NCBI GenBank assembly: GCA_001801305.1
Contig: MGXH01000058.1
Span: forward strand, 961 to 64,960
DNA length: 64,000 nucleotides
Direction of reading: 5' to 3'
Source: Gammaproteobacteria bacterium GWE2_42_36
GTDB lineage: Bacteria > Pseudomonadota > Gammaproteobacteria > UBA12402
Shown: positions 1-64,000 of the stretch, piece by piece
Layout: every line of letters starts with the position of its first letter
How positions within the stretch are numbered: the first letter of the stretch is position 1
Made by a program: the position numbers and the translations under genes
The notes under the pieces: model-generated
Seen by the model: only the letters and a program-made list of their open reading frames with translations
What the model was told of the DNA's origin: nothing
Databases searched by the model: none

Positions 1-30
1 TTTGTGCGGGTATGTTCATTCATCATCATA
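1..30 (-). CDS. kdpB: Potassium-transporting ATPase B chain, 5-prime end only (rest lies left of the window)
   Basis: Reverse complement of 1-30 reads ATGATGATGAATGAACATACCCGC (MMMNEHTR). It starts 3 bp past the kdpA stop on the minus strand, which is the usual kdpA-kdpB arrangement. Confidence 0.4.
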
Positions 31-33
31 TCC

Positions 34-1809
34 TTAATATCCCAGCATAATTAAATGTTCAACGATTGGTCCCAAGGCCAGCGAGGGTAAAAACGTTAAA
101 CCGCCGATGATTAAAATAATACTGATTGTCAAGAAAACAAATAAGGGCGTATGCGTGGGCATGGTTCCGATACTGGGCGGAATAATTTTTTTACGCGACA
201 TGGATCCCGCAATGGCTAGAATGGCTAAAATAATCCAAAAACGCCCGAATAACATGGCCAATCCTGTTGTTAGATTGTAGAACGTCGTATTGACATTCAA
301 GCCAGCGAACGCACTACCGTTATTGTTAGTGGTCGAGGTAAAAGCATATAACACTTCGCTAAAACCATGCGCGCCGGAATTGTAAATCGAACTACGTCCT
401 GTTTCAGTGGCAACGGCAATCGCGGTGAATAATAAGACAATGATGGGAATAATCAAAATGGCGAGACAGCACATTTTCATTTCGAATACTTCAATTTTTT
501 TGCCGAGGTATTCGGGTGTTCGTCCGACCATGAGTCCTGCAATGAAGACGGTGAGCATGACAAAGAGCAACATACCATATAACCCCGAACCTGTACCGCC
601 ATAGATCACTTCGCCCAGTTGCATTAAGAACATCGGGACTAAGCCGCCTAAGGGGGTGTAGGAATCTAGCATGGAATTAACTGAACCATTAGAAGCGGCT
701 GTTGTAGCGGTAGTCCATAATGTCGAATTGACAATGCCGAAGCGCATTTCTTTCCCTTCCATGTTCCCACCGGGCGATGACCGAGCGCCCATATGGGCTT
801 GTTGGTCAACATGGAGTCGAGAGAGTAGGGGATTCCCTTTTTGTTCAGCGAGTGTCGCGCAGAATAATAAAGGGATGAAAATCAAGGTCATGATCCAAAA
901 TAACGCGCGGCCTTGCCGTTTGTCTTTGACCATATTGCCGAAAGTAAAACACAGTGCTGCTGGAATCAGCAAGAGTGCCAGCATTTCAAAAAAGTTAGAT
1001 AAAGGGGTTGGGTTTTCAAAAGGATGTGCTGAATTGGCATTAAAAAATCCACCACCATTGGTGCCCAATTGTTTGATAGCGACTTGCGATGCGACTGGAC
1101 CCATCGGTAATGTTTGCTCATGAACGACAACCTGCGTTGAATGTCCGTTCGTGAGCGTTGTGTATTCGGTGGGTTGTAATAATTGGACTTTCGTAGCAGC
1201 ATGATAATTTTGAATAACGCCTTGAGAGACCAAAATAACCGATAAAATCAAGGCAAGCGGGAGCAGGATATACAGCACGCCGCGAACCAGGTCGACCCAA
1301 AAATTACCCAATGCCTCGGTTTCATGGCGTGTAATGCCCCGAATCAACGCAACCGCAACGGCCATACCCGTGGCAGCAGAAACGAAATTCTGGACTGTCA
1401 TCACGAGCATTTGGATGAGATAGCTCATCGTTGACTCACCGCTGTAAGCTTGCCAGTTGGTATTCGTGACAAAACTCACAGCCGTATTGAAAGCTAATGC
1501 CGGGGTCACGGCCGATAATTGCGCCGGATTTAAAGGTAATGTTGATTGAAAACGCTGCAAGCCGTAACAGATTAACAGGCCAATCAAATTAAATAACAGC
1601 AGAGCGACGGTATAAGTTTTCCAATTCATTTCTTGATCGTAACGAATATGGCAGCCTCGATAAATATAGGACTCTATACGATGAGGCCGTTTTGTATCTC
1701 CATCGAATGAGTAAGTATAGACACGCGCCATATACGTACCTAAGGGTATCGCGCACAAAATAAGTGTCAGAATGAAAATAGCGATTTGAAAAAAATGAAT
1801 AGGTAACAT
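34..1809 (-). CDS. kdpA: Potassium-transporting ATPase potassium-binding subunit KdpA
   Basis: The 591-aa multi-TM ORF carries KdpA hallmark segments (NTAVSFVTNTNWQAYSGE, GTNGGGFFNANSAHPFENPT, TPEYLGKKIE). Confidence 0.93.
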   Translation of the reverse strand: MLPIHFFQIAIFILTLILCAIPLGTYMARVYTYSFDGDTKRPHRIESYIYRGCHIRYDQEMNWKTYTVALLLFNLIGLLICYGLQRFQSTLPLNPAQLSAVTPALAFNTAVSFVTNTNWQAYSGESTMSYLIQMLVMTVQNFVSAATGMAVAVALIRGITRHETEALGNFWVDLVRGVLYILLPLALILSVILVSQGVIQNYHAATKVQLLQPTEYTTLTNGHSTQVVVHEQTLPMGPVASQVAIKQLGTNGGGFFNANSAHPFENPTPLSNFFEMLALLLIPAALCFTFGNMVKDKRQGRALFWIMTLIFIPLLFCATLAEQKGNPLLSRLHVDQQAHMGARSSPGGNMEGKEMRFGIVNSTLWTTATTAASNGSVNSMLDSYTPLGGLVPMFLMQLGEVIYGGTGSGLYGMLLFVMLTVFIAGLMVGRTPEYLGKKIEVFEMKMCCLAILIIPIIVLLFTAIAVATETGRSSIYNSGAHGFSEVLYAFTSTTNNNGSAFAGLNVNTTFYNLTTGLAMLFGRFWIILAILAIAGSMSRKKIIPPSIGTMPTHTPLFVFLTISIILIIGGLTFLPSLALGPIVEHLIMLGY

Positions 1810-1831
1810 AAATACCCTTGATAAACGGAGG

Positions 1832-1906
1832 TTAAAAAAGATCAGGTTTTAATAAGGCTACCAACAGGTAGATAAAAACCAGTATCGTTAAAAGGAGCCA
1901 AATCAT
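1832..1906 (-). CDS. kdpF: Candidate KdpF-like 24-aa hydrophobic peptide (MIWLLLTILVFIYLLVALLKPDLF)
   Basis: Micro-ORF translated by hand just upstream of kdpA on the same strand. It forms a single TM helix, matching KdpF size and position. Confidence 0.35.
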   Translation of the reverse strand: MIWLLLTILVFIYLLVALLKPDLF

Positions 1907-1926
1907 AGATTGAATCTCTCGTTATT

Positions 1927-2016
1927 TTAAGAAAGCCGTTCCATGCCTATCATCCAGGCCAGCAGAATGATAAAAAATAAAATGATGAGACCGATGTAAA
2001 TTAAATCCAAAGTCAT
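1927..2016 (-). CDS. Second 29-aa hydrophobic micro-ORF (MTLDLIYIGLIILFFIILLAWMIGMERLS) upstream of kdpA
   Basis: Hand-translated, single predicted TM helix. It is either an alternative KdpF or a leader peptide, and only one of the two micro-ORFs may be real. Confidence 0.3.
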   Translation of the reverse strand: MTLDLIYIGLIILFFIILLAWMIGMERLS

Positions 2017-2299
2017 AACTATCCCTCACTTTTGCATAGTATACCATGAGTTCTTGATTTCTCAATCGATCATAAAAGTCAGAAACTTTATGCTGCATTT
2101 TTTAATAACGTCGTGCACAATCGGCCGGAAAAATTGATCACTGAATTTTGTGCGAGAAAAGCAAATTTTAGGATAACTGAATTTTGCGGAAGGATGAAAT
2201 GCGAGGTGAAAATGGGATCACGTTACTGCTTGCTAAAACAAGAATTGCTATAGAGGCTAGTTTTCGCGAACCCTTTTAAAAAACCAAGCAAATCGTTTT

Positions 2300-4801
2300 T
2301 TGCACAAGTTCCAGAATAATAAAAATAATGAGAGGATGCGTAAAATGATTGAATTGCGGCGCCATTTGGATGAAATCCAGGTAGCCTATAAGGCGCAAAA
2401 AATTGAACTGGCAACACAATTTGCACCGACCGCTGCATCTTTTGTCGCGCAGGAATTTAAATGGCATGTCGAAAAAAGCATTGTTCAAATCCGAGTGGAA
2501 ATTTTTTTCTTGCCTCAACCAGAACAAGAAAAAATATACGCAAAAAAAATAAAAAAAATGTGTGAAGATGTGCAAAATGCTTATGAAGGTTCGCTCAAAG
2601 AAAGAAGCCATGTGTATGTTTCTGCGACAGGGAGTCAAGTGGGTCAACTAATTCCTGTTGGAGAGGTCGATGTAAAACAGCTGGGACAAAACTTTATGCG
2701 AGATGAGATTGAGCCCGTTATTTCAAGTTTTGAAAAACTTCAAGTTTTACAGGAAAAATCGAAACCAGAGCTGGAATCACTAGAAGCGCAATTGCAAGCG
2801 GCAGCTTGTAAGTGTCATGAAGAAAAAACAGCAGCGGAGATGGAACATAATAATAAATTGGAAAAATCAAAACTAGATGCTCAAGATAAAGTTAAAGCAA
2901 TTTTGCCAGAGGACGCTCGGCTAGCAGAGATGGTAAAAAGTGGATTTCAAATTCAACAATTAGTTCGATGGATTCCCTCTGATGTGACGAAAAACCGATA
3001 TTATTTTCGCGAATGGTGTTTGGCTGGGCATTATTTGCCGGCAGTTTATGCGATAGTTGGTAATGCTGATTTTTTCTGGGCGGAATCGGCAGCGAACAGT
3101 ATGCGAGCAGTGATAAGCCCAAAAAGTTTTCAGATGGGCGATCCTTTGTTGAATAAAATGCGACAAATTTTAGATTACCATCAGTTTTTTTGTGCGGCTG
3201 TGCCATCGGAATCGTTGCAAGAAGTGCTTGAAAATAGCCAAAGCGCTTTGCAAATTGTCGTAAAAACAACATCACATCATCTCACACCAGAAGAAAAATC
3301 ATGTGAGCTTATTATGAGTAAAGCGTTATACATGTTTGCCGTTTGGGCGAAATTACATCGACCCGTTGTTGATGATGAATTAAAAAAAATAAGCGAATTT
3401 TTGTGGCAGCTGATGAATGTAAAAAATTTTCATCAGCAAGCATTAGCTGTTTTAGCGGGTTGGATGCAGCAATATCCTGCCTTTGCTGAGCGGGAAATGA
3501 ATGCATGCAAACAATCATTAGAAAAAGATTATTCACGCGAAAGTGCCCAAGAAATCTTCTTTCATGTTCAATTAATGTTGCGCTACTCGCTGCCAGCAGA
3601 ACGTCGTGGGGAATTTCTGCCGCTATTACAAAAACATTTAAATGATCAAGATAGCCCGACTAACAGTCCAAGCATTGTAGCGCTATATGCAGCACGAGTA
3701 TTAGTTGGTTGTGGTGGCGAGAGTGTAAATGAGACGATTATAAATATATTGTTCGACTTTTTAAAAGATCCAGATGATAACGTTTGGTTGATGGCGCAAT
3801 GCGGTTTAAGAGAGGCGAGTCAATATCACTGCGGTTTAAGAGAGGCGAGTCAATATGACTCAACAATTATTGCGCGATGTCAGCAAATGGTATGCGAGGA
3901 AAGTGCAAGCATTTTTCAACGTTGTCACGTCAGCGGATTGCTTGTTCAGTTGCATCAAGAACCGCCACAAAAAGAGAAATTGTTGCAAAAATTGTTTCCT
4001 TCCCTCAAAGATTCCGATGTGAAAGTGCGCAGACAAGCATTGCTTGCTTTGAAACAATTGAATGCCATGAACAGGGCATGTGTTACGCATGTTATAGGCT
4101 GTGTAATGAATTTGACCTCAGATGCTAAAGAAAAAGAAATCGCGGAAGATATTTTAATTCATCATCGTTCCACACAATGGGATGAAAATATTAAACAAGA
4201 AATGTTGAAGTGTTTGGACTGTATGACGATAGAAGGGCAACAAGCTGCTGTAAGAATTTTGAGTGAGCGTCATGTAATAACACCAGCCGTTTTTATGGCA
4301 TTAGAAACAAAACTTGATTCATGCAATGCTTCTATGAGATTTTTTGCAGCACAAGCATTGATTCAACTGGAACATCACGAGTGTGCAGACAAAATCGTGA
4401 CAATATTAACATCATTGTACAGTGCTCAGGAGACACAATGCTATAGAATGCGCATACTCGAATTATTACTTAACATGCAACAATTCGAAAAATTTCGTCA
4501 TTTAATTTCAGACAATGGTTTGCCGAGCTGCCACTATGAAAGCCCGCTCTGGTTTTTTGAGGTGCTTAATCCACCGGATTATTTTAATCGTGTTTTTCAG
4601 ATACACAGAACATGCGCGCAGGACTGTTGGTGCGCAATGTTTCAAAAAAATGGTACCGGTATTGCCAGTGCGTCGTTAGCGGGGGGGGCAGCAGTTTTGA
4701 CTGTAGCTGCCGCCGCTGTAGAGCGTGGTGTGTCGGTAGCGCCGCGCCCCTCGGGGAACATGGGAACGACCATGGGTTGTGGTGTGGGTGGAGGGCCTTG
4801 A
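2300..4801 (+). CDS. Large hypothetical protein with an N-terminal coiled-coil and C-terminal PBS-lyase-type HEAT repeats
   Basis: The ORF is 833 aa. A start at 2345 (MIELRR) has better spacing to the GAGAGGA RBS. Repeats of the form DxxVRRQALLALKQL, AAVRILSERH and MRFFAAQALIQL look HEAT-like, and the protein is eukaryotic-like. The last 160 bp overlap a convergent ORF. Confidence 0.6.
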   Translation: MHKFQNNKNNERMRKMIELRRHLDEIQVAYKAQKIELATQFAPTAASFVAQEFKWHVEKSIVQIRVEIFFLPQPEQEKIYAKKIKKMCEDVQNAYEGSLKERSHVYVSATGSQVGQLIPVGEVDVKQLGQNFMRDEIEPVISSFEKLQVLQEKSKPELESLEAQLQAAACKCHEEKTAAEMEHNNKLEKSKLDAQDKVKAILPEDARLAEMVKSGFQIQQLVRWIPSDVTKNRYYFREWCLAGHYLPAVYAIVGNADFFWAESAANSMRAVISPKSFQMGDPLLNKMRQILDYHQFFCAAVPSESLQEVLENSQSALQIVVKTTSHHLTPEEKSCELIMSKALYMFAVWAKLHRPVVDDELKKISEFLWQLMNVKNFHQQALAVLAGWMQQYPAFAEREMNACKQSLEKDYSRESAQEIFFHVQLMLRYSLPAERRGEFLPLLQKHLNDQDSPTNSPSIVALYAARVLVGCGGESVNETIINILFDFLKDPDDNVWLMAQCGLREASQYHCGLREASQYDSTIIARCQQMVCEESASIFQRCHVSGLLVQLHQEPPQKEKLLQKLFPSLKDSDVKVRRQALLALKQLNAMNRACVTHVIGCVMNLTSDAKEKEIAEDILIHHRSTQWDENIKQEMLKCLDCMTIEGQQAAVRILSERHVITPAVFMALETKLDSCNASMRFFAAQALIQLEHHECADKIVTILTSLYSAQETQCYRMRILELLLNMQQFEKFRHLISDNGLPSCHYESPLWFFEVLNPPDYFNRVFQIHRTCAQDCWCAMFQKNGTGIASASLAGGAAVLTVAAAAVERGVSVAPRPSGNMGTTMGCGVGGGP
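3801..3860 (+). repeat. Perfect 30-bp tandem duplication (2 copies, 1 mismatch) inside the HEAT-protein CDS
   Basis: gcggtttaagagaggcgagtcaatatcact followed by gcggtttaagagaggcgagtcaatatgact; in-frame, duplicating CGLREASQY(H/D). Confidence 0.9.
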
Positions 4802-6036
4802 GTTGTTTGCTGAAGCGCAAGTGCTTGCTGCAGTGTTTCAAAAAGGCTGGATTGCGTTTGTGCGCCTGTGAGATTTTGAGTTTTAATGCATTGCATAAAG
4901 GCCTCAATAGAAACATCAGCTGTTTTGTTGAGACCTAACGTTTCAATAAATAGCGCACATTTTTCCTTCGGTAATCCGCTGTGTTGACGAATGGCTTTTC
5001 TTAAAGCTGGTAAAGGCACATGCCCTGTACGACTGCAACAAAGAGAAACTAATTTTTCGGTTAATTTGTTTAACTGTTTTGGCGGTATGTTGGGGTCACT
5101 GGTTTTCACAGCTGCAACAATAGCACCTGGCAGCGTAGCAGTTTCGCCACATAAACCTTGATAAAGCCTATGTTGCATATTTTGTAGCAATTTTCTGCAT
5201 CGGCGCCTTTTAAAATGGAACCATTCAAAAAAAACTGATTTTGGTGGTTCTAACATCATTTGACAAGCTTGTAATTGACACCGAATTCGCTCTGCTCGAT
5301 TGTGCAAAATGTCGGCTGGAATTAATTGACGATCTTTTATCGATAAAATAGCTTGCAATTCCAGGCGGCACCAATTCAACGCTTGCGCCGTACGTGCAAG
5401 AGAAGAACTCATGTCTTTAGGGTTAATTGAAACATAATTAGGTAATGTGCTTTGATCTTCAACAAGTGGGATAAGCCTAATTTCGTTAGAATCATTAGAT
5501 TTAGGGTGCTCAGCTTTTGAGGGAGTTGTAGTGGATAATTGGTTTTGTATGATGCTATGAGAAGTTTGCATCTGCGGATGTGGTGCTCGAAATAAAGCAA
5601 AATTTAATGCATTAAATAAAATATCGATAACTCTTGCTAAGGTGTTATCTGTTTTGGGGTTGGCAAAAGTTGTTTGTAGATAAGTGTATAGGCGAGAAAT
5701 CCTTGTGCAAGGATTTCTCTCTCCAAGAATGGGCAGAAATGCTGCAATAAAGGCTGGAATTTTGGAAGGTTCTATAGGATTCTTTGTAGGGGGACTAGCT
5801 GCCGGTGTCATAAAACCGCGAAGGTTATGCTCGGGTTGTTCAGAGGTTTTCATTTCGGATGCATCAACGGGTGATGATGATGGAGAAGGCTCGCCTGTTG
5901 GCGTATGCGGTAGCGCAACTTTACCTGAGGCGGTAAGGAAACCAATGCTTGTTAATAATTTTTTTTCTGCATCTGTTATGTAAGATAACCATATCTGAGT
6001 AAAATTCTGAGTAAAATCTGTATTTATAGTTAGCAT
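4642..6036 (-). CDS. Hypothetical protein with a proline-rich C-terminal tail
   Basis: The 464-aa ORF has no recognisable family. Its C-terminus (QGPPPTPQPMVVPMF) is encoded by the GC-rich patch at 4670-4800. It is convergent with, and overlaps, the 833-aa ORF. Confidence 0.55.
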   Translation of the reverse strand: MLTINTDFTQNFTQIWLSYITDAEKKLLTSIGFLTASGKVALPHTPTGEPSPSSSPVDASEMKTSEQPEHNLRGFMTPAASPPTKNPIEPSKIPAFIAAFLPILGERNPCTRISRLYTYLQTTFANPKTDNTLARVIDILFNALNFALFRAPHPQMQTSHSIIQNQLSTTTPSKAEHPKSNDSNEIRLIPLVEDQSTLPNYVSINPKDMSSSLARTAQALNWCRLELQAILSIKDRQLIPADILHNRAERIRCQLQACQMMLEPPKSVFFEWFHFKRRRCRKLLQNMQHRLYQGLCGETATLPGAIVAAVKTSDPNIPPKQLNKLTEKLVSLCCSRTGHVPLPALRKAIRQHSGLPKEKCALFIETLGLNKTADVSIEAFMQCIKTQNLTGAQTQSSLFETLQQALALQQTTQGPPPTPQPMVVPMFPEGRGATDTPRSTAAAATVKTAAPPANDALAIPVPFF

Positions 6037-6207
6037 GTTGTTTCAGAGTCCTTATTAAAATCATTATTGTTTTTATGCAGATTTATGCGGAGTGTATTAA
6101 GACAATTTAAAATGTGCAATGGAAATTTTTTATTAAAATTTTTTTAGAGAGTTAAGAATTGTGTTATCTTCACAACAGAGAAAAATTAAAAAAGAAGAGG
6201 CATTTTT

Positions 6208-6630
6208 ATGATCGAACAAACGTTATCAATCATCAAACCAGATGCTGTATCGAAAAACCATATCGGCGCGATCATCGATCGCTTCGAAAAAACAGGATTA
6301 AAAATAGCGGCAGCAAAAATGGTGCGATTAACAAAATCAGAAGCAGAAGCATTTTACGCCGTGCATCGCGGCAAACCATTTTACCCGAGTCTTGTTGAAT
6401 TTATGTCATCGGGCGCTATTTTTGTACAAGTATTAGCAGGAGAAAATGCGATTTTACGTAATCGCGAAATCATGGGGGCGACGAATCCTGAGAATGCACT
6501 GCCGCACACGATTCGAGCTGACTTTGCAGAAAATACTTCTCGTAATGCGGTGCATGGATCGGACAGTCAGGAAACGGCTGCTCAGGAAATCGCTTTCTTT
6601 TTCAAACCGGAAGAAATTGTCAATGGATAA
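6208..6630 (+). CDS. ndk: Nucleoside diphosphate kinase
   Basis: The 140-aa ORF shows NDK motifs ([15 protein letters not shown]). Confidence 0.95.
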
Positions 6631-7690
6631 TCTCGAGCCGACAATCAATCTCCTTAATTTTGACCGCCCGTCTTTGCGCACGTATTTTATTGCGTTAGGG
6701 GAAAAGCCTTTTCATGCGGATCAAATTATTCAGTGGATTCATCAATACGGCCATCAAACGTTTGATCAGATGACGAATCTCAGTAAAAAATTGCGCGAGT
6801 ATCTAATCCAGCATGCCGAAGTTAAACCGCCTCAGCTCGTGCAAGAACAAATTTCTCAGGACGGTACGCGCAAATGGTTGCTGCAACTAGAGGATGGTCA
6901 ACAGATCGAGACCGTTTATATCCCTGAAAAAAGTCGCGGGACACTTTGCATCTCTTCACAAGCCGGTTGCGCGCTGAAATGCGCTTTTTGTGCGACGGGC
7001 CAGTTGGGTTGTAAGCGGAATTTAACGGTTGCCGAAATTATTGGACAATTATGGTTTGCAGTTCGGCGATTATCGGCTGAGCAGCCGGATCGAGAGCGCA
7101 TTATTACGAATGTCGTGCTGATGGGTATGGGTGAACCGTTGTTAAATTTCGACAATGTAATTAAGGCGACGCAACTGATGATGGACACGTTTGCCTATGG
7201 TTTTTCTAAATATCGCGTCACTTTAAGTACCGTCGGGATTGTGCCCGCTATTGACCAACTCTCCAAAATAAGCGATATTTCACTGGCTGTTTCTTTGCAC
7301 GCGCCCACCGATGAAATACGTGATCAATTGATTCCGATCAATCGACAATATCCGCTACATGCACTCATGGCTGCTTGCCGACGTTATTTTGAAACGGATA
7401 AACGACGTAAAGTCACATTCGAATATGTGATGTTAAAAGGCATTAACGATTCACCCGCCCAAGCAAAAGCATTGGTTAAATTATTGCAGGGTATTCCGAG
7501 CAAGGTGAATTTGCTTTTATTTAATCCCGTGTCGGGCGTTCATTATGAGCCGTCTACCGATGAGGCAGTCGATGCATTTTGGGCGGTTTTGACCAAGGCT
7601 GGGTTGCAAACACAATTACGTCGAAGACGCGGCAGTGATATTGCTGCCGCATGTGGTCAATTGGCGGGATCTGTTTCGACGAATAAGTAG
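6623..7690 (+). CDS. rlmN: 23S rRNA m2A2503 / tRNA m2A37 methyltransferase (radical SAM) RlmN
   Basis: It has a CxxxCxxC radical-SAM motif ([11 protein letters not shown]) and RlmN-like N-terminal and C-terminal regions. The start is placed at MDNLEP, overlapping the ndk stop; the ORF-track start at 6446 is probably too early. Confidence 0.9.
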
Positions 7691-7885
7691 CCTTACGTCA
7701 GCATGCCTGCTGGATTGCGGGAATACGTCAGAGAGATGCTTCACGAATACGGTTCAGAATCAGATTTCTGCTTTTGCAGGAATGACACTATTAAAAATCA
7801 TGATGAAGCAATTTATTTTTTCAATTCTTAAACGAGGTTGAAAAAAGTATTGTTCTAAATGGGCCGCATAGTTTATTACAACCTG

Positions 7886-7914
7886 CTTTCTTATCCCGAA
7901 CCCAGGTTTATTAC
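7886..7914 (+). repeat. Dispersed motif copy A (cTTTCTTATCCCGAACCCAGGTTTATTAC), 22 bp upstream of the pilW-like start
   Basis: It shares the core TTATCCCGAAnnCAGGTT with copies at 19512-19534 and 33583-33606. Confidence 0.7.
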
Positions 7915-7935
7915 AAAACCCAAAAGGAGATCCTC

Positions 7936-8400
7936 TTGTCTCAATTATTTTTATCACTATTGTTATGCATTTGTTTTACTGCGTGTTCGACGCAATCCAA
8001 TGATTCGCCCGCTAATTTTCAAGAAGCGGCAGCGCTGAATGCTCAATTAGGCCTCGCTTATTTAAAAGCGGGCGAAACGATGCGTGCTAAAGAAAAATTA
8101 TTGTTGGCTTTATCGCAAGATCCGCGCTTGCCCGAGGTCCAACTTGCGATGGGCTATTATTTGCAGTCAATCGGCGATTCGACCAACGCAAAAATGTACT
8201 ATCAAAAAGCGCTTCAATTGACGCCTCATTCGAGCCGAGTGAAAAATGATTACGGTGTTTTTCTTTGTCAAATGGGGGATTATACCATGGCGAAGCAATA
8301 CCTTTCAGAAGCGGCTCAAGATGTTCATTATCTGAATCAACAAATGGCGGCCAGTAATTTGGTGACTTGCGATGCCACAGCATTATCTTTGAAAAAATAA
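7936..8400 (+). CDS. TPR lipoprotein, PilW/PilF-like (type IV pilus biogenesis/stability), short form
   Basis: Lipobox signal (LLLCICFTAC) followed by about three TPR repeats. Its position between rlmN and rodZ matches pilF in Pseudomonas-type synteny. At 154 aa it is shorter than a typical PilF (about 250 aa). Confidence 0.6.
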   Translation: MSQLFLSLLLCICFTACSTQSNDSPANFQEAAALNAQLGLAYLKAGETMRAKEKLLLALSQDPRLPEVQLAMGYYLQSIGDSTNAKMYYQKALQLTPHSSRVKNDYGVFLCQMGDYTMAKQYLSEAAQDVHYLNQQMAASNLVTCDATALSLKK

Positions 8401-8554
8401 AATGACAAAATTCTCGTGAAGTCATTTGTTCCCCAGCGCTGCAATCCTTGATCCTTTCCCAAACCTCCTTTGGATTTTCTGGCTTGTGCATGATAATATC
8501 CTTCATAATTATGCTTTGATAAGCAATGTAAACGTTCACAACGAGGATCGGAAT

Positions 8555-9325
8555 ATGCAACAAGATGGTTTTAAATTCGATGAAGAGAGTCACGTCGAAA
8601 TGATCGATACTCAAATCGAAGAACGTAGGATTGAAATGCTCGATAAAGAGGAATCTTCTATGACTTCAAACCCAAACAATGAGGATGAAGCGCAACTGAT
8701 TATTGCCGAAACAATTGAAATCAGTCTCGATAGCGATCGCGCGGCGCCTGAAAGTCTGGGTCGGCGTTTACAGGCCGCTCGAGAAGCGCTGAAAATTAAT
8801 ATCGAAGACGCGGCCGATCATTTACGTATTTCGCCTTCAGCGATTCGCGCGATCGAAGCAGATAATTATGCGCATTTTGATAATATCACTTTTTTGCGCG
8901 GGTACATTCGCGCCTATGCGAAATGGCTTAAAATTCCGCAAGAGGAAATCAGCCGAGCTTTTCTTCAGCTGGGATTAAAAGAATCGACGAAAATCGACGC
9001 GGCAGTAAAATTTAATTTGCATCAGATTTCATCTCGCGATAAACCGGTTCGGTTAGTAACTTACTTAATGATTATTTTGTTAGTTTTATTAGTCGGTATT
9101 TGGGGATACATTCATCATCAAAGCGATAAAGCCATCAGCCAGCCGACTATGTCTACTTTAATAGCACCGACTGCTGTTAACAGCAACACACCGATTTCAA
9201 TTGAAACGACAACTGCAACAGAATCTACCAATACAACGACGGCTCAAAAAACAGCCAGTTTGCCATCCGTATCAACAGGAGAAAATCGTGGAAAAAATGA
9301 TACAAGCCATTCGGGGAATGAATGA
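8555..9325 (+). CDS. rodZ: Cytoskeleton protein RodZ-like (XRE HTH + TM)
   Basis: HTH segment [34 protein letters not shown], then a TM helix and a Thr/Ser-rich periplasmic tail. Start chosen at the ATG after RBS GAGGATCGG; the upstream in-frame ORF-track extension is unlikely. Confidence 0.75.
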
Positions 9326-28381: not shown

Positions 28382-30949
28382 ATGTCAGAATTTGCACAAG
28401 AAATAGTCTCTGTCAATATTGAAGATGAGCTGAAACAATCTTATCTGGATTATGCAATGAGCGTGATTGTTGGTCGCGCATTACCCGATGTGCGTGATGG
28501 GCTAAAACCCGTTCATCGGCGAGTTTTGTTTGCGATGTACGAATTAGGCAATGAATGGAATAAGGCCTATAAAAAATCCGCGCGTATTGTCGGTGATGTT
28601 ATCGGTAAATATCATCCGCATGGCGATACGGCAGTTTATGATGCGTTGGTTCGTATGGCACAGCCTTTTTCGATGCGTTATGTGTTGATTGATGGGCAAG
28701 GAAACTTTGGCTCGATTGATGGCGATTCACCGGCGGCCATGCGATATACCGAAGTGCGCATGTCGAAATTAACGCAAACGTTATTATCCGATCTCGATAA
28801 AGAAACTGTCGATTTTGTGCCAAACTACGACGGCACCGAATTTATGCCGTTTGTTTTGCCGACGCGCATCCCCAATTTGTTAGTAAATGGTTCATCAGGT
28901 ATTGCCGTTGGGATGGCCACGAATATTCCCCCACATAATTTAAATGAAGTCATCAAGGCGTGTTTGGCATTGATTGATAACCCTGAGATTGATTTGGATC
29001 AACTGATGCAACTGATTCCAGGTCCTGACTTTCCAACGGCGGGCATTATCAATGGTCGCGCCGGCATTGTTGAAGCTTATAAAACAGGGCGTGGGCGTAT
29101 TAGTATTCGCGCAAAAACGCATGTGGAAGAAAGAACGGAAGGGGGAAAACAATCGATTATCGTAACGGAATTGCCCTATCAGGTAAATAAAGCAAGATTG
29201 CTCGAGAAAATTGCTGAGCTAGTCAAAGAGAAAATCATTGATGGCATTACGGGCTTGCGAGATGAGTCTGATAAAGACGGTATGCGTGTTGTGATCGAAT
29301 TGCGTCGGGGCGAACAAGCCGAGATCGTGCTCAATAATTTATATGCGCATACCCAATTGCAAGTTGTGTTTGGTATTAACATGGTGGCGCTTGAAAATGG
29401 TCAGCCGAAATTATTCGACTTAAAGCAATTATTGAACGCGTTTATTCGGCATCGTCGTGAAGTCGTGACGCGGCGTACGATTTTTGATTTAAATAAGGCG
29501 CGTTCGCGGGTTCATATCCTAGAAGGATTAACCGTTGCACTAGCGAATATCGATGAAATGATTGCACTGATTAAAACCGCTAAAAATCCTGCAGTTGCGA
29601 AGGAAGCGCTATTGTCAAAATGTTGGCAACCGGGCCCTGTGGTGGATCTCTTGAGGCGAGCCAGCGAACAAAATCAATTATTGCCAGACAATAAAAAAGA
29701 ATCGACTATTATTTCTGGTTTAACGCCGCTTGGTTATCAGTTATCGCCCGAACAAGCACAAGCGATTTTGGAGTTGAGACTGCATCGTTTGACCGGACTT
29801 GAACAGGAAAAAATTGTCGAAGAATATCAATCACTGCTCGATTTGATGGCTGAGTTATTAGCTATTTTAAATAGCACTGAACGGCTCATGCAAATTATTC
29901 GTCGTGAGTTAGAAGAAATTCAATCGGCATTTGGTGATGGGCGTATGACGGAAATTATTCAAACACAACAAGATTTGAATATTGAAGATCTCATCACGGA
30001 AGAAGATATGGTCGTTACGTTATCGCATGAGGGTTATGCGAAAATACAACCGATCACGGTTTATCGTGCACAAAAGCGTGGTGGACGAGGTAAAGCCGCG
30101 ACACAAGTTAAAGAAGAAGATTTTGTCGAGCGATTAGTCGTTGCGAATAGTCACGACACCTTATTGTGTTTTTCCAATCAAGGCAAAGTGTATTGGCTGA
30201 AAGTATATCAATTACCACAAGCCGAGCGTCATGCGCGCGGAAAACCGATGGTGAATTTATTGCCGCTCAGTGAACAAGAAAAAATCACGGCGATTTTGCC
30301 AGTGAAAGCGTTTTCAGCAGATCAATATGTGTTTATGGCCACCTTGCAAGGGACGGTTAAGAAAGTGGCGCTTGAGCATTTTTCAAAACCTCGGGCGAGC
30401 GGTATTATTGCTTTAGAATTATCAGAAAATGATCGATTGATCAATGCAGATATTACGAATGGCGATCAAGAAATTATGTTATTCAGTGATACTGGCAAAG
30501 TGATCCGTTTTCATGAAAAAACGGTTCGTGCCATGGGTCGTACGGCACACGGTGTGCGCGGCATGCGATTACAAACGGATCAATCAGTCGTCGCGTTGGT
30601 TATTGTGAAAGACAACAGTGCTATTTTAACTGCGACAGAACAAGGGTATGGCAAACGGACGGCGATCGAAGAATATCGTGTGACCGGTCGAGGTGGGCAA
30701 GGCGTGATCTCCATTCAAGTGAATGATCGCAATGGGAGAGTGATTGGTGCCATTACCGTTCAGCCGCAACATGAAATCATGCTGATTACCGATCAAGGGA
30801 CTTTGGTGCGAACACGTGTCGAAGAGGTTTCACTGATTGGTCGCAGCACACAAGGCGTCCGCTTAATTAACTTATCTGAAGGCGAGCGTTTAATTGGATT
30901 GGCTAAAATTGAAGATGTGGAAGAGGGCGCTGAAATTGCAGCAGAATAA
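28382..30949 (+). CDS. gyrA: DNA gyrase subunit A
   Basis: The 855-aa ORF shows the AAMRYTE active-site Tyr region, QRDR-like [10 protein letters not shown], and C-terminal beta-pinwheel repeats. Confidence 0.97.
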
Positions 30950-31643
30950 TTGCGATTACAACGTCATTCCGGTTATTACGATTGATGGACCGAGCGGTTC
31001 AGGAAAAGGGACAGTCGGGCAGTTACTCGCTAATCGTTTGCAGTGGCATTTTTTGGATAGCGGCGCAATTTATCGCATTATCGCGTTGGCTGCCCAGTTG
31101 AAACAGATTCCTATTGATGACGAGTTTAGGCTTGCTCAACTTGCTGAAATCATCCGTATTACTTTTGAAACAACGGGCGATTCAATTCAGATTTTTCTCG
31201 ATCAGCAAAATGTCACGCAAGCGATTCGTATTGAAACGGTCAGTCAATTAGCCTCTAAAATCGCTGTGTTTCCCCGTGTGCGCGAGGCCTTATTAGCTTT
31301 GCAGCGATCTTTTCGACAAGCGCCTGGGTTAGTTGCGGATGGTCGAGATATGGGCACGGTTGTTTTTCCCGATGCTTGCTTGAAAATCTATCTTGAAGCC
31401 TCGGTAGAGGAGCGCGCAAAAAGACGCTACCAGCAGTTGATGGAAAAAGGGTTTGATGTTAAACTTACGCCCCTCGTTGATGAGTTAATCGAGCGAGATA
31501 GGCGAGATAAAAATCGTAAAGATTCTCCGCTTATTCCTGCGACGGATGCTGTGTTAATAGATACGACGTCGTTATCTATTGAAAGCGTGATGGCGCAGGT
31601 TTTCGATTTAGCTTGCCAGAGAATTTCTTCTGTGAAGAAATAA
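30915..31643 (+). CDS. cmk: Cytidylate kinase
   Basis: [14 protein letters not shown]-loop. The start is ambiguous (ATG 30894 or 30915, or TTG 30936) and overlaps the gyrA 3-prime end. Confidence 0.85.
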
Positions 31644-31692
31644 GCCTAACTGAATAGTTAGAAATTAAACGTTAAATATTGGTTAATAAATT

Positions 31693-33411
31693 ATGACAGA
31701 CAATTTTGCAGCTCTTTTCGAAAAAAGCCTAAAAGATTCCGGACTTCGTGCTGGAGATCTCGTTAAAGGTACCGTGATCAAAATCGATAATAAATTTATT
31801 TTGATTGATGTCGGTTTGAAATCAGAAGGCGTCGTTGCTATTGATGAATTTAAAAATATGCAAGGCGAATTAGAAGTGAAGGCTGGCGACGAAGTCGAAG
31901 TCGTGATCGACATGTTGGCTGACGATTACGGTGAAACACGACTTTCTCGTTTAAAAGCAAAACGCGCAGAATCATGGGCCCGCTTAGTGCATGCGAGCGA
32001 AACAGCAGAAACGGTTTTGGGTGTTATTACAGGTCGTGTGAAAGGTGGTTTTACAGTAGAGATCGATGGCGTTCGCGCATTTTTACCGGGATCTTTATTA
32101 GATGTTCGTCCAATTCAAGATACGGCTAGCTTTGAAGGACAAGCAATTGAATTTAAAATCATTAAAATTGATGAAAAGCGCAGCAATATTGTGGTGTCTC
32201 GTCGTGCGGTTATTGAAGCGGAAAATTCTGTTGAACGTTCAAAACTATTAGAAGGCTTAACCGAAGGACAAGTTATTTCAGGTACCGTTAAAAACCTAAC
32301 AGATTATGGTGCATTCGTCGATTTAGGCGGTGTCGATGGTTTGTTACATATCACGGACATTGCTTGGAAGCGTGTCAAACACCCGAGCGAATTGTTACAC
32401 ATTGGTGATTCGATTGATGTGGTTGTCTTGAAATTCGATCGAGAAAAATCTCGTGTTTCACTTGGATTAAAACAATTGCATCAAGATCCTTGGGGCAATA
32501 TTAAAGAGCGCTTCGCTGTCGGAAAGAAATTGTCTGGCAAAGTGACTAACATTACCGATTACGGTTGTTTTGTTGAAATTGCAGATGGCGTTGAAGGATT
32601 GGTTCATATGTCAGAAATGGATTGGACCAATAAAAACATTCATCCGAGCAAGGTTGTGCAATTGGGTGATGAGGTCAATGTCGTTGTGTTGGAATTAGAT
32701 GAAGAACGACGTCGTATTTCGCTGGGCATGAAACAATGCGCATCCAATCCATGGATTTCTTTTGCTGAAAAATTCAAGAAAGGCGATCGCTTGAGTGGTC
32801 ATATCAAATCCATTACAGATTTTGGTATTTTCATTGGTCTTGAAGGCAACATTGACGGATTGATTCATCTATCGGATATTTCATGGGAAGAACCCGGAGA
32901 AAAAGCGATTCGAAAATACAAGAAAGGCGATGAAATCGAAGCCGTTGTGCTAGCGATTGACCCAGAAAGAGAACGTATTTCATTGGGTATTAAACAACTG
33001 CAAGATGATGCGTTTAGTTTATATGCTGAAGCGCATCCTAAAGGAAGTTTGGTGAAAGGCAAAGTCGTTGCGATTGAAGACAAACAAGCCTTCATCGAAT
33101 TAGCGGAAGAAGTGAAGGGTCGAATTAAAGCCGCTGAAATTGCCGCAGAAAAAGTCGATGATATTAACGTGTACTTCAAAGTTGGTGATGAAGTGGAAGC
33201 CAAAGTCATTAGCGTCAATCATAAAGACCGCGTTATTGGTTTATCCATTCGCGCAAAAATGAAAGATCAAGATGGCAGTGGTCGATCAAAATCTTCAGAA
33301 GAAAGTTATGATACGATTGTCGGTGGAAAACTCGGTGATTTATTAAAACAACACATGAGCAATAACGCGACAGAAGAATCGGAGCAGGGCGAAACGGTTA
33401 ACGACGAATAG
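31693..33411 (+). CDS. rpsA: 30S ribosomal protein S1
   Basis: Starts [14 protein letters not shown] (E. coli MTESFAQLFEESLK) and has six S1 domains. Confidence 0.97.
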
Positions 33412-33437
33412 TCTTACCATTTCGAACGATAGTCTAA

Positions 33438-33470
33438 AAAGGCATGGCGTAAAAACCATGCCTTTTTTAT
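33438..33470 (+). terminator. Rho-independent terminator after rpsA
   Basis: aggcatgg-cgtaaaaa-ccatgcct followed by TTTTTT. Confidence 0.8.
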
Positions 33471-33582
33471 TAATAGATCATTGTCTCTTTTTGATGAGAG
33501 GGGCTGTTTTTCCCTCTATAGAATGTCTGTTGACGACTAACGGATTGTCAGATGGAGGCAGCGGTTCAAATAACGTGTTTTC

Positions 33583-33606
33583 TTATCCCGAACTCAGGTT
33601 ACATAA
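33583..33606 (+). repeat. Dispersed motif copy C (TTATCCCGAACTCAGGTTACATAA) in the rpsA/ychJ convergent intergenic region
   Basis: Same core as copies A and B. Confidence 0.7.
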
Positions 33607-33658
33607 GTTGAGAGAACATAAGAGATTTCTGGGCAATCGTTTAAATCGAGTAGGGTTT

Positions 33659-34072
33659 TTATTTCTTAATATTATCGCTTTTAGTGTTTAGCACATAACT
33701 GCCATTGACATACAACCAGCGCCCATTTTCGTAATGAAATTCACTCCGCTCATGAATAGATTGATTTTTTCCTCGATAATGAAATCGCGCGATGAATTCC
33801 ACATATGCTATCGTCCCATGAGGTTTTGGCGCATCAATGATTGTTAATCCAAGCCATGTTGATTCTTTAGCCCATTGTTTTGCGCTTGCCGCATCAAAAT
33901 TATGCAGAGCCTCGCCTTTCATAGTTTTAAGAATATAATCGACGTTTGTTTTAGAATAAGCAGTATATCGCGAACGCATTAACTGTTCCGGTATTTCAGG
34001 GATCTTATGATTTTCAATATATTGGCCACAACAATGAAAATACTCTTTTTTTGATCCACAAGGGCAAGGCAT
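33659..34072 (-). CDS. ychJ: SEC-C motif protein, YchJ family (UPF0225)
   Basis: N-terminal PCPCGS...CCG and C-terminal CxC metal-binding motifs. Confidence 0.8.
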   Translation of the reverse strand: MPCPCGSKKEYFHCCGQYIENHKIPEIPEQLMRSRYTAYSKTNVDYILKTMKGEALHNFDAASAKQWAKESTWLGLTIIDAPKPHGTIAYVEFIARFHYRGKNQSIHERSEFHYENGRWLYVNGSYVLNTKSDNIKK

Positions 34073-34195
34073 AGTACACTCTATTTCACATTAAGAAATT
34101 CATATTCACACCCAAGTTCAATATGTCATTTATCGCACACCTGCGCTTTTCGCGTCGACTTTGGTGGCAAGTGTAACATAGTGAAGTCGGCCTGC

Positions 34196-34735
34196 TCATT
34201 TGACAGAACCTTTTTTTGAATGCTTGGGGGCATCAAAAATTGTTAACAACGCTGTTAACAATTGCATCGGTGCCGGGGGGCACCCGGGAATGACAAGATC
34301 AACAGAAATGACATTCGATACGGCGCCAGCACTGGCATAGGATTTTCCAAAAATGCCACCACAAGCGGCGCAGTCACCGGCGGCAATGACGAGTTTAGGA
34401 TCGGGCGTGCTTTCGTAGACAATACGCAACGCTTCTTCCATATGTCTGGAGACGGGCCCTGTAACAAGCAAAACATCGGCATGACGAGGAGAAGCCACAA
34501 AGTGAATACCAAATCGCTCGAGATTATAAAACGAATTATTTAAGGCTTGAATTTCTAATTCACACCCATTGCAGGATCCCGCATCGACTTGCCGAATAGC
34601 GAGACTCCCATTAAATTTTGCGGCGATAACTTTTTGGCACGCTTTGCCTAGCGATTCGATTTGGTGAGATTCTGTTGTGTCGACCGGTTCTGTGATAATT
34701 CCGACCCGTAGAATTTTCTTCAGTGTTTTTAGCAT
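34196..34735 (-). CDS. Group-4 hydrogenase / complex-I small-subunit homologue (NuoB/HycG/HyfI-like, [4Fe-4S])
   Basis: GSCNGCELEI, GDCAACGG and IPGCPP cluster-ligand motifs. Confidence 0.85.
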   Translation of the reverse strand: MLKTLKKILRVGIITEPVDTTESHQIESLGKACQKVIAAKFNGSLAIRQVDAGSCNGCELEIQALNNSFYNLERFGIHFVASPRHADVLLVTGPVSRHMEEALRIVYESTPDPKLVIAAGDCAACGGIFGKSYASAGAVSNVISVDLVIPGCPPAPMQLLTALLTIFDAPKHSKKGSVK

Positions 34736-34747
34736 AATGATGTCACC

Positions 34748-36331
34748 TTATAAATCACATCCCGAATAAGACCCGTTAATCGATTTATTGCAAACAGGAA
34801 AATCGGGTACGATATCGCGATAAATGAGCCGTTCGAGCGCAAGCCAGTTAAACCAACTGGGATCGCGCGGAAAATAACGCGAGACTTTGCCGGTGGCATC
34901 TAAACTGACATACGTTAATAATTCGCCGCGCCAACTTTCAACAATTCCGATACCCGCGGTAGGGTATGGGGGGGGTGTCCATGTTGTTTGATAAGGACCC
35001 GATGGCAGCGTGTTCAATAAATCTTTAATCAATGTTAATGCGCTCTTTATTTCTTTCAAGCGGATGCTTAATCGTGCCGCCACATCGCCATCGGATAAGA
35101 CTGGCGAGCTCACTTCACATTGATGATAAGGGGCATAAGGAGCGTCACGTCGCACATCAAAATCGATACCACTTGCTTTACTGACATATCCTAAAGCGCC
35201 AACAGCCTGCGCTGTCTCATGAGATAAAACACCGGTAGTTCGCAATCGATTTTGTAGTGAGGCATTTGTGTCGAGAATATGCGTTAATTCGCCCACTTCT
35301 TTTTCGAGTGGCACTAATTCATGCTGCAATAAATCAATGGCAGTTGCGGATAAGTAATCTTTTTGTACGCCGCCAACCGAGAGGCAATTCATCAGTAGTC
35401 GGTGGCCAAATAAATACGCGTTGGTGCGCAGCCATAGCTCGCGCAGTCGACCAAATTGATAATAAGCAAAGGCGAATCCGACATCATTACAAATGGCAGC
35501 CACATCCCAGAGATGATTGGCGATACGTTCTCGCTCTGCCAGTATGGCTCGGATAAATAAAGCGCGATCAGGGACCGTTATTTGCAACGCATTTTCGACA
35601 GCCATGCAAGTGGACCCAGCGTAAGATAAGGTGCAATCTCCCGAAACATGAGCCGCAAGATTGATGAGGTGATGAATGTCTTTCCCCTCGGCGATTTTTT
35701 CAATACCTTTATGGACATAGCCTAAACGTTCCTCGAGATAGAGCACCTCTTCTCCGGCAATTTGAAAACGGAAATGACCTGGTTCGATAATGCCGGCATG
35801 GATGGGTCCAACCGGTACTTCGCAAACGCCTTCACCTGTCGCTTGTAAAAACGGATACGTTTTATCAGCGGGTGTTTTTCCTGTGCCATAACCCGCTGCT
35901 GGAAAATCTTTTCGTAAGGGAAATTGATTGGCTTGCCATGCTTGATGGCGTGTCCATCGGCGTGAGTCGTCGGTATCGATGAATTCTATACCGAATAAAT
36001 CGTGCGTATGTCGCTCGAATCGGTTAGCCGCCAAGTAAAGGCAAGAGAGAGAAGATAATTTTAAAGGTATTTTTTTGTTCAATGAGGTGCGCATCAATAA
36101 GTAATGTTTTTCAATGCAAAAACAAACGGTTACAAAAAAAACATCTTCTAATTCTTCAGCCCATAACCCAGCAAAACGACCCTGATCTTGTTGAATCATT
36201 TGTGCGACCGTTTGCCAATGCATCGGTTCAATCTCGAGGGCAGAGTAACCCCCTATCGAGCTATCTGCTTTGAGTAGTTGACAGTGGTTTAACGCTTTCA
36301 TTAAGCGAAGTAAAAGGTCCGATGTTCCCAT
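34748..36331 (-). CDS. Group-4 hydrogenase large-subunit homologue (NuoC-NuoD fusion, HycE/HyfG-like) with non-canonical metal-site motifs
   Basis: GPIHAGIIEPGHFRFQIAGEEVLYLEERLGYVHKGIEK matches HycE/NuoD. The expected RxCGxCxxxH reads HVSGDCTLSY, and the C-terminal DPCxxC is replaced by DFPVCNKSINGSYSGCDL. Confidence 0.8.
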   Translation of the reverse strand: MGTSDLLLRLMKALNHCQLLKADSSIGGYSALEIEPMHWQTVAQMIQQDQGRFAGLWAEELEDVFFVTVCFCIEKHYLLMRTSLNKKIPLKLSSLSCLYLAANRFERHTHDLFGIEFIDTDDSRRWTRHQAWQANQFPLRKDFPAAGYGTGKTPADKTYPFLQATGEGVCEVPVGPIHAGIIEPGHFRFQIAGEEVLYLEERLGYVHKGIEKIAEGKDIHHLINLAAHVSGDCTLSYAGSTCMAVENALQITVPDRALFIRAILAERERIANHLWDVAAICNDVGFAFAYYQFGRLRELWLRTNAYLFGHRLLMNCLSVGGVQKDYLSATAIDLLQHELVPLEKEVGELTHILDTNASLQNRLRTTGVLSHETAQAVGALGYVSKASGIDFDVRRDAPYAPYHQCEVSSPVLSDGDVAARLSIRLKEIKSALTLIKDLLNTLPSGPYQTTWTPPPYPTAGIGIVESWRGELLTYVSLDATGKVSRYFPRDPSWFNWLALERLIYRDIVPDFPVCNKSINGSYSGCDL

Positions 36332-36334
36332 GCG

Positions 36335-37804
36335 CTATTGTCCTATAAAAAGAGATGCCGCTTGTTTTAGAATTTGCATGAAAAATGACGGGATATAGAG
36401 CCCCAATATTAAAACGATCAAGAGATGCAGCCCGGCGGGGACCAAATTGATTTTTGCAATGGGAGGCGTGGGATACGCCGTTTTGTCTGGATTACCTAAT
36501 GCCATCGATTGCATGTATCGCAGTAATGCTGCAAAAACAACCAGAAATCCAAGGCCGAGAATGATGGCTAAATAGGGATCCGTTTGAAGAGTGGCTAAAA
36601 ACACACCGACTTCACCGATGAACAACCCAAAGGGTGGCGCGCCGGCAATAGCAAATAAAGCGACGATCAAAAGCCACCCAACCCATGGATTGAGCTTTAA
36701 TAAACCCCGAATTTTTTCGATTTTTTGAGTGTGCGTTAAATGCATGACATTACCAACCGTCGTGAAAATCGCCGATTTAATGAGTGCGTGAATAATCAGG
36801 TAAAACAATCCGCTCAAAATAGCAACCGCATTGCCGAGGCCGAAAGCAAACGTCATGATGCCCACATGTTCGATGGACGAATAACTAAACATGCGCTTAA
36901 TATTTTGTTGATGATGCAGGGTGAGGCTGGCAAAAACGAAGGATAACAAACCGAAAACAATCATTAAGTGGTTGGCGAGGCCATTTTGCAGTGACAGATT
37001 CGTCAAAATTTGAAAACGCAATAAGGCGTATAATGCGACATTCAATAATAATCCCGACAATAAGGCGGCGACAGGTCCGGGACTTTCTGAGTAAGCATCT
37101 GGCAGCCAAAAATGAAAGGGCACTAAACCAGCTTTAGTTCCGTAGCCCACAAATAAAAACACAAAGGCTAGTATCATGATCGAAGGGTTTAATGTTTTTG
37201 CATGCAGCGCCAACGCATTCCATAGTATGGCATGACTGGGATCGAGGGAAGTTTGTGCCGCAAAGTAGATTAAAATGGTCCCGAATAAAGCCAATGCGAT
37301 GCCCACGATGCAAATAATAAAATATTTCCATGCAGCTTCAATGGCTTCGGGGGTTCGATAAAGGCTGACTAATAATACCGTTGCCAAGGTCGCTCCTTCA
37401 ATGGCTACCCATAAAAGGCCGATATTGTTCGCCGAAAACGCAATGAGCAACGAGAAGATAAATGACTGGTAAAATAAATGATACAACTGTAATCGTTTTA
37501 AGGTGATACGGCGTTCTTGCAGATTTTGCAACATGTATCCATACGAAAATAAAGCCGTTGTCATACCGATGAACGTGGTGAGCGTCCAGCCGATCAGTCC
37601 GAGTGCGTCGAGATAAAGTTGCTCGTGTGCATGCAAAATAAAAAATGAAGGCGTCGTTTGCCAACGCATCAACAGTAGAATCATGGCAATAAAATTGACA
37701 GTCGATATGAACAAATTGATGCTAACTGCCCATCGCGCTTTTCGGATAAAGCTGAATAAAATAATACCGAGCAGAGGGGTGAGTAAAATAGCATAAAAAA
37801 TCAT
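36335..37804 (-). CDS. Antiporter-like membrane subunit (NuoN/NuoM/HyfF-like)
   Basis: The 489-aa multi-TM Mrp-antiporter-type subunit has a start that overlaps the upstream stop (ATGA). Confidence 0.8.
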   Translation of the reverse strand: MIFYAILLTPLLGIILFSFIRKARWAVSINLFISTVNFIAMILLLMRWQTTPSFFILHAHEQLYLDALGLIGWTLTTFIGMTTALFSYGYMLQNLQERRITLKRLQLYHLFYQSFIFSLLIAFSANNIGLLWVAIEGATLATVLLVSLYRTPEAIEAAWKYFIICIVGIALALFGTILIYFAAQTSLDPSHAILWNALALHAKTLNPSIMILAFVFLFVGYGTKAGLVPFHFWLPDAYSESPGPVAALLSGLLLNVALYALLRFQILTNLSLQNGLANHLMIVFGLLSFVFASLTLHHQQNIKRMFSYSSIEHVGIMTFAFGLGNAVAILSGLFYLIIHALIKSAIFTTVGNVMHLTHTQKIEKIRGLLKLNPWVGWLLIVALFAIAGAPPFGLFIGEVGVFLATLQTDPYLAIILGLGFLVVFAALLRYMQSMALGNPDKTAYPTPPIAKINLVPAGLHLLIVLILGLYIPSFFMQILKQAASLFIGQ

Positions 37805-38526
37805 AGTTCAGTCCCTTCTCGTAATCGATTGAGAGAATCGACATCTAAAGAATCAATGCTAGTATTTAAATGAAAGAAAAATACGCCGAATAAAATAATC
37901 GCAACGAGCACGTCGAACGCAATACCCAACTCGATTTTCATTGGCATACCGCGCGTTAAAATCAGGGCGGCAAAAAAGATTCCATTTTCAATGACCATAA
38001 AGCCGAGTGCATGCGAAACCGCTTTTCGGTGCGTGATAATGAGCAACATGCCGAGTAAAATAATCGAGAGTGCAATGGCGATGGCATTGCTGCTGAATAA
38101 TTGTGTTGAGGTTCGTAGGGAATGGGTCAGATTGTACGAAAACAAGACCAAAGCACTTGCAATCATCGACAGTAGAAAGGGCCGTGCAACGAGAGAGGTG
38201 GCGTTATCCGATGGGTTTTTTGATGATAAGCGATGTGATAAATAACGTAAAAACCAGGGGATAAAAATGACTTTTAAGGCAAAGATCAGAAGCGCCGAAA
38301 AAAATAAATCCCATTGATAGGGCGTGATAAACGAAGCGGCTAAAGTGGCTAAACTTAAAAAAGCGCTTTGCCAGGCGTAAGTATAAATCATGCTGTCGAT
38401 GCGTCGCTGAATTAACAGAATAAAGGTTGTTAACAGCAAGAGCGCGGACAATAATAGTTGAATGGCATTAGCGTTCACAATTAAGCGACCTCCGCGATCA
38501 CATGAATCAAAAGGCCTAATAAACAC
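37801..38526 (-). CDS. Small membrane subunit (HyfE/NuoK-like)
   Basis: The 241-aa polytopic ORF sits in hyfE position. The true start is possibly GTG at 38478, right after the upstream stop. Confidence 0.65.
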   Translation of the reverse strand: MFIRPFDSCDRGGRLIVNANAIQLLLSALLLLTTFILLIQRRIDSMIYTYAWQSAFLSLATLAASFITPYQWDLFFSALLIFALKVIFIPWFLRYLSHRLSSKNPSDNATSLVARPFLLSMIASALVLFSYNLTHSLRTSTQLFSSNAIAIALSIILLGMLLIITHRKAVSHALGFMVIENGIFFAALILTRGMPMKIELGIAFDVLVAIILFGVFFFHLNTSIDSLDVDSLNRLREGTEL

Positions 38527-39428
38527 AACAAAAAAGCCATATTCAGCAGGAGCGGGACACGGAATAGTCGTAGTTTAGCCAAGTGGGTTTCAGCTAATAC
38601 CAACACCCATGCAAGCAGTAGGCATTTGATGATCACGATGCCACCATTCAATCCGATTGCCGATAAACTCAGCTGATTGATGAGTGGGAACGGCAGAAAT
38701 AAATTCGCAAAAAGTATTGTGTAAATCAGTAATTTAATTTGAGCGGCCCATTCGATGAGTGCTAAGTGTCGTCCGCTGTATTCTAAAATCATCGCTTCGT
38801 GAATCATCGTGAGTTCTAAATGAGTCGCGGGATTATCGACAGGAATGCGGCCGGTTTCAGCGACGGCGATCATCGCAAAAGCAAGCGCCACAAATAACAT
38901 CGACGGATTAAACCATAAGCTGTGTGTGCTTAAATAAGTGGTGATGATGTCGAGACGTGTGCTGGAGGCCATCATGGCTAGAGAAAAAAACGCAATCATC
39001 AAAGCAGGTTCAGCCAATGTTGCAACAGTCATTTCGCGAGAAGCACCCATCCCACCAAAACTGGTGCCGATGTCGAGTGCGGCGAGCGCTAAGAAAAATC
39101 GACTCAAACCAAATAATCCCGCAATTAAAATAACGTCCGTAAATCCAACAGTTTGTGAAGGGCTGACGATAAAGGGAATTGCCGAGGCGATCAACGCAGT
39201 GATGCTGAAAATCAAATACGGTGCAAATCGAAAAATCCAAGAGGCGTGATGTGCCAGGATCGTTTGTTTATGAAATAATTTTCTCAAATCGCGATAACAC
39301 TGAAAGACAGAAGGCGCACTGCGATTTTGCAGCCAGCATTTGAACATTTTCACGATGCCAACAAAGAGCGGCGCGATGAAAACGAATAATCCCGTTTGTA
39401 GTAAACTGTATAATAGGCGATTCATCAT
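38481..39428 (-). CDS. NuoH-like membrane subunit (HycD/HyfC, formate hydrogenlyase subunit 4-like)
   Basis: Multi-TM ORF whose start ATG overlaps the upstream stop (ATGA). The ORF-track start at 39503 is probably too far upstream. Confidence 0.8.
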   Translation of the reverse strand: MMNRLLYSLLQTGLFVFIAPLFVGIVKMFKCWLQNRSAPSVFQCYRDLRKLFHKQTILAHHASWIFRFAPYLIFSITALIASAIPFIVSPSQTVGFTDVILIAGLFGLSRFFLALAALDIGTSFGGMGASREMTVATLAEPALMIAFFSLAMMASSTRLDIITTYLSTHSLWFNPSMLFVALAFAMIAVAETGRIPVDNPATHLELTMIHEAMILEYSGRHLALIEWAAQIKLLIYTILFANLFLPFPLINQLSLSAIGLNGGIVIIKCLLLAWVLVLAETHLAKLRLFRVPLLLNMAFLLCLLGLLIHVIAEVA

Positions 39429-41431
39429 GAGACTAACCACAGTAAAATAATCAAAGTCACAAACATATAGGTTAAATAAAGGCGTAAGTGGCCGCTTTGC
39501 CATTTAGCGATATGTTGGCTGATCGTTTTTATGCCGATTCGCCAAGGTTTATAAAACCATTCCCACGACCAATCGTCAGTATGCAATGCGTAATGTACGG
39601 ATTGTGTTTGATAAGGTTGATGAAGCGAGGGTCTGCGCTCTTGTGTTTCAGTGATTTTCCAAAAAGCCTGAAAAATTCGGCGGATTGGCATGGCAAAAGC
39701 GGTGCCAGTGTATTGCATGCGTTCGGTTAATCCACCAAAACCGCAATCCCAAGGGGAAACTAATTTATATTTTCTGGGATGCCACCAAAAATAAACGAGG
39801 CTTGTGATGAAAAGTAAGGCGATAAAAACACCAAGTCCCGAATAGGCCGTTTGTTGTACGGAAATCGGTGTTAACCATAACCAATTCCCGGAGGCGGGCA
39901 AGGCATAACCGATGCTTTGCTCTGCAATCGTATTCAGATGCGCGAGCGTGAATGACGGAAATAATCCAAAAAACAAACAACACGACGCCAGTAAGGCCAT
40001 CGATAAGCGCATCGCACGTGGCGCCTCATGCGCCGTGTGCATAGAGATGCTACGTGCTTTACCTAAAAAAATCATCCCATACGTTTTGACAAAACAAGTA
40101 GCAGCAAGAATGCCCGTTAAGGCTAAAATGGCGGCCGCTAAGGGAATTAAGATGCGCAATAATCCATTCGCTAATAACGAAGATTGCAAAGCGGTTTGAA
40201 AGGTTAACCATTCCGACACAAATCCATTGAAAGGCGGTAAGGCCGAAATGCTTAAACAGCCGATTAAAAAATAAAAAGCCGTGCGAGGCATTTTATGAAT
40301 GAGCCCCCCCATGTGTTCTAAATCATGTTCATGTGTTTGCTGAATTACACTACCCGCGCCTAAAAATAAGAGGCTTTTAAATAACGCATGATTTAAACAA
40401 TGATAAAGCGCAGCCAACAAACCCAGTGCTGCTAAAAGTGGATGGTTCGTCGCTTGAAAAATAAGCGACAATCCTAAACCAATAAAAATAATGCCAATAT
40501 TTTCGACTGAATGATAGGCGAGCAGACATTTGACGTCATGCTGCATGATTGCATACAGCACGCCGATCAAAGCAGAAATCGTGCCGATGAATAAAACAAC
40601 GCCGCCCAATGGCCAGAGATTGCCGATTGTTAAAAAGTAAAAACTTAGCCGAATAAAACCATACACTGCAATTTTTAACATAACGCCCGACATCAAAGCA
40701 GAAATCGGTGAGGGCGCAACGGGATGGGCTTTAGGTAGCCAAGCATGAAGTGGCACGAGCCCCGCTTTTGTCCCAAATCCCCATAAGCCTAAAATAAAAA
40801 TAACGCTTGTCCATGTCGGCGAAAGATGAAGATGAGTGAATGTGTTAAAATTCAAGTTCCCGCTCCATTTCGCCAACAATCCAAAACTGATCAGAATGCA
40901 AATCCCACTCATTTGCGCCATCAATAAATAAATAAAAGCGGCTTGGCGATTCGTTTCATGCTCATGTTCATGCGCGACGAGAAAATAACTTGATAATGAC
41001 ATCAATTCCCAAGCCAATAAGAAAATAAAGACATTGTTGGCGAGCAGAACGAGTAGCATGCTGCTCATAAATATAGCGGTGAAGAAACATAAATATTTTT
41101 TATGCGGAATGGATTGGATATAAGCCGGCAAATAAATAGCAACGGCAAAACCCACTAAACCGACAATAAAAAAGAAATAGCCGGAAAGTGTATCGAGTTT
41201 TAGTTGTAGCGATAACATGGGCAAAACAGATAATGGAATTGTTTGAGAGTATTCAGGTGCGGCGTTGAGCAAAGCGAGACAACCGGCTACCAATGCGCAA
41301 AGACTGCCGAGCATTAACAAACCGGCATTGAGTCGAGAAAATAATTTTTGATACGCACACGAAAAGAGCAGAGGTAAAAGCCCTGAAAGAAAAATTATCG
41401 CGATGGATAATGTGGCTAATCGTAGTGCCAT
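39425..41431 (-). CDS. NuoL-like antiporter membrane subunit (HyfB/HycC-like)
   Basis: The 668-aa ORF shows the antiporter-module signature (WLPKAHPVAPSPISALMSGVMLK). Confidence 0.85.
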   Translation of the reverse strand: MALRLATLSIAIIFLSGLLPLLFSCAYQKLFSRLNAGLLMLGSLCALVAGCLALLNAAPEYSQTIPLSVLPMLSLQLKLDTLSGYFFFIVGLVGFAVAIYLPAYIQSIPHKKYLCFFTAIFMSSMLLVLLANNVFIFLLAWELMSLSSYFLVAHEHEHETNRQAAFIYLLMAQMSGICILISFGLLAKWSGNLNFNTFTHLHLSPTWTSVIFILGLWGFGTKAGLVPLHAWLPKAHPVAPSPISALMSGVMLKIAVYGFIRLSFYFLTIGNLWPLGGVVLFIGTISALIGVLYAIMQHDVKCLLAYHSVENIGIIFIGLGLSLIFQATNHPLLAALGLLAALYHCLNHALFKSLLFLGAGSVIQQTHEHDLEHMGGLIHKMPRTAFYFLIGCLSISALPPFNGFVSEWLTFQTALQSSLLANGLLRILIPLAAAILALTGILAATCFVKTYGMIFLGKARSISMHTAHEAPRAMRLSMALLASCCLFFGLFPSFTLAHLNTIAEQSIGYALPASGNWLWLTPISVQQTAYSGLGVFIALLFITSLVYFWWHPRKYKLVSPWDCGFGGLTERMQYTGTAFAMPIRRIFQAFWKITETQERRPSLHQPYQTQSVHYALHTDDWSWEWFYKPWRIGIKTISQHIAKWQSGHLRLYLTYMFVTLIILLWLVS

Positions 41432-41728
41432 GGTTTTTGTCTATCATTGATTACGCATCGGGCTTGCTGACCACCCGTCTCAAGCAATGCGATTTTTTTA
41501 TCTTTTGTCTGTGTTCCATGCCGGCATTTTTTATCTTACACGATGGGAGCACCCTCAAATTGTGCGTAATAATCTCACTTGAACGATTGGAATGCAAGAA
41601 GTGTCAAGGATTGAGTGATGAAATGGCGCTTAATCTCTCAATTCTTATCAGAAGCATATTGCGTTTCATGGGGTAACCGTTAGAATAGCGCGCAATTTTA
41701 ATTAGACTTAAAAAACACATAAAATATC

Positions 41729-42628
41729 ATGCGAATACGATTATTTATTTTCACTTTCATCCTGGCATTTGTTGGATTGAGTACCGCTGTATGGGCCGAT
41801 TCTTCTAATACTGTTGGGTTGCAAAATAAGCTCAACAGTCCGTTGTCGGAATGGTTTCCGTATTGGAAAGAAAAAAATATCATGCCGATCAGTTTCTATA
41901 AGGAATCCTATGTGTTACCCGCTTATTTTGAATCAAAGGATCCATTTTATAAAGGCAGTACATCAGATAATAACAACATCAAGCGTATCGAATTTAAATT
42001 TCAATTTAGTTTAAAGGTTCCGATTTGGGCCAATATGTTTAATGCGCCTTTTACTTTCTATGGCGCTTATACCCAGTTATCTTTTTGGCAAGCCTATACC
42101 GGTTCACCTTTTTTTCGCGAAAGCAATTATGAACCAGAATTATTTTTTAGTTATGATGTGGATCATTTATTGAGCCATGATTGGCAGATCAGCACAATTA
42201 ATAGCGGTGTTGTACATCAATCGAATGGAAGAGGTGGGGAGTTGGAGCGCTCTTGGAACCGTGTTTATGCACAAGCTATCTTTGATCGCAATGAGGATTG
42301 GGAAGTGGGTGTGAAGCCTTGGTGGGTTATTCCGGGCGCTTCTATGACAAAACATAATCGAGATATTACCAATTATTTAGGGCATGGATCCTGGTTTGTT
42401 GCGTATAATTTCGCGCATCAACAACAGCTCATGTTGGAATCACGTAATGACGTCGAAAGTGGATTTCGTCGAATGGCTAACCAACTGACTTGGTCATACC
42501 CGTTAACGCAACAGATTCGACTCTATGCGCAATACTTTACGGGTTATGGTCAAAGCTTGATTGAATATAACCATCGTATTAGTGCAGTTGGCCTAGGCTT
42601 TTCATTTAATACCGCGCCGACGTTGTAA
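41729..42628 (+). CDS. pldA: Outer-membrane phospholipase A (PldA/OMPLA family)
   Basis: Signal peptide and the catalytic-region motif VHQSNGRGG (OMPLA active-site HxSNG). Confidence 0.85.
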   Translation: MRIRLFIFTFILAFVGLSTAVWADSSNTVGLQNKLNSPLSEWFPYWKEKNIMPISFYKESYVLPAYFESKDPFYKGSTSDNNNIKRIEFKFQFSLKVPIWANMFNAPFTFYGAYTQLSFWQAYTGSPFFRESNYEPELFFSYDVDHLLSHDWQISTINSGVVHQSNGRGGELERSWNRVYAQAIFDRNEDWEVGVKPWWVIPGASMTKHNRDITNYLGHGSWFVAYNFAHQQQLMLESRNDVESGFRRMANQLTWSYPLTQQIRLYAQYFTGYGQSLIEYNHRISAVGLGFSFNTAPTL

Positions 42629-43373
42629 TGGTCGATGGATTTTCGCGGTTGTGCCTTATATGTTGATGATGTGGCGGTGGCGGTTTTCTTTTATTAGCGA
42701 CATTCGAGACATAGAGTGAAACGATACGCGCAATCAAGACGATCACATAAATTTGCCCGATAACAGCTTCCATGTACGTTAACGTTTTTGCCATCGTACT
42801 GACGGGAGAAATATCTCCAAATCCGACCGAGGTTAATGTGATAAAACTAAGGTAAATAAATTCGGGTAACGCTAAAGCGTGACTACTGGGTATGTTTCGC
42901 AGATAAAAAAATGATTGAGGGTCAATCATTTGGCTGCTGTAAAAAATGAATGCAAAAATAATGCCAATTAACAAATAAACGCAAATAGCGCCATAAACAT
43001 CGTTAATCATTACATCATTGACAGTCAAAATGTTTTTTAAAATCGCGGCAACGATGACGAATAAGTTGATGGCGGTCAAAATATTGCTGCAAAGTAATAA
43101 AAAGTTACGATTAGAAAATTCTGCGGACCATCGTAAAATCACAACCAAGCAAAACAAAATGATGGCCGTAAAAACAATATTTTTTTTTCCACGAATCGCT
43201 CGGACGCTGAGTAAGAGCATCAAAGAAAACGACAGTTCGACAATGATTCGACCCATGTGCACGTTAGCCAAGATGCCATATAATAATAAAACAACAAAAA
43301 TGGAAATGAGTAGATGGAGAAATTTCCCATCGAACGTTTCAAATAGGGCGTTGCTGGTTAATGAACGCGCCAT
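42606..43373 (-). CDS. Potassium channel (TM helices + pore loop)
   Basis: Selectivity-filter signature LTSVGFGDISP (TxGYGD-type). Confidence 0.8.
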   Translation of the reverse strand: MARSLTSNALFETFDGKFLHLLISIFVVLLLYGILANVHMGRIIVELSFSLMLLLSVRAIRGKKNIVFTAIILFCLVVILRWSAEFSNRNFLLLCSNILTAINLFVIVAAILKNILTVNDVMINDVYGAICVYLLIGIIFAFIFYSSQMIDPQSFFYLRNIPSSHALALPEFIYLSFITLTSVGFGDISPVSTMAKTLTYMEAVIGQIYVIVLIARIVSLYVSNVANKRKPPPPHHQHIRHNRENPSTITTSARY

Positions 43374-43376
43374 GAA

Positions 43377-44387
43377 TTAGGATTCCATCGATTCGTTGTA
43401 TTGTCCTAAACTGGCGGCGCTATTTAATTGAGCACGCTTTAATAAAGCTTGTTGAGCCGCTGCGATATTTTCTGGTTTGCCTTTCCATGTTTTCAAGCAA
43501 GCTTCTTGCAAGGCGCGCGCATAAGAAAAGCTGAGTGACCAAGGTTGGTTGCCTTGTTGATTGATGCGATTGAGGTGTGCAGTTGCTGTTTTATCTGATT
43601 GACCACCTGATAAAAAATTAATGCTGGGTACAGCGGCCGGAACGGTTCTTCTTAAAATGCGTACAGTCATTTTGGCCGCTTGATCGACGGTGGCTTGTGA
43701 GGGGCAAGATTTTCCTGCGATGACCATGTTGGGTTTGAGCAGTATGTATTCGCATTGCACGTTATATTGAAACAGTGCCTTAAATACAGCGCGTTGTACT
43801 TTTTCGGTGACTTCAGCGCATTGTTCGATTGTGTGATCGCCATCCATTAACACTTCAGGCTCGACGATAGGAATGATCGATAAATTTTGACAAATTTTTG
43901 CATAGCGTGCCAGTAACATTGCGTGGGTTTTGATTAAGATCCGAGAAGGATTTGTTCCAGAAATTGGGTAAACAGCGCGCCATTTGGCAAATTGGGCGCC
44001 TTGCTTTTTATATTCCGCTAAACGTTCTGGTAGTCCGTCAAGACCTTGCGTAATTTGTTCTTCGGATGAGCTTTCAAAAGGAACGAGCCCTTTGTCGACT
44101 TTAATGCCGGGGATAATACCTTTTTGAGCGAGATAAACAGGAAAAGGCACGCCTTGCGCCGTTTTTTGTAGGAGCGTTTCTTCAAATAAAATAACGCCAC
44201 TCACCTGTTTTTCTAAGTCAGGCGTCGTAAATAATAGCTCTCGATAAGCGCGGCGATTTTCTTCCGTGCAATCGACTTGCACGGCCGCAAAACGTTTTTC
44301 AATGGTTTTTGAGCTTTCGTCGGCAGCGAGGAGTCCTTTTCCCTTTGCCGTGAGCGACTTAAGTGTCGTGGCCAGTGTGTTGTTCAT
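43377..44387 (-). CDS. Fructose-bisphosphate aldolase, class I
   Basis: Starts MNNTLATTLKSLTAKGKGLLAADESSKTIEKRF. Start set at the internal ATG (44387); the ORF-track extension is unlikely. Confidence 0.85.
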   Translation of the reverse strand: MNNTLATTLKSLTAKGKGLLAADESSKTIEKRFAAVQVDCTEENRRAYRELLFTTPDLEKQVSGVILFEETLLQKTAQGVPFPVYLAQKGIIPGIKVDKGLVPFESSSEEQITQGLDGLPERLAEYKKQGAQFAKWRAVYPISGTNPSRILIKTHAMLLARYAKICQNLSIIPIVEPEVLMDGDHTIEQCAEVTEKVQRAVFKALFQYNVQCEYILLKPNMVIAGKSCPSQATVDQAAKMTVRILRRTVPAAVPSINFLSGGQSDKTATAHLNRINQQGNQPWSLSFSYARALQEACLKTWKGKPENIAAAQQALLKRAQLNSAASLGQYNESMES

Positions 44388-45201
44388 GATAAGCGCTTCC
44401 TTTTGCTGAATGAAAAAACGGTTGTATTTTCTTGAGAAACGGTTTGAAGAATTTCGGATTAGCGGCCACAACGTGTCCCTGTTTGAAATAATCTTCACTG
44501 CCTTGGAAGTCGCTGATCAATCCACCCGCTTCTCGAATGATTAATGACGCGGCAGCCAAATCCCAAATTTTTAATCCTAATTTCCAGTAGCCATCCAAAA
44601 TACCGGCCGCCACATAGACCAAATCGAGCGCAGAAGAGCCGCTGCGTCGTATGGCTAAGCATTCTTTTGAAATAGCATGATAAGATTGATAATAACTCTC
44701 GTGCCACTCCGGCTCAGCGGGTGAAGGTGTTCCTGTTCCAATTAAACAATCTTCCATGAGATGTCGTCCACTGGCGCGAATTCGACGGTTACTTCGTTGT
44801 GCGCCTTCCCCCCGTGAAGCAGTAAATAAATCATCGCGAACGGGATCATAAATAACGGCGTGTTCAATGCGTCCGCGATAGCTTAATGCAATGGAAACGC
44901 AAAAATGAGGAAATCCGTGAATAAAATTAACCGTGCCGTCGAGAGGATCAATGATCCACTGATAATCGCTAGACAGGCCTAGTTTTCCGGCCTCTTCACT
45001 TAAAAAACAGTGATTAGGGTAGGCTGTTTGTAAGGTGTGAATGATGGTTTCTTCCGACAAACGATCAATATCCGTGACGAAATCTTTGTGTCCTTTCTTT
45101 TGAACGCGTATCAAGTCGGGGCGAGTGTAACCACGCATAATCGCATTGCCGGCATTTCTGGCTGCTTTGACGGCAGTTGTGACGAAAGGATGTAGGGCCA
45201 T
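44359..45201 (-). CDS. suhB: Inositol monophosphatase SuhB
   Basis: WIIDPLDGTVNFIHG and related IMPase motifs. Confidence 0.9.
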   Translation of the reverse strand: MALHPFVTTAVKAARNAGNAIMRGYTRPDLIRVQKKGHKDFVTDIDRLSEETIIHTLQTAYPNHCFLSEEAGKLGLSSDYQWIIDPLDGTVNFIHGFPHFCVSIALSYRGRIEHAVIYDPVRDDLFTASRGEGAQRSNRRIRASGRHLMEDCLIGTGTPSPAEPEWHESYYQSYHAISKECLAIRRSGSSALDLVYVAAGILDGYWKLGLKIWDLAAASLIIREAGGLISDFQGSEDYFKQGHVVAANPKFFKPFLKKIQPFFHSAKGSAYHEQHTGHDT

Positions 45202-45532
45202 AAAATTTACCTAATAATATTTTGCATAGCATATCAAAGATTTGATCTTGCGCAAGGAAAGAGAAGATGATTGAGCGAAGGAGATGCCAGAGAGACAAAA
45301 TTTTTTATATTTTAGTGTCTAAAAGCGATGCTTTGACGTTTTGTTATCTTTAAGGAAGAGGGAATCTATACAGGCCATTTATTTTGTTCGATGATCCTTT
45401 GAGGGTGATGTGACCATACCTCAATTCAAATCCTTGTTGTTCTGATCTTGATTGTCCATTGCTTTAGGAGAAAAATATCGTAAACTATCAGTAGTTCATT
45501 TTTATTGTCTGGTTGATGCTGAGGGAGAATCT

Positions 45533-46747
45533 ATGCAATTACCCATTTATTTAGACTATGCCGCAACAGCGCCAGTCGATCCCCGCGTCGCGGAAAAAAT
45601 GGCACGCTATTTAACGAAAGAGGGAGTTTTTGGGAATCCGGCTTCTCGATCTCACGTTTTTGGTTGGCAAGCCGCGGAAGCCGTCGAGCAGGCGCGTCAA
45701 CAAATCGCCGACTTAGTTAATGTTGATCCTAAAGAGATTATTTTTACTTCGGGCGCAACGGAATCGGATAATCTGGCGATTAAAGGTGCTGCCCATTTTT
45801 ATCAGCGCAAAGGCAAACATATTATTACCTCTAAAACGGAGCATAAAGCGGTTTTAGATACGTGTCGTCAGCTGGAAAGAGAAGGGTTTGAAGTGACGTA
45901 TTTAATGCCAGAACCCCAGGGTCAAATCGATTTGAATAAATTAGCAGCGGCGATTCGGCCAGACACGATTTTAATTTCCATCATGCACGTGAACAATGAA
46001 ATTGGAATCATTCAAGATTTAGCGGCGATTGGTTCATTGGCCCGATCCCAGGGCATTATTTTTCATGTCGATGCAGCGCAAAGTGCGGGAAAACTCCCCA
46101 TCGATTTAAAAACGCTGCCAGTTGACCTCATGTCGTTTTCCGCGCACAAAATTTACGGGCCCAAAGGCATTGGCGCCTTATATGTTCGTCAGCAACCACG
46201 CATTCGACTCGAAGCCCAAATGCATGGGGGTGGGCATGAACGCGGTATGCGATCAGGCACATTGCCGACACATCAGATTGTTGGTATAGGCGAGGCGTTT
46301 TACTTGGCGCGCATGGAAATGAAGGACTATATGCCGAAAATCCAAGCGCTACGCGACCGCTTGGTTAATGGACTTCAAGCTATTCCAGCGATTCGTGTGA
46401 ATACGGATTTAGAGCACAGCGTGCCGACTATTTTAAATATTAGCTTTAATTATATTGAAGGTGAGTCGCTGATGTTGACGCTTAAAAATATCGCTATCTC
46501 GAGTGGCTCTGCCTGTACTTCGGCGAGTTTAGAGCCTTCTTATGTATTGCGTGCTTTAGGGTTAAATGATGAATTGGCTCACAGCTCCATTCGCTTTTCA
46601 TTCGGACGATTTACAACGGTTGAAGAAATTGATTATACCCTTGAGGTGGTAGAGAAAGGTGTGGCGCGGTTGCGAGAGATGTCACTGCTCTGGGAAATGC
46701 ATCAAAAAGGAATTGATGTGGAGAATTATCAATGGGGCCAGCGTTAA
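45533..46747 (+). CDS. iscS: Cysteine desulfurase IscS
   Basis: Starts [19 protein letters not shown] and has the [13 protein letters not shown]-lysine motif and an SSGSACTS active Cys loop. A GAGGGAG RBS precedes 45533. Confidence 0.95.
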
Positions 46748-46886
46748 AAAATGGATTTTTCACGCAATTTGTGGATTATAATGGTAAGCGTCTTTTGGCG
46801 CGAGCTAAGAAATCGTTTCGCGATGGGGCAAGAACGTTTCTCTCTCATGTTGAATGTGAAATATTAAATTCAGGAGAATGAAGTTT

Positions 46887-47288
46887 ATGATGCAATACAG
46901 TAAAGAAGTGATGGAACATTATGAGCACCCTCGCAATGTCGGCTCGTTGGATGAAAATGATCCATCTGTTGGAACTGGCATTGTCGGCGCACCCTCGTGC
47001 GGGGATGTTTTGCGGCTACAAATTAAAGTCAGTGCAACGGGTCTTATCGAAGATGCAAAGTTTAAAACTTACGGATGTGGTTCGGCAATTGCGGCAAGTT
47101 CTTTAGCGACTGAAAAACTCAAAGGTAAAACATTGGACGAAGCGCTGACAATTAAAAATAAAGATCTGGCTGATGAGCTTACATTGCCCCCGAACAAAAT
47201 TCATTGTTCGATTGTGGCGGAAGAGGCGATTCAACTAGCTATTCAGGATTATCGTAATAAACAAGTTCAAAAGAGTGATCATTCGTAA
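46887..47288 (+). CDS. iscU: Fe-S cluster scaffold IscU
   Basis: HYEHPRNVGS, GAPSCGDV and LPPNKIHCS motifs. Confidence 0.95.
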   Translation: MMQYSKEVMEHYEHPRNVGSLDENDPSVGTGIVGAPSCGDVLRLQIKVSATGLIEDAKFKTYGCGSAIAASSLATEKLKGKTLDEALTIKNKDLADELTLPPNKIHCSIVAEEAIQLAIQDYRNKQVQKSDHS

Positions 47289-47289
47289 A

Positions 47290-47613
47290 ATGCCTAAAAT
47301 TACTGTTTTGCCACATCCGTTGCTATGCCCAGAAGGTGCGCAATTTGAAACTCATCCGGGAGCGAATTTGCTTGCTTGTTTATTGCAGCAAGGGATCGCA
47401 ATAGAGCATGCGTGTGAATTTCAAGGGGCTTGCGGTACTTGCCATGTTTATCTAAGAAAGGGATATGACTCCGTCACCTTGCCTGCGTCAGCGGAGGAAG
47501 AAGTGCTGGACCATGTTTGGGGATTGGAAACCGATTCACGCTTAAGTTGCAATGTTCAGGTGGGCCAGCAGGATTTAACGATAGAAATTCCCAGGTATTC
47601 GCGTAATCAGTAA
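47290..47613 (+). CDS. fdx: [2Fe-2S] ferredoxin (ISC-type, adrenodoxin-like)
   Basis: Starts MPKITVLPHPLLCPEG and has CxxxxxCxxC...C ligands. It is nearly collinear with E. coli Fdx. Confidence 0.9.
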   Translation: MPKITVLPHPLLCPEGAQFETHPGANLLACLLQQGIAIEHACEFQGACGTCHVYLRKGYDSVTLPASAEEEVLDHVWGLETDSRLSCNVQVGQQDLTIEIPRYSRNQ

Positions 47614-47645
47614 GGGGATGAGTATTCCCTTATGTTTTTTTGAAG
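47614..47645. terminator. Hairpin + T-run (AAGGG...CCCTT then tgttttttt) between convergent fdx and rpoS
   Basis: Stem seen by eye; it is weak (5-6 bp). Confidence 0.4.
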
Positions 47646-47671
47646 ATTTTTTCGAAGGTTTAAGCAGGCCG

Positions 47672-48610
47672 CTATCCTTCCAAAATATCGCCCGAAATTC
47701 CATGTTTTTCCATGACTCTACGTAATTGACGAAGCGCTTCGTTTTGAAGTTGCCTGGCCCGTTCTCGAGAAAGTCCCAGATGAGATCCGACGCGTTCAAA
47801 AGACTCTTTGCTCTCAGTGGCATAGGCGTATGAGCCCAGGCCGAAGCGCTGTTCGAGAATGGAGCGATGTTTGACGCTTAATTCTTGCATCCAATCTTTT
47901 AGTTTAAGCTTGAGATTTTCTCGTATTGTTTTGGATTCAGGGTTTTGCTGATGACTATCACTTAATGTGTCTAATAACGTCTGTTCCCCATCGTTTAATG
48001 TCTTATCATAAGAAATGACTTGGTCATTCGCTTGCAATACAGCTCTGACTTCTTCATAGGAACGATCAACTTTTTGGGCGATCTCTTCCGTTGTGGGCTC
48101 GCGTCCCAAACTTTGATGCAATTGTTTGGCTGCTCTCAAATAAATATTGAGTTCTTTAATGACATGGATGGGCATTCTGATCGTGCGGCTTTGATTCATG
48201 ATAGCGCGTTCGATTGTTTGTTTGATCCACCAAGTTGCATAAGTCGAAAATCTGAAACCGCGTTCGGGATCGAATTTTTCCACTGCATGCATCAGGCCGA
48301 GATTGCCTTCTTCGATGAGATCGAGAAATTTCAAGCCCCGATGACGATATTGTTTGGCGATTTTAACGACTAATCTTAAATTAGATTCAATCATCTTGTT
48401 TCTGGCTTTTTCATCGCCTTGTAGCGCTAATCGGCCATAATAGGTTTCTTCTTCAGCGGTGAGCAAATTGGCATAACCAATCTCTTTCAGGTAGAGCTGA
48501 GTCGGATCACTGGAGGCATATTTTTTTTCGGTTACTTCTTTCCGTTCTGTAGCTATGGCTTCGAAAAAATGTTCTTCGACGACGGTTGTATCGCGTTGCT
48601 GCTTGGCCAT
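47672..48610 (-). CDS. rpoS: RNA polymerase sigma factor RpoS (sigma-38)
   Basis: Region 2-4 is near-identical to E. coli RpoS ([71 protein letters not shown]). Confidence 0.9.
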
Positions 48611-48626
48611 GATCGCTTTCTCCCTG

Positions 48627-48869
48627 TTATTTATCCGTTGTGCTCTCTGATTTTATGGGGTCAATAGTCGTTGTTAGTTGCTCGATTTCAACAAGGCGGT
48701 TTTTCGCCGCTTGAATATCATGTGCGCTAGCAAAGCTAAATAAACTTTTAGCAAGGCCATAGCGTTTTTGTTGAAAGAAAATTTCTCCTAGTTTGCAGGT
48801 TGCCGCCATATCATTCAGGGCCACTTGATCGATGAGAGCAGGCGAAATTGATGCGTTGAAGCCATTCAT
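48627..48869 (-). CDS. Small hypothetical protein (possible partial Sel1/TPR-like)
   Basis: The 80-aa ORF lies between csrA and rpoS, where nlpD often sits in other bacteria. Confidence 0.35.
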
Positions 48870-48980
48870 ATACTTTTATCCTATGAGCTAACTTAATCTA
48901 GTCGTGGCAATCGGGGTCTTATTTTCTCCTTGTAAGAGATTTCAGATAATCGATTGCCACGGATATTTCCTTATGTTTCT

Positions 48981-49214
48981 TTAATCTTCGCTTTCTGGCT
49001 GAAGGTCCTGATCAAAATCTTGATCATTCCCCGCTTCACCTGTATCGCCTTCCTCTTGAATCCGTTTGTAAATTTCTTCACGGTGTACTGAGATATGTTT
49101 TGGGGCCTCGATGCCTACTTTGATTTGATTGCCCTTCTGCGATAAAATCGTAATCGTGATTTCTCGTTGACCGATAACTAAGCTTTCTCCAATTCTTCTG
49201 GTTAGGATTAACAT
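48981..49214 (-). CDS. csrA: Carbon storage regulator CsrA (with an acidic C-terminal extension)
   Basis: [16 protein letters not shown]...ITITIL...[22 protein letters not shown] core, then a D/E-rich tail. Confidence 0.93.
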
Positions 49215-49828
49215 TTGAATTCTCCTTATGTTCCCTTGTGTAAAAAAATAGGCTGTCTATCTCAACTTGTGGATGGACAGCCTTAACTTGATTTAGCATC
49301 CGTTTTTATTATTTTTTCTTCCTGTATTTTTATTATTGTTATTATTATTTTTAATATTATCTTGACGGCTTACGCCACCGATGATACTTATATTTTTTGT
49401 CACGGGTGATTTGGGATTAGCTATAGCCAATCTTGAATAGAGCATCGCATCACCGTGCTTTGTTCGGCTAGGTTTTTGCTTTGCAAACATTCTGTTTTCT
49501 CCATGACAAATTTTTTGTATCCGAATCGGTAACGATTCCTATTCACTTTGGCTTCAGACAACCTGTTTAGCTCTCGAGGCCGCATTTGTTCTTGTTTTTA
49601 TCCGCACCCCGAAAAGCTTAGGCTGGTTAAGCTGCGTGCATAGTAAGCTTTGCGTAAAACATGTTCAACTAGACGGGTTCTCAATTGAAAATATGCATTG
49701 CTAATCATATATTATATTTATAATGTAAATTACTGTATAAATTCACAGAGTAAAATCGTATAATAAAATTATTGCGTTTCATCATTTTAATGTTACGATA
49801 ATTTTGATTGGTAATTGGAGGTGTTTAT

Positions 49829-51163
49829 ATGGATCAAACTTTAGGCGCTCATGTCGAAGAGATGACTTGGAAGAGCGCGAGAAAATACGCTGCCAAAGGA
49901 GATCAAGACCTTTTTAAGATCTTAGACGAAATCAACCCGTCTGACCAATATACCTTATTACGTGTTCGTTATCCCTATGGAACGATTATTCTGAATGATG
50001 ATGCCATCTATATTCCCATAGGGAACCGAAGTGTTCCATTGTTTGATCCGGAAGTGCCGCAAAAGATTAAAGAAAAATTAGGTTATCGATCGGTCCCTTT
50101 CGGATTGATCACTAAAAACCCTGTCGAAATATATCTCGAAACAGATGATCGTGTTTTTTCGGTTGAGCTATCGGGGCCTAATAAAGGAATCGAGTTGGGT
50201 ATTTTTGAATATTTTGGATTGACGCCTTGTTATTCAGCTTCTTCCGGCGCCAGGTCTTTGTTTATGATCCCTAAAATTTCTGAAACGCGTCATCATAGAA
50301 AATTAATGAAGTCTTATCATCTTAATTGCGCACAACCTAAAAATATTTTTAAACAATGGCATGTTTTTAAAGCCCTTTATAATAGCCCTAATTTTCAGAC
50401 GCCATGGGAATCGGAAGTATTGTATTTAAGCAAAGCATGGGATGATGGTTTAACTAAATTCAAAAAAAAATCGCCGGCATGGGAGAATTTGGAAAATTAT
50501 CTTTACAAGAAAGGCTTTGAACATTCCGAGTTGGGGCGAAGAAAAGTAGTGCTCGATGTATTGTGGCGAAAAGTATTATCTATTCTTGAGGAAGATGGGT
50601 TTAAACCCGATATTTATGCGATGGATACGCTCAAACATTTAATTTATCTTTTTTTAGGGGGCGTGTCTGGCAGTCGTCCTCTTGTTGATGATTATGCGGG
50701 GCCCATCACAGAATTTCAAAAAATTTATATTGAAGAATACGGTCTTAATCAGATCCCCACGATTATGGGTCCGTATCGATTTTCATTGGAAAAAAACATT
50801 CCGGTTTATTATTCCATGCAATATCCTACGATGATTTCATCCAATCCCAGTGTGAGAAAAGTTCAAACGATCATTGAAGAGATGCGAGAATTGATGATGA
50901 TCAAATCCGCGTTGGCGCATAGTTTTGGTAATATAAAAATTAATAATATGAGATTGCATGAAATTATTCAGTCGATGAAGCTTGAGTTTTTTCATGGGGA
51001 GCTTTTTCGTTATGGTAAGGAGATTCGTCCCACCTCTGAAATACCCTTGAGCGATAAAGATTTTTTATATATGCCTACTAAAAAGAATCAATTGAAATTT
51101 GCTGATAATGGTTCTTTTATCAGAGGATGCATAAAAATTTCAACGTATAAGGATAAGCTTTAA
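49829..51163 (+). CDS. Hypothetical protein (about 445 aa), AT-rich context
   Basis: A GGAGGTG RBS precedes 49829 and no family was recognised. It is preceded by a roughly 300-bp very AT-rich region. Confidence 0.5.
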   Translation: MDQTLGAHVEEMTWKSARKYAAKGDQDLFKILDEINPSDQYTLLRVRYPYGTIILNDDAIYIPIGNRSVPLFDPEVPQKIKEKLGYRSVPFGLITKNPVEIYLETDDRVFSVELSGPNKGIELGIFEYFGLTPCYSASSGARSLFMIPKISETRHHRKLMKSYHLNCAQPKNIFKQWHVFKALYNSPNFQTPWESEVLYLSKAWDDGLTKFKKKSPAWENLENYLYKKGFEHSELGRRKVVLDVLWRKVLSILEEDGFKPDIYAMDTLKHLIYLFLGGVSGSRPLVDDYAGPITEFQKIYIEEYGLNQIPTIMGPYRFSLEKNIPVYYSMQYPTMISSNPSVRKVQTIIEEMRELMMIKSALAHSFGNIKINNMRLHEIIQSMKLEFFHGELFRYGKEIRPTSEIPLSDKDFLYMPTKKNQLKFADNGSFIRGCIKISTYKDKL

Positions 51164-51252
51164 ATTAAATGGGGTTAGCGTAGCGCTGGTTATTGTACGT
51201 TGAAATTCAGTTTTCAATAGCCCCATTTGATAAGTTGAAAAACAATAAATGT

Positions 51253-52065
51253 TTAGCCCAACTTGTTTTTATCTCTTAACTCAAAGTCACCAACATTGTA
51301 AGGAGTGACATCAAGTTGTTTCGCTTCGAATTGATCAGGCAAGTGTTCTAACAAGAGACCGAGTGCTGATGGCATCAGATGTTTAAACTTAACGATATTG
51401 GATGATATTTCTTCTGATAAAATAGCCCAAGTCGTTTGAATTTTATTGCTGACCATGGCTATGGCGAGCACAGGAATAGAAAGCTCTCTGCAAAAATATA
51501 TTTCGGGGCAACTGGTATGATTCAAAAAATCGGCACCCCAGCGAATAAACATTTTTGATTCAGCCATGCTTGAATACTTAGGCCCTTCTTCTGAAAGCAT
51601 CGTGCCGCCTACGTGATGCGTTATATTGTGCTGCGCAAAAACTTGGTGCGAAAAATTAATTAAATCTTCTGAAATGGGTTTTGAAAAATCGAGATAGGTT
51701 ACCTTTTTTAATGCAGGAAAACCTAAGCTCGTGGGCCGGCGTTTAGTGAAATCAATCAATTGATCAAATAAAACCAAATCGCCAGTCTGATCGGTTTCTC
51801 TGAGTGATCCGCAGGCCGTGAGATGGATAATAAAATCTAATTTTTGCAAGTACATGCCGTAAGCATTTGCTTTCCAAGGAATTTCTTCAAGCAACAGTTG
51901 ATAGTTGCCACCGTGCCTTTGAAGCGTAAACACATCGTGCTGGTTATATTTTCCGGCACAGATCACATCCGCCATATCACCGTAAGGTGTTTCTTGACGA
52001 ATTTCTTGGTAAGGCTTTCCCCAATGCGTCCAGTGGCAAGCTCCACCCATGATCCCGATTCTCAT
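51253..52065 (-). CDS. mtnP: S-methyl-5-prime-thioadenosine phosphorylase / PNP family-2
   Basis: Starts MRIGIMGG. The start may extend to 52101. Confidence 0.75.
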   Translation of the reverse strand: MRIGIMGGACHWTHWGKPYQEIRQETPYGDMADVICAGKYNQHDVFTLQRHGGNYQLLLEEIPWKANAYGMYLQKLDFIIHLTACGSLRETDQTGDLVLFDQLIDFTKRRPTSLGFPALKKVTYLDFSKPISEDLINFSHQVFAQHNITHHVGGTMLSEEGPKYSSMAESKMFIRWGADFLNHTSCPEIYFCRELSIPVLAIAMVSNKIQTTWAILSEEISSNIVKFKHLMPSALGLLLEHLPDQFEAKQLDVTPYNVGDFELRDKNKLG

Positions 52066-52294
52066 AGATTTCCCGAATAGAGTAAATTTTCTAATTCGCA
52101 ATCATACCGCGAAAAAACTAATAAAAAAACTGAAAATCAAAGCGAAATTCTTTTTCTTCTCTATTTTGAAAGTTTTGCTGTTGCTTTATGTGGAAATTGA
52201 GCGATGAAATGATTCGCGTTCATATCTTACAATTTGATTTTTTGAGGATCGCTGAATCGTCATGCCACCACTCAGACTCGTTCATGCGATTCTT

Positions 52295-52924
52295 TCAGAA
52301 TATTTCATGGCGCTCTTTTTCGCGCGTCAGCTCATTCATGAGTTGAGACCAAACCGGTAATTGCACTTTGGCTTTGCAACGCTCTGCTTGAATGATTGAT
52401 TGTAATTCTTGTAAAGCCGTGTCGAAGTGGTCATTGATGATGAGGTAATCATAGCGAGCGGCTTGTCTAATTTCGGAGGCGGCCGTTTCTAGGCGTTTCT
52501 GAATGACTTCTTGATGATCTTTATTGCGTGTCATAATACGATTTTTTAAGGCGGCGAAAGAAGGAGGTAAAACAAAAATGCTGACAATGGGGTTATGCAA
52601 TTGAGCATAACGGATTCGATCGGCGCCTTGCCAATCGATTTCTAAAATCACATCATGATTGTTTTCAATTTGTTTTTTTGATGTGCCGTAATAATTGCCA
52701 AACACGTTCGCATATTCCAAAAACGCGTCATCTTTAATCATTTGTTCAAATTGCTCGATGGAGATGAAATGATAGTCTATGCCATCTTGCTCTCCTTCTC
52801 GTGGCTTGCGTGTCGTATGTGAAATAGAGAATTTCAATTGAGCGTCTTTTTGCAATAAGGCTTGAATGAGGCTCGTTTTCCCTGTGCCAGATGCCGCTGA
52901 AATAATGTATAAAATAGGCGATCG
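52295..52924 (-). CDS. gmk: Guanylate kinase
   Basis: ISAASGTGKTSL P-loop. The start is set at MRSPILY. Confidence 0.9.
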   Translation of the reverse strand, partial: RSPILYIISAASGTGKTSLIQALLQKDAQLKFSISHTTRKPREGEQDGIDYHFISIEQFEQMIKDDAFLEYANVFGNYYGTSKKQIENNHDVILEIDWQGADRIRYAQLHNPIVSIFVLPPSFAALKNRIMTRNKDHQEVIQKRLETAASEIRQAARYDYLIINDHFDTALQELQSIIQAERCKAKVQLPVWSQLMNELTREKERHEIF

Positions 52925-52932
52925 CATGAGCG

Positions 52933-53916
52933 TTAAGATTCCTGTGCTAGCCAATCAAGATAATTTTTAACACCCGCCTCGACGGTTCGAAATGAGACAT
53001 CACAGCCTACCTCGCGCAATTTAGAAATATCAGCCTCGGTAAAACTTTGATAGCGACCTTTAAGATGCTCTGGAAATGGCCGGTATTCCAAAACGCCTTT
53101 CTGGTGCCAATTGAGAACGGCTTTTGCTACATCGTTAAACGATTGGCTTTTCCCTGTGCCGACATTAAATATACCTGATACTTGTGGATGTTCATAAAAC
53201 CAAATATTCGTTGCGGCTACATCATCGACATATACAAAATCTCGGCGCTGTTCGCCCGCTTCATAGCCATCACAACCTTCAAATAATTTAATGATACCGG
53301 TTTCTTTGAGCTGATTATTGAGGTGAAAGGCAACGCTGGCCATGTCGCCTTTATGAAATTCTCGCGGACCATACACATTAAAATATCGACAGCCAACCAT
53401 TTGTTGATTTTTTGCTTTTTTCGATATGAGCGATCGCACATATTGGTCGAATAAGTATTTAGAATAACCGTATATGTTCAACGGTTTTTCATATTGCGAT
53501 TCTTCTTTAAAGGTGGTGTTGGCACCATAAGTCGCCGCGCTTGATGCATAGATAAATTGAATGTTGTGGTCTAAACAATAGTGCAGTACGGCTTTTGAGT
53601 AATCGTAATTATTTTTCATCATGTACTGACCATCCCATTCTGTCGTTGCTGAACAGGCGCCTTCATGAAAAATCGCTTTAATGAAACAATTATCGCCATA
53701 GACTTTCGGTAAATTTTTATCAGGATTGGTGATATAGCTCAGAAAATCGTCTTGATCCATATAATCTAAAACTTCACAGCCCAATAAATTTTTAAATTTT
53801 CGGCCGTCTTTTAAATTGTCGACGACTAAAATATTTTTACAACCGCGCTGATTGAGTGCACGTACAATATTGCTACCAATAAAACCGGCGCCCCCGGTGA
53901 CAATTGCCATAATCAT
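52933..53916 (-). CDS. hldD: ADP-L-glycero-D-manno-heptose-6-epimerase
   Basis: [14 protein letters not shown], with other SDR motifs collinear with RfaD. Confidence 0.9.
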
Positions 53917-53922
53917 AAATTA

Positions 53923-55344
53923 TTACTCCTTCATTTTTTTAATGACGTTTGTGGTTGATCGACCTTCCATAAAACCTAAAATTTTTACTTGTCCGCCATG
54001 CGCTAAAACTGCTTGTGCGCCGGCAATTTGCTCGATTTTCCAATCGCCGCCTTTCACTAAAATATCCGGCAATAATTTATTGATAATGCGCTCGGGAGTA
54101 TCTTCCGAAAAAGGCACGACCCAGTCGACAACGCCGAGTGCGGCTAATACTTTTAATCGGTCTTCGATCGGGTTGATGGGCCGTTCGGTGCCTTTGAGTC
54201 GACGTACCGAGTCATCGTCATTGACGGCAATGATCAGGCGATCTCCCAGTGCTTTAGCTTGCGTTAAATAATGAATATGCCCAGCATGTAAAATGTCAAA
54301 GCAGCCATTCGTCATGACGACCGTTTCTCCTTGTGCGTGGGCATCTTCAATGGCCACCATTAATTCATCTTCAGTCAAAATACCGCCTTCGTGCGAGGGA
54401 TGAAGTGCACGACGTAATTCGGCAGGATTGACAGTCGCAGCGCCTAATTTTGATACAACAATGCCGGCGGCTGCATTTGCCAAGCGCATCGCTTGAGGGT
54501 ATTCCAAACCCGCTGCTATTGTCACAGCAAGCACAGCAATGACGGTATCGCCAGCGCCCGTGACATCAAATACCTCTTGCGCTTGGGTGGGTACGTGAAT
54601 ATCTGGCTGATTCGGGCGAAAGAGCGACATGCCGTGTTCCCCGCGTGTGACGAGCAGGGCGGATAAATCCTGTGCTTCGATCAGCGCGTGCGCTTTCGTT
54701 TTGATTTCTTGTTCATCATGACAGGGACCCACGACGGCTTCGAATTCTTTGAAATTGGGTGTGATGACGGACGCATGCGCATAGACGTCAAAGTTATTTT
54801 TTTTGGGATCGATGAGAACAGGTTTATTTAAACGTTTTGCGGCGGCGACAAAACTTTGTGGATGCGATAAAACGCCTTTGCCATAGTCCGACAAGATTAC
54901 GGCATCATAATTCGGTAATAGGCTTTCGAATATTTTTAATAATTCTGCTGCATGAGACGCAGAAAATTTTTCCTCAAAATCCAAGCGAATCAATTGTTGA
55001 TGTTGGCTTAATACGCGCAATTTAACGATGGTCGGGTGATGCTCAATGGCGTGCAAATGATGCTGAATATGATGTTCATCGAAGAAGTGTGCTAACGTAC
55101 TGGCCGCTTCATCAGGACCAACCAAACTTAACAAACAGACTTGCCCGCCCAAGCTCGCGATATTCAATGCGACATTGCCGGCTCCACCGGCGCGTTCTTC
55201 AGCGCGCTGTACTTTGGAGACGGGGACCGGTGCTTCAGGTGAAATGCGCGTTGTTTGGGTGTACCAATAACGATCGAGCATGACGTCACCGACGATTAGT
55301 ACGCGGGCACGTGAGAAATCAGGTAGAGTGCTGTTTGTAGGCAT
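53923..55344 (-). CDS. hldE: Bifunctional heptose 7-phosphate kinase / heptose 1-phosphate adenylyltransferase
   Basis: N-terminal ribokinase-like domain (VLIVGDVMLDRYW) and C-terminal cytidylyltransferase domain (VVMTNGCFDILHAGHIHYL). Confidence 0.92.
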   Translation of the reverse strand: MPTNSTLPDFSRARVLIVGDVMLDRYWYTQTTRISPEAPVPVSKVQRAEERAGGAGNVALNIASLGGQVCLLSLVGPDEAASTLAHFFDEHHIQHHLHAIEHHPTIVKLRVLSQHQQLIRLDFEEKFSASHAAELLKIFESLLPNYDAVILSDYGKGVLSHPQSFVAAAKRLNKPVLIDPKKNNFDVYAHASVITPNFKEFEAVVGPCHDEQEIKTKAHALIEAQDLSALLVTRGEHGMSLFRPNQPDIHVPTQAQEVFDVTGAGDTVIAVLAVTIAAGLEYPQAMRLANAAAGIVVSKLGAATVNPAELRRALHPSHEGGILTEDELMVAIEDAHAQGETVVMTNGCFDILHAGHIHYLTQAKALGDRLIIAVNDDDSVRRLKGTERPINPIEDRLKVLAALGVVDWVVPFSEDTPERIINKLLPDILVKGGDWKIEQIAGAQAVLAHGGQVKILGFMEGRSTTNVIKKMKE

Positions 55345-55496
55345 GTAGATTCCTTGAGGCTCAATCAACATGCCAATGATTATAGCAAGATTCAAAAAAT
55401 TTGCGTGAGAAATTTTTTGTTAAGCAGTGCTTAATATAACGCTGCTATAATTCATCACTCGAAGTGGGTGGGCAGCCATAGTTTATAGTGTGCAGG

Positions 55497-58082
55497 CTAT
55501 TTTTCTTTGAATCGTTTCTCTAATTCATGCAAATGATTGAGTGCGTCGAGTGGCGTGCAATGATTGAGATCGAGAGTGCTAAAGAAATCGCGTATTTCTT
55601 TTTGTGCATCCTCTTTTTCAAAAAGATCAGCCTGTATCGGTGTTGAGATATTTTGATGTATTTGATGAGAAACACTGTGACGCTCAAGCTCGATGAGTTT
55701 TTGTTTTGCAGCCGAAATCACTGCTCGAGGAATGCCGGCCAATTGCGCGACTTGCAATCCATAGCTTTGATTTGCGGGACCTTCTTGAACCGCATGTAAA
55801 AAAACAATTTTATCGTCATGTTCGATTGCATCGAGATGCACATTGCATACCGATGCAATCGTTTCTGGCAAGGCGGTCAATTCAAAATAGTGTGTCGCAA
55901 ATAAGGTTAATGCTTTTACGTGTGTGGCCAAAAAAGCAGCCACAGCCCATGCCAGCGATAATCCATCGAAGGTGCTCGTGCCGCGGCCAATCTCATCCAT
56001 CAATACTAAACTGTATTGTGTCGCATTATGTAAAATATTCGCCGTTTCTGTCATCTCGACCATAAATGTCGAGCGACCACTGGCTAAATCATCGGATGCG
56101 CCGATGCGAGTGAAAATCCTATCGATGGGGCCAATGATCGCTTCTTTCGCCGGCACAAAACTGCCGGTATACGCGAGCAGCACAATCAAGGCTGTTTGAC
56201 GCATGTAGGTTGATTTGCCGCCCATGTTGGGGCCAGTAATAATCAACATGCGACGATTTTCATCGAATATTGTATCGTTCGGAATGAATGGATCTTGTTG
56301 CGCCTGCTCGATCACGGGATGTCGTCCTTCGACGATATGAATGCCTGCTTTGTCGCACAACAACGGCCGCGCTAAATTTAACGTATCGGCGCGTTCCGCT
56401 AGATTTTGTAGTACATCCAATTCCGCCAAACTTTGCGCGCATAATTGTAATGCCGGCAAATGGGCGATCAATAAATCGAGCAGCGCGTCATACAAATATT
56501 TTTCTCGTGTGAGTGATCGGGATTGAGCGCTTAGCACTTTATCTTCGAAGGCTTTGAGCTCGGGCGTGATATATCGCTCGGCATTTTTTAACGTTTGTCG
56601 GCGCATATAATGGGCGGGTGCCTGCTCGGCTTGGCCGCGGGAAATCTCGATGTAATAACCGTGAATGCGATTAAAACCGACTTTTAAGGTCGAAATGTTT
56701 GTGCGGGCTTTTTCCGCTATTTCCATTTGAACGAGATAATCGCCGGCATTTTGACTAAGCGCGCGCAATTCATCGAGCTCGGCATCATAGCCAGTTGCAA
56801 TCACACCGCCATCGCGAATAATCATCGGCGGTGATTCGATAATTGCTTGCTTTAAAAGCGCTAATAATTCGGGAAATGCTTGGATGTTTTTTGATAATGT
56901 TTGAATCGGTTGCACGTCAATTGATTGGATCAATGTTTGAATGGCAGGTAATTGTTCGAGCGTTTCGCGTAATTGTACTAAATCGCGCGGGCGTGCGGAT
57001 TTTAATGCAATGCGTGAAAGAATGCGTTCGATGTCGCCGATATTTTTCAGCGTTTCGGATAGGGGTGTATAAGTGCGCAATTCTAACAATGTTTGAATTG
57101 CGAGCTGGCGCATTTTTAAAAGGGGTAAATCGCGCAGGGGGCGATGGAGCCATTGTTTTAATAATCGGCTGCCCATCGGGGTTTTCGTGTAATCGAATAC
57201 ATCGGCTAAGGTGTGATCAGTCGTTCCTTGAAGGTTCACCGTGATTTCTAAATTGCGACGTGTCGCCGCATCTAAAATAACGCCATCTTCTCGACATTCG
57301 ACTTGTAGGGCGCGAATGTGAGGGAGGGCGGTGCGTTGCGTGTCTTTGACGTACTGCAACAAGGCGCCGGCGGCGCATAAAGCGATCGGATAGGCTTCAC
57401 AACCAAAGCCCGATAAATCTTTCGTTTGAAACTGTTGGGTGAGTTGCTGAACGCTGCTATTGAATTCGAAATCCCATAGCGGGCGCTTTTGAATGCTGCG
57501 ACAAAAAGAGGAAAAATCGATTTCATCGCATGATTCGCTTAACAATAACTCGACGGGTTTGATGCGTTCTAATTCACTGAATAAAGCCTCTTTTCCATCG
57601 ACTTGAATGAGTCGAAATCGACTGGTAGTGACATCTAACGTGGCGATACCGAAAGTGGATTGTTGCTGGAAAACAGCCATTAACACATTGTCTTTTTTTT
57701 CGTCGAGGAGCGCATCGTCGCTTACCGTGCCAGGCGTAATAATGCGCATGACTTCACGTTCGACCAAACCTTTGCTTGCGGCAGGATCGCTCGTTTGTTC
57801 GCATAAGACGACTGACTCACCCAATTTAATGAGTTTGCCCAGATAAGCTTCGACTGCATGAACCGGCACGCCGGCCATTGGGATTGGTTGTCCCGCTGAT
57901 TGTCCGCGTTTGGTTAATGTAATATTTAGTAATTTAGCCGCACGCTTGGCATCGTCGAAAAATAATTCATAAAAATCACCCATGCGATAAAACACAAGGG
58001 TGTTTTTGTGTTGCGATTTAATGCGTAGGTATTGTTGCATCATCGGCGTGTGGTTGGAGAAATTGGGATGTTCTTGTATCAT
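55497..58082 (-). CDS. mutS: DNA mismatch repair protein MutS
   Basis: N-terminal [15 protein letters not shown] and Walker [14 protein letters not shown]. Confidence 0.97.
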
Positions 58083-58115
58083 GTTAATTCATATGCGATT
58101 TTTTAACGAGGATCT

Positions 58116-58604
58116 ATGTTAACAGATTTTTATAAACTTTCGATGGCTGTTGGTGAGGCATTGCAAAAAAAATCGTGGAAACTAGTGACGGCAGAATCGT
58201 GTACGGGGGGATTTTTAGCGCAAGTGATTACGAGTATCGCTGGTTGTTCTAAGTGGTTTGAACGAGGGTTTGTGACTTATAGTCGTGAATCTAAACAAGA
58301 AATATTAGGGGTGCCAGCCGAAATGATTCAATGTTATGGTGTTGTGAGCGCAGAAGTCGCACAAGCGATGGCAGAAGGCGCGCTAAAACACAGTCACGCG
58401 AATATAGCGGTTTCGATCACGGGGTTCGCAGGGCCAGCGGGCGGGACGATCGACAAGCCCGTTGGAACGGTTTTTTTTGGCTTTGCGTTTAGGCAATCCT
58501 CCACACAAGTAATGTCACAATTATTTATCGGCGACCGTGAATCGGTGCGTGAGCAAGCGGTGCGATTTGCATTGGAAAATTTGTTATCGAGGATCCTGGA
58601 TTAA
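58116..58604 (+). CDS. pncC: CinA C-terminal-domain protein (NMN amidohydrolase PncC)
   Basis: LVTAESCTGG motif. It is adjacent to recA, as in the common cinA-recA arrangement. Confidence 0.85.
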   Translation: MLTDFYKLSMAVGEALQKKSWKLVTAESCTGGFLAQVITSIAGCSKWFERGFVTYSRESKQEILGVPAEMIQCYGVVSAEVAQAMAEGALKHSHANIAVSITGFAGPAGGTIDKPVGTVFFGFAFRQSSTQVMSQLFIGDRESVREQAVRFALENLLSRILD

Positions 58605-58818
58605 AAGGGTCAGCATGCTGAAATTTTCTTAGCGCTCAATAGCGATTTGTGAAATAATCGATCCGATTAAACGGAAACGAAAGGCGCGAAAATACAGCGT
58701 TTTTTGATGGAGGAACCTGAATTGATCAGTTTAATTCATCAGCGAATTAAGCGGGAAGCAAGACGCGGTTCATTGTTCACATTGTCTTACATAAATCATT
58801 TTTACAAGAGAGGTCACT

Positions 58819-59850
58819 ATGGATGCTGATAAACAAAAAGCACTGTCGGCTGCGTTAAGTCAAATTGAAAAACAATTTGGGAAAGGCTCGGTCATGCGTA
58901 TGAGCGATACGGCGATCGCCAAAGGGATTGATGTTGTTTCAACGGGTTCGCTGGGGTTGGATTTAGCGTTAGGGGTAGGCGGCTTTCCACGTGGTCGTGT
59001 GGTTGAAATTTACGGGCCGGAATCGTCGGGTAAAACGACACTAACCTTGCATGCGATTGCGCAGTGTCAAAAAGCGGGAGGCACAGCAGCGTTTATTGAT
59101 GCGGAACATGCGCTTGATCCATTGTATGCGGAAAAATTGGGTGTCAATGTCGGGCAATTGTTGGTTTCCCAGCCGGATAATGGCGAACAGGCGCTGGAAA
59201 TTGCTGACATGTTAGTGCGATCGGGTGCGGTTGAGATGGTTGTCGTTGATTCTGTTGCGGCGTTAACGCCGAAAGCGGAAATCGAAGGCGAAATGGGCGA
59301 TTCACATATGGGCTTACAAGCCCGATTGATGTCGCAAGCGCTGCGAAAGTTGACGGCGAACATTAAGCGATCCAATACGCTCGTTATTTTTATTAACCAA
59401 ATCCGTATGAAAATTGGGGTGATGTTTGGTAATCCCGAAACGACGACGGGGGGTAATGCATTAAAATTTTATGCATCGGTACGTTTGGATATTCGTCGCA
59501 CGGGTTCTATCAAGAAGGGTGAGGATGTTATCGGCAGCGAAACACGGGTAAAAGTCGTGAAAAACAAAGTCGCACCGCCATTCAAGCAAGCGGAGTTTGA
59601 TATTTTATACGATCATGGGATTTCTCGAGAAGGCGAAATGGTCGAGTTGGGTGTGAAATGTGGATTGGTCGAAAAGTCTGGTGCTTGGTATTCGTATAAA
59701 GGAGAAAAAATCGGACAAGGCAAAGATAATGCCAGGCAGTATTTGAAAGACAATCCAAAAATTGCGCAAGAACTCGAAGCGCTTATTCGAGAAAAATTAT
59801 TGAGTACGCCGGTGGTGATTGATAGCAAGGCGGAAGATTCAGCCGAATAA
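58819..59850 (+). CDS. recA: Recombinase RecA
   Basis: GPESSGKTT Walker A, L1/L2 loops and an acidic C-terminus. Confidence 0.98.
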
Positions 59851-59959
59851 GAGAAGAAATTGCTAGCAACCGTCATTGTGAGAAGCGTAAGCGACGAAGC
59901 AATCCAGAATCAAATGGGATTGCTGGAAGTTAGATGAGGCATTTTATGTTCTGGATCCC

Positions 59960-60451
59960 GTGGTCAAGCCGCGGGATGACACAGAGTTGGATTCCACTCG
60001 AATGACAAACGATCTTGCACAGGCCAAACAAATCGCATGGAAATTATTGTCTGATCGGGAATATGCTCGCCATGAACTTTGTCATAAGCTAATTCAACGG
60101 GGCTTTGATCGAGAGAGGGTGGATGTATTGCTCGATGAATTGCAGGCGGACGGATTGCAAAGCGATGAGCGTTTTGCAGAAATTTACATTCGCAGTTATG
60201 CGCATCGGGGTCAAGGCCCATTGAAAATTCAACAAGCGCTTCGAGATAAAGGCGTATCAGACACGATTATAGAAATCTGTTTTGAAGCGGGAAATTATGA
60301 TTGGTTTGCGTTAGCGCGTGAATTGCGAGCTCGAAAATTCGGCGAGACTGTGCCAAAAGATTTTGCAGCACGCGCTAAACAATCTCGTTTTTTGCAATAT
60401 CGCGGGTTTAGTTGGGAACAAATTAAAGCAGCGTTTTCGAAGGTTGAGTGA
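59960..60451 (+). CDS. recX: RecA regulator RecX
   Basis: It lies downstream of recA and has three-helix-repeat character. The start may be at 60002 (MTNDL). Confidence 0.8.
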   Translation: MVKPRDDTELDSTRMTNDLAQAKQIAWKLLSDREYARHELCHKLIQRGFDRERVDVLLDELQADGLQSDERFAEIYIRSYAHRGQGPLKIQQALRDKGVSDTIIEICFEAGNYDWFALARELRARKFGETVPKDFAARAKQSRFLQYRGFSWEQIKAAFSKVE

Positions 60452-60576
60452 GGATTGAGGAGGACAGACTACCTCGCAATGACGGTGGACTGGATTGTTT
60501 TGGCTGCGCTTTGCGATGATGAATATAAAGCGCGGGATGACCGCATTAAATCGTGGTTTTTAATTAAGGCGATACA

Positions 60577-61236
60577 ATGAAAATAATGAAACAAGTTAAT
60601 CGGCGACGAGTGATCCAATGGCTACTTGTGCCAATTGCGTTAATCATTTTAGGGCTCGCATGGAAATTTCCTTTATTAGGATTTTTAGTGCCAATTGTGA
60701 TGTTGCTCGGTATTGTCGGCAGTTTTTTTAAAGGACGCTATGTCTGTGGGCATTTATGTCCTCGTGGCGCTTTTTGCGATCGGCTGTTGTTACGCGTCAG
60801 CCCGAAAAAACCCATTCCTGCTTTTTTAAAAAATCTTTATTTTCGATGGGCTGTGGTTGTTGGATTGATGACTTTTATGGCGTTTAGGTTATTCGATCAA
60901 CCCTTGTCATGGACGCATACGGGTTTGGTGTTTTGGCAGATGTGTTTAATTACAACGATGATTGGCGTGATATTAGCCATTTTCATTCATCATCGGGGTT
61001 GGTGTACTTTTTGTCCGATCGGTACGTTATCGAATGCGATTGGCGGTGATAAAGATCCTCTTCAGCTGGATCGGCCACGCTGTATTTTATGCGGAAAATG
61101 TGAGCGTGTTTGCCCGATGCAAATTTCTATTTTGCAAGAGACCCCGCAAGGCCTATTAACGGATCGTGATTGTATTCGATGCGGAGAATGCGTCGCTATT
61201 TGCCCGAGAAAGGCGTTGACGATCACATCCCCATAA
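60577..61236 (+). CDS. Membrane-bound 4Fe-4S ferredoxin-type protein (2x CxxCxxCxxxCP)
   Basis: N-terminal TM helices followed by CILCGKCERVCP and CIRCGECVAICP. Confidence 0.7.
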   Translation: MKIMKQVNRRRVIQWLLVPIALIILGLAWKFPLLGFLVPIVMLLGIVGSFFKGRYVCGHLCPRGAFCDRLLLRVSPKKPIPAFLKNLYFRWAVVVGLMTFMAFRLFDQPLSWTHTGLVFWQMCLITTMIGVILAIFIHHRGWCTFCPIGTLSNAIGGDKDPLQLDRPRCILCGKCERVCPMQISILQETPQGLLTDRDCIRCGECVAICPRKALTITSP

Positions 61237-61256
61237 AGGGTCAATAAGGAGAATTT

Positions 61257-64000: not shown

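Follow-up and report, generated by a model that had tools for sequence, protein, structure and literature searches.

When the same short sequence stands perfectly conserved at several unrelated intergenic sites of one bacterial genome, the question arises as to whether it is a regulator binding site, a dispersed repeat of the punctuation type, or part of a mobile element. The present locus poses this question in a window of 64 kb, by which we mean the whole stretch of DNA that was analysed; this DNA is also contained in ANAN16-1 scaffold_63, MAG GCA_003542495.1 and PRJNA268031, among other records. Exact matches to the 18-mer TTATCCCGAANNCAGGTT were located in this window at positions 7891-7908, 19512-19529 and 33583-33600, all on the + strand. 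These are the three copies, hereafter copies 1, 2 and 3, that an earlier note had described, and their gene settings were also as it had reported, namely upstream of a pilW-like gene, at the tsaB stop, and in the rpsA/ychJ spacer. The same note had judged such a repeat unlikely to arise by chance, and this was borne out by the statistics: at three or fewer mismatches to the 18-mer there are four matches in the window against 0.5 expected, and none of 100 dinucleotide shuffles reached four. For exact matches, the chance expectation is ~3e-5 (simple arithmetic on 16 specified bases in 128 kb, i.e. both strands).

The fourth match in that count, which carries three mismatches and lies at 15507, was set aside as noise, and an nhmmer profile of element ends revealed no further weak copies in the window. 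A reverse-complement half-site, TGTAACCTG at 62797-62805, had been offered as a fourth occurrence; however, the bases that follow it, TTTTTCTTTGTC, do not extend the repeat, the end profile is silent at this position, and a 9-mer such as this is expected to occur ~0.5 times per 64 kb by chance. This half-site is a chance occurrence. Alignment of the three sites with 60 nt of flank on each side showed that they share only a T-rich 5' side and an ACA on the 3' side. Searches of the window with Rfam (at gathering thresholds) and ARAGORN returned three tRNAs and no match at the motif, while a literature search with the motif string yielded unrelated primer sequences and nothing else.

The identity of the motif emerged from an exact pattern scan with the 18-mer across the GTDB set, at one genome per species, which returned at least 120 stretches. 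Among the matches listed, the hosts belong to the Cyanobacteriota, Bacteroidota, Gamma- and Betaproteobacteria, Chloroflexota, Planctomycetota and Acidobacteriota. In these matches the two free positions of the motif are nearly always CT, the preceding base is C in 75% and the following base is A in 77%; on the left side, conservation within a lineage continues beyond the motif, but on the right side it does not. Many of the listed matches lie within ~55 nt of a contig end, a proximity that is typical of a multi-copy repeat element. An inverted partner, TAACCTGAGTTCGGGATAAG (with up to four mismatches), is present to the left in 55 of the 124 matches listed. The partnered elements among them comprise 48 of 400 bp or less, with a spacing of 44-313 bp, corresponding to MITEs, and seven of ~1-1.6 kb. 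Their termini read AACCTG...CAGGTT, and they are bordered, among the matches listed, by direct target duplications of 3-8 bp, often AATT.

Within 12 of the loci listed, an ORF of ~270-317 aa that reads inward begins 76-112 nt inside the motif. Two of these ORFs match the Pfam family PF13612 (DDE_Tnp_1_3; E 1e-71 and 7e-75), and the one that was scanned against NCBIfam hit the equivalog NF033520 transpos_IS982 at 272 bits (cutoff 130). Furthermore, a PGAP-annotated IS982 family transposase on plasmid pTfr153 of Thiothrix fructosivorans (NZ_CP072750.1, ~130.97-131.96 kb; L157) has the consensus repeat on both sides, with one and zero mismatches, and the same repeat bounds transposase ORFs in four further sequences (L051, L070, L072 and L114). 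These reference elements measure 994-1205 bp and possess repeats of 19-20 bp, reading AACCTGAGTTCGGGATAAG at the left end and CTTATCCCGAACTCAGGTT at the right end. Measured against the 20-nt consensus CTTATCCCGAACTCAGGTTA, copy 3 shows no mismatch and copies 1 and 2 show two each.

In DDE transposons, the terminal repeat is the site of transposase binding and cleavage, and the IS982 family as described in ISfinder consists of elements of ~1 kb with two terminal inverted repeats of ~18-35 bp. The inverted partners, the IS982 transposases and the annotated pTfr153 copy therefore identify the motif as the terminal inverted repeat that IS982-family insertion sequences share with many MITEs derived from them. 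The suggestion that it might be a target or end sequence of a site-specific mobile element was thus half right: it is an end sequence, but the element is not site-specific, since the duplicated target, in most cases AT-rich, varies between copies. The earlier note had also allowed that its proposal would fall if a genome-wide search produced no further copies and the three were explained by local duplication; copies have proved to be abundant across bacteria. Several other candidate identities were dropped in view of the inverted partners, target duplications and IS982 transposases found beside the motif: a 5S rRNA fragment (CCGAACTCAG), a tRNA T-arm or integration site, sigma-28, sigma-54 and ECF promoter elements, a DNA uptake sequence, a group II intron end, and the 3' end of a TnpB/IS605 guide RNA.

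Solo ends of the IS982 type are common elsewhere, with ~34 of 89 assessable exact matches among those listed having no inverted partner within 2 kb. A few solo matches fall within long ORFs and carry atypical bases at the free (NN) positions (for example L053 and L069); these are probably due to chance.

The window itself holds ends only. No partner repeat was detected anywhere in it at up to six mismatches, matches at seven mismatches being at chance level, and tblastn with five IS982 transposases found no transposase remnant there (best E 0.8). Neither a transposase gene nor a ~1-kb body with two repeats, as an autonomous IS982 element would have, was seen in the window; nor was an intact MITE found in its 64 kb, or the parental IS. 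Where a MITE has both terminal repeats, copy 1 keeps six nucleotides of the left one and copies 2 and 3 retain one end each. Comparison of the three spacers by blastn with 124 element ends of other genomes gave similarity over ~26 nt at most. Conservation does extend past the core when the comparison is made with the ends of the reference MITE described below, to which 29, 37 and 40 nt of copies 1, 2 and 3, respectively, could be matched.

This MITE was found at the very site of copy 1 in related contigs. Copy 1 is situated in the 245-bp spacer between rlmN and the gene for a PilW-like TPR protein, and ends 27 nt before the TTG start of the latter (7936). A PilW-like protein 95% identical to that of the window is encoded on contigs L129, L130 and L131, the DNA of which is ~98% identical to the window from position 7881 onwards. 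Contig L130 carries at this site an intact MITE of ~385 bp (L130:2890-3275; 384 bp between the AACCTG and CAGGTT ends), the only intact copy of this particular MITE that was recovered. It is bounded by CAACCTGAGTTCGGGATAAC as left repeat and CTTATCCTGAACCCAGGTTT as right repeat, the latter followed by tattacaaaacccaaaaggag and the gene as in the window. The right junction of this filled allele was recovered in L129, L130 and L131, where L130 reads CCCAGGTT followed by tattacaaaaccc. The left junction was obtained from L154, which encodes an RlmN identical to that of the window and has the same spacer, running through tttattac into AACCTGAGTTCGGGATAACGGAAGACAAACAAGAG (the same junction is also given as tttattac followed by AACCTGAGTTCGGGATAAC or by AACCTGAGTTCGGGATAACGG).

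Against this reference, copy 1 is a deleted MITE of 29 bp on the + strand (7880-7908), composed of AACCTG, CTTTC and TTATCCCGAACCCAGGTT, that is, the six-nucleotide tip of the left repeat, five subterminal nucleotides and the whole right inverted repeat; its alignment with the right end of L130:2890-3275 shows 29 identities in 30 nt. It is bordered by the hexamer TATTAC on the left (7874-7879) and on the right (7909-7914), the target duplication that MITEs produce, and the same TATTAC is present at the L154 and L130 junctions. One breakpoint can be placed at the ACCTG of the left tip and the other at a further ACCTG, found in L130 11 nt inside the right repeat (tgACCTGctttcTTATCC), so that the window allele equals the MITE minus 355 bp, with its junction at a 5-bp direct repeat, ACCTG. 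Since the subterminal AACCTG recurs in full-length Methylobacter elements (L033 and L051), the microhomology is built into this IS subgroup. Insertion with target duplication and a deletion junction at microhomology are thereby both demonstrated for copy 1.

Both alleles are represented among the contigs: the filled form in L130, L131 and L154, and the deleted form in the window and in L153, which comes from the same sample as L154. A true empty site was not recovered, and the 72%-identity relative is too diverged to align. The 2889 nt upstream of the MITE in L130 (L130:1-2889) hold ORFs of 596 and 75 aa in place of ndk-rlmN, whereas L154 has the normal rlmN spacer. As this upstream context differs from that of both L154 and the window, L130 may record a MITE-mediated rearrangement in one strain, or may be a chimeric assembly across the repeat. 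Contigs also break at or near copy 1: a public MAG contig (L156; DPKN01000024.1) ends in acaacctg, L129 starts ~24 nt before the right repeat, and L002 has its start here as well. Such breaks fit assembly fragmentation arising from the filled/deleted polymorphism together with a multi-copy MITE.

Copies 2 and 3 are relics of single ends. Copy 2 (19493-19529, + strand) preserves 37 nt of the MITE left end, the element being inverted here, and 34 of these 37 nt match the reverse complement of L130:2890-2926; in the 19 subterminal nucleotides beyond the repeat, the match is 17 of 19 (P ~8e-9 at fixed register). It abuts the tsaB stop (the TAA is the reverse complement of 19528-19530), in the spacer that precedes a hydrolase gene on the - strand. 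When the metagenome was scanned with the Der GTPase, one relative was found, L128, which is syntenic with the window (Der protein 94% identical, DNA ~83-85% identical). Both flanks of its hydrolase-tsaB spacer align with those of the window, while 31 nt that include the motif core (19496-19526) are replaced by 43 unrelated nucleotides. Copy 2 is therefore shown to be absent from a relative, although the presence of the 43 unrelated nucleotides means that L128 does not offer a clean empty site. The element did not provide the TAA stop of tsaB, which is ancestral. The 43-nt segment of L128 (~7340-7382), TCCGTACACAAAAAGATGAGTGTTCCGCCGAGCGTGCTGATGA, contains a direct repeat, GATGAGT.

Copy 3 (33561-33600, + strand) is a 40-nt relic of the right end, with 33 of 40 nt matching L130:3234-3273 and 17 of the 22 subterminal nucleotides beyond the repeat in agreement (P ~6e-7 at fixed register). 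It occupies the spacer between the convergent rpsA and ychJ-like genes, past an apparent rpsA terminator hairpin, and is present in all seven same-species contigs (7/7). Its variants, ACGTG[T/C]TTTC and GAAC[T/C]CAGG, bring some strains nearer to copy 1 and L130. Filled alleles were not found for copies 2 and 3, the relics being those seen in all same-species contigs, and we infer that both arose by deletion of the rest of the element. The earlier observation that the copies always lie on the same strand is correct for all three, but for an inverted terminal repeat it carries no information: the right end of the element survives in copies 1 and 3 and, in the opposite orientation, the left end in copy 2, so the agreement in strand has no meaning.

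The spacer around copy 3 has some further features. A 77-aa ORF that has been publicly called over copy 3 (33458-33691, + strand) overlaps the 3' end of the ychJ-like gene and has no Pfam match; since the apparent rpsA terminator and the MITE relic both fall within it, the call is probably spurious. Immediately 3' of the rpsA stop (~33415-33430), a 9-nt duplication is polymorphic, ccatttcgttcatttcgaacg as against ccatttcgaacg (window versus L142 and L147), and the apparent intrinsic terminator hairpin of rpsA, aaaaaggcatggcgtaaaaaccatgcctttttt, lies 3' of this polymorphism.

Could the motif nevertheless be an operator or promoter element, through which a host transcription factor jointly controls the genes for the PilW-like protein and the hydrolase and one other target? 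The closeness of copy 1 to the PilW-like start, the position of copy 2 ~265 nt upstream of the hydrolase gene and the perfect conservation of the core in all three copies would be in keeping with such a role. However, copy 3 lies between convergent genes and past the likely rpsA terminator, a place that offers no gene to be regulated, copy 2 follows a stop codon, and all three copies run on into subterminal sequence that is specific to the MITE. An operator should keep its position relative to promoters and persist in the orthologous regions of relatives, but here the three contexts differ: copy 2 is missing from the otherwise conserved L128 spacer and there is no motif upstream of the PilW-like gene in the 72%-identity relative (L132-L134). 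Sister strains, moreover, tolerate a 385-bp MITE at the position of copy 1, itself a product of deletion in situ, and the identical sequence bounds transposons of unrelated phyla. A scan for promoters and terminators near copy 1 returned nothing on the motif strand. The unrelated contexts, the absence from relatives and the tolerated insertion thus make a regulatory role very improbable, and the regulator binding site envisaged in the earlier note is not supported.

The other proposal of that note, a REP-like punctuation element, holds loosely in that the motif is a dispersed repeat. Were the copies not transposon debris but a repeat maintained by the host as such (serving, for example, as terminator, RAYT substrate or mRNA stabiliser), one would expect them to be short, intergenic and dispersed, as they are, and a weak 6-bp stem can indeed be drawn in copy 1 (AACCTG...CAGGTT). 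REP and BIME sequences, however, are G+C-rich imperfect palindromes that form stable hairpins and occur in many copies, whereas the motif is neither self-complementary nor G+C-rich, numbers three copies per 64 kb, showed no terminator-like structure on the motif strand at copy 1 and no Rfam match, and has been identified as the end of IS982 elements and MITEs. We regard this explanation, like the operator, as scarcely credible.

By far the best account of the locus, to which we assign a probability of roughly 93%, is that the motif is an IS982/MITE end and that the three copies are inert scars of the ~385-bp MITE left after deletions. By analogy with other DDE transposons, an IS982 transposase would bind the ends, move the element and generate the short target duplication, and the MITE would have been mobilised in trans by such a transposase that is absent from the window. 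The element would have entered AT-rich intergenic DNA at three or more places in the lineage of the window, and host deletion would later have removed most of every copy. At copy 1, microhomology or slippage would have deleted the 355 bp between the ACCTG repeats, a 'nearly precise excision', while at copies 2 and 3 one breakpoint probably fell within the element and the other at or past its opposite end. The similarity of the three copies would then reflect a recent shared origin together with constraint on the ends for as long as the element was active. The relics cannot transpose, since the window offers neither a transposase nor a second end that could be used, and they are presumed to be inert now.

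How the deletions came about is a separate matter. Should the relics be specific products of a transposase (excision footprints, or one-ended or pseudo-end cleavage leaving ~30-40 nt) and not of random host deletions, their like sizes (29, 37 and 40 nt), the intact repeat in each and the frequency of unpartnered matches in other genomes would find a ready explanation. Yet the copy 1 junction falls exactly at the 5-bp ACCTG repeat, which is a signature of microhomology or slippage and not of cleavage at the tip, some of the solo matches elsewhere are likely to be chance occurrences within genes, and three relics are too few for their sizes to be called non-random; this origin is accordingly very unlikely. 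For copy 1, host slippage and aberrant transposase cleavage followed by repair would look alike, and from its sequence the two cannot be told apart. We give a similarly small probability to the surviving ends having been co-opted, either with copy 1 contributing to the promoter or 5' leader of the gene for the PilW-like protein, or with all three as putative sites for an IS982-type transposase or a domesticated regulator, or to recurrent one-ended excision that leaves intact ends of 30-40 nt.

Other small repeats occur in the window and its relatives. At 59954-59979, the window contains a 26-nt hairpin-forming sequence, GATCCCGTGGTCAAGCCGCGGGATGA (reverse complement TCATCCCGCGGCTTGACCACGGGATC), with one mismatch to the interior of the MITE (L130:2969-2994); by blastn, the similarity extends over 35 nt at 94%. 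It may be a fourth, internal fragment of the MITE, or an independent small palindromic repeat nested in it. A second small dispersed repeat, GTCATTGTGAGAAGCGTAAGCGACGAAGCAATCC, is present once in the window (59872-59905), and similar sequences were noted in an intergenic region of L130 (L130:368-427) and in the rlmN/pilW-like spacer of the 72%-identity relative, Gammaproteobacteria bacterium GWF2_41_13 (L132, ~9860-9895). This relative also carries a Gp49/HTH_3 pair resembling a toxin-antitoxin system between the PilW-like and RodZ-like genes (L132:10564-11215 and L133:10507-11158), which is absent from the window.

The locus can be placed beside several known systems. IS982 insertion sequences such as the pTfr153 copy and those of Methylobacter luteus (L051) and Paludibacter (L070) share the terminal repeat of the window copies, and have in common with the present element the AACCTG...CAGGTT ends and the short, variable target duplications. 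In contrast to them, the window copies lack a transposase, a second end and a ~1-kb body, being fragments of a non-autonomous derivative. The remnant structure of copy 1 is exactly that of the 'nearly precise excision' described for transposons with inverted ends, Tn10 and Tn5, in E. coli, in which the stretch between two short direct repeats inside the inverted ends is lost independently of the transposase, leaving a small remnant and an intact target duplication. Here, the element is a MITE and the event is deduced from natural alleles of a metagenome population.

IS982-derived MITEs have been documented in a Cardinium endosymbiont, for example MITECca01 (Halter et al. 2022, PMC9769881), and the biology of MITEs has been reviewed (PMC3184786). 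Elements of the MITECca01 type are short and non-coding, possess the inverted repeats of their IS982 parent and are presumably mobilised in trans, a description that the intact ~385-bp element of L130 fits; the present host, however, is an uncultured groundwater gammaproteobacterium, the interior sequence and length are different, and the window has deleted remnants only. An as yet unnamed member of the IS982 group of MITEs, the element occurs here in a new host and chiefly in the form of deletion relics. Degraded IS copies are known as genomic fossils in bacteria (Cerveau et al. 2011, PMC3205602), and these are likewise truncated, non-functional transposon fragments in intergenic DNA, although the relics described here are extremely short (29-40 nt) and one intact progenitor allele is still segregating in the population.

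For annotation, a perfectly conserved intergenic 20-mer invites a regulatory reading, which in this case gives way to transposon debris. In six phyla or more, elements of the IS982 type and MITEs have the exact 18-mer end in common, which makes it convenient for searching out an under-annotated superfamily of MITEs, and IS982-type ends are a cause of contig breaks in MAGs, that of the present window included. Finally, a single metagenome population in which one and the same site is occupied by either the intact MITE or the 29-bp product of its deletion provides a clean natural example of how a MITE may be erased through built-in microhomology, the subterminal ACCTG of one end repeating the tip of the opposite end.

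Follow-up and report, generated by a model that had tools for sequence, protein, structure and literature searches.

Does a six-gene, hydrogenase-like operon in the gammaproteobacterium GWE2_42_36 encode a hydrogenase and, if not, what might its product do? We addressed this question in a 64-kb stretch of the genome (hereafter the window) by open reading frame (ORF) and domain analysis, structural homology and comparison with related loci.

A compact operon of complex-I-like subunits

ORF calls together with Pfam and NCBIfam scans show six closely packed ORFs on the minus strand (41431-34196), which encode HyfB-, HyfC-, HyfE-, HyfF-, HycE/NuoCD- and NuoB-like proteins (Table 1). These results bear out the gene set, coordinates and order proposed in an earlier note made from the sequence, and reading the junctions confirms its two ATGA start/stop overlaps, at 39428-39425 (B/C) and 37804-37801 (E/F). 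We placed the start of the HyfC-like gene at 39428, rejecting the longest-ORF start at 39503, and that of the HyfE-like gene at GTG 38478, taking the 225-aa gene call from public assemblies. A promoter consensus scan of the upstream intergenic region gave no signal above chance. A HyqR-type regulator gene, present on a Rhizobium plasmid, is absent at the operon here, whose neighbours within the window are housekeeping genes only.

Table 1 Features of the operon, in positions of the window.
Feature	Position	Strand	Description
hyqB/hyfB-like	39425..41431	-	668 aa; NuoL/HycC-type antiporter-like subunit, C-terminal extension
hyqC/hyfC-like	38481..39428	-	315 aa; NuoH/HycD-type membrane subunit; Pfam NADHdh E = 1.1e-36
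hyqE/hyfE-like	37801..38478	-	225 aa, GTG start; small polytopic membrane subunit
hyqF/hyfF-like	36335..37804	-	489 aa; NuoM/N/MrpD-type antiporter-like subunit
hyqG-like	34748..36331	-	527 aa; fused NuoC-NuoD / HycE-like 'large subunit' without Ni-Fe site
hyqI-like	34196..34735	-	179 aa; NuoB/HycG/MbhJ-type small subunit with single predicted [4Fe-4S] cluster
L1 remnant HVSGDCTLSY	35621..35650	-	in hyqG-like gene; aligned to RxCGxCxxxH
C-terminal motif DFPVCNKSINGSYSGCDL	34751..34804	-	in hyqG-like gene; stands where DPCxxC...[HR] was
HyqI cluster cysteines	Cys55 34573-34571; Cys58 34564-34562; Cys122 34372-34370; Cys152 34282-34280	-	
Upstream intergenic region	41432..41728	-	common to divergent pldA-like gene; presumed promoter

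HyqB matches the NCBIfam model NF005086 'hydrogenase 4 subunit B' (763 bits; curated cut-off 667) and, over its full length, NDH_I_L; among solved structures, HycC is nearest to it (7z0s_C, E = 1.4e-71). HyqC is closest to HycD (7z0s_D, E = 3.4e-40), and a phmmer search against solved chains returned no NuoH chain for it at E <= 1e-5. HyqF scores up to 537 bits with the NCBIfam HyfF models (cut-off 543), and its best solved relatives are MbsH (6u8y_H, 6.5e-33) and MrpD. HyqE matches the NCBIfam HyfE model with E = 3.5e-23 but at 82.6 bits, under the cut-off of 136, and a search by sequence found no solved homologue. The NuoL-, NuoH-, NuoN-, NuoCD- and NuoB-like labels first given to the genes hold, whereas 'NuoK-like' for the HyfE-like subunit is not confirmed. 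Across the family, E142, K222, K253, H344, H348, K352 and E407 of HyqB are kept in at least 95% of 62 members, E136, K224, H339, K343 and E398 of HyqF are conserved, HyqC has many invariant acidic residues, and HyqE has two invariant glutamates (E164 and E183, 225-aa numbering). The two antiporter-like subunits and the NuoH-like and HyfE-like subunits thus retain a full set of proton-channel residues.

A lost Ni-Fe site beside a retained [4Fe-4S] cluster

HyqG (GenBank OGT10009.1, labelled 'hypothetical protein') contains the Pfam domains Complex1_30kDa, NiFeSe_Hases (N-terminal 67 positions only) and Complex1_49kDa. In an HMM alignment with E. coli HycE (7z0s_E, E = 3.6e-57), HVSGDCTLSY falls opposite RVCGICGFAH and NGSYSG opposite DPCYSC. 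HycE is also the top Foldseek match of the predicted HyqG structure (TM 0.85), a model that cannot be relied on in the pocket itself (residues 145-208 and 505-527). This comparison, which had been proposed along with the original claim, shows that the four Ni-Fe cysteines are not all conserved; three of them are missing from the GWE2_42_36 protein. Specifically, the L1 motif at 35650-35621 reads as had been described, with Ser for the first Cys and Tyr for the His, while positions 521 and 524, both Cys in HycE, are Ser and Gly. The four ligand positions are S, S/T, S and G across the family, and the L1 consensus is R-V-S-G-D-S/T-T-V-A-H/Y: 95% of members have Ser at position 230, D232 is invariant, and 233 is Ser/Thr, with Cys only in the GWE2_42_36 lineage. 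R228H is a departure of the GWE2_42_36 copy from a family-conserved residue.

At the C-terminus, DPCxxC is indeed replaced by DFPVCNKSINGSYSGCDL. The 79 members compared all share D510, F511, P512, N515, K516, S517, Y522, G524 and D526, and N519 and S521 each occur in 78 of them. The hydrogenase-type loop HAGIIEPGHFRF and the former active-site pocket are likewise invariant in the Hyq/Ehr family. The former Ni-Fe pocket, which in complex I holds the quinone head group, is strongly conserved, polar and cysteine-free. The 'altered Cys spacing' of the earlier note does not hold up as an alternative metal site, and we rejected the extra cysteines in this role: Cys233 and Cys525 are sporadic in the family, occurring together only in the GWE2_42_36 lineage, and Cys514 is found in 70% of members. 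Nor are the three cysteines published as conserved in alphaproteobacterial HyqG found family-wide, with counterparts of Cys258 and Cys491 in 70% each and of Cys497 in 24%. The alphaproteobacterial large subunits (504 aa, with Cys491 and Cys497) and small-subunit Cys55, Cys58 and Cys152 match the published description exactly (PMC3357923).

HyqI matches Pfam Oxidored_q6/NuoB (E = 1.5e-32), with MbhJ as its best solved relative (6cfw_J, E = 1.7e-35), followed by HycG (E = 3e-32). Its cluster cysteines lie within AGSCNGCE, GDCAACGG and PGCPP and are 100% conserved in 71 HyqI members, in agreement with the initial reading that all four [4Fe-4S] ligands are retained. One N2/proximal-type [4Fe-4S] cluster is thus predicted to be kept in the NuoB-like subunit.

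We also searched for the partners of a functional hydrogenase. A Pfam scan of 46 further ORFs of the window turned up none of the genes hyp, hycI, formate dehydrogenase, HycB/HyfA or NuoI/HycF. The reported lack of accessory genes therefore stands for all of these, although the window does contain one unrelated ORF with a 2x[4Fe-4S] motif (60577-61236, plus strand; Fer4_5 plus dicluster protein), which we take to be a NapH-like, membrane-bound protein. It is not a NuoI-type partner, because it lies 19 kb from the operon on the opposite strand and adjoins a PLP enzyme gene. Flanks of family loci, 1.33 Mb in all, contain neither a conserved partner gene nor any ferredoxin-type ORF, except for a paralogous module in Methylibium in which a 2x[4Fe-4S] ferredoxin domain is fused to the small subunit; this fusion implies that the small-subunit cluster is part of an electron-transfer path.

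Together, these data make it near certain that the operon is a member of the Hyq/Ehr ('hyfBCEFGI') family, encoding a six-subunit, complex-I-like membrane complex descended from formate-hydrogenlyase-type group-4 hydrogenases. Equally near certain is the loss of the Ni-Fe centre, of the HycF/NuoI-type 2x[4Fe-4S] subunit and of any module dedicated to electron input, so that the complex cannot be a canonical [NiFe] hydrogenase. The proposed Ehr-type assignment (Ni-Fe-less, group-4-hydrogenase-related, without ferredoxin subunit) is thus supported, and is true of the family beyond the GWE2_42_36 copy.

A widespread family and its possible functions

It had been suggested that such a complex would be notable in what looked like an intracellular gammaproteobacterium, but the family is not rare. 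At least 591 genome loci match the family, the six-gene module is also carried on 97 plasmids and chromids, and the B-C-E-F-G-I order without a ferredoxin subunit occurs in 80 of the 80 loci retained for gene-order comparison. Carriers include Methylococcales, sulfur and iron oxidisers, Nitrospirota (same module, 43-48% identity), rhizobia, Azospirillum and Cupriavidus; Rhizobium and Azospirillum, already named as hyq carriers (PMC3357923), have copies 39-47% identical to the GWE2_42_36 operon. The family has been published as Hyq, 'hyfBCEFGI' and Ehr, including its missing CxxC motifs and four small-subunit cysteines (PMC3357923, PMC7735108, PMC10284858, PMC12342949), and papers of 2023 and 2025 still list the function of Ehr as unknown (PMC10284858, PMC12342949), the latter for Nitrospira. 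The GWE2_42_36 operon is an ordinary further member. The data do not establish an intracellular lifestyle: the operon comes from a groundwater metagenome-assembled genome, whose closest named RecA relatives (80-86% identity) are generic environmental Gammaproteobacteria, two Methylophilaceae among them.

The absent partner genes, and a copy that departs from family-conserved residues more than most members (16 of 128 positions in HyqF; R228H in HyqG), could suggest a decaying, functionless relic of a formate hydrogenlyase operon. However, the six ORFs are intact and translationally coupled, key channel and cluster residues are kept, and the module is conserved across phyla. Compared with a relative 77% identical, dN/dS is 0.03-0.14 (0.044 for HyqF despite its departures), and this purifying selection effectively refutes decay, to which we give next to no weight. 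Since proton-channel residues and cluster ligands are also invariant, we conclude that the complex is functional.

Could it still handle H2 by a new chemistry? The family was named Hyq 'endo-hydrogenase' in Azorhizobium in 2009-2012, and the only experimental work, three genetic papers from one laboratory (Ludwig), points to Hyq-dependent H2 uptake and evolution (PMC2650096, PMC2930871, PMC3357923). HyqG/HyqI would act on H2, in either direction, at a site devoid of cysteines, exchanging electrons with ubiquinone and coupling this to proton translocation. Deletion of hyq slows diazotrophic growth of A. caulinodans, in which hyq depends on NifA (PMC2650096), nodules evolve H2 only when both hup and hyq are mutated (PMC2930871), and Hyq-dependent H2 evolution is reported at <1 uM O2 (PMC3357923); the invariant pocket and HAGIIEPGHFRF loop fit such a role as well. 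Against it, thiolate ligands are absent at all four Ni-Fe positions family-wide, and the Hyq authors themselves called a Ni-Fe site 'uncertain, if not unlikely' (PMC3357923). In addition, HydDB classifies the Acidithiobacillus large subunit as a non-hydrogenase and the subunits went undetected in H2-grown cells (PMC7735108), H2 does not induce the Nitrospira Ehr (PMC12342949), and hyp and hycI are absent from the window. We therefore regard this reading as improbable.

Gene neighbourhoods hint instead at ion or anion transport, since a same-strand SulP transporter gene lies directly upstream in ~17 of the 80 loci. In such a scheme the complex would move ions independently of redox chemistry, as an Mrp-like cation/proton antiporter or pump, with the cluster as a structural element or redox sensor and the peripheral arm as a regulatory cap, and in some hosts it may energise the neighbouring SulP-type anion/bicarbonate transporter. 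The ancestral electron-input and electron-output modules are both gone, the antiporter-like subunits are closest to those of Mrp, MBH and MBS, and within the lineage they are 92-95% identical versus 77-83% for the peripheral subunits. RuBisCO is among the neighbours in three loci, and the Acidithiobacillus caldus copies adjoin carbon-fixation genes and a beta-carbonic anhydrase (PMC3826726). However, absolute conservation of the four cluster cysteines, pocket and loop exceeds structural need, the ferredoxin domain fused in the Methylibium paralogue argues for electron transfer, and SulP is found neither beside the GWE2_42_36 operon nor in most loci. We consider a purely ion-translocating role unlikely, though deserving some weight. 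The same SulP, RuBisCO and A. caldus neighbours, and an enrichment of carriers in autotrophs and methanotrophs (Methylococcales, sulfur/iron oxidisers, Nitrospirota), would also fit a device for energy-coupled hydration of CO2 or uptake of inorganic carbon, comparable to cyanobacterial NDH-1MS/CupA or DAB, whose polar pocket acts on CO2/HCO3-. This is very improbable, as the conserved pocket has no Zn-type ligand set, a carbonic-anhydrase-like protein is not conserved beside the module, many carriers are heterotrophs (rhizobia, Azospirillum, Burkholderia), and the window offers only housekeeping neighbours.

Judging from its sequences, the complex is most likely a redox-coupled ion pump and not a Ni-Fe hydrogenase. 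A soluble one-electron carrier (ferredoxin or flavodoxin) would dock on the small/large-subunit face otherwise covered by HycF/NuoI and exchange electrons with the single [4Fe-4S] cluster, which in turn would pass electrons to or from a substrate bound where Ni-Fe once sat; membrane quinone/quinol is the most plausible one. This last step would be coupled to proton or Na+ movement through HyqC, HyqE, HyqF and HyqB. Aerobes may benefit from running the complex backwards, with proton-motive force driving electrons from quinol to a low-potential carrier. The lack of a conserved partner gene across the flanks counts for a generic electron partner. On the other side, all subunits belong to the FHL/MBH branch, in which quinone is not used, HyqC has no phmmer match to NuoH, a counterpart of the quinone-ligand Tyr is absent, and the Azorhizobium genetics point to H2 uptake and evolution. 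We thus hold Hyq/Ehr identity combined with this specific reversible mechanism tentatively, with a nearly even chance of being right.

Comparison with known systems

Azorhizobium Hyq (hyqRBCEFGI; Ng 2009, Ciccolella 2010, Sprecher 2012) matches the operon described here in its six structural genes and in their order. Like the GWE2_42_36 operon, it and its orthologues have a NuoC::NuoD-fused large subunit without either CxxC motif, small-subunit Cys55/58/122/152 and no NuoI/HycF subunit, and the rhizobial and Azospirillum orthologues share the C-terminal NKSxNxSYSGxDL motif. Unlike Azorhizobium Hyq, the operon here has neither a HyqR-type regulator gene nor a nif link, its host is an uncultured groundwater gammaproteobacterium, and its large subunit has 527 rather than 504 aa.

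Ehr complexes are defined, as here, by group-4 hydrogenase homology and absent Ni-Fe ligands. Ehr is an umbrella term that includes larger, Mrp-linked complexes with NuoI-like subunits (Geobacter Ehr, Mbx/MBS), compared with which the GWE2_42_36 operon is of the minimal six-subunit type. MBS comprises 13 subunits, including the NuoI-like MbsN and an Mrp module, and takes electrons from ferredoxin to reduce polysulfide. P. furiosus MBS/Mbx (6u8y) is likewise a Ni-Fe-less group-4 descendant that keeps an Fe-S chain and ion-translocating module; its large subunit is less similar to HyqG (2e-24), and the 6u8y chains appearing in our searches were H, J, L, M and X only.

E. coli FHL-1 (HycBCDEFG-FdhF; 7z0s) is the closest solved structure for HyqB, HyqC and HyqG and shares the hydrogenase-type beta1-beta2 loop with HyqG. 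FHL has four Ni-Fe cysteines, HycF and HycB, FdhF, Hyp maturases and the HycI protease, a set missing from the operon here, whereas the HyfE-like and second antiporter-like subunits of GWE2_42_36 are lacking in FHL-1. Complex I (Nuo/NDH-1) has homologues of the NuoB, NuoC-D, NuoH and NuoL/M/N subunits, an N2-type cluster and proton-channel residues in common with the operon, which differs from it in having no NuoEFG, NuoI, NuoA or separate NuoJ/K. The quinone-ligand Tyr of complex I has only a gap opposite it in the NuoCD alignment with HyqG, and none of the Hyq subunits is as close to Nuo as to FHL and MBH.

The hyq-like operon and its surroundings

We examined the six-gene group at 41431-34196 and found, by Pfam and NCBIfam matching, six head-to-tail ORFs on the minus strand, in the order that the earlier note had read. 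Two ATGA start/stop overlaps had been reported; both are present, at the B/C (39428-39425) and E/F (37804-37801) junctions, and the true overlap at B/C fixes the start of the HyfC-like gene. The large subunit is OGT10009.1, annotated as 'hypothetical protein' and carried on a 212-kb scaffold. The operon shares the GC content of its surroundings. A promoter and terminator scan of 33400-41900 gave counts at chance level, no sigma-54-type promoter was seen by eye upstream of the operon, and Rfam and tRNA scans returned no match near it. On the same strand, 123 bp 3' of the small-subunit gene, lies a YchJ-family gene. We rejected it as a seventh operon gene because it is absent beside the module in all 80 related loci examined and in L085, a 77%-identical relative from another metagenome, in which an unknown 190-aa ORF and genes for a hybrid-cluster protein and a Crp/Fnr regulator follow the module.

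Coordinates and matches of the operon genes and other features
Feature	Position	Strand	Length	Match	Nearest solved structure (E value)
HyqB, HyfB/NuoL-like		-	668 aa	NCBIfam 'hydrogenase 4 subunit B', 763 bits, above curated cut-off	HycC (7z0s_C), 1.4e-71
HyqC, HyfC/NuoH-like	start 39428	-	315 aa	Pfam/NCBIfam	HycD (7z0s_D), 3.4e-40
HyqE, HyfE-like	start GTG 38478	-	225 aa	E = 3.5e-23, below cut-off; public gene calls agree	
HyqF, HyfF/NuoM-N-like	37804-36335 (L085: 852-2315)	-		537 bits against a cut-off of 543	MbsH (6u8y_H), 6.5e-33, then MrpD
HyqG, fused NuoC-NuoD/HycE-like large subunit		-	527 aa	Pfam/NCBIfam	HycE (7z0s_E), 3.6e-57
HyqI, NuoB-like small subunit		-	179 aa	Pfam/NCBIfam	MbhJ (6cfw_J), 1.7e-35, then HycG, 3e-32
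HyqG, HVSGDCTLSY	35650-35621	-			
HyqG, DFPVCNKSINGSYSGCDL	34804-34751	-			
YchJ-family gene	33659-34072	-		SEC-C motif + NTF2-like	
Class-I fructose-bisphosphate aldolase	43377-44498	-			
suhB-like inositol monophosphatase	44359-45201	-			
Fer4_5 + C-terminal 2x[4Fe-4S] dicluster protein	60577-61236	+	219 aa	Pfam	
PALP (PLP-dependent) enzyme	61257-62246	+			
Large ORFs, no or weak Pfam match	2300-4801; 23616-26250; 49808-51163	+			
Large ORFs, no or weak Pfam match	4642-6036; 16359-17911	-			
Tandem paralogous modules	L035 1-4419; L040 12072-16815; L073 1-2875; L078 4222-4755				
L073 small subunit with ferredoxin-like domain	2111-2875	+	254 aa		

Pfam scans of 46 further ORFs of the window returned housekeeping genes (among them kdpA, ndk, rlmN, hisS, bamB, der, gyrA, cmk, rpsA, pldA, fba, suhB, iscS, iscU, an rpoS-like gene, gmk, mutS, recA and recX) and some orphans; as the earlier note had stated, they include no hyp or hycI gene and none for formate dehydrogenase or HycB. 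The longest ORFs of the aldolase and, upstream of it, the inositol monophosphatase overlap by 140 bp; since Pfam matches the aldolase ORF from residue 42 onwards, the true aldolase start is probably later. The claimed lack of a NuoI/HycF/HyfH-type subunit holds for the operon and its vicinity, and extends to the 80 related loci. Using a six-frame motif search, we found a sole CxxCxxCxxxC-type ORF in the window, the Fer4_5/dicluster protein, which is followed after 20 bp by the PALP enzyme and which we take to be NapH/YccM-like and membrane-bound. Because it lies 19 kb off, on the opposite strand and beside a PLP enzyme, it is no NuoI/HycF equivalent and has no relation to the hyq-like operon.

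An intracellular lifestyle had been proposed for the host, but we found nothing that establishes one: the source is the groundwater MAG GWE2_42_36, of which no mention was found in the literature, and the window RecA shares 80-86% identity with a wide range of Gammaproteobacteria, mostly environmental ones, which makes it uninformative for taxonomy. The only hints of a host-associated lifestyle are orphan ORFs and ORFs with eukaryote-like domains. Weak matches among the large ORFs are to HEAT repeats, to an OTU-like domain (E = 3.6e-4, in a 612-aa ORF) and to Peptidase_C80 (in the adjacent 245-aa ORF), and such proteins could, judged by sequence, be secreted and effector-like.

Metal-ligand positions of the large and small subunits

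Both motif changes described for the large subunit were recovered: HVSGDCTLSY stands in place of the L1 motif RxCGxCxxxH, with Ser for the first Cys, and DFPVCNKSINGSYSGCDL replaces the C-terminal motif, so that the DPCxxCxx[H/R] (L2) motif of canonical group-4 [NiFe] hydrogenases is lacking. The best phmmer match among solved structures is HycE of E. coli formate hydrogenlyase-1 (FHL-1), whose RVCGICGFAH aligns to HVSGDCTLSY and whose DPCYSC aligns to NGSYSG. In this alignment, which had been proposed as a check, the four Ni-Fe cysteines are not all conserved; three of the four are missing. Alignments of the examined loci give a family L1 consensus of RVSGD[S/T]TV, with Cys at neither ligand position, and family-wide the four Ni-Fe positions are Ser (95%), Ser/Thr, Ser (99%, residue 521) and Gly (100%, residue 524).

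Around these positions the family alignments are invariant at D232, D510, F511, P512, N515, K516, S517, Y522, G524 and D526 and in the hydrogenase-type loop HAGIIEPGHFRF, N519 is kept in 78 of 79 large subunits, and Cys514 is found in 70% of members. The altered C-terminal cysteine spacing pointed out earlier is not a family trait, however: Cys233 and Cys525 are sporadic and occur together only in this lineage, for which reason we rejected them as a replacement metal site. The window HyqG also departs from the family consensus at R228H. An AlphaFold2 model of the large subunit from a 22-sequence alignment has a mean pLDDT of 77.8 and resembles HycE (TM 0.85), and Foldseek re-found only HycE and NuoCD; pLDDT falls below 50 at residues 145-150, 152-208 and 505-527, which form the pocket, so that its geometry is not readable from the model. 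The Tyr of E. coli NuoCD 'IEYLGGC', the quinone ligand of complex I, falls in a gap opposite 'HVS--GDC' of the window protein.

The small subunit keeps its [4Fe-4S] ligands, as had been claimed, in the form of Cys55, Cys58, Cys122 and Cys152. These are in register with the cysteines of MbhJ and HycG, are kept in 71 of 71 small subunits (100%), and correspond to the four that hold the proximal [4Fe-4S] cluster in canonical group-4 [NiFe] hydrogenases.

Membrane subunits, structural relatives and family

Both antiporter-like subunits retain the canonical charged chain, HyqB as E142, K222, K253, H344/H348/K352 and E407 and HyqF as E136, K224, H339/K343 and E398; several acidic residues are retained in the NuoH-like subunit and two glutamates in the HyfE-like one. 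Relative to L085, the membrane subunits are more alike (HyqE 95%, HyqF 92% identity) than the peripheral ones (HyqI 83%, HyqG 77%), and dN/dS is 0.034 for E, 0.044 for F, 0.139 for G and 0.108 for I. Departures from residues conserved in the family are commoner in the window copy than in most members (HyqF has 16 among 128, including K265Q, H238Y and D301N); in HyqF this looks like lineage-specific remodelling, and the departures are still under purifying selection. That the operon is a functionless relic is thus highly improbable, given purifying selection on all four subunits measured; by these comparisons it is a lineage variant that has diverged but still works.

Going by sequence searches, every subunit with a solved relative sits nearest E. 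coli FHL-1 or MBH. The NuoH-like subunit has no match to NuoH at E <= 1e-5. For the HyfE-like subunit, phmmer and a profile search against the PDB gave no match, and hhalign against an approximate E. coli NuoK sequence gave a probability of 0.28, which is not significant. Searches of PDB copies (Foldseek library to April 2026) returned no Hyq/Ehr family structure, the best match being 26% identical. The complex is an FHL-derived module: the Ni-Fe site and both ferredoxin subunits have gone, and HyfE and a second antiporter-like subunit were either acquired or retained.

The complex had been called notable, but it is not rare. The large subunit has thousands of relatives, and in a scan of one genome per species we counted at least 591 loci, of which we examined 80 at 40-55% identity. 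Carriers among them include Methylobacter, Methylocaldum and other Methylococcales, Thiogranum, Marichromatium, Thiotrichales, Acidithiobacillus, Gallionellales, Zetaproteobacteria, Nitrospirota, Azospirillum, Mesorhizobium and other Alphaproteobacteria. The B-C-E-F-G-I order recurs in every sufficiently long locus of the 80 and on a R. leguminosarum plasmid, with no extra gene between G and I in the examined loci. Large upstream ORFs in Azospirillum-type loci were rejected as spurious high-GC antisense ORFs.

In some genomes of Nitrospirota, Zetaproteobacteria and Methylibium, the module stands in tandem with another, divergent Hyq-like one at 30-44% identity. Both paralogous large subunits inspected (L035 and L073) are without Ni-Fe cysteines, that of L035 reading RVSGTSSFAH and ...NKSFNLSYSGTDM. 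In the Methylibium module (L073), a 2x[4Fe-4S] ferredoxin-like domain (...CESGCQACVSVC...CVLCGDCGPVCP...) at the N terminus of the small subunit is joined to the NuoB-like domain; apart from this fusion, 1.33 Mb of flanking DNA holds no ferredoxin-type ORF. The fused domain may be a built-in substitute for the missing HycF/NuoI subunit and, in a Cys-less paralogous module, supports real electron transfer.

Flanks are otherwise variable. The sole recurrent neighbour is a SulP transporter directly upstream in about 17 loci, as one or two same-strand genes (Sulfate_transp + STAS) 120-410 bp from hyqB, in Methylococcales and Rhodocyclaceae-type loci (including L002, L004, L007-L009, L012, L015, L030, L034, L050, L053, L061, L070 and L072). 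In Methylobacter the module adjoins a histidine kinase and sigma-54 regulator pair, several loci share DUF2490 downstream, and 3 have a RuBisCO-containing cluster; none of these neighbours is found in the window. The SulP adjacency may tie the complex functionally to the transport of anions or bicarbonate, and a role of the complex in inorganic-carbon uptake is, in our view, improbable.

Possible function and comparison with known systems

The window operon almost certainly belongs to the Hyq/Ehr family of Ni-Fe-less relatives of group-4 hydrogenases, and the Ehr-type reading of the earlier note was essentially right, given the Ni-Fe positions family-wide and the FHL-related subunits. Ehr complexes are defined by a large subunit without Ni-Fe binding cysteines (PMC6349859, PMC10284858, PMC12342949), as found here, and the window subunits, antiporter-like ones among them, have homologues in the modules of group-4 hydrogenases and complex I. 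What is new is that an uncultured gammaproteobacterial lineage from groundwater carries the module; the family itself was already known, and because the host is uncultured, this copy makes the question of family function no easier to test.

Few complex-I relatives of still debated function are as widespread as this family, and published views conflict: the genetics of one laboratory point to a hydrogenase, whereas sequence classifiers and expression data do not. In Azorhizobium caulinodans, hyq mutation impairs growth on N2 and the operon depends on NifA (PMC2650096), while H2 release was seen in hup/hyq double-mutant nodules only (PMC2930871); in vivo H2 uptake or evolution by Hyq has been claimed for this species only (PMC2650096, PMC2930871, PMC3357923). 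The operon named hyfBCEFGI is also reported from Cupriavidus (PMC2864759), Acidithiobacillus (PMC3826726, PMC7735108) and Nitrospira (PMC5596200). Carriers that can be cultivated include C. necator (H16_A2196-2201), C. metallidurans (Rmet_4666-4671), R. leguminosarum and Methylobacter. In Acidithiobacillus, the catalytic subunit is classed as a non-hydrogenase by HydDB and the subunits went undetected in growth on H2 (PMC7735108), and the Nitrospira complex, now named Ehr, is described as of 'function unknown' and not H2-induced (PMC10284858, PMC12342949).

Any mechanism must explain a ferredoxin-less six-gene module that is invariant across phyla, together with invariant cluster cysteines, proton-channel residues and a cysteine-free pocket motif. 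The comparisons show a single conserved [4Fe-4S] site, a conserved pocket free of cysteine, proton channels that are intact, and purifying selection. No dedicated partner gene is encoded near the operon, and the partner must be encoded elsewhere. We tentatively favour a reversible redox-coupled ion pump, in which a generic soluble carrier would dock where HycF/NuoI would sit and exchange electrons with the [4Fe-4S] cluster, which in turn would exchange them with a substrate in the old Ni-Fe pocket, probably quinone/quinol. Against such a pump, the family belongs to the FHL branch, in which quinone is not used, the complex-I Tyr ligand is missing, and the sole experiments point to H2.

Those experiments would fit a hydrogenase of new chemistry, which the classifier and expression results make us consider unlikely. 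At its furthest this idea, suggested by the Azorhizobium genetics, would have Hyq/Ehr complexes, the window copy included, activate or evolve H2 at the cysteine-free pocket, where invariant Ser, Asp, Asn, Lys and Tyr would stand beside the single [4Fe-4S] cluster; a less radical, though still new, proposal would make them a pmf-driven quinol:ferredoxin/flavodoxin reductase. We regard this pair as decidedly unlikely. If true, the former would add a fourth class of hydrogenase with new chemistry, and the latter would be the long-sought enzyme of this kind in aerobic diazotrophs, nitrifiers and methanotrophs. A redox-independent, Mrp-like transporter is doubtful. The window complex shares MrpA/D-like folds with the Mrp antiporter, but these only, and it has NuoB-, NuoCD- and NuoH-like subunits, whereas Mrp (MrpA-G) is without the NuoB/NuoD/NuoH arm. 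Respiratory complex I has an NADH-oxidising NuoEFG module and NuoI, and no such genes are present in the window cluster.

One close likeness is to hyqRBCEFGI of A. caulinodans, described as a 'core (6 subunit) version' of complex I with NuoL-, NuoH-, HyfE-, NuoM/N-, NuoC::D- and NuoB-like products of hyqBCEFGI (PMC3357923); the window has the same six genes in the same order. No regulator ORF lies upstream of hyqB in the window, and we treated HyqR/NifA/sigma-54 control as an accessory, not a structural, feature of the family. By tblastn, the window protein is related to replicon copies in Rhizobium leguminosarum (39% across 99% of the query, E = 2e-95) and Azospirillum brasilense (47%, E = 1e-110), two genera listed as hyq carriers (PMC3357923). 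The Rhizobium copy is annotated hyfB, NuoH, hydrogenase-4 component E, hydrogenase 4 subunit F, NuoC and NuoB-family, and its plasmid has a small HTH regulator gene overlapping hyfB, which has no counterpart in the window. HyqG of A. caulinodans (504 aa) is without both CxxC motifs, making a Ni-Fe site 'uncertain, if not unlikely' (PMC3357923), and in the alphaproteobacterial loci we examined the large subunit is likewise 504 aa long and has Cys491 and Cys497, as published. The published HyqI has Cys55, Cys58, Cys152 and a third cysteine (PMC3357923); the CxxC pair and Cys152 are the same in the window protein, whereas the third is residue 122 here and is printed as Cys112 there.
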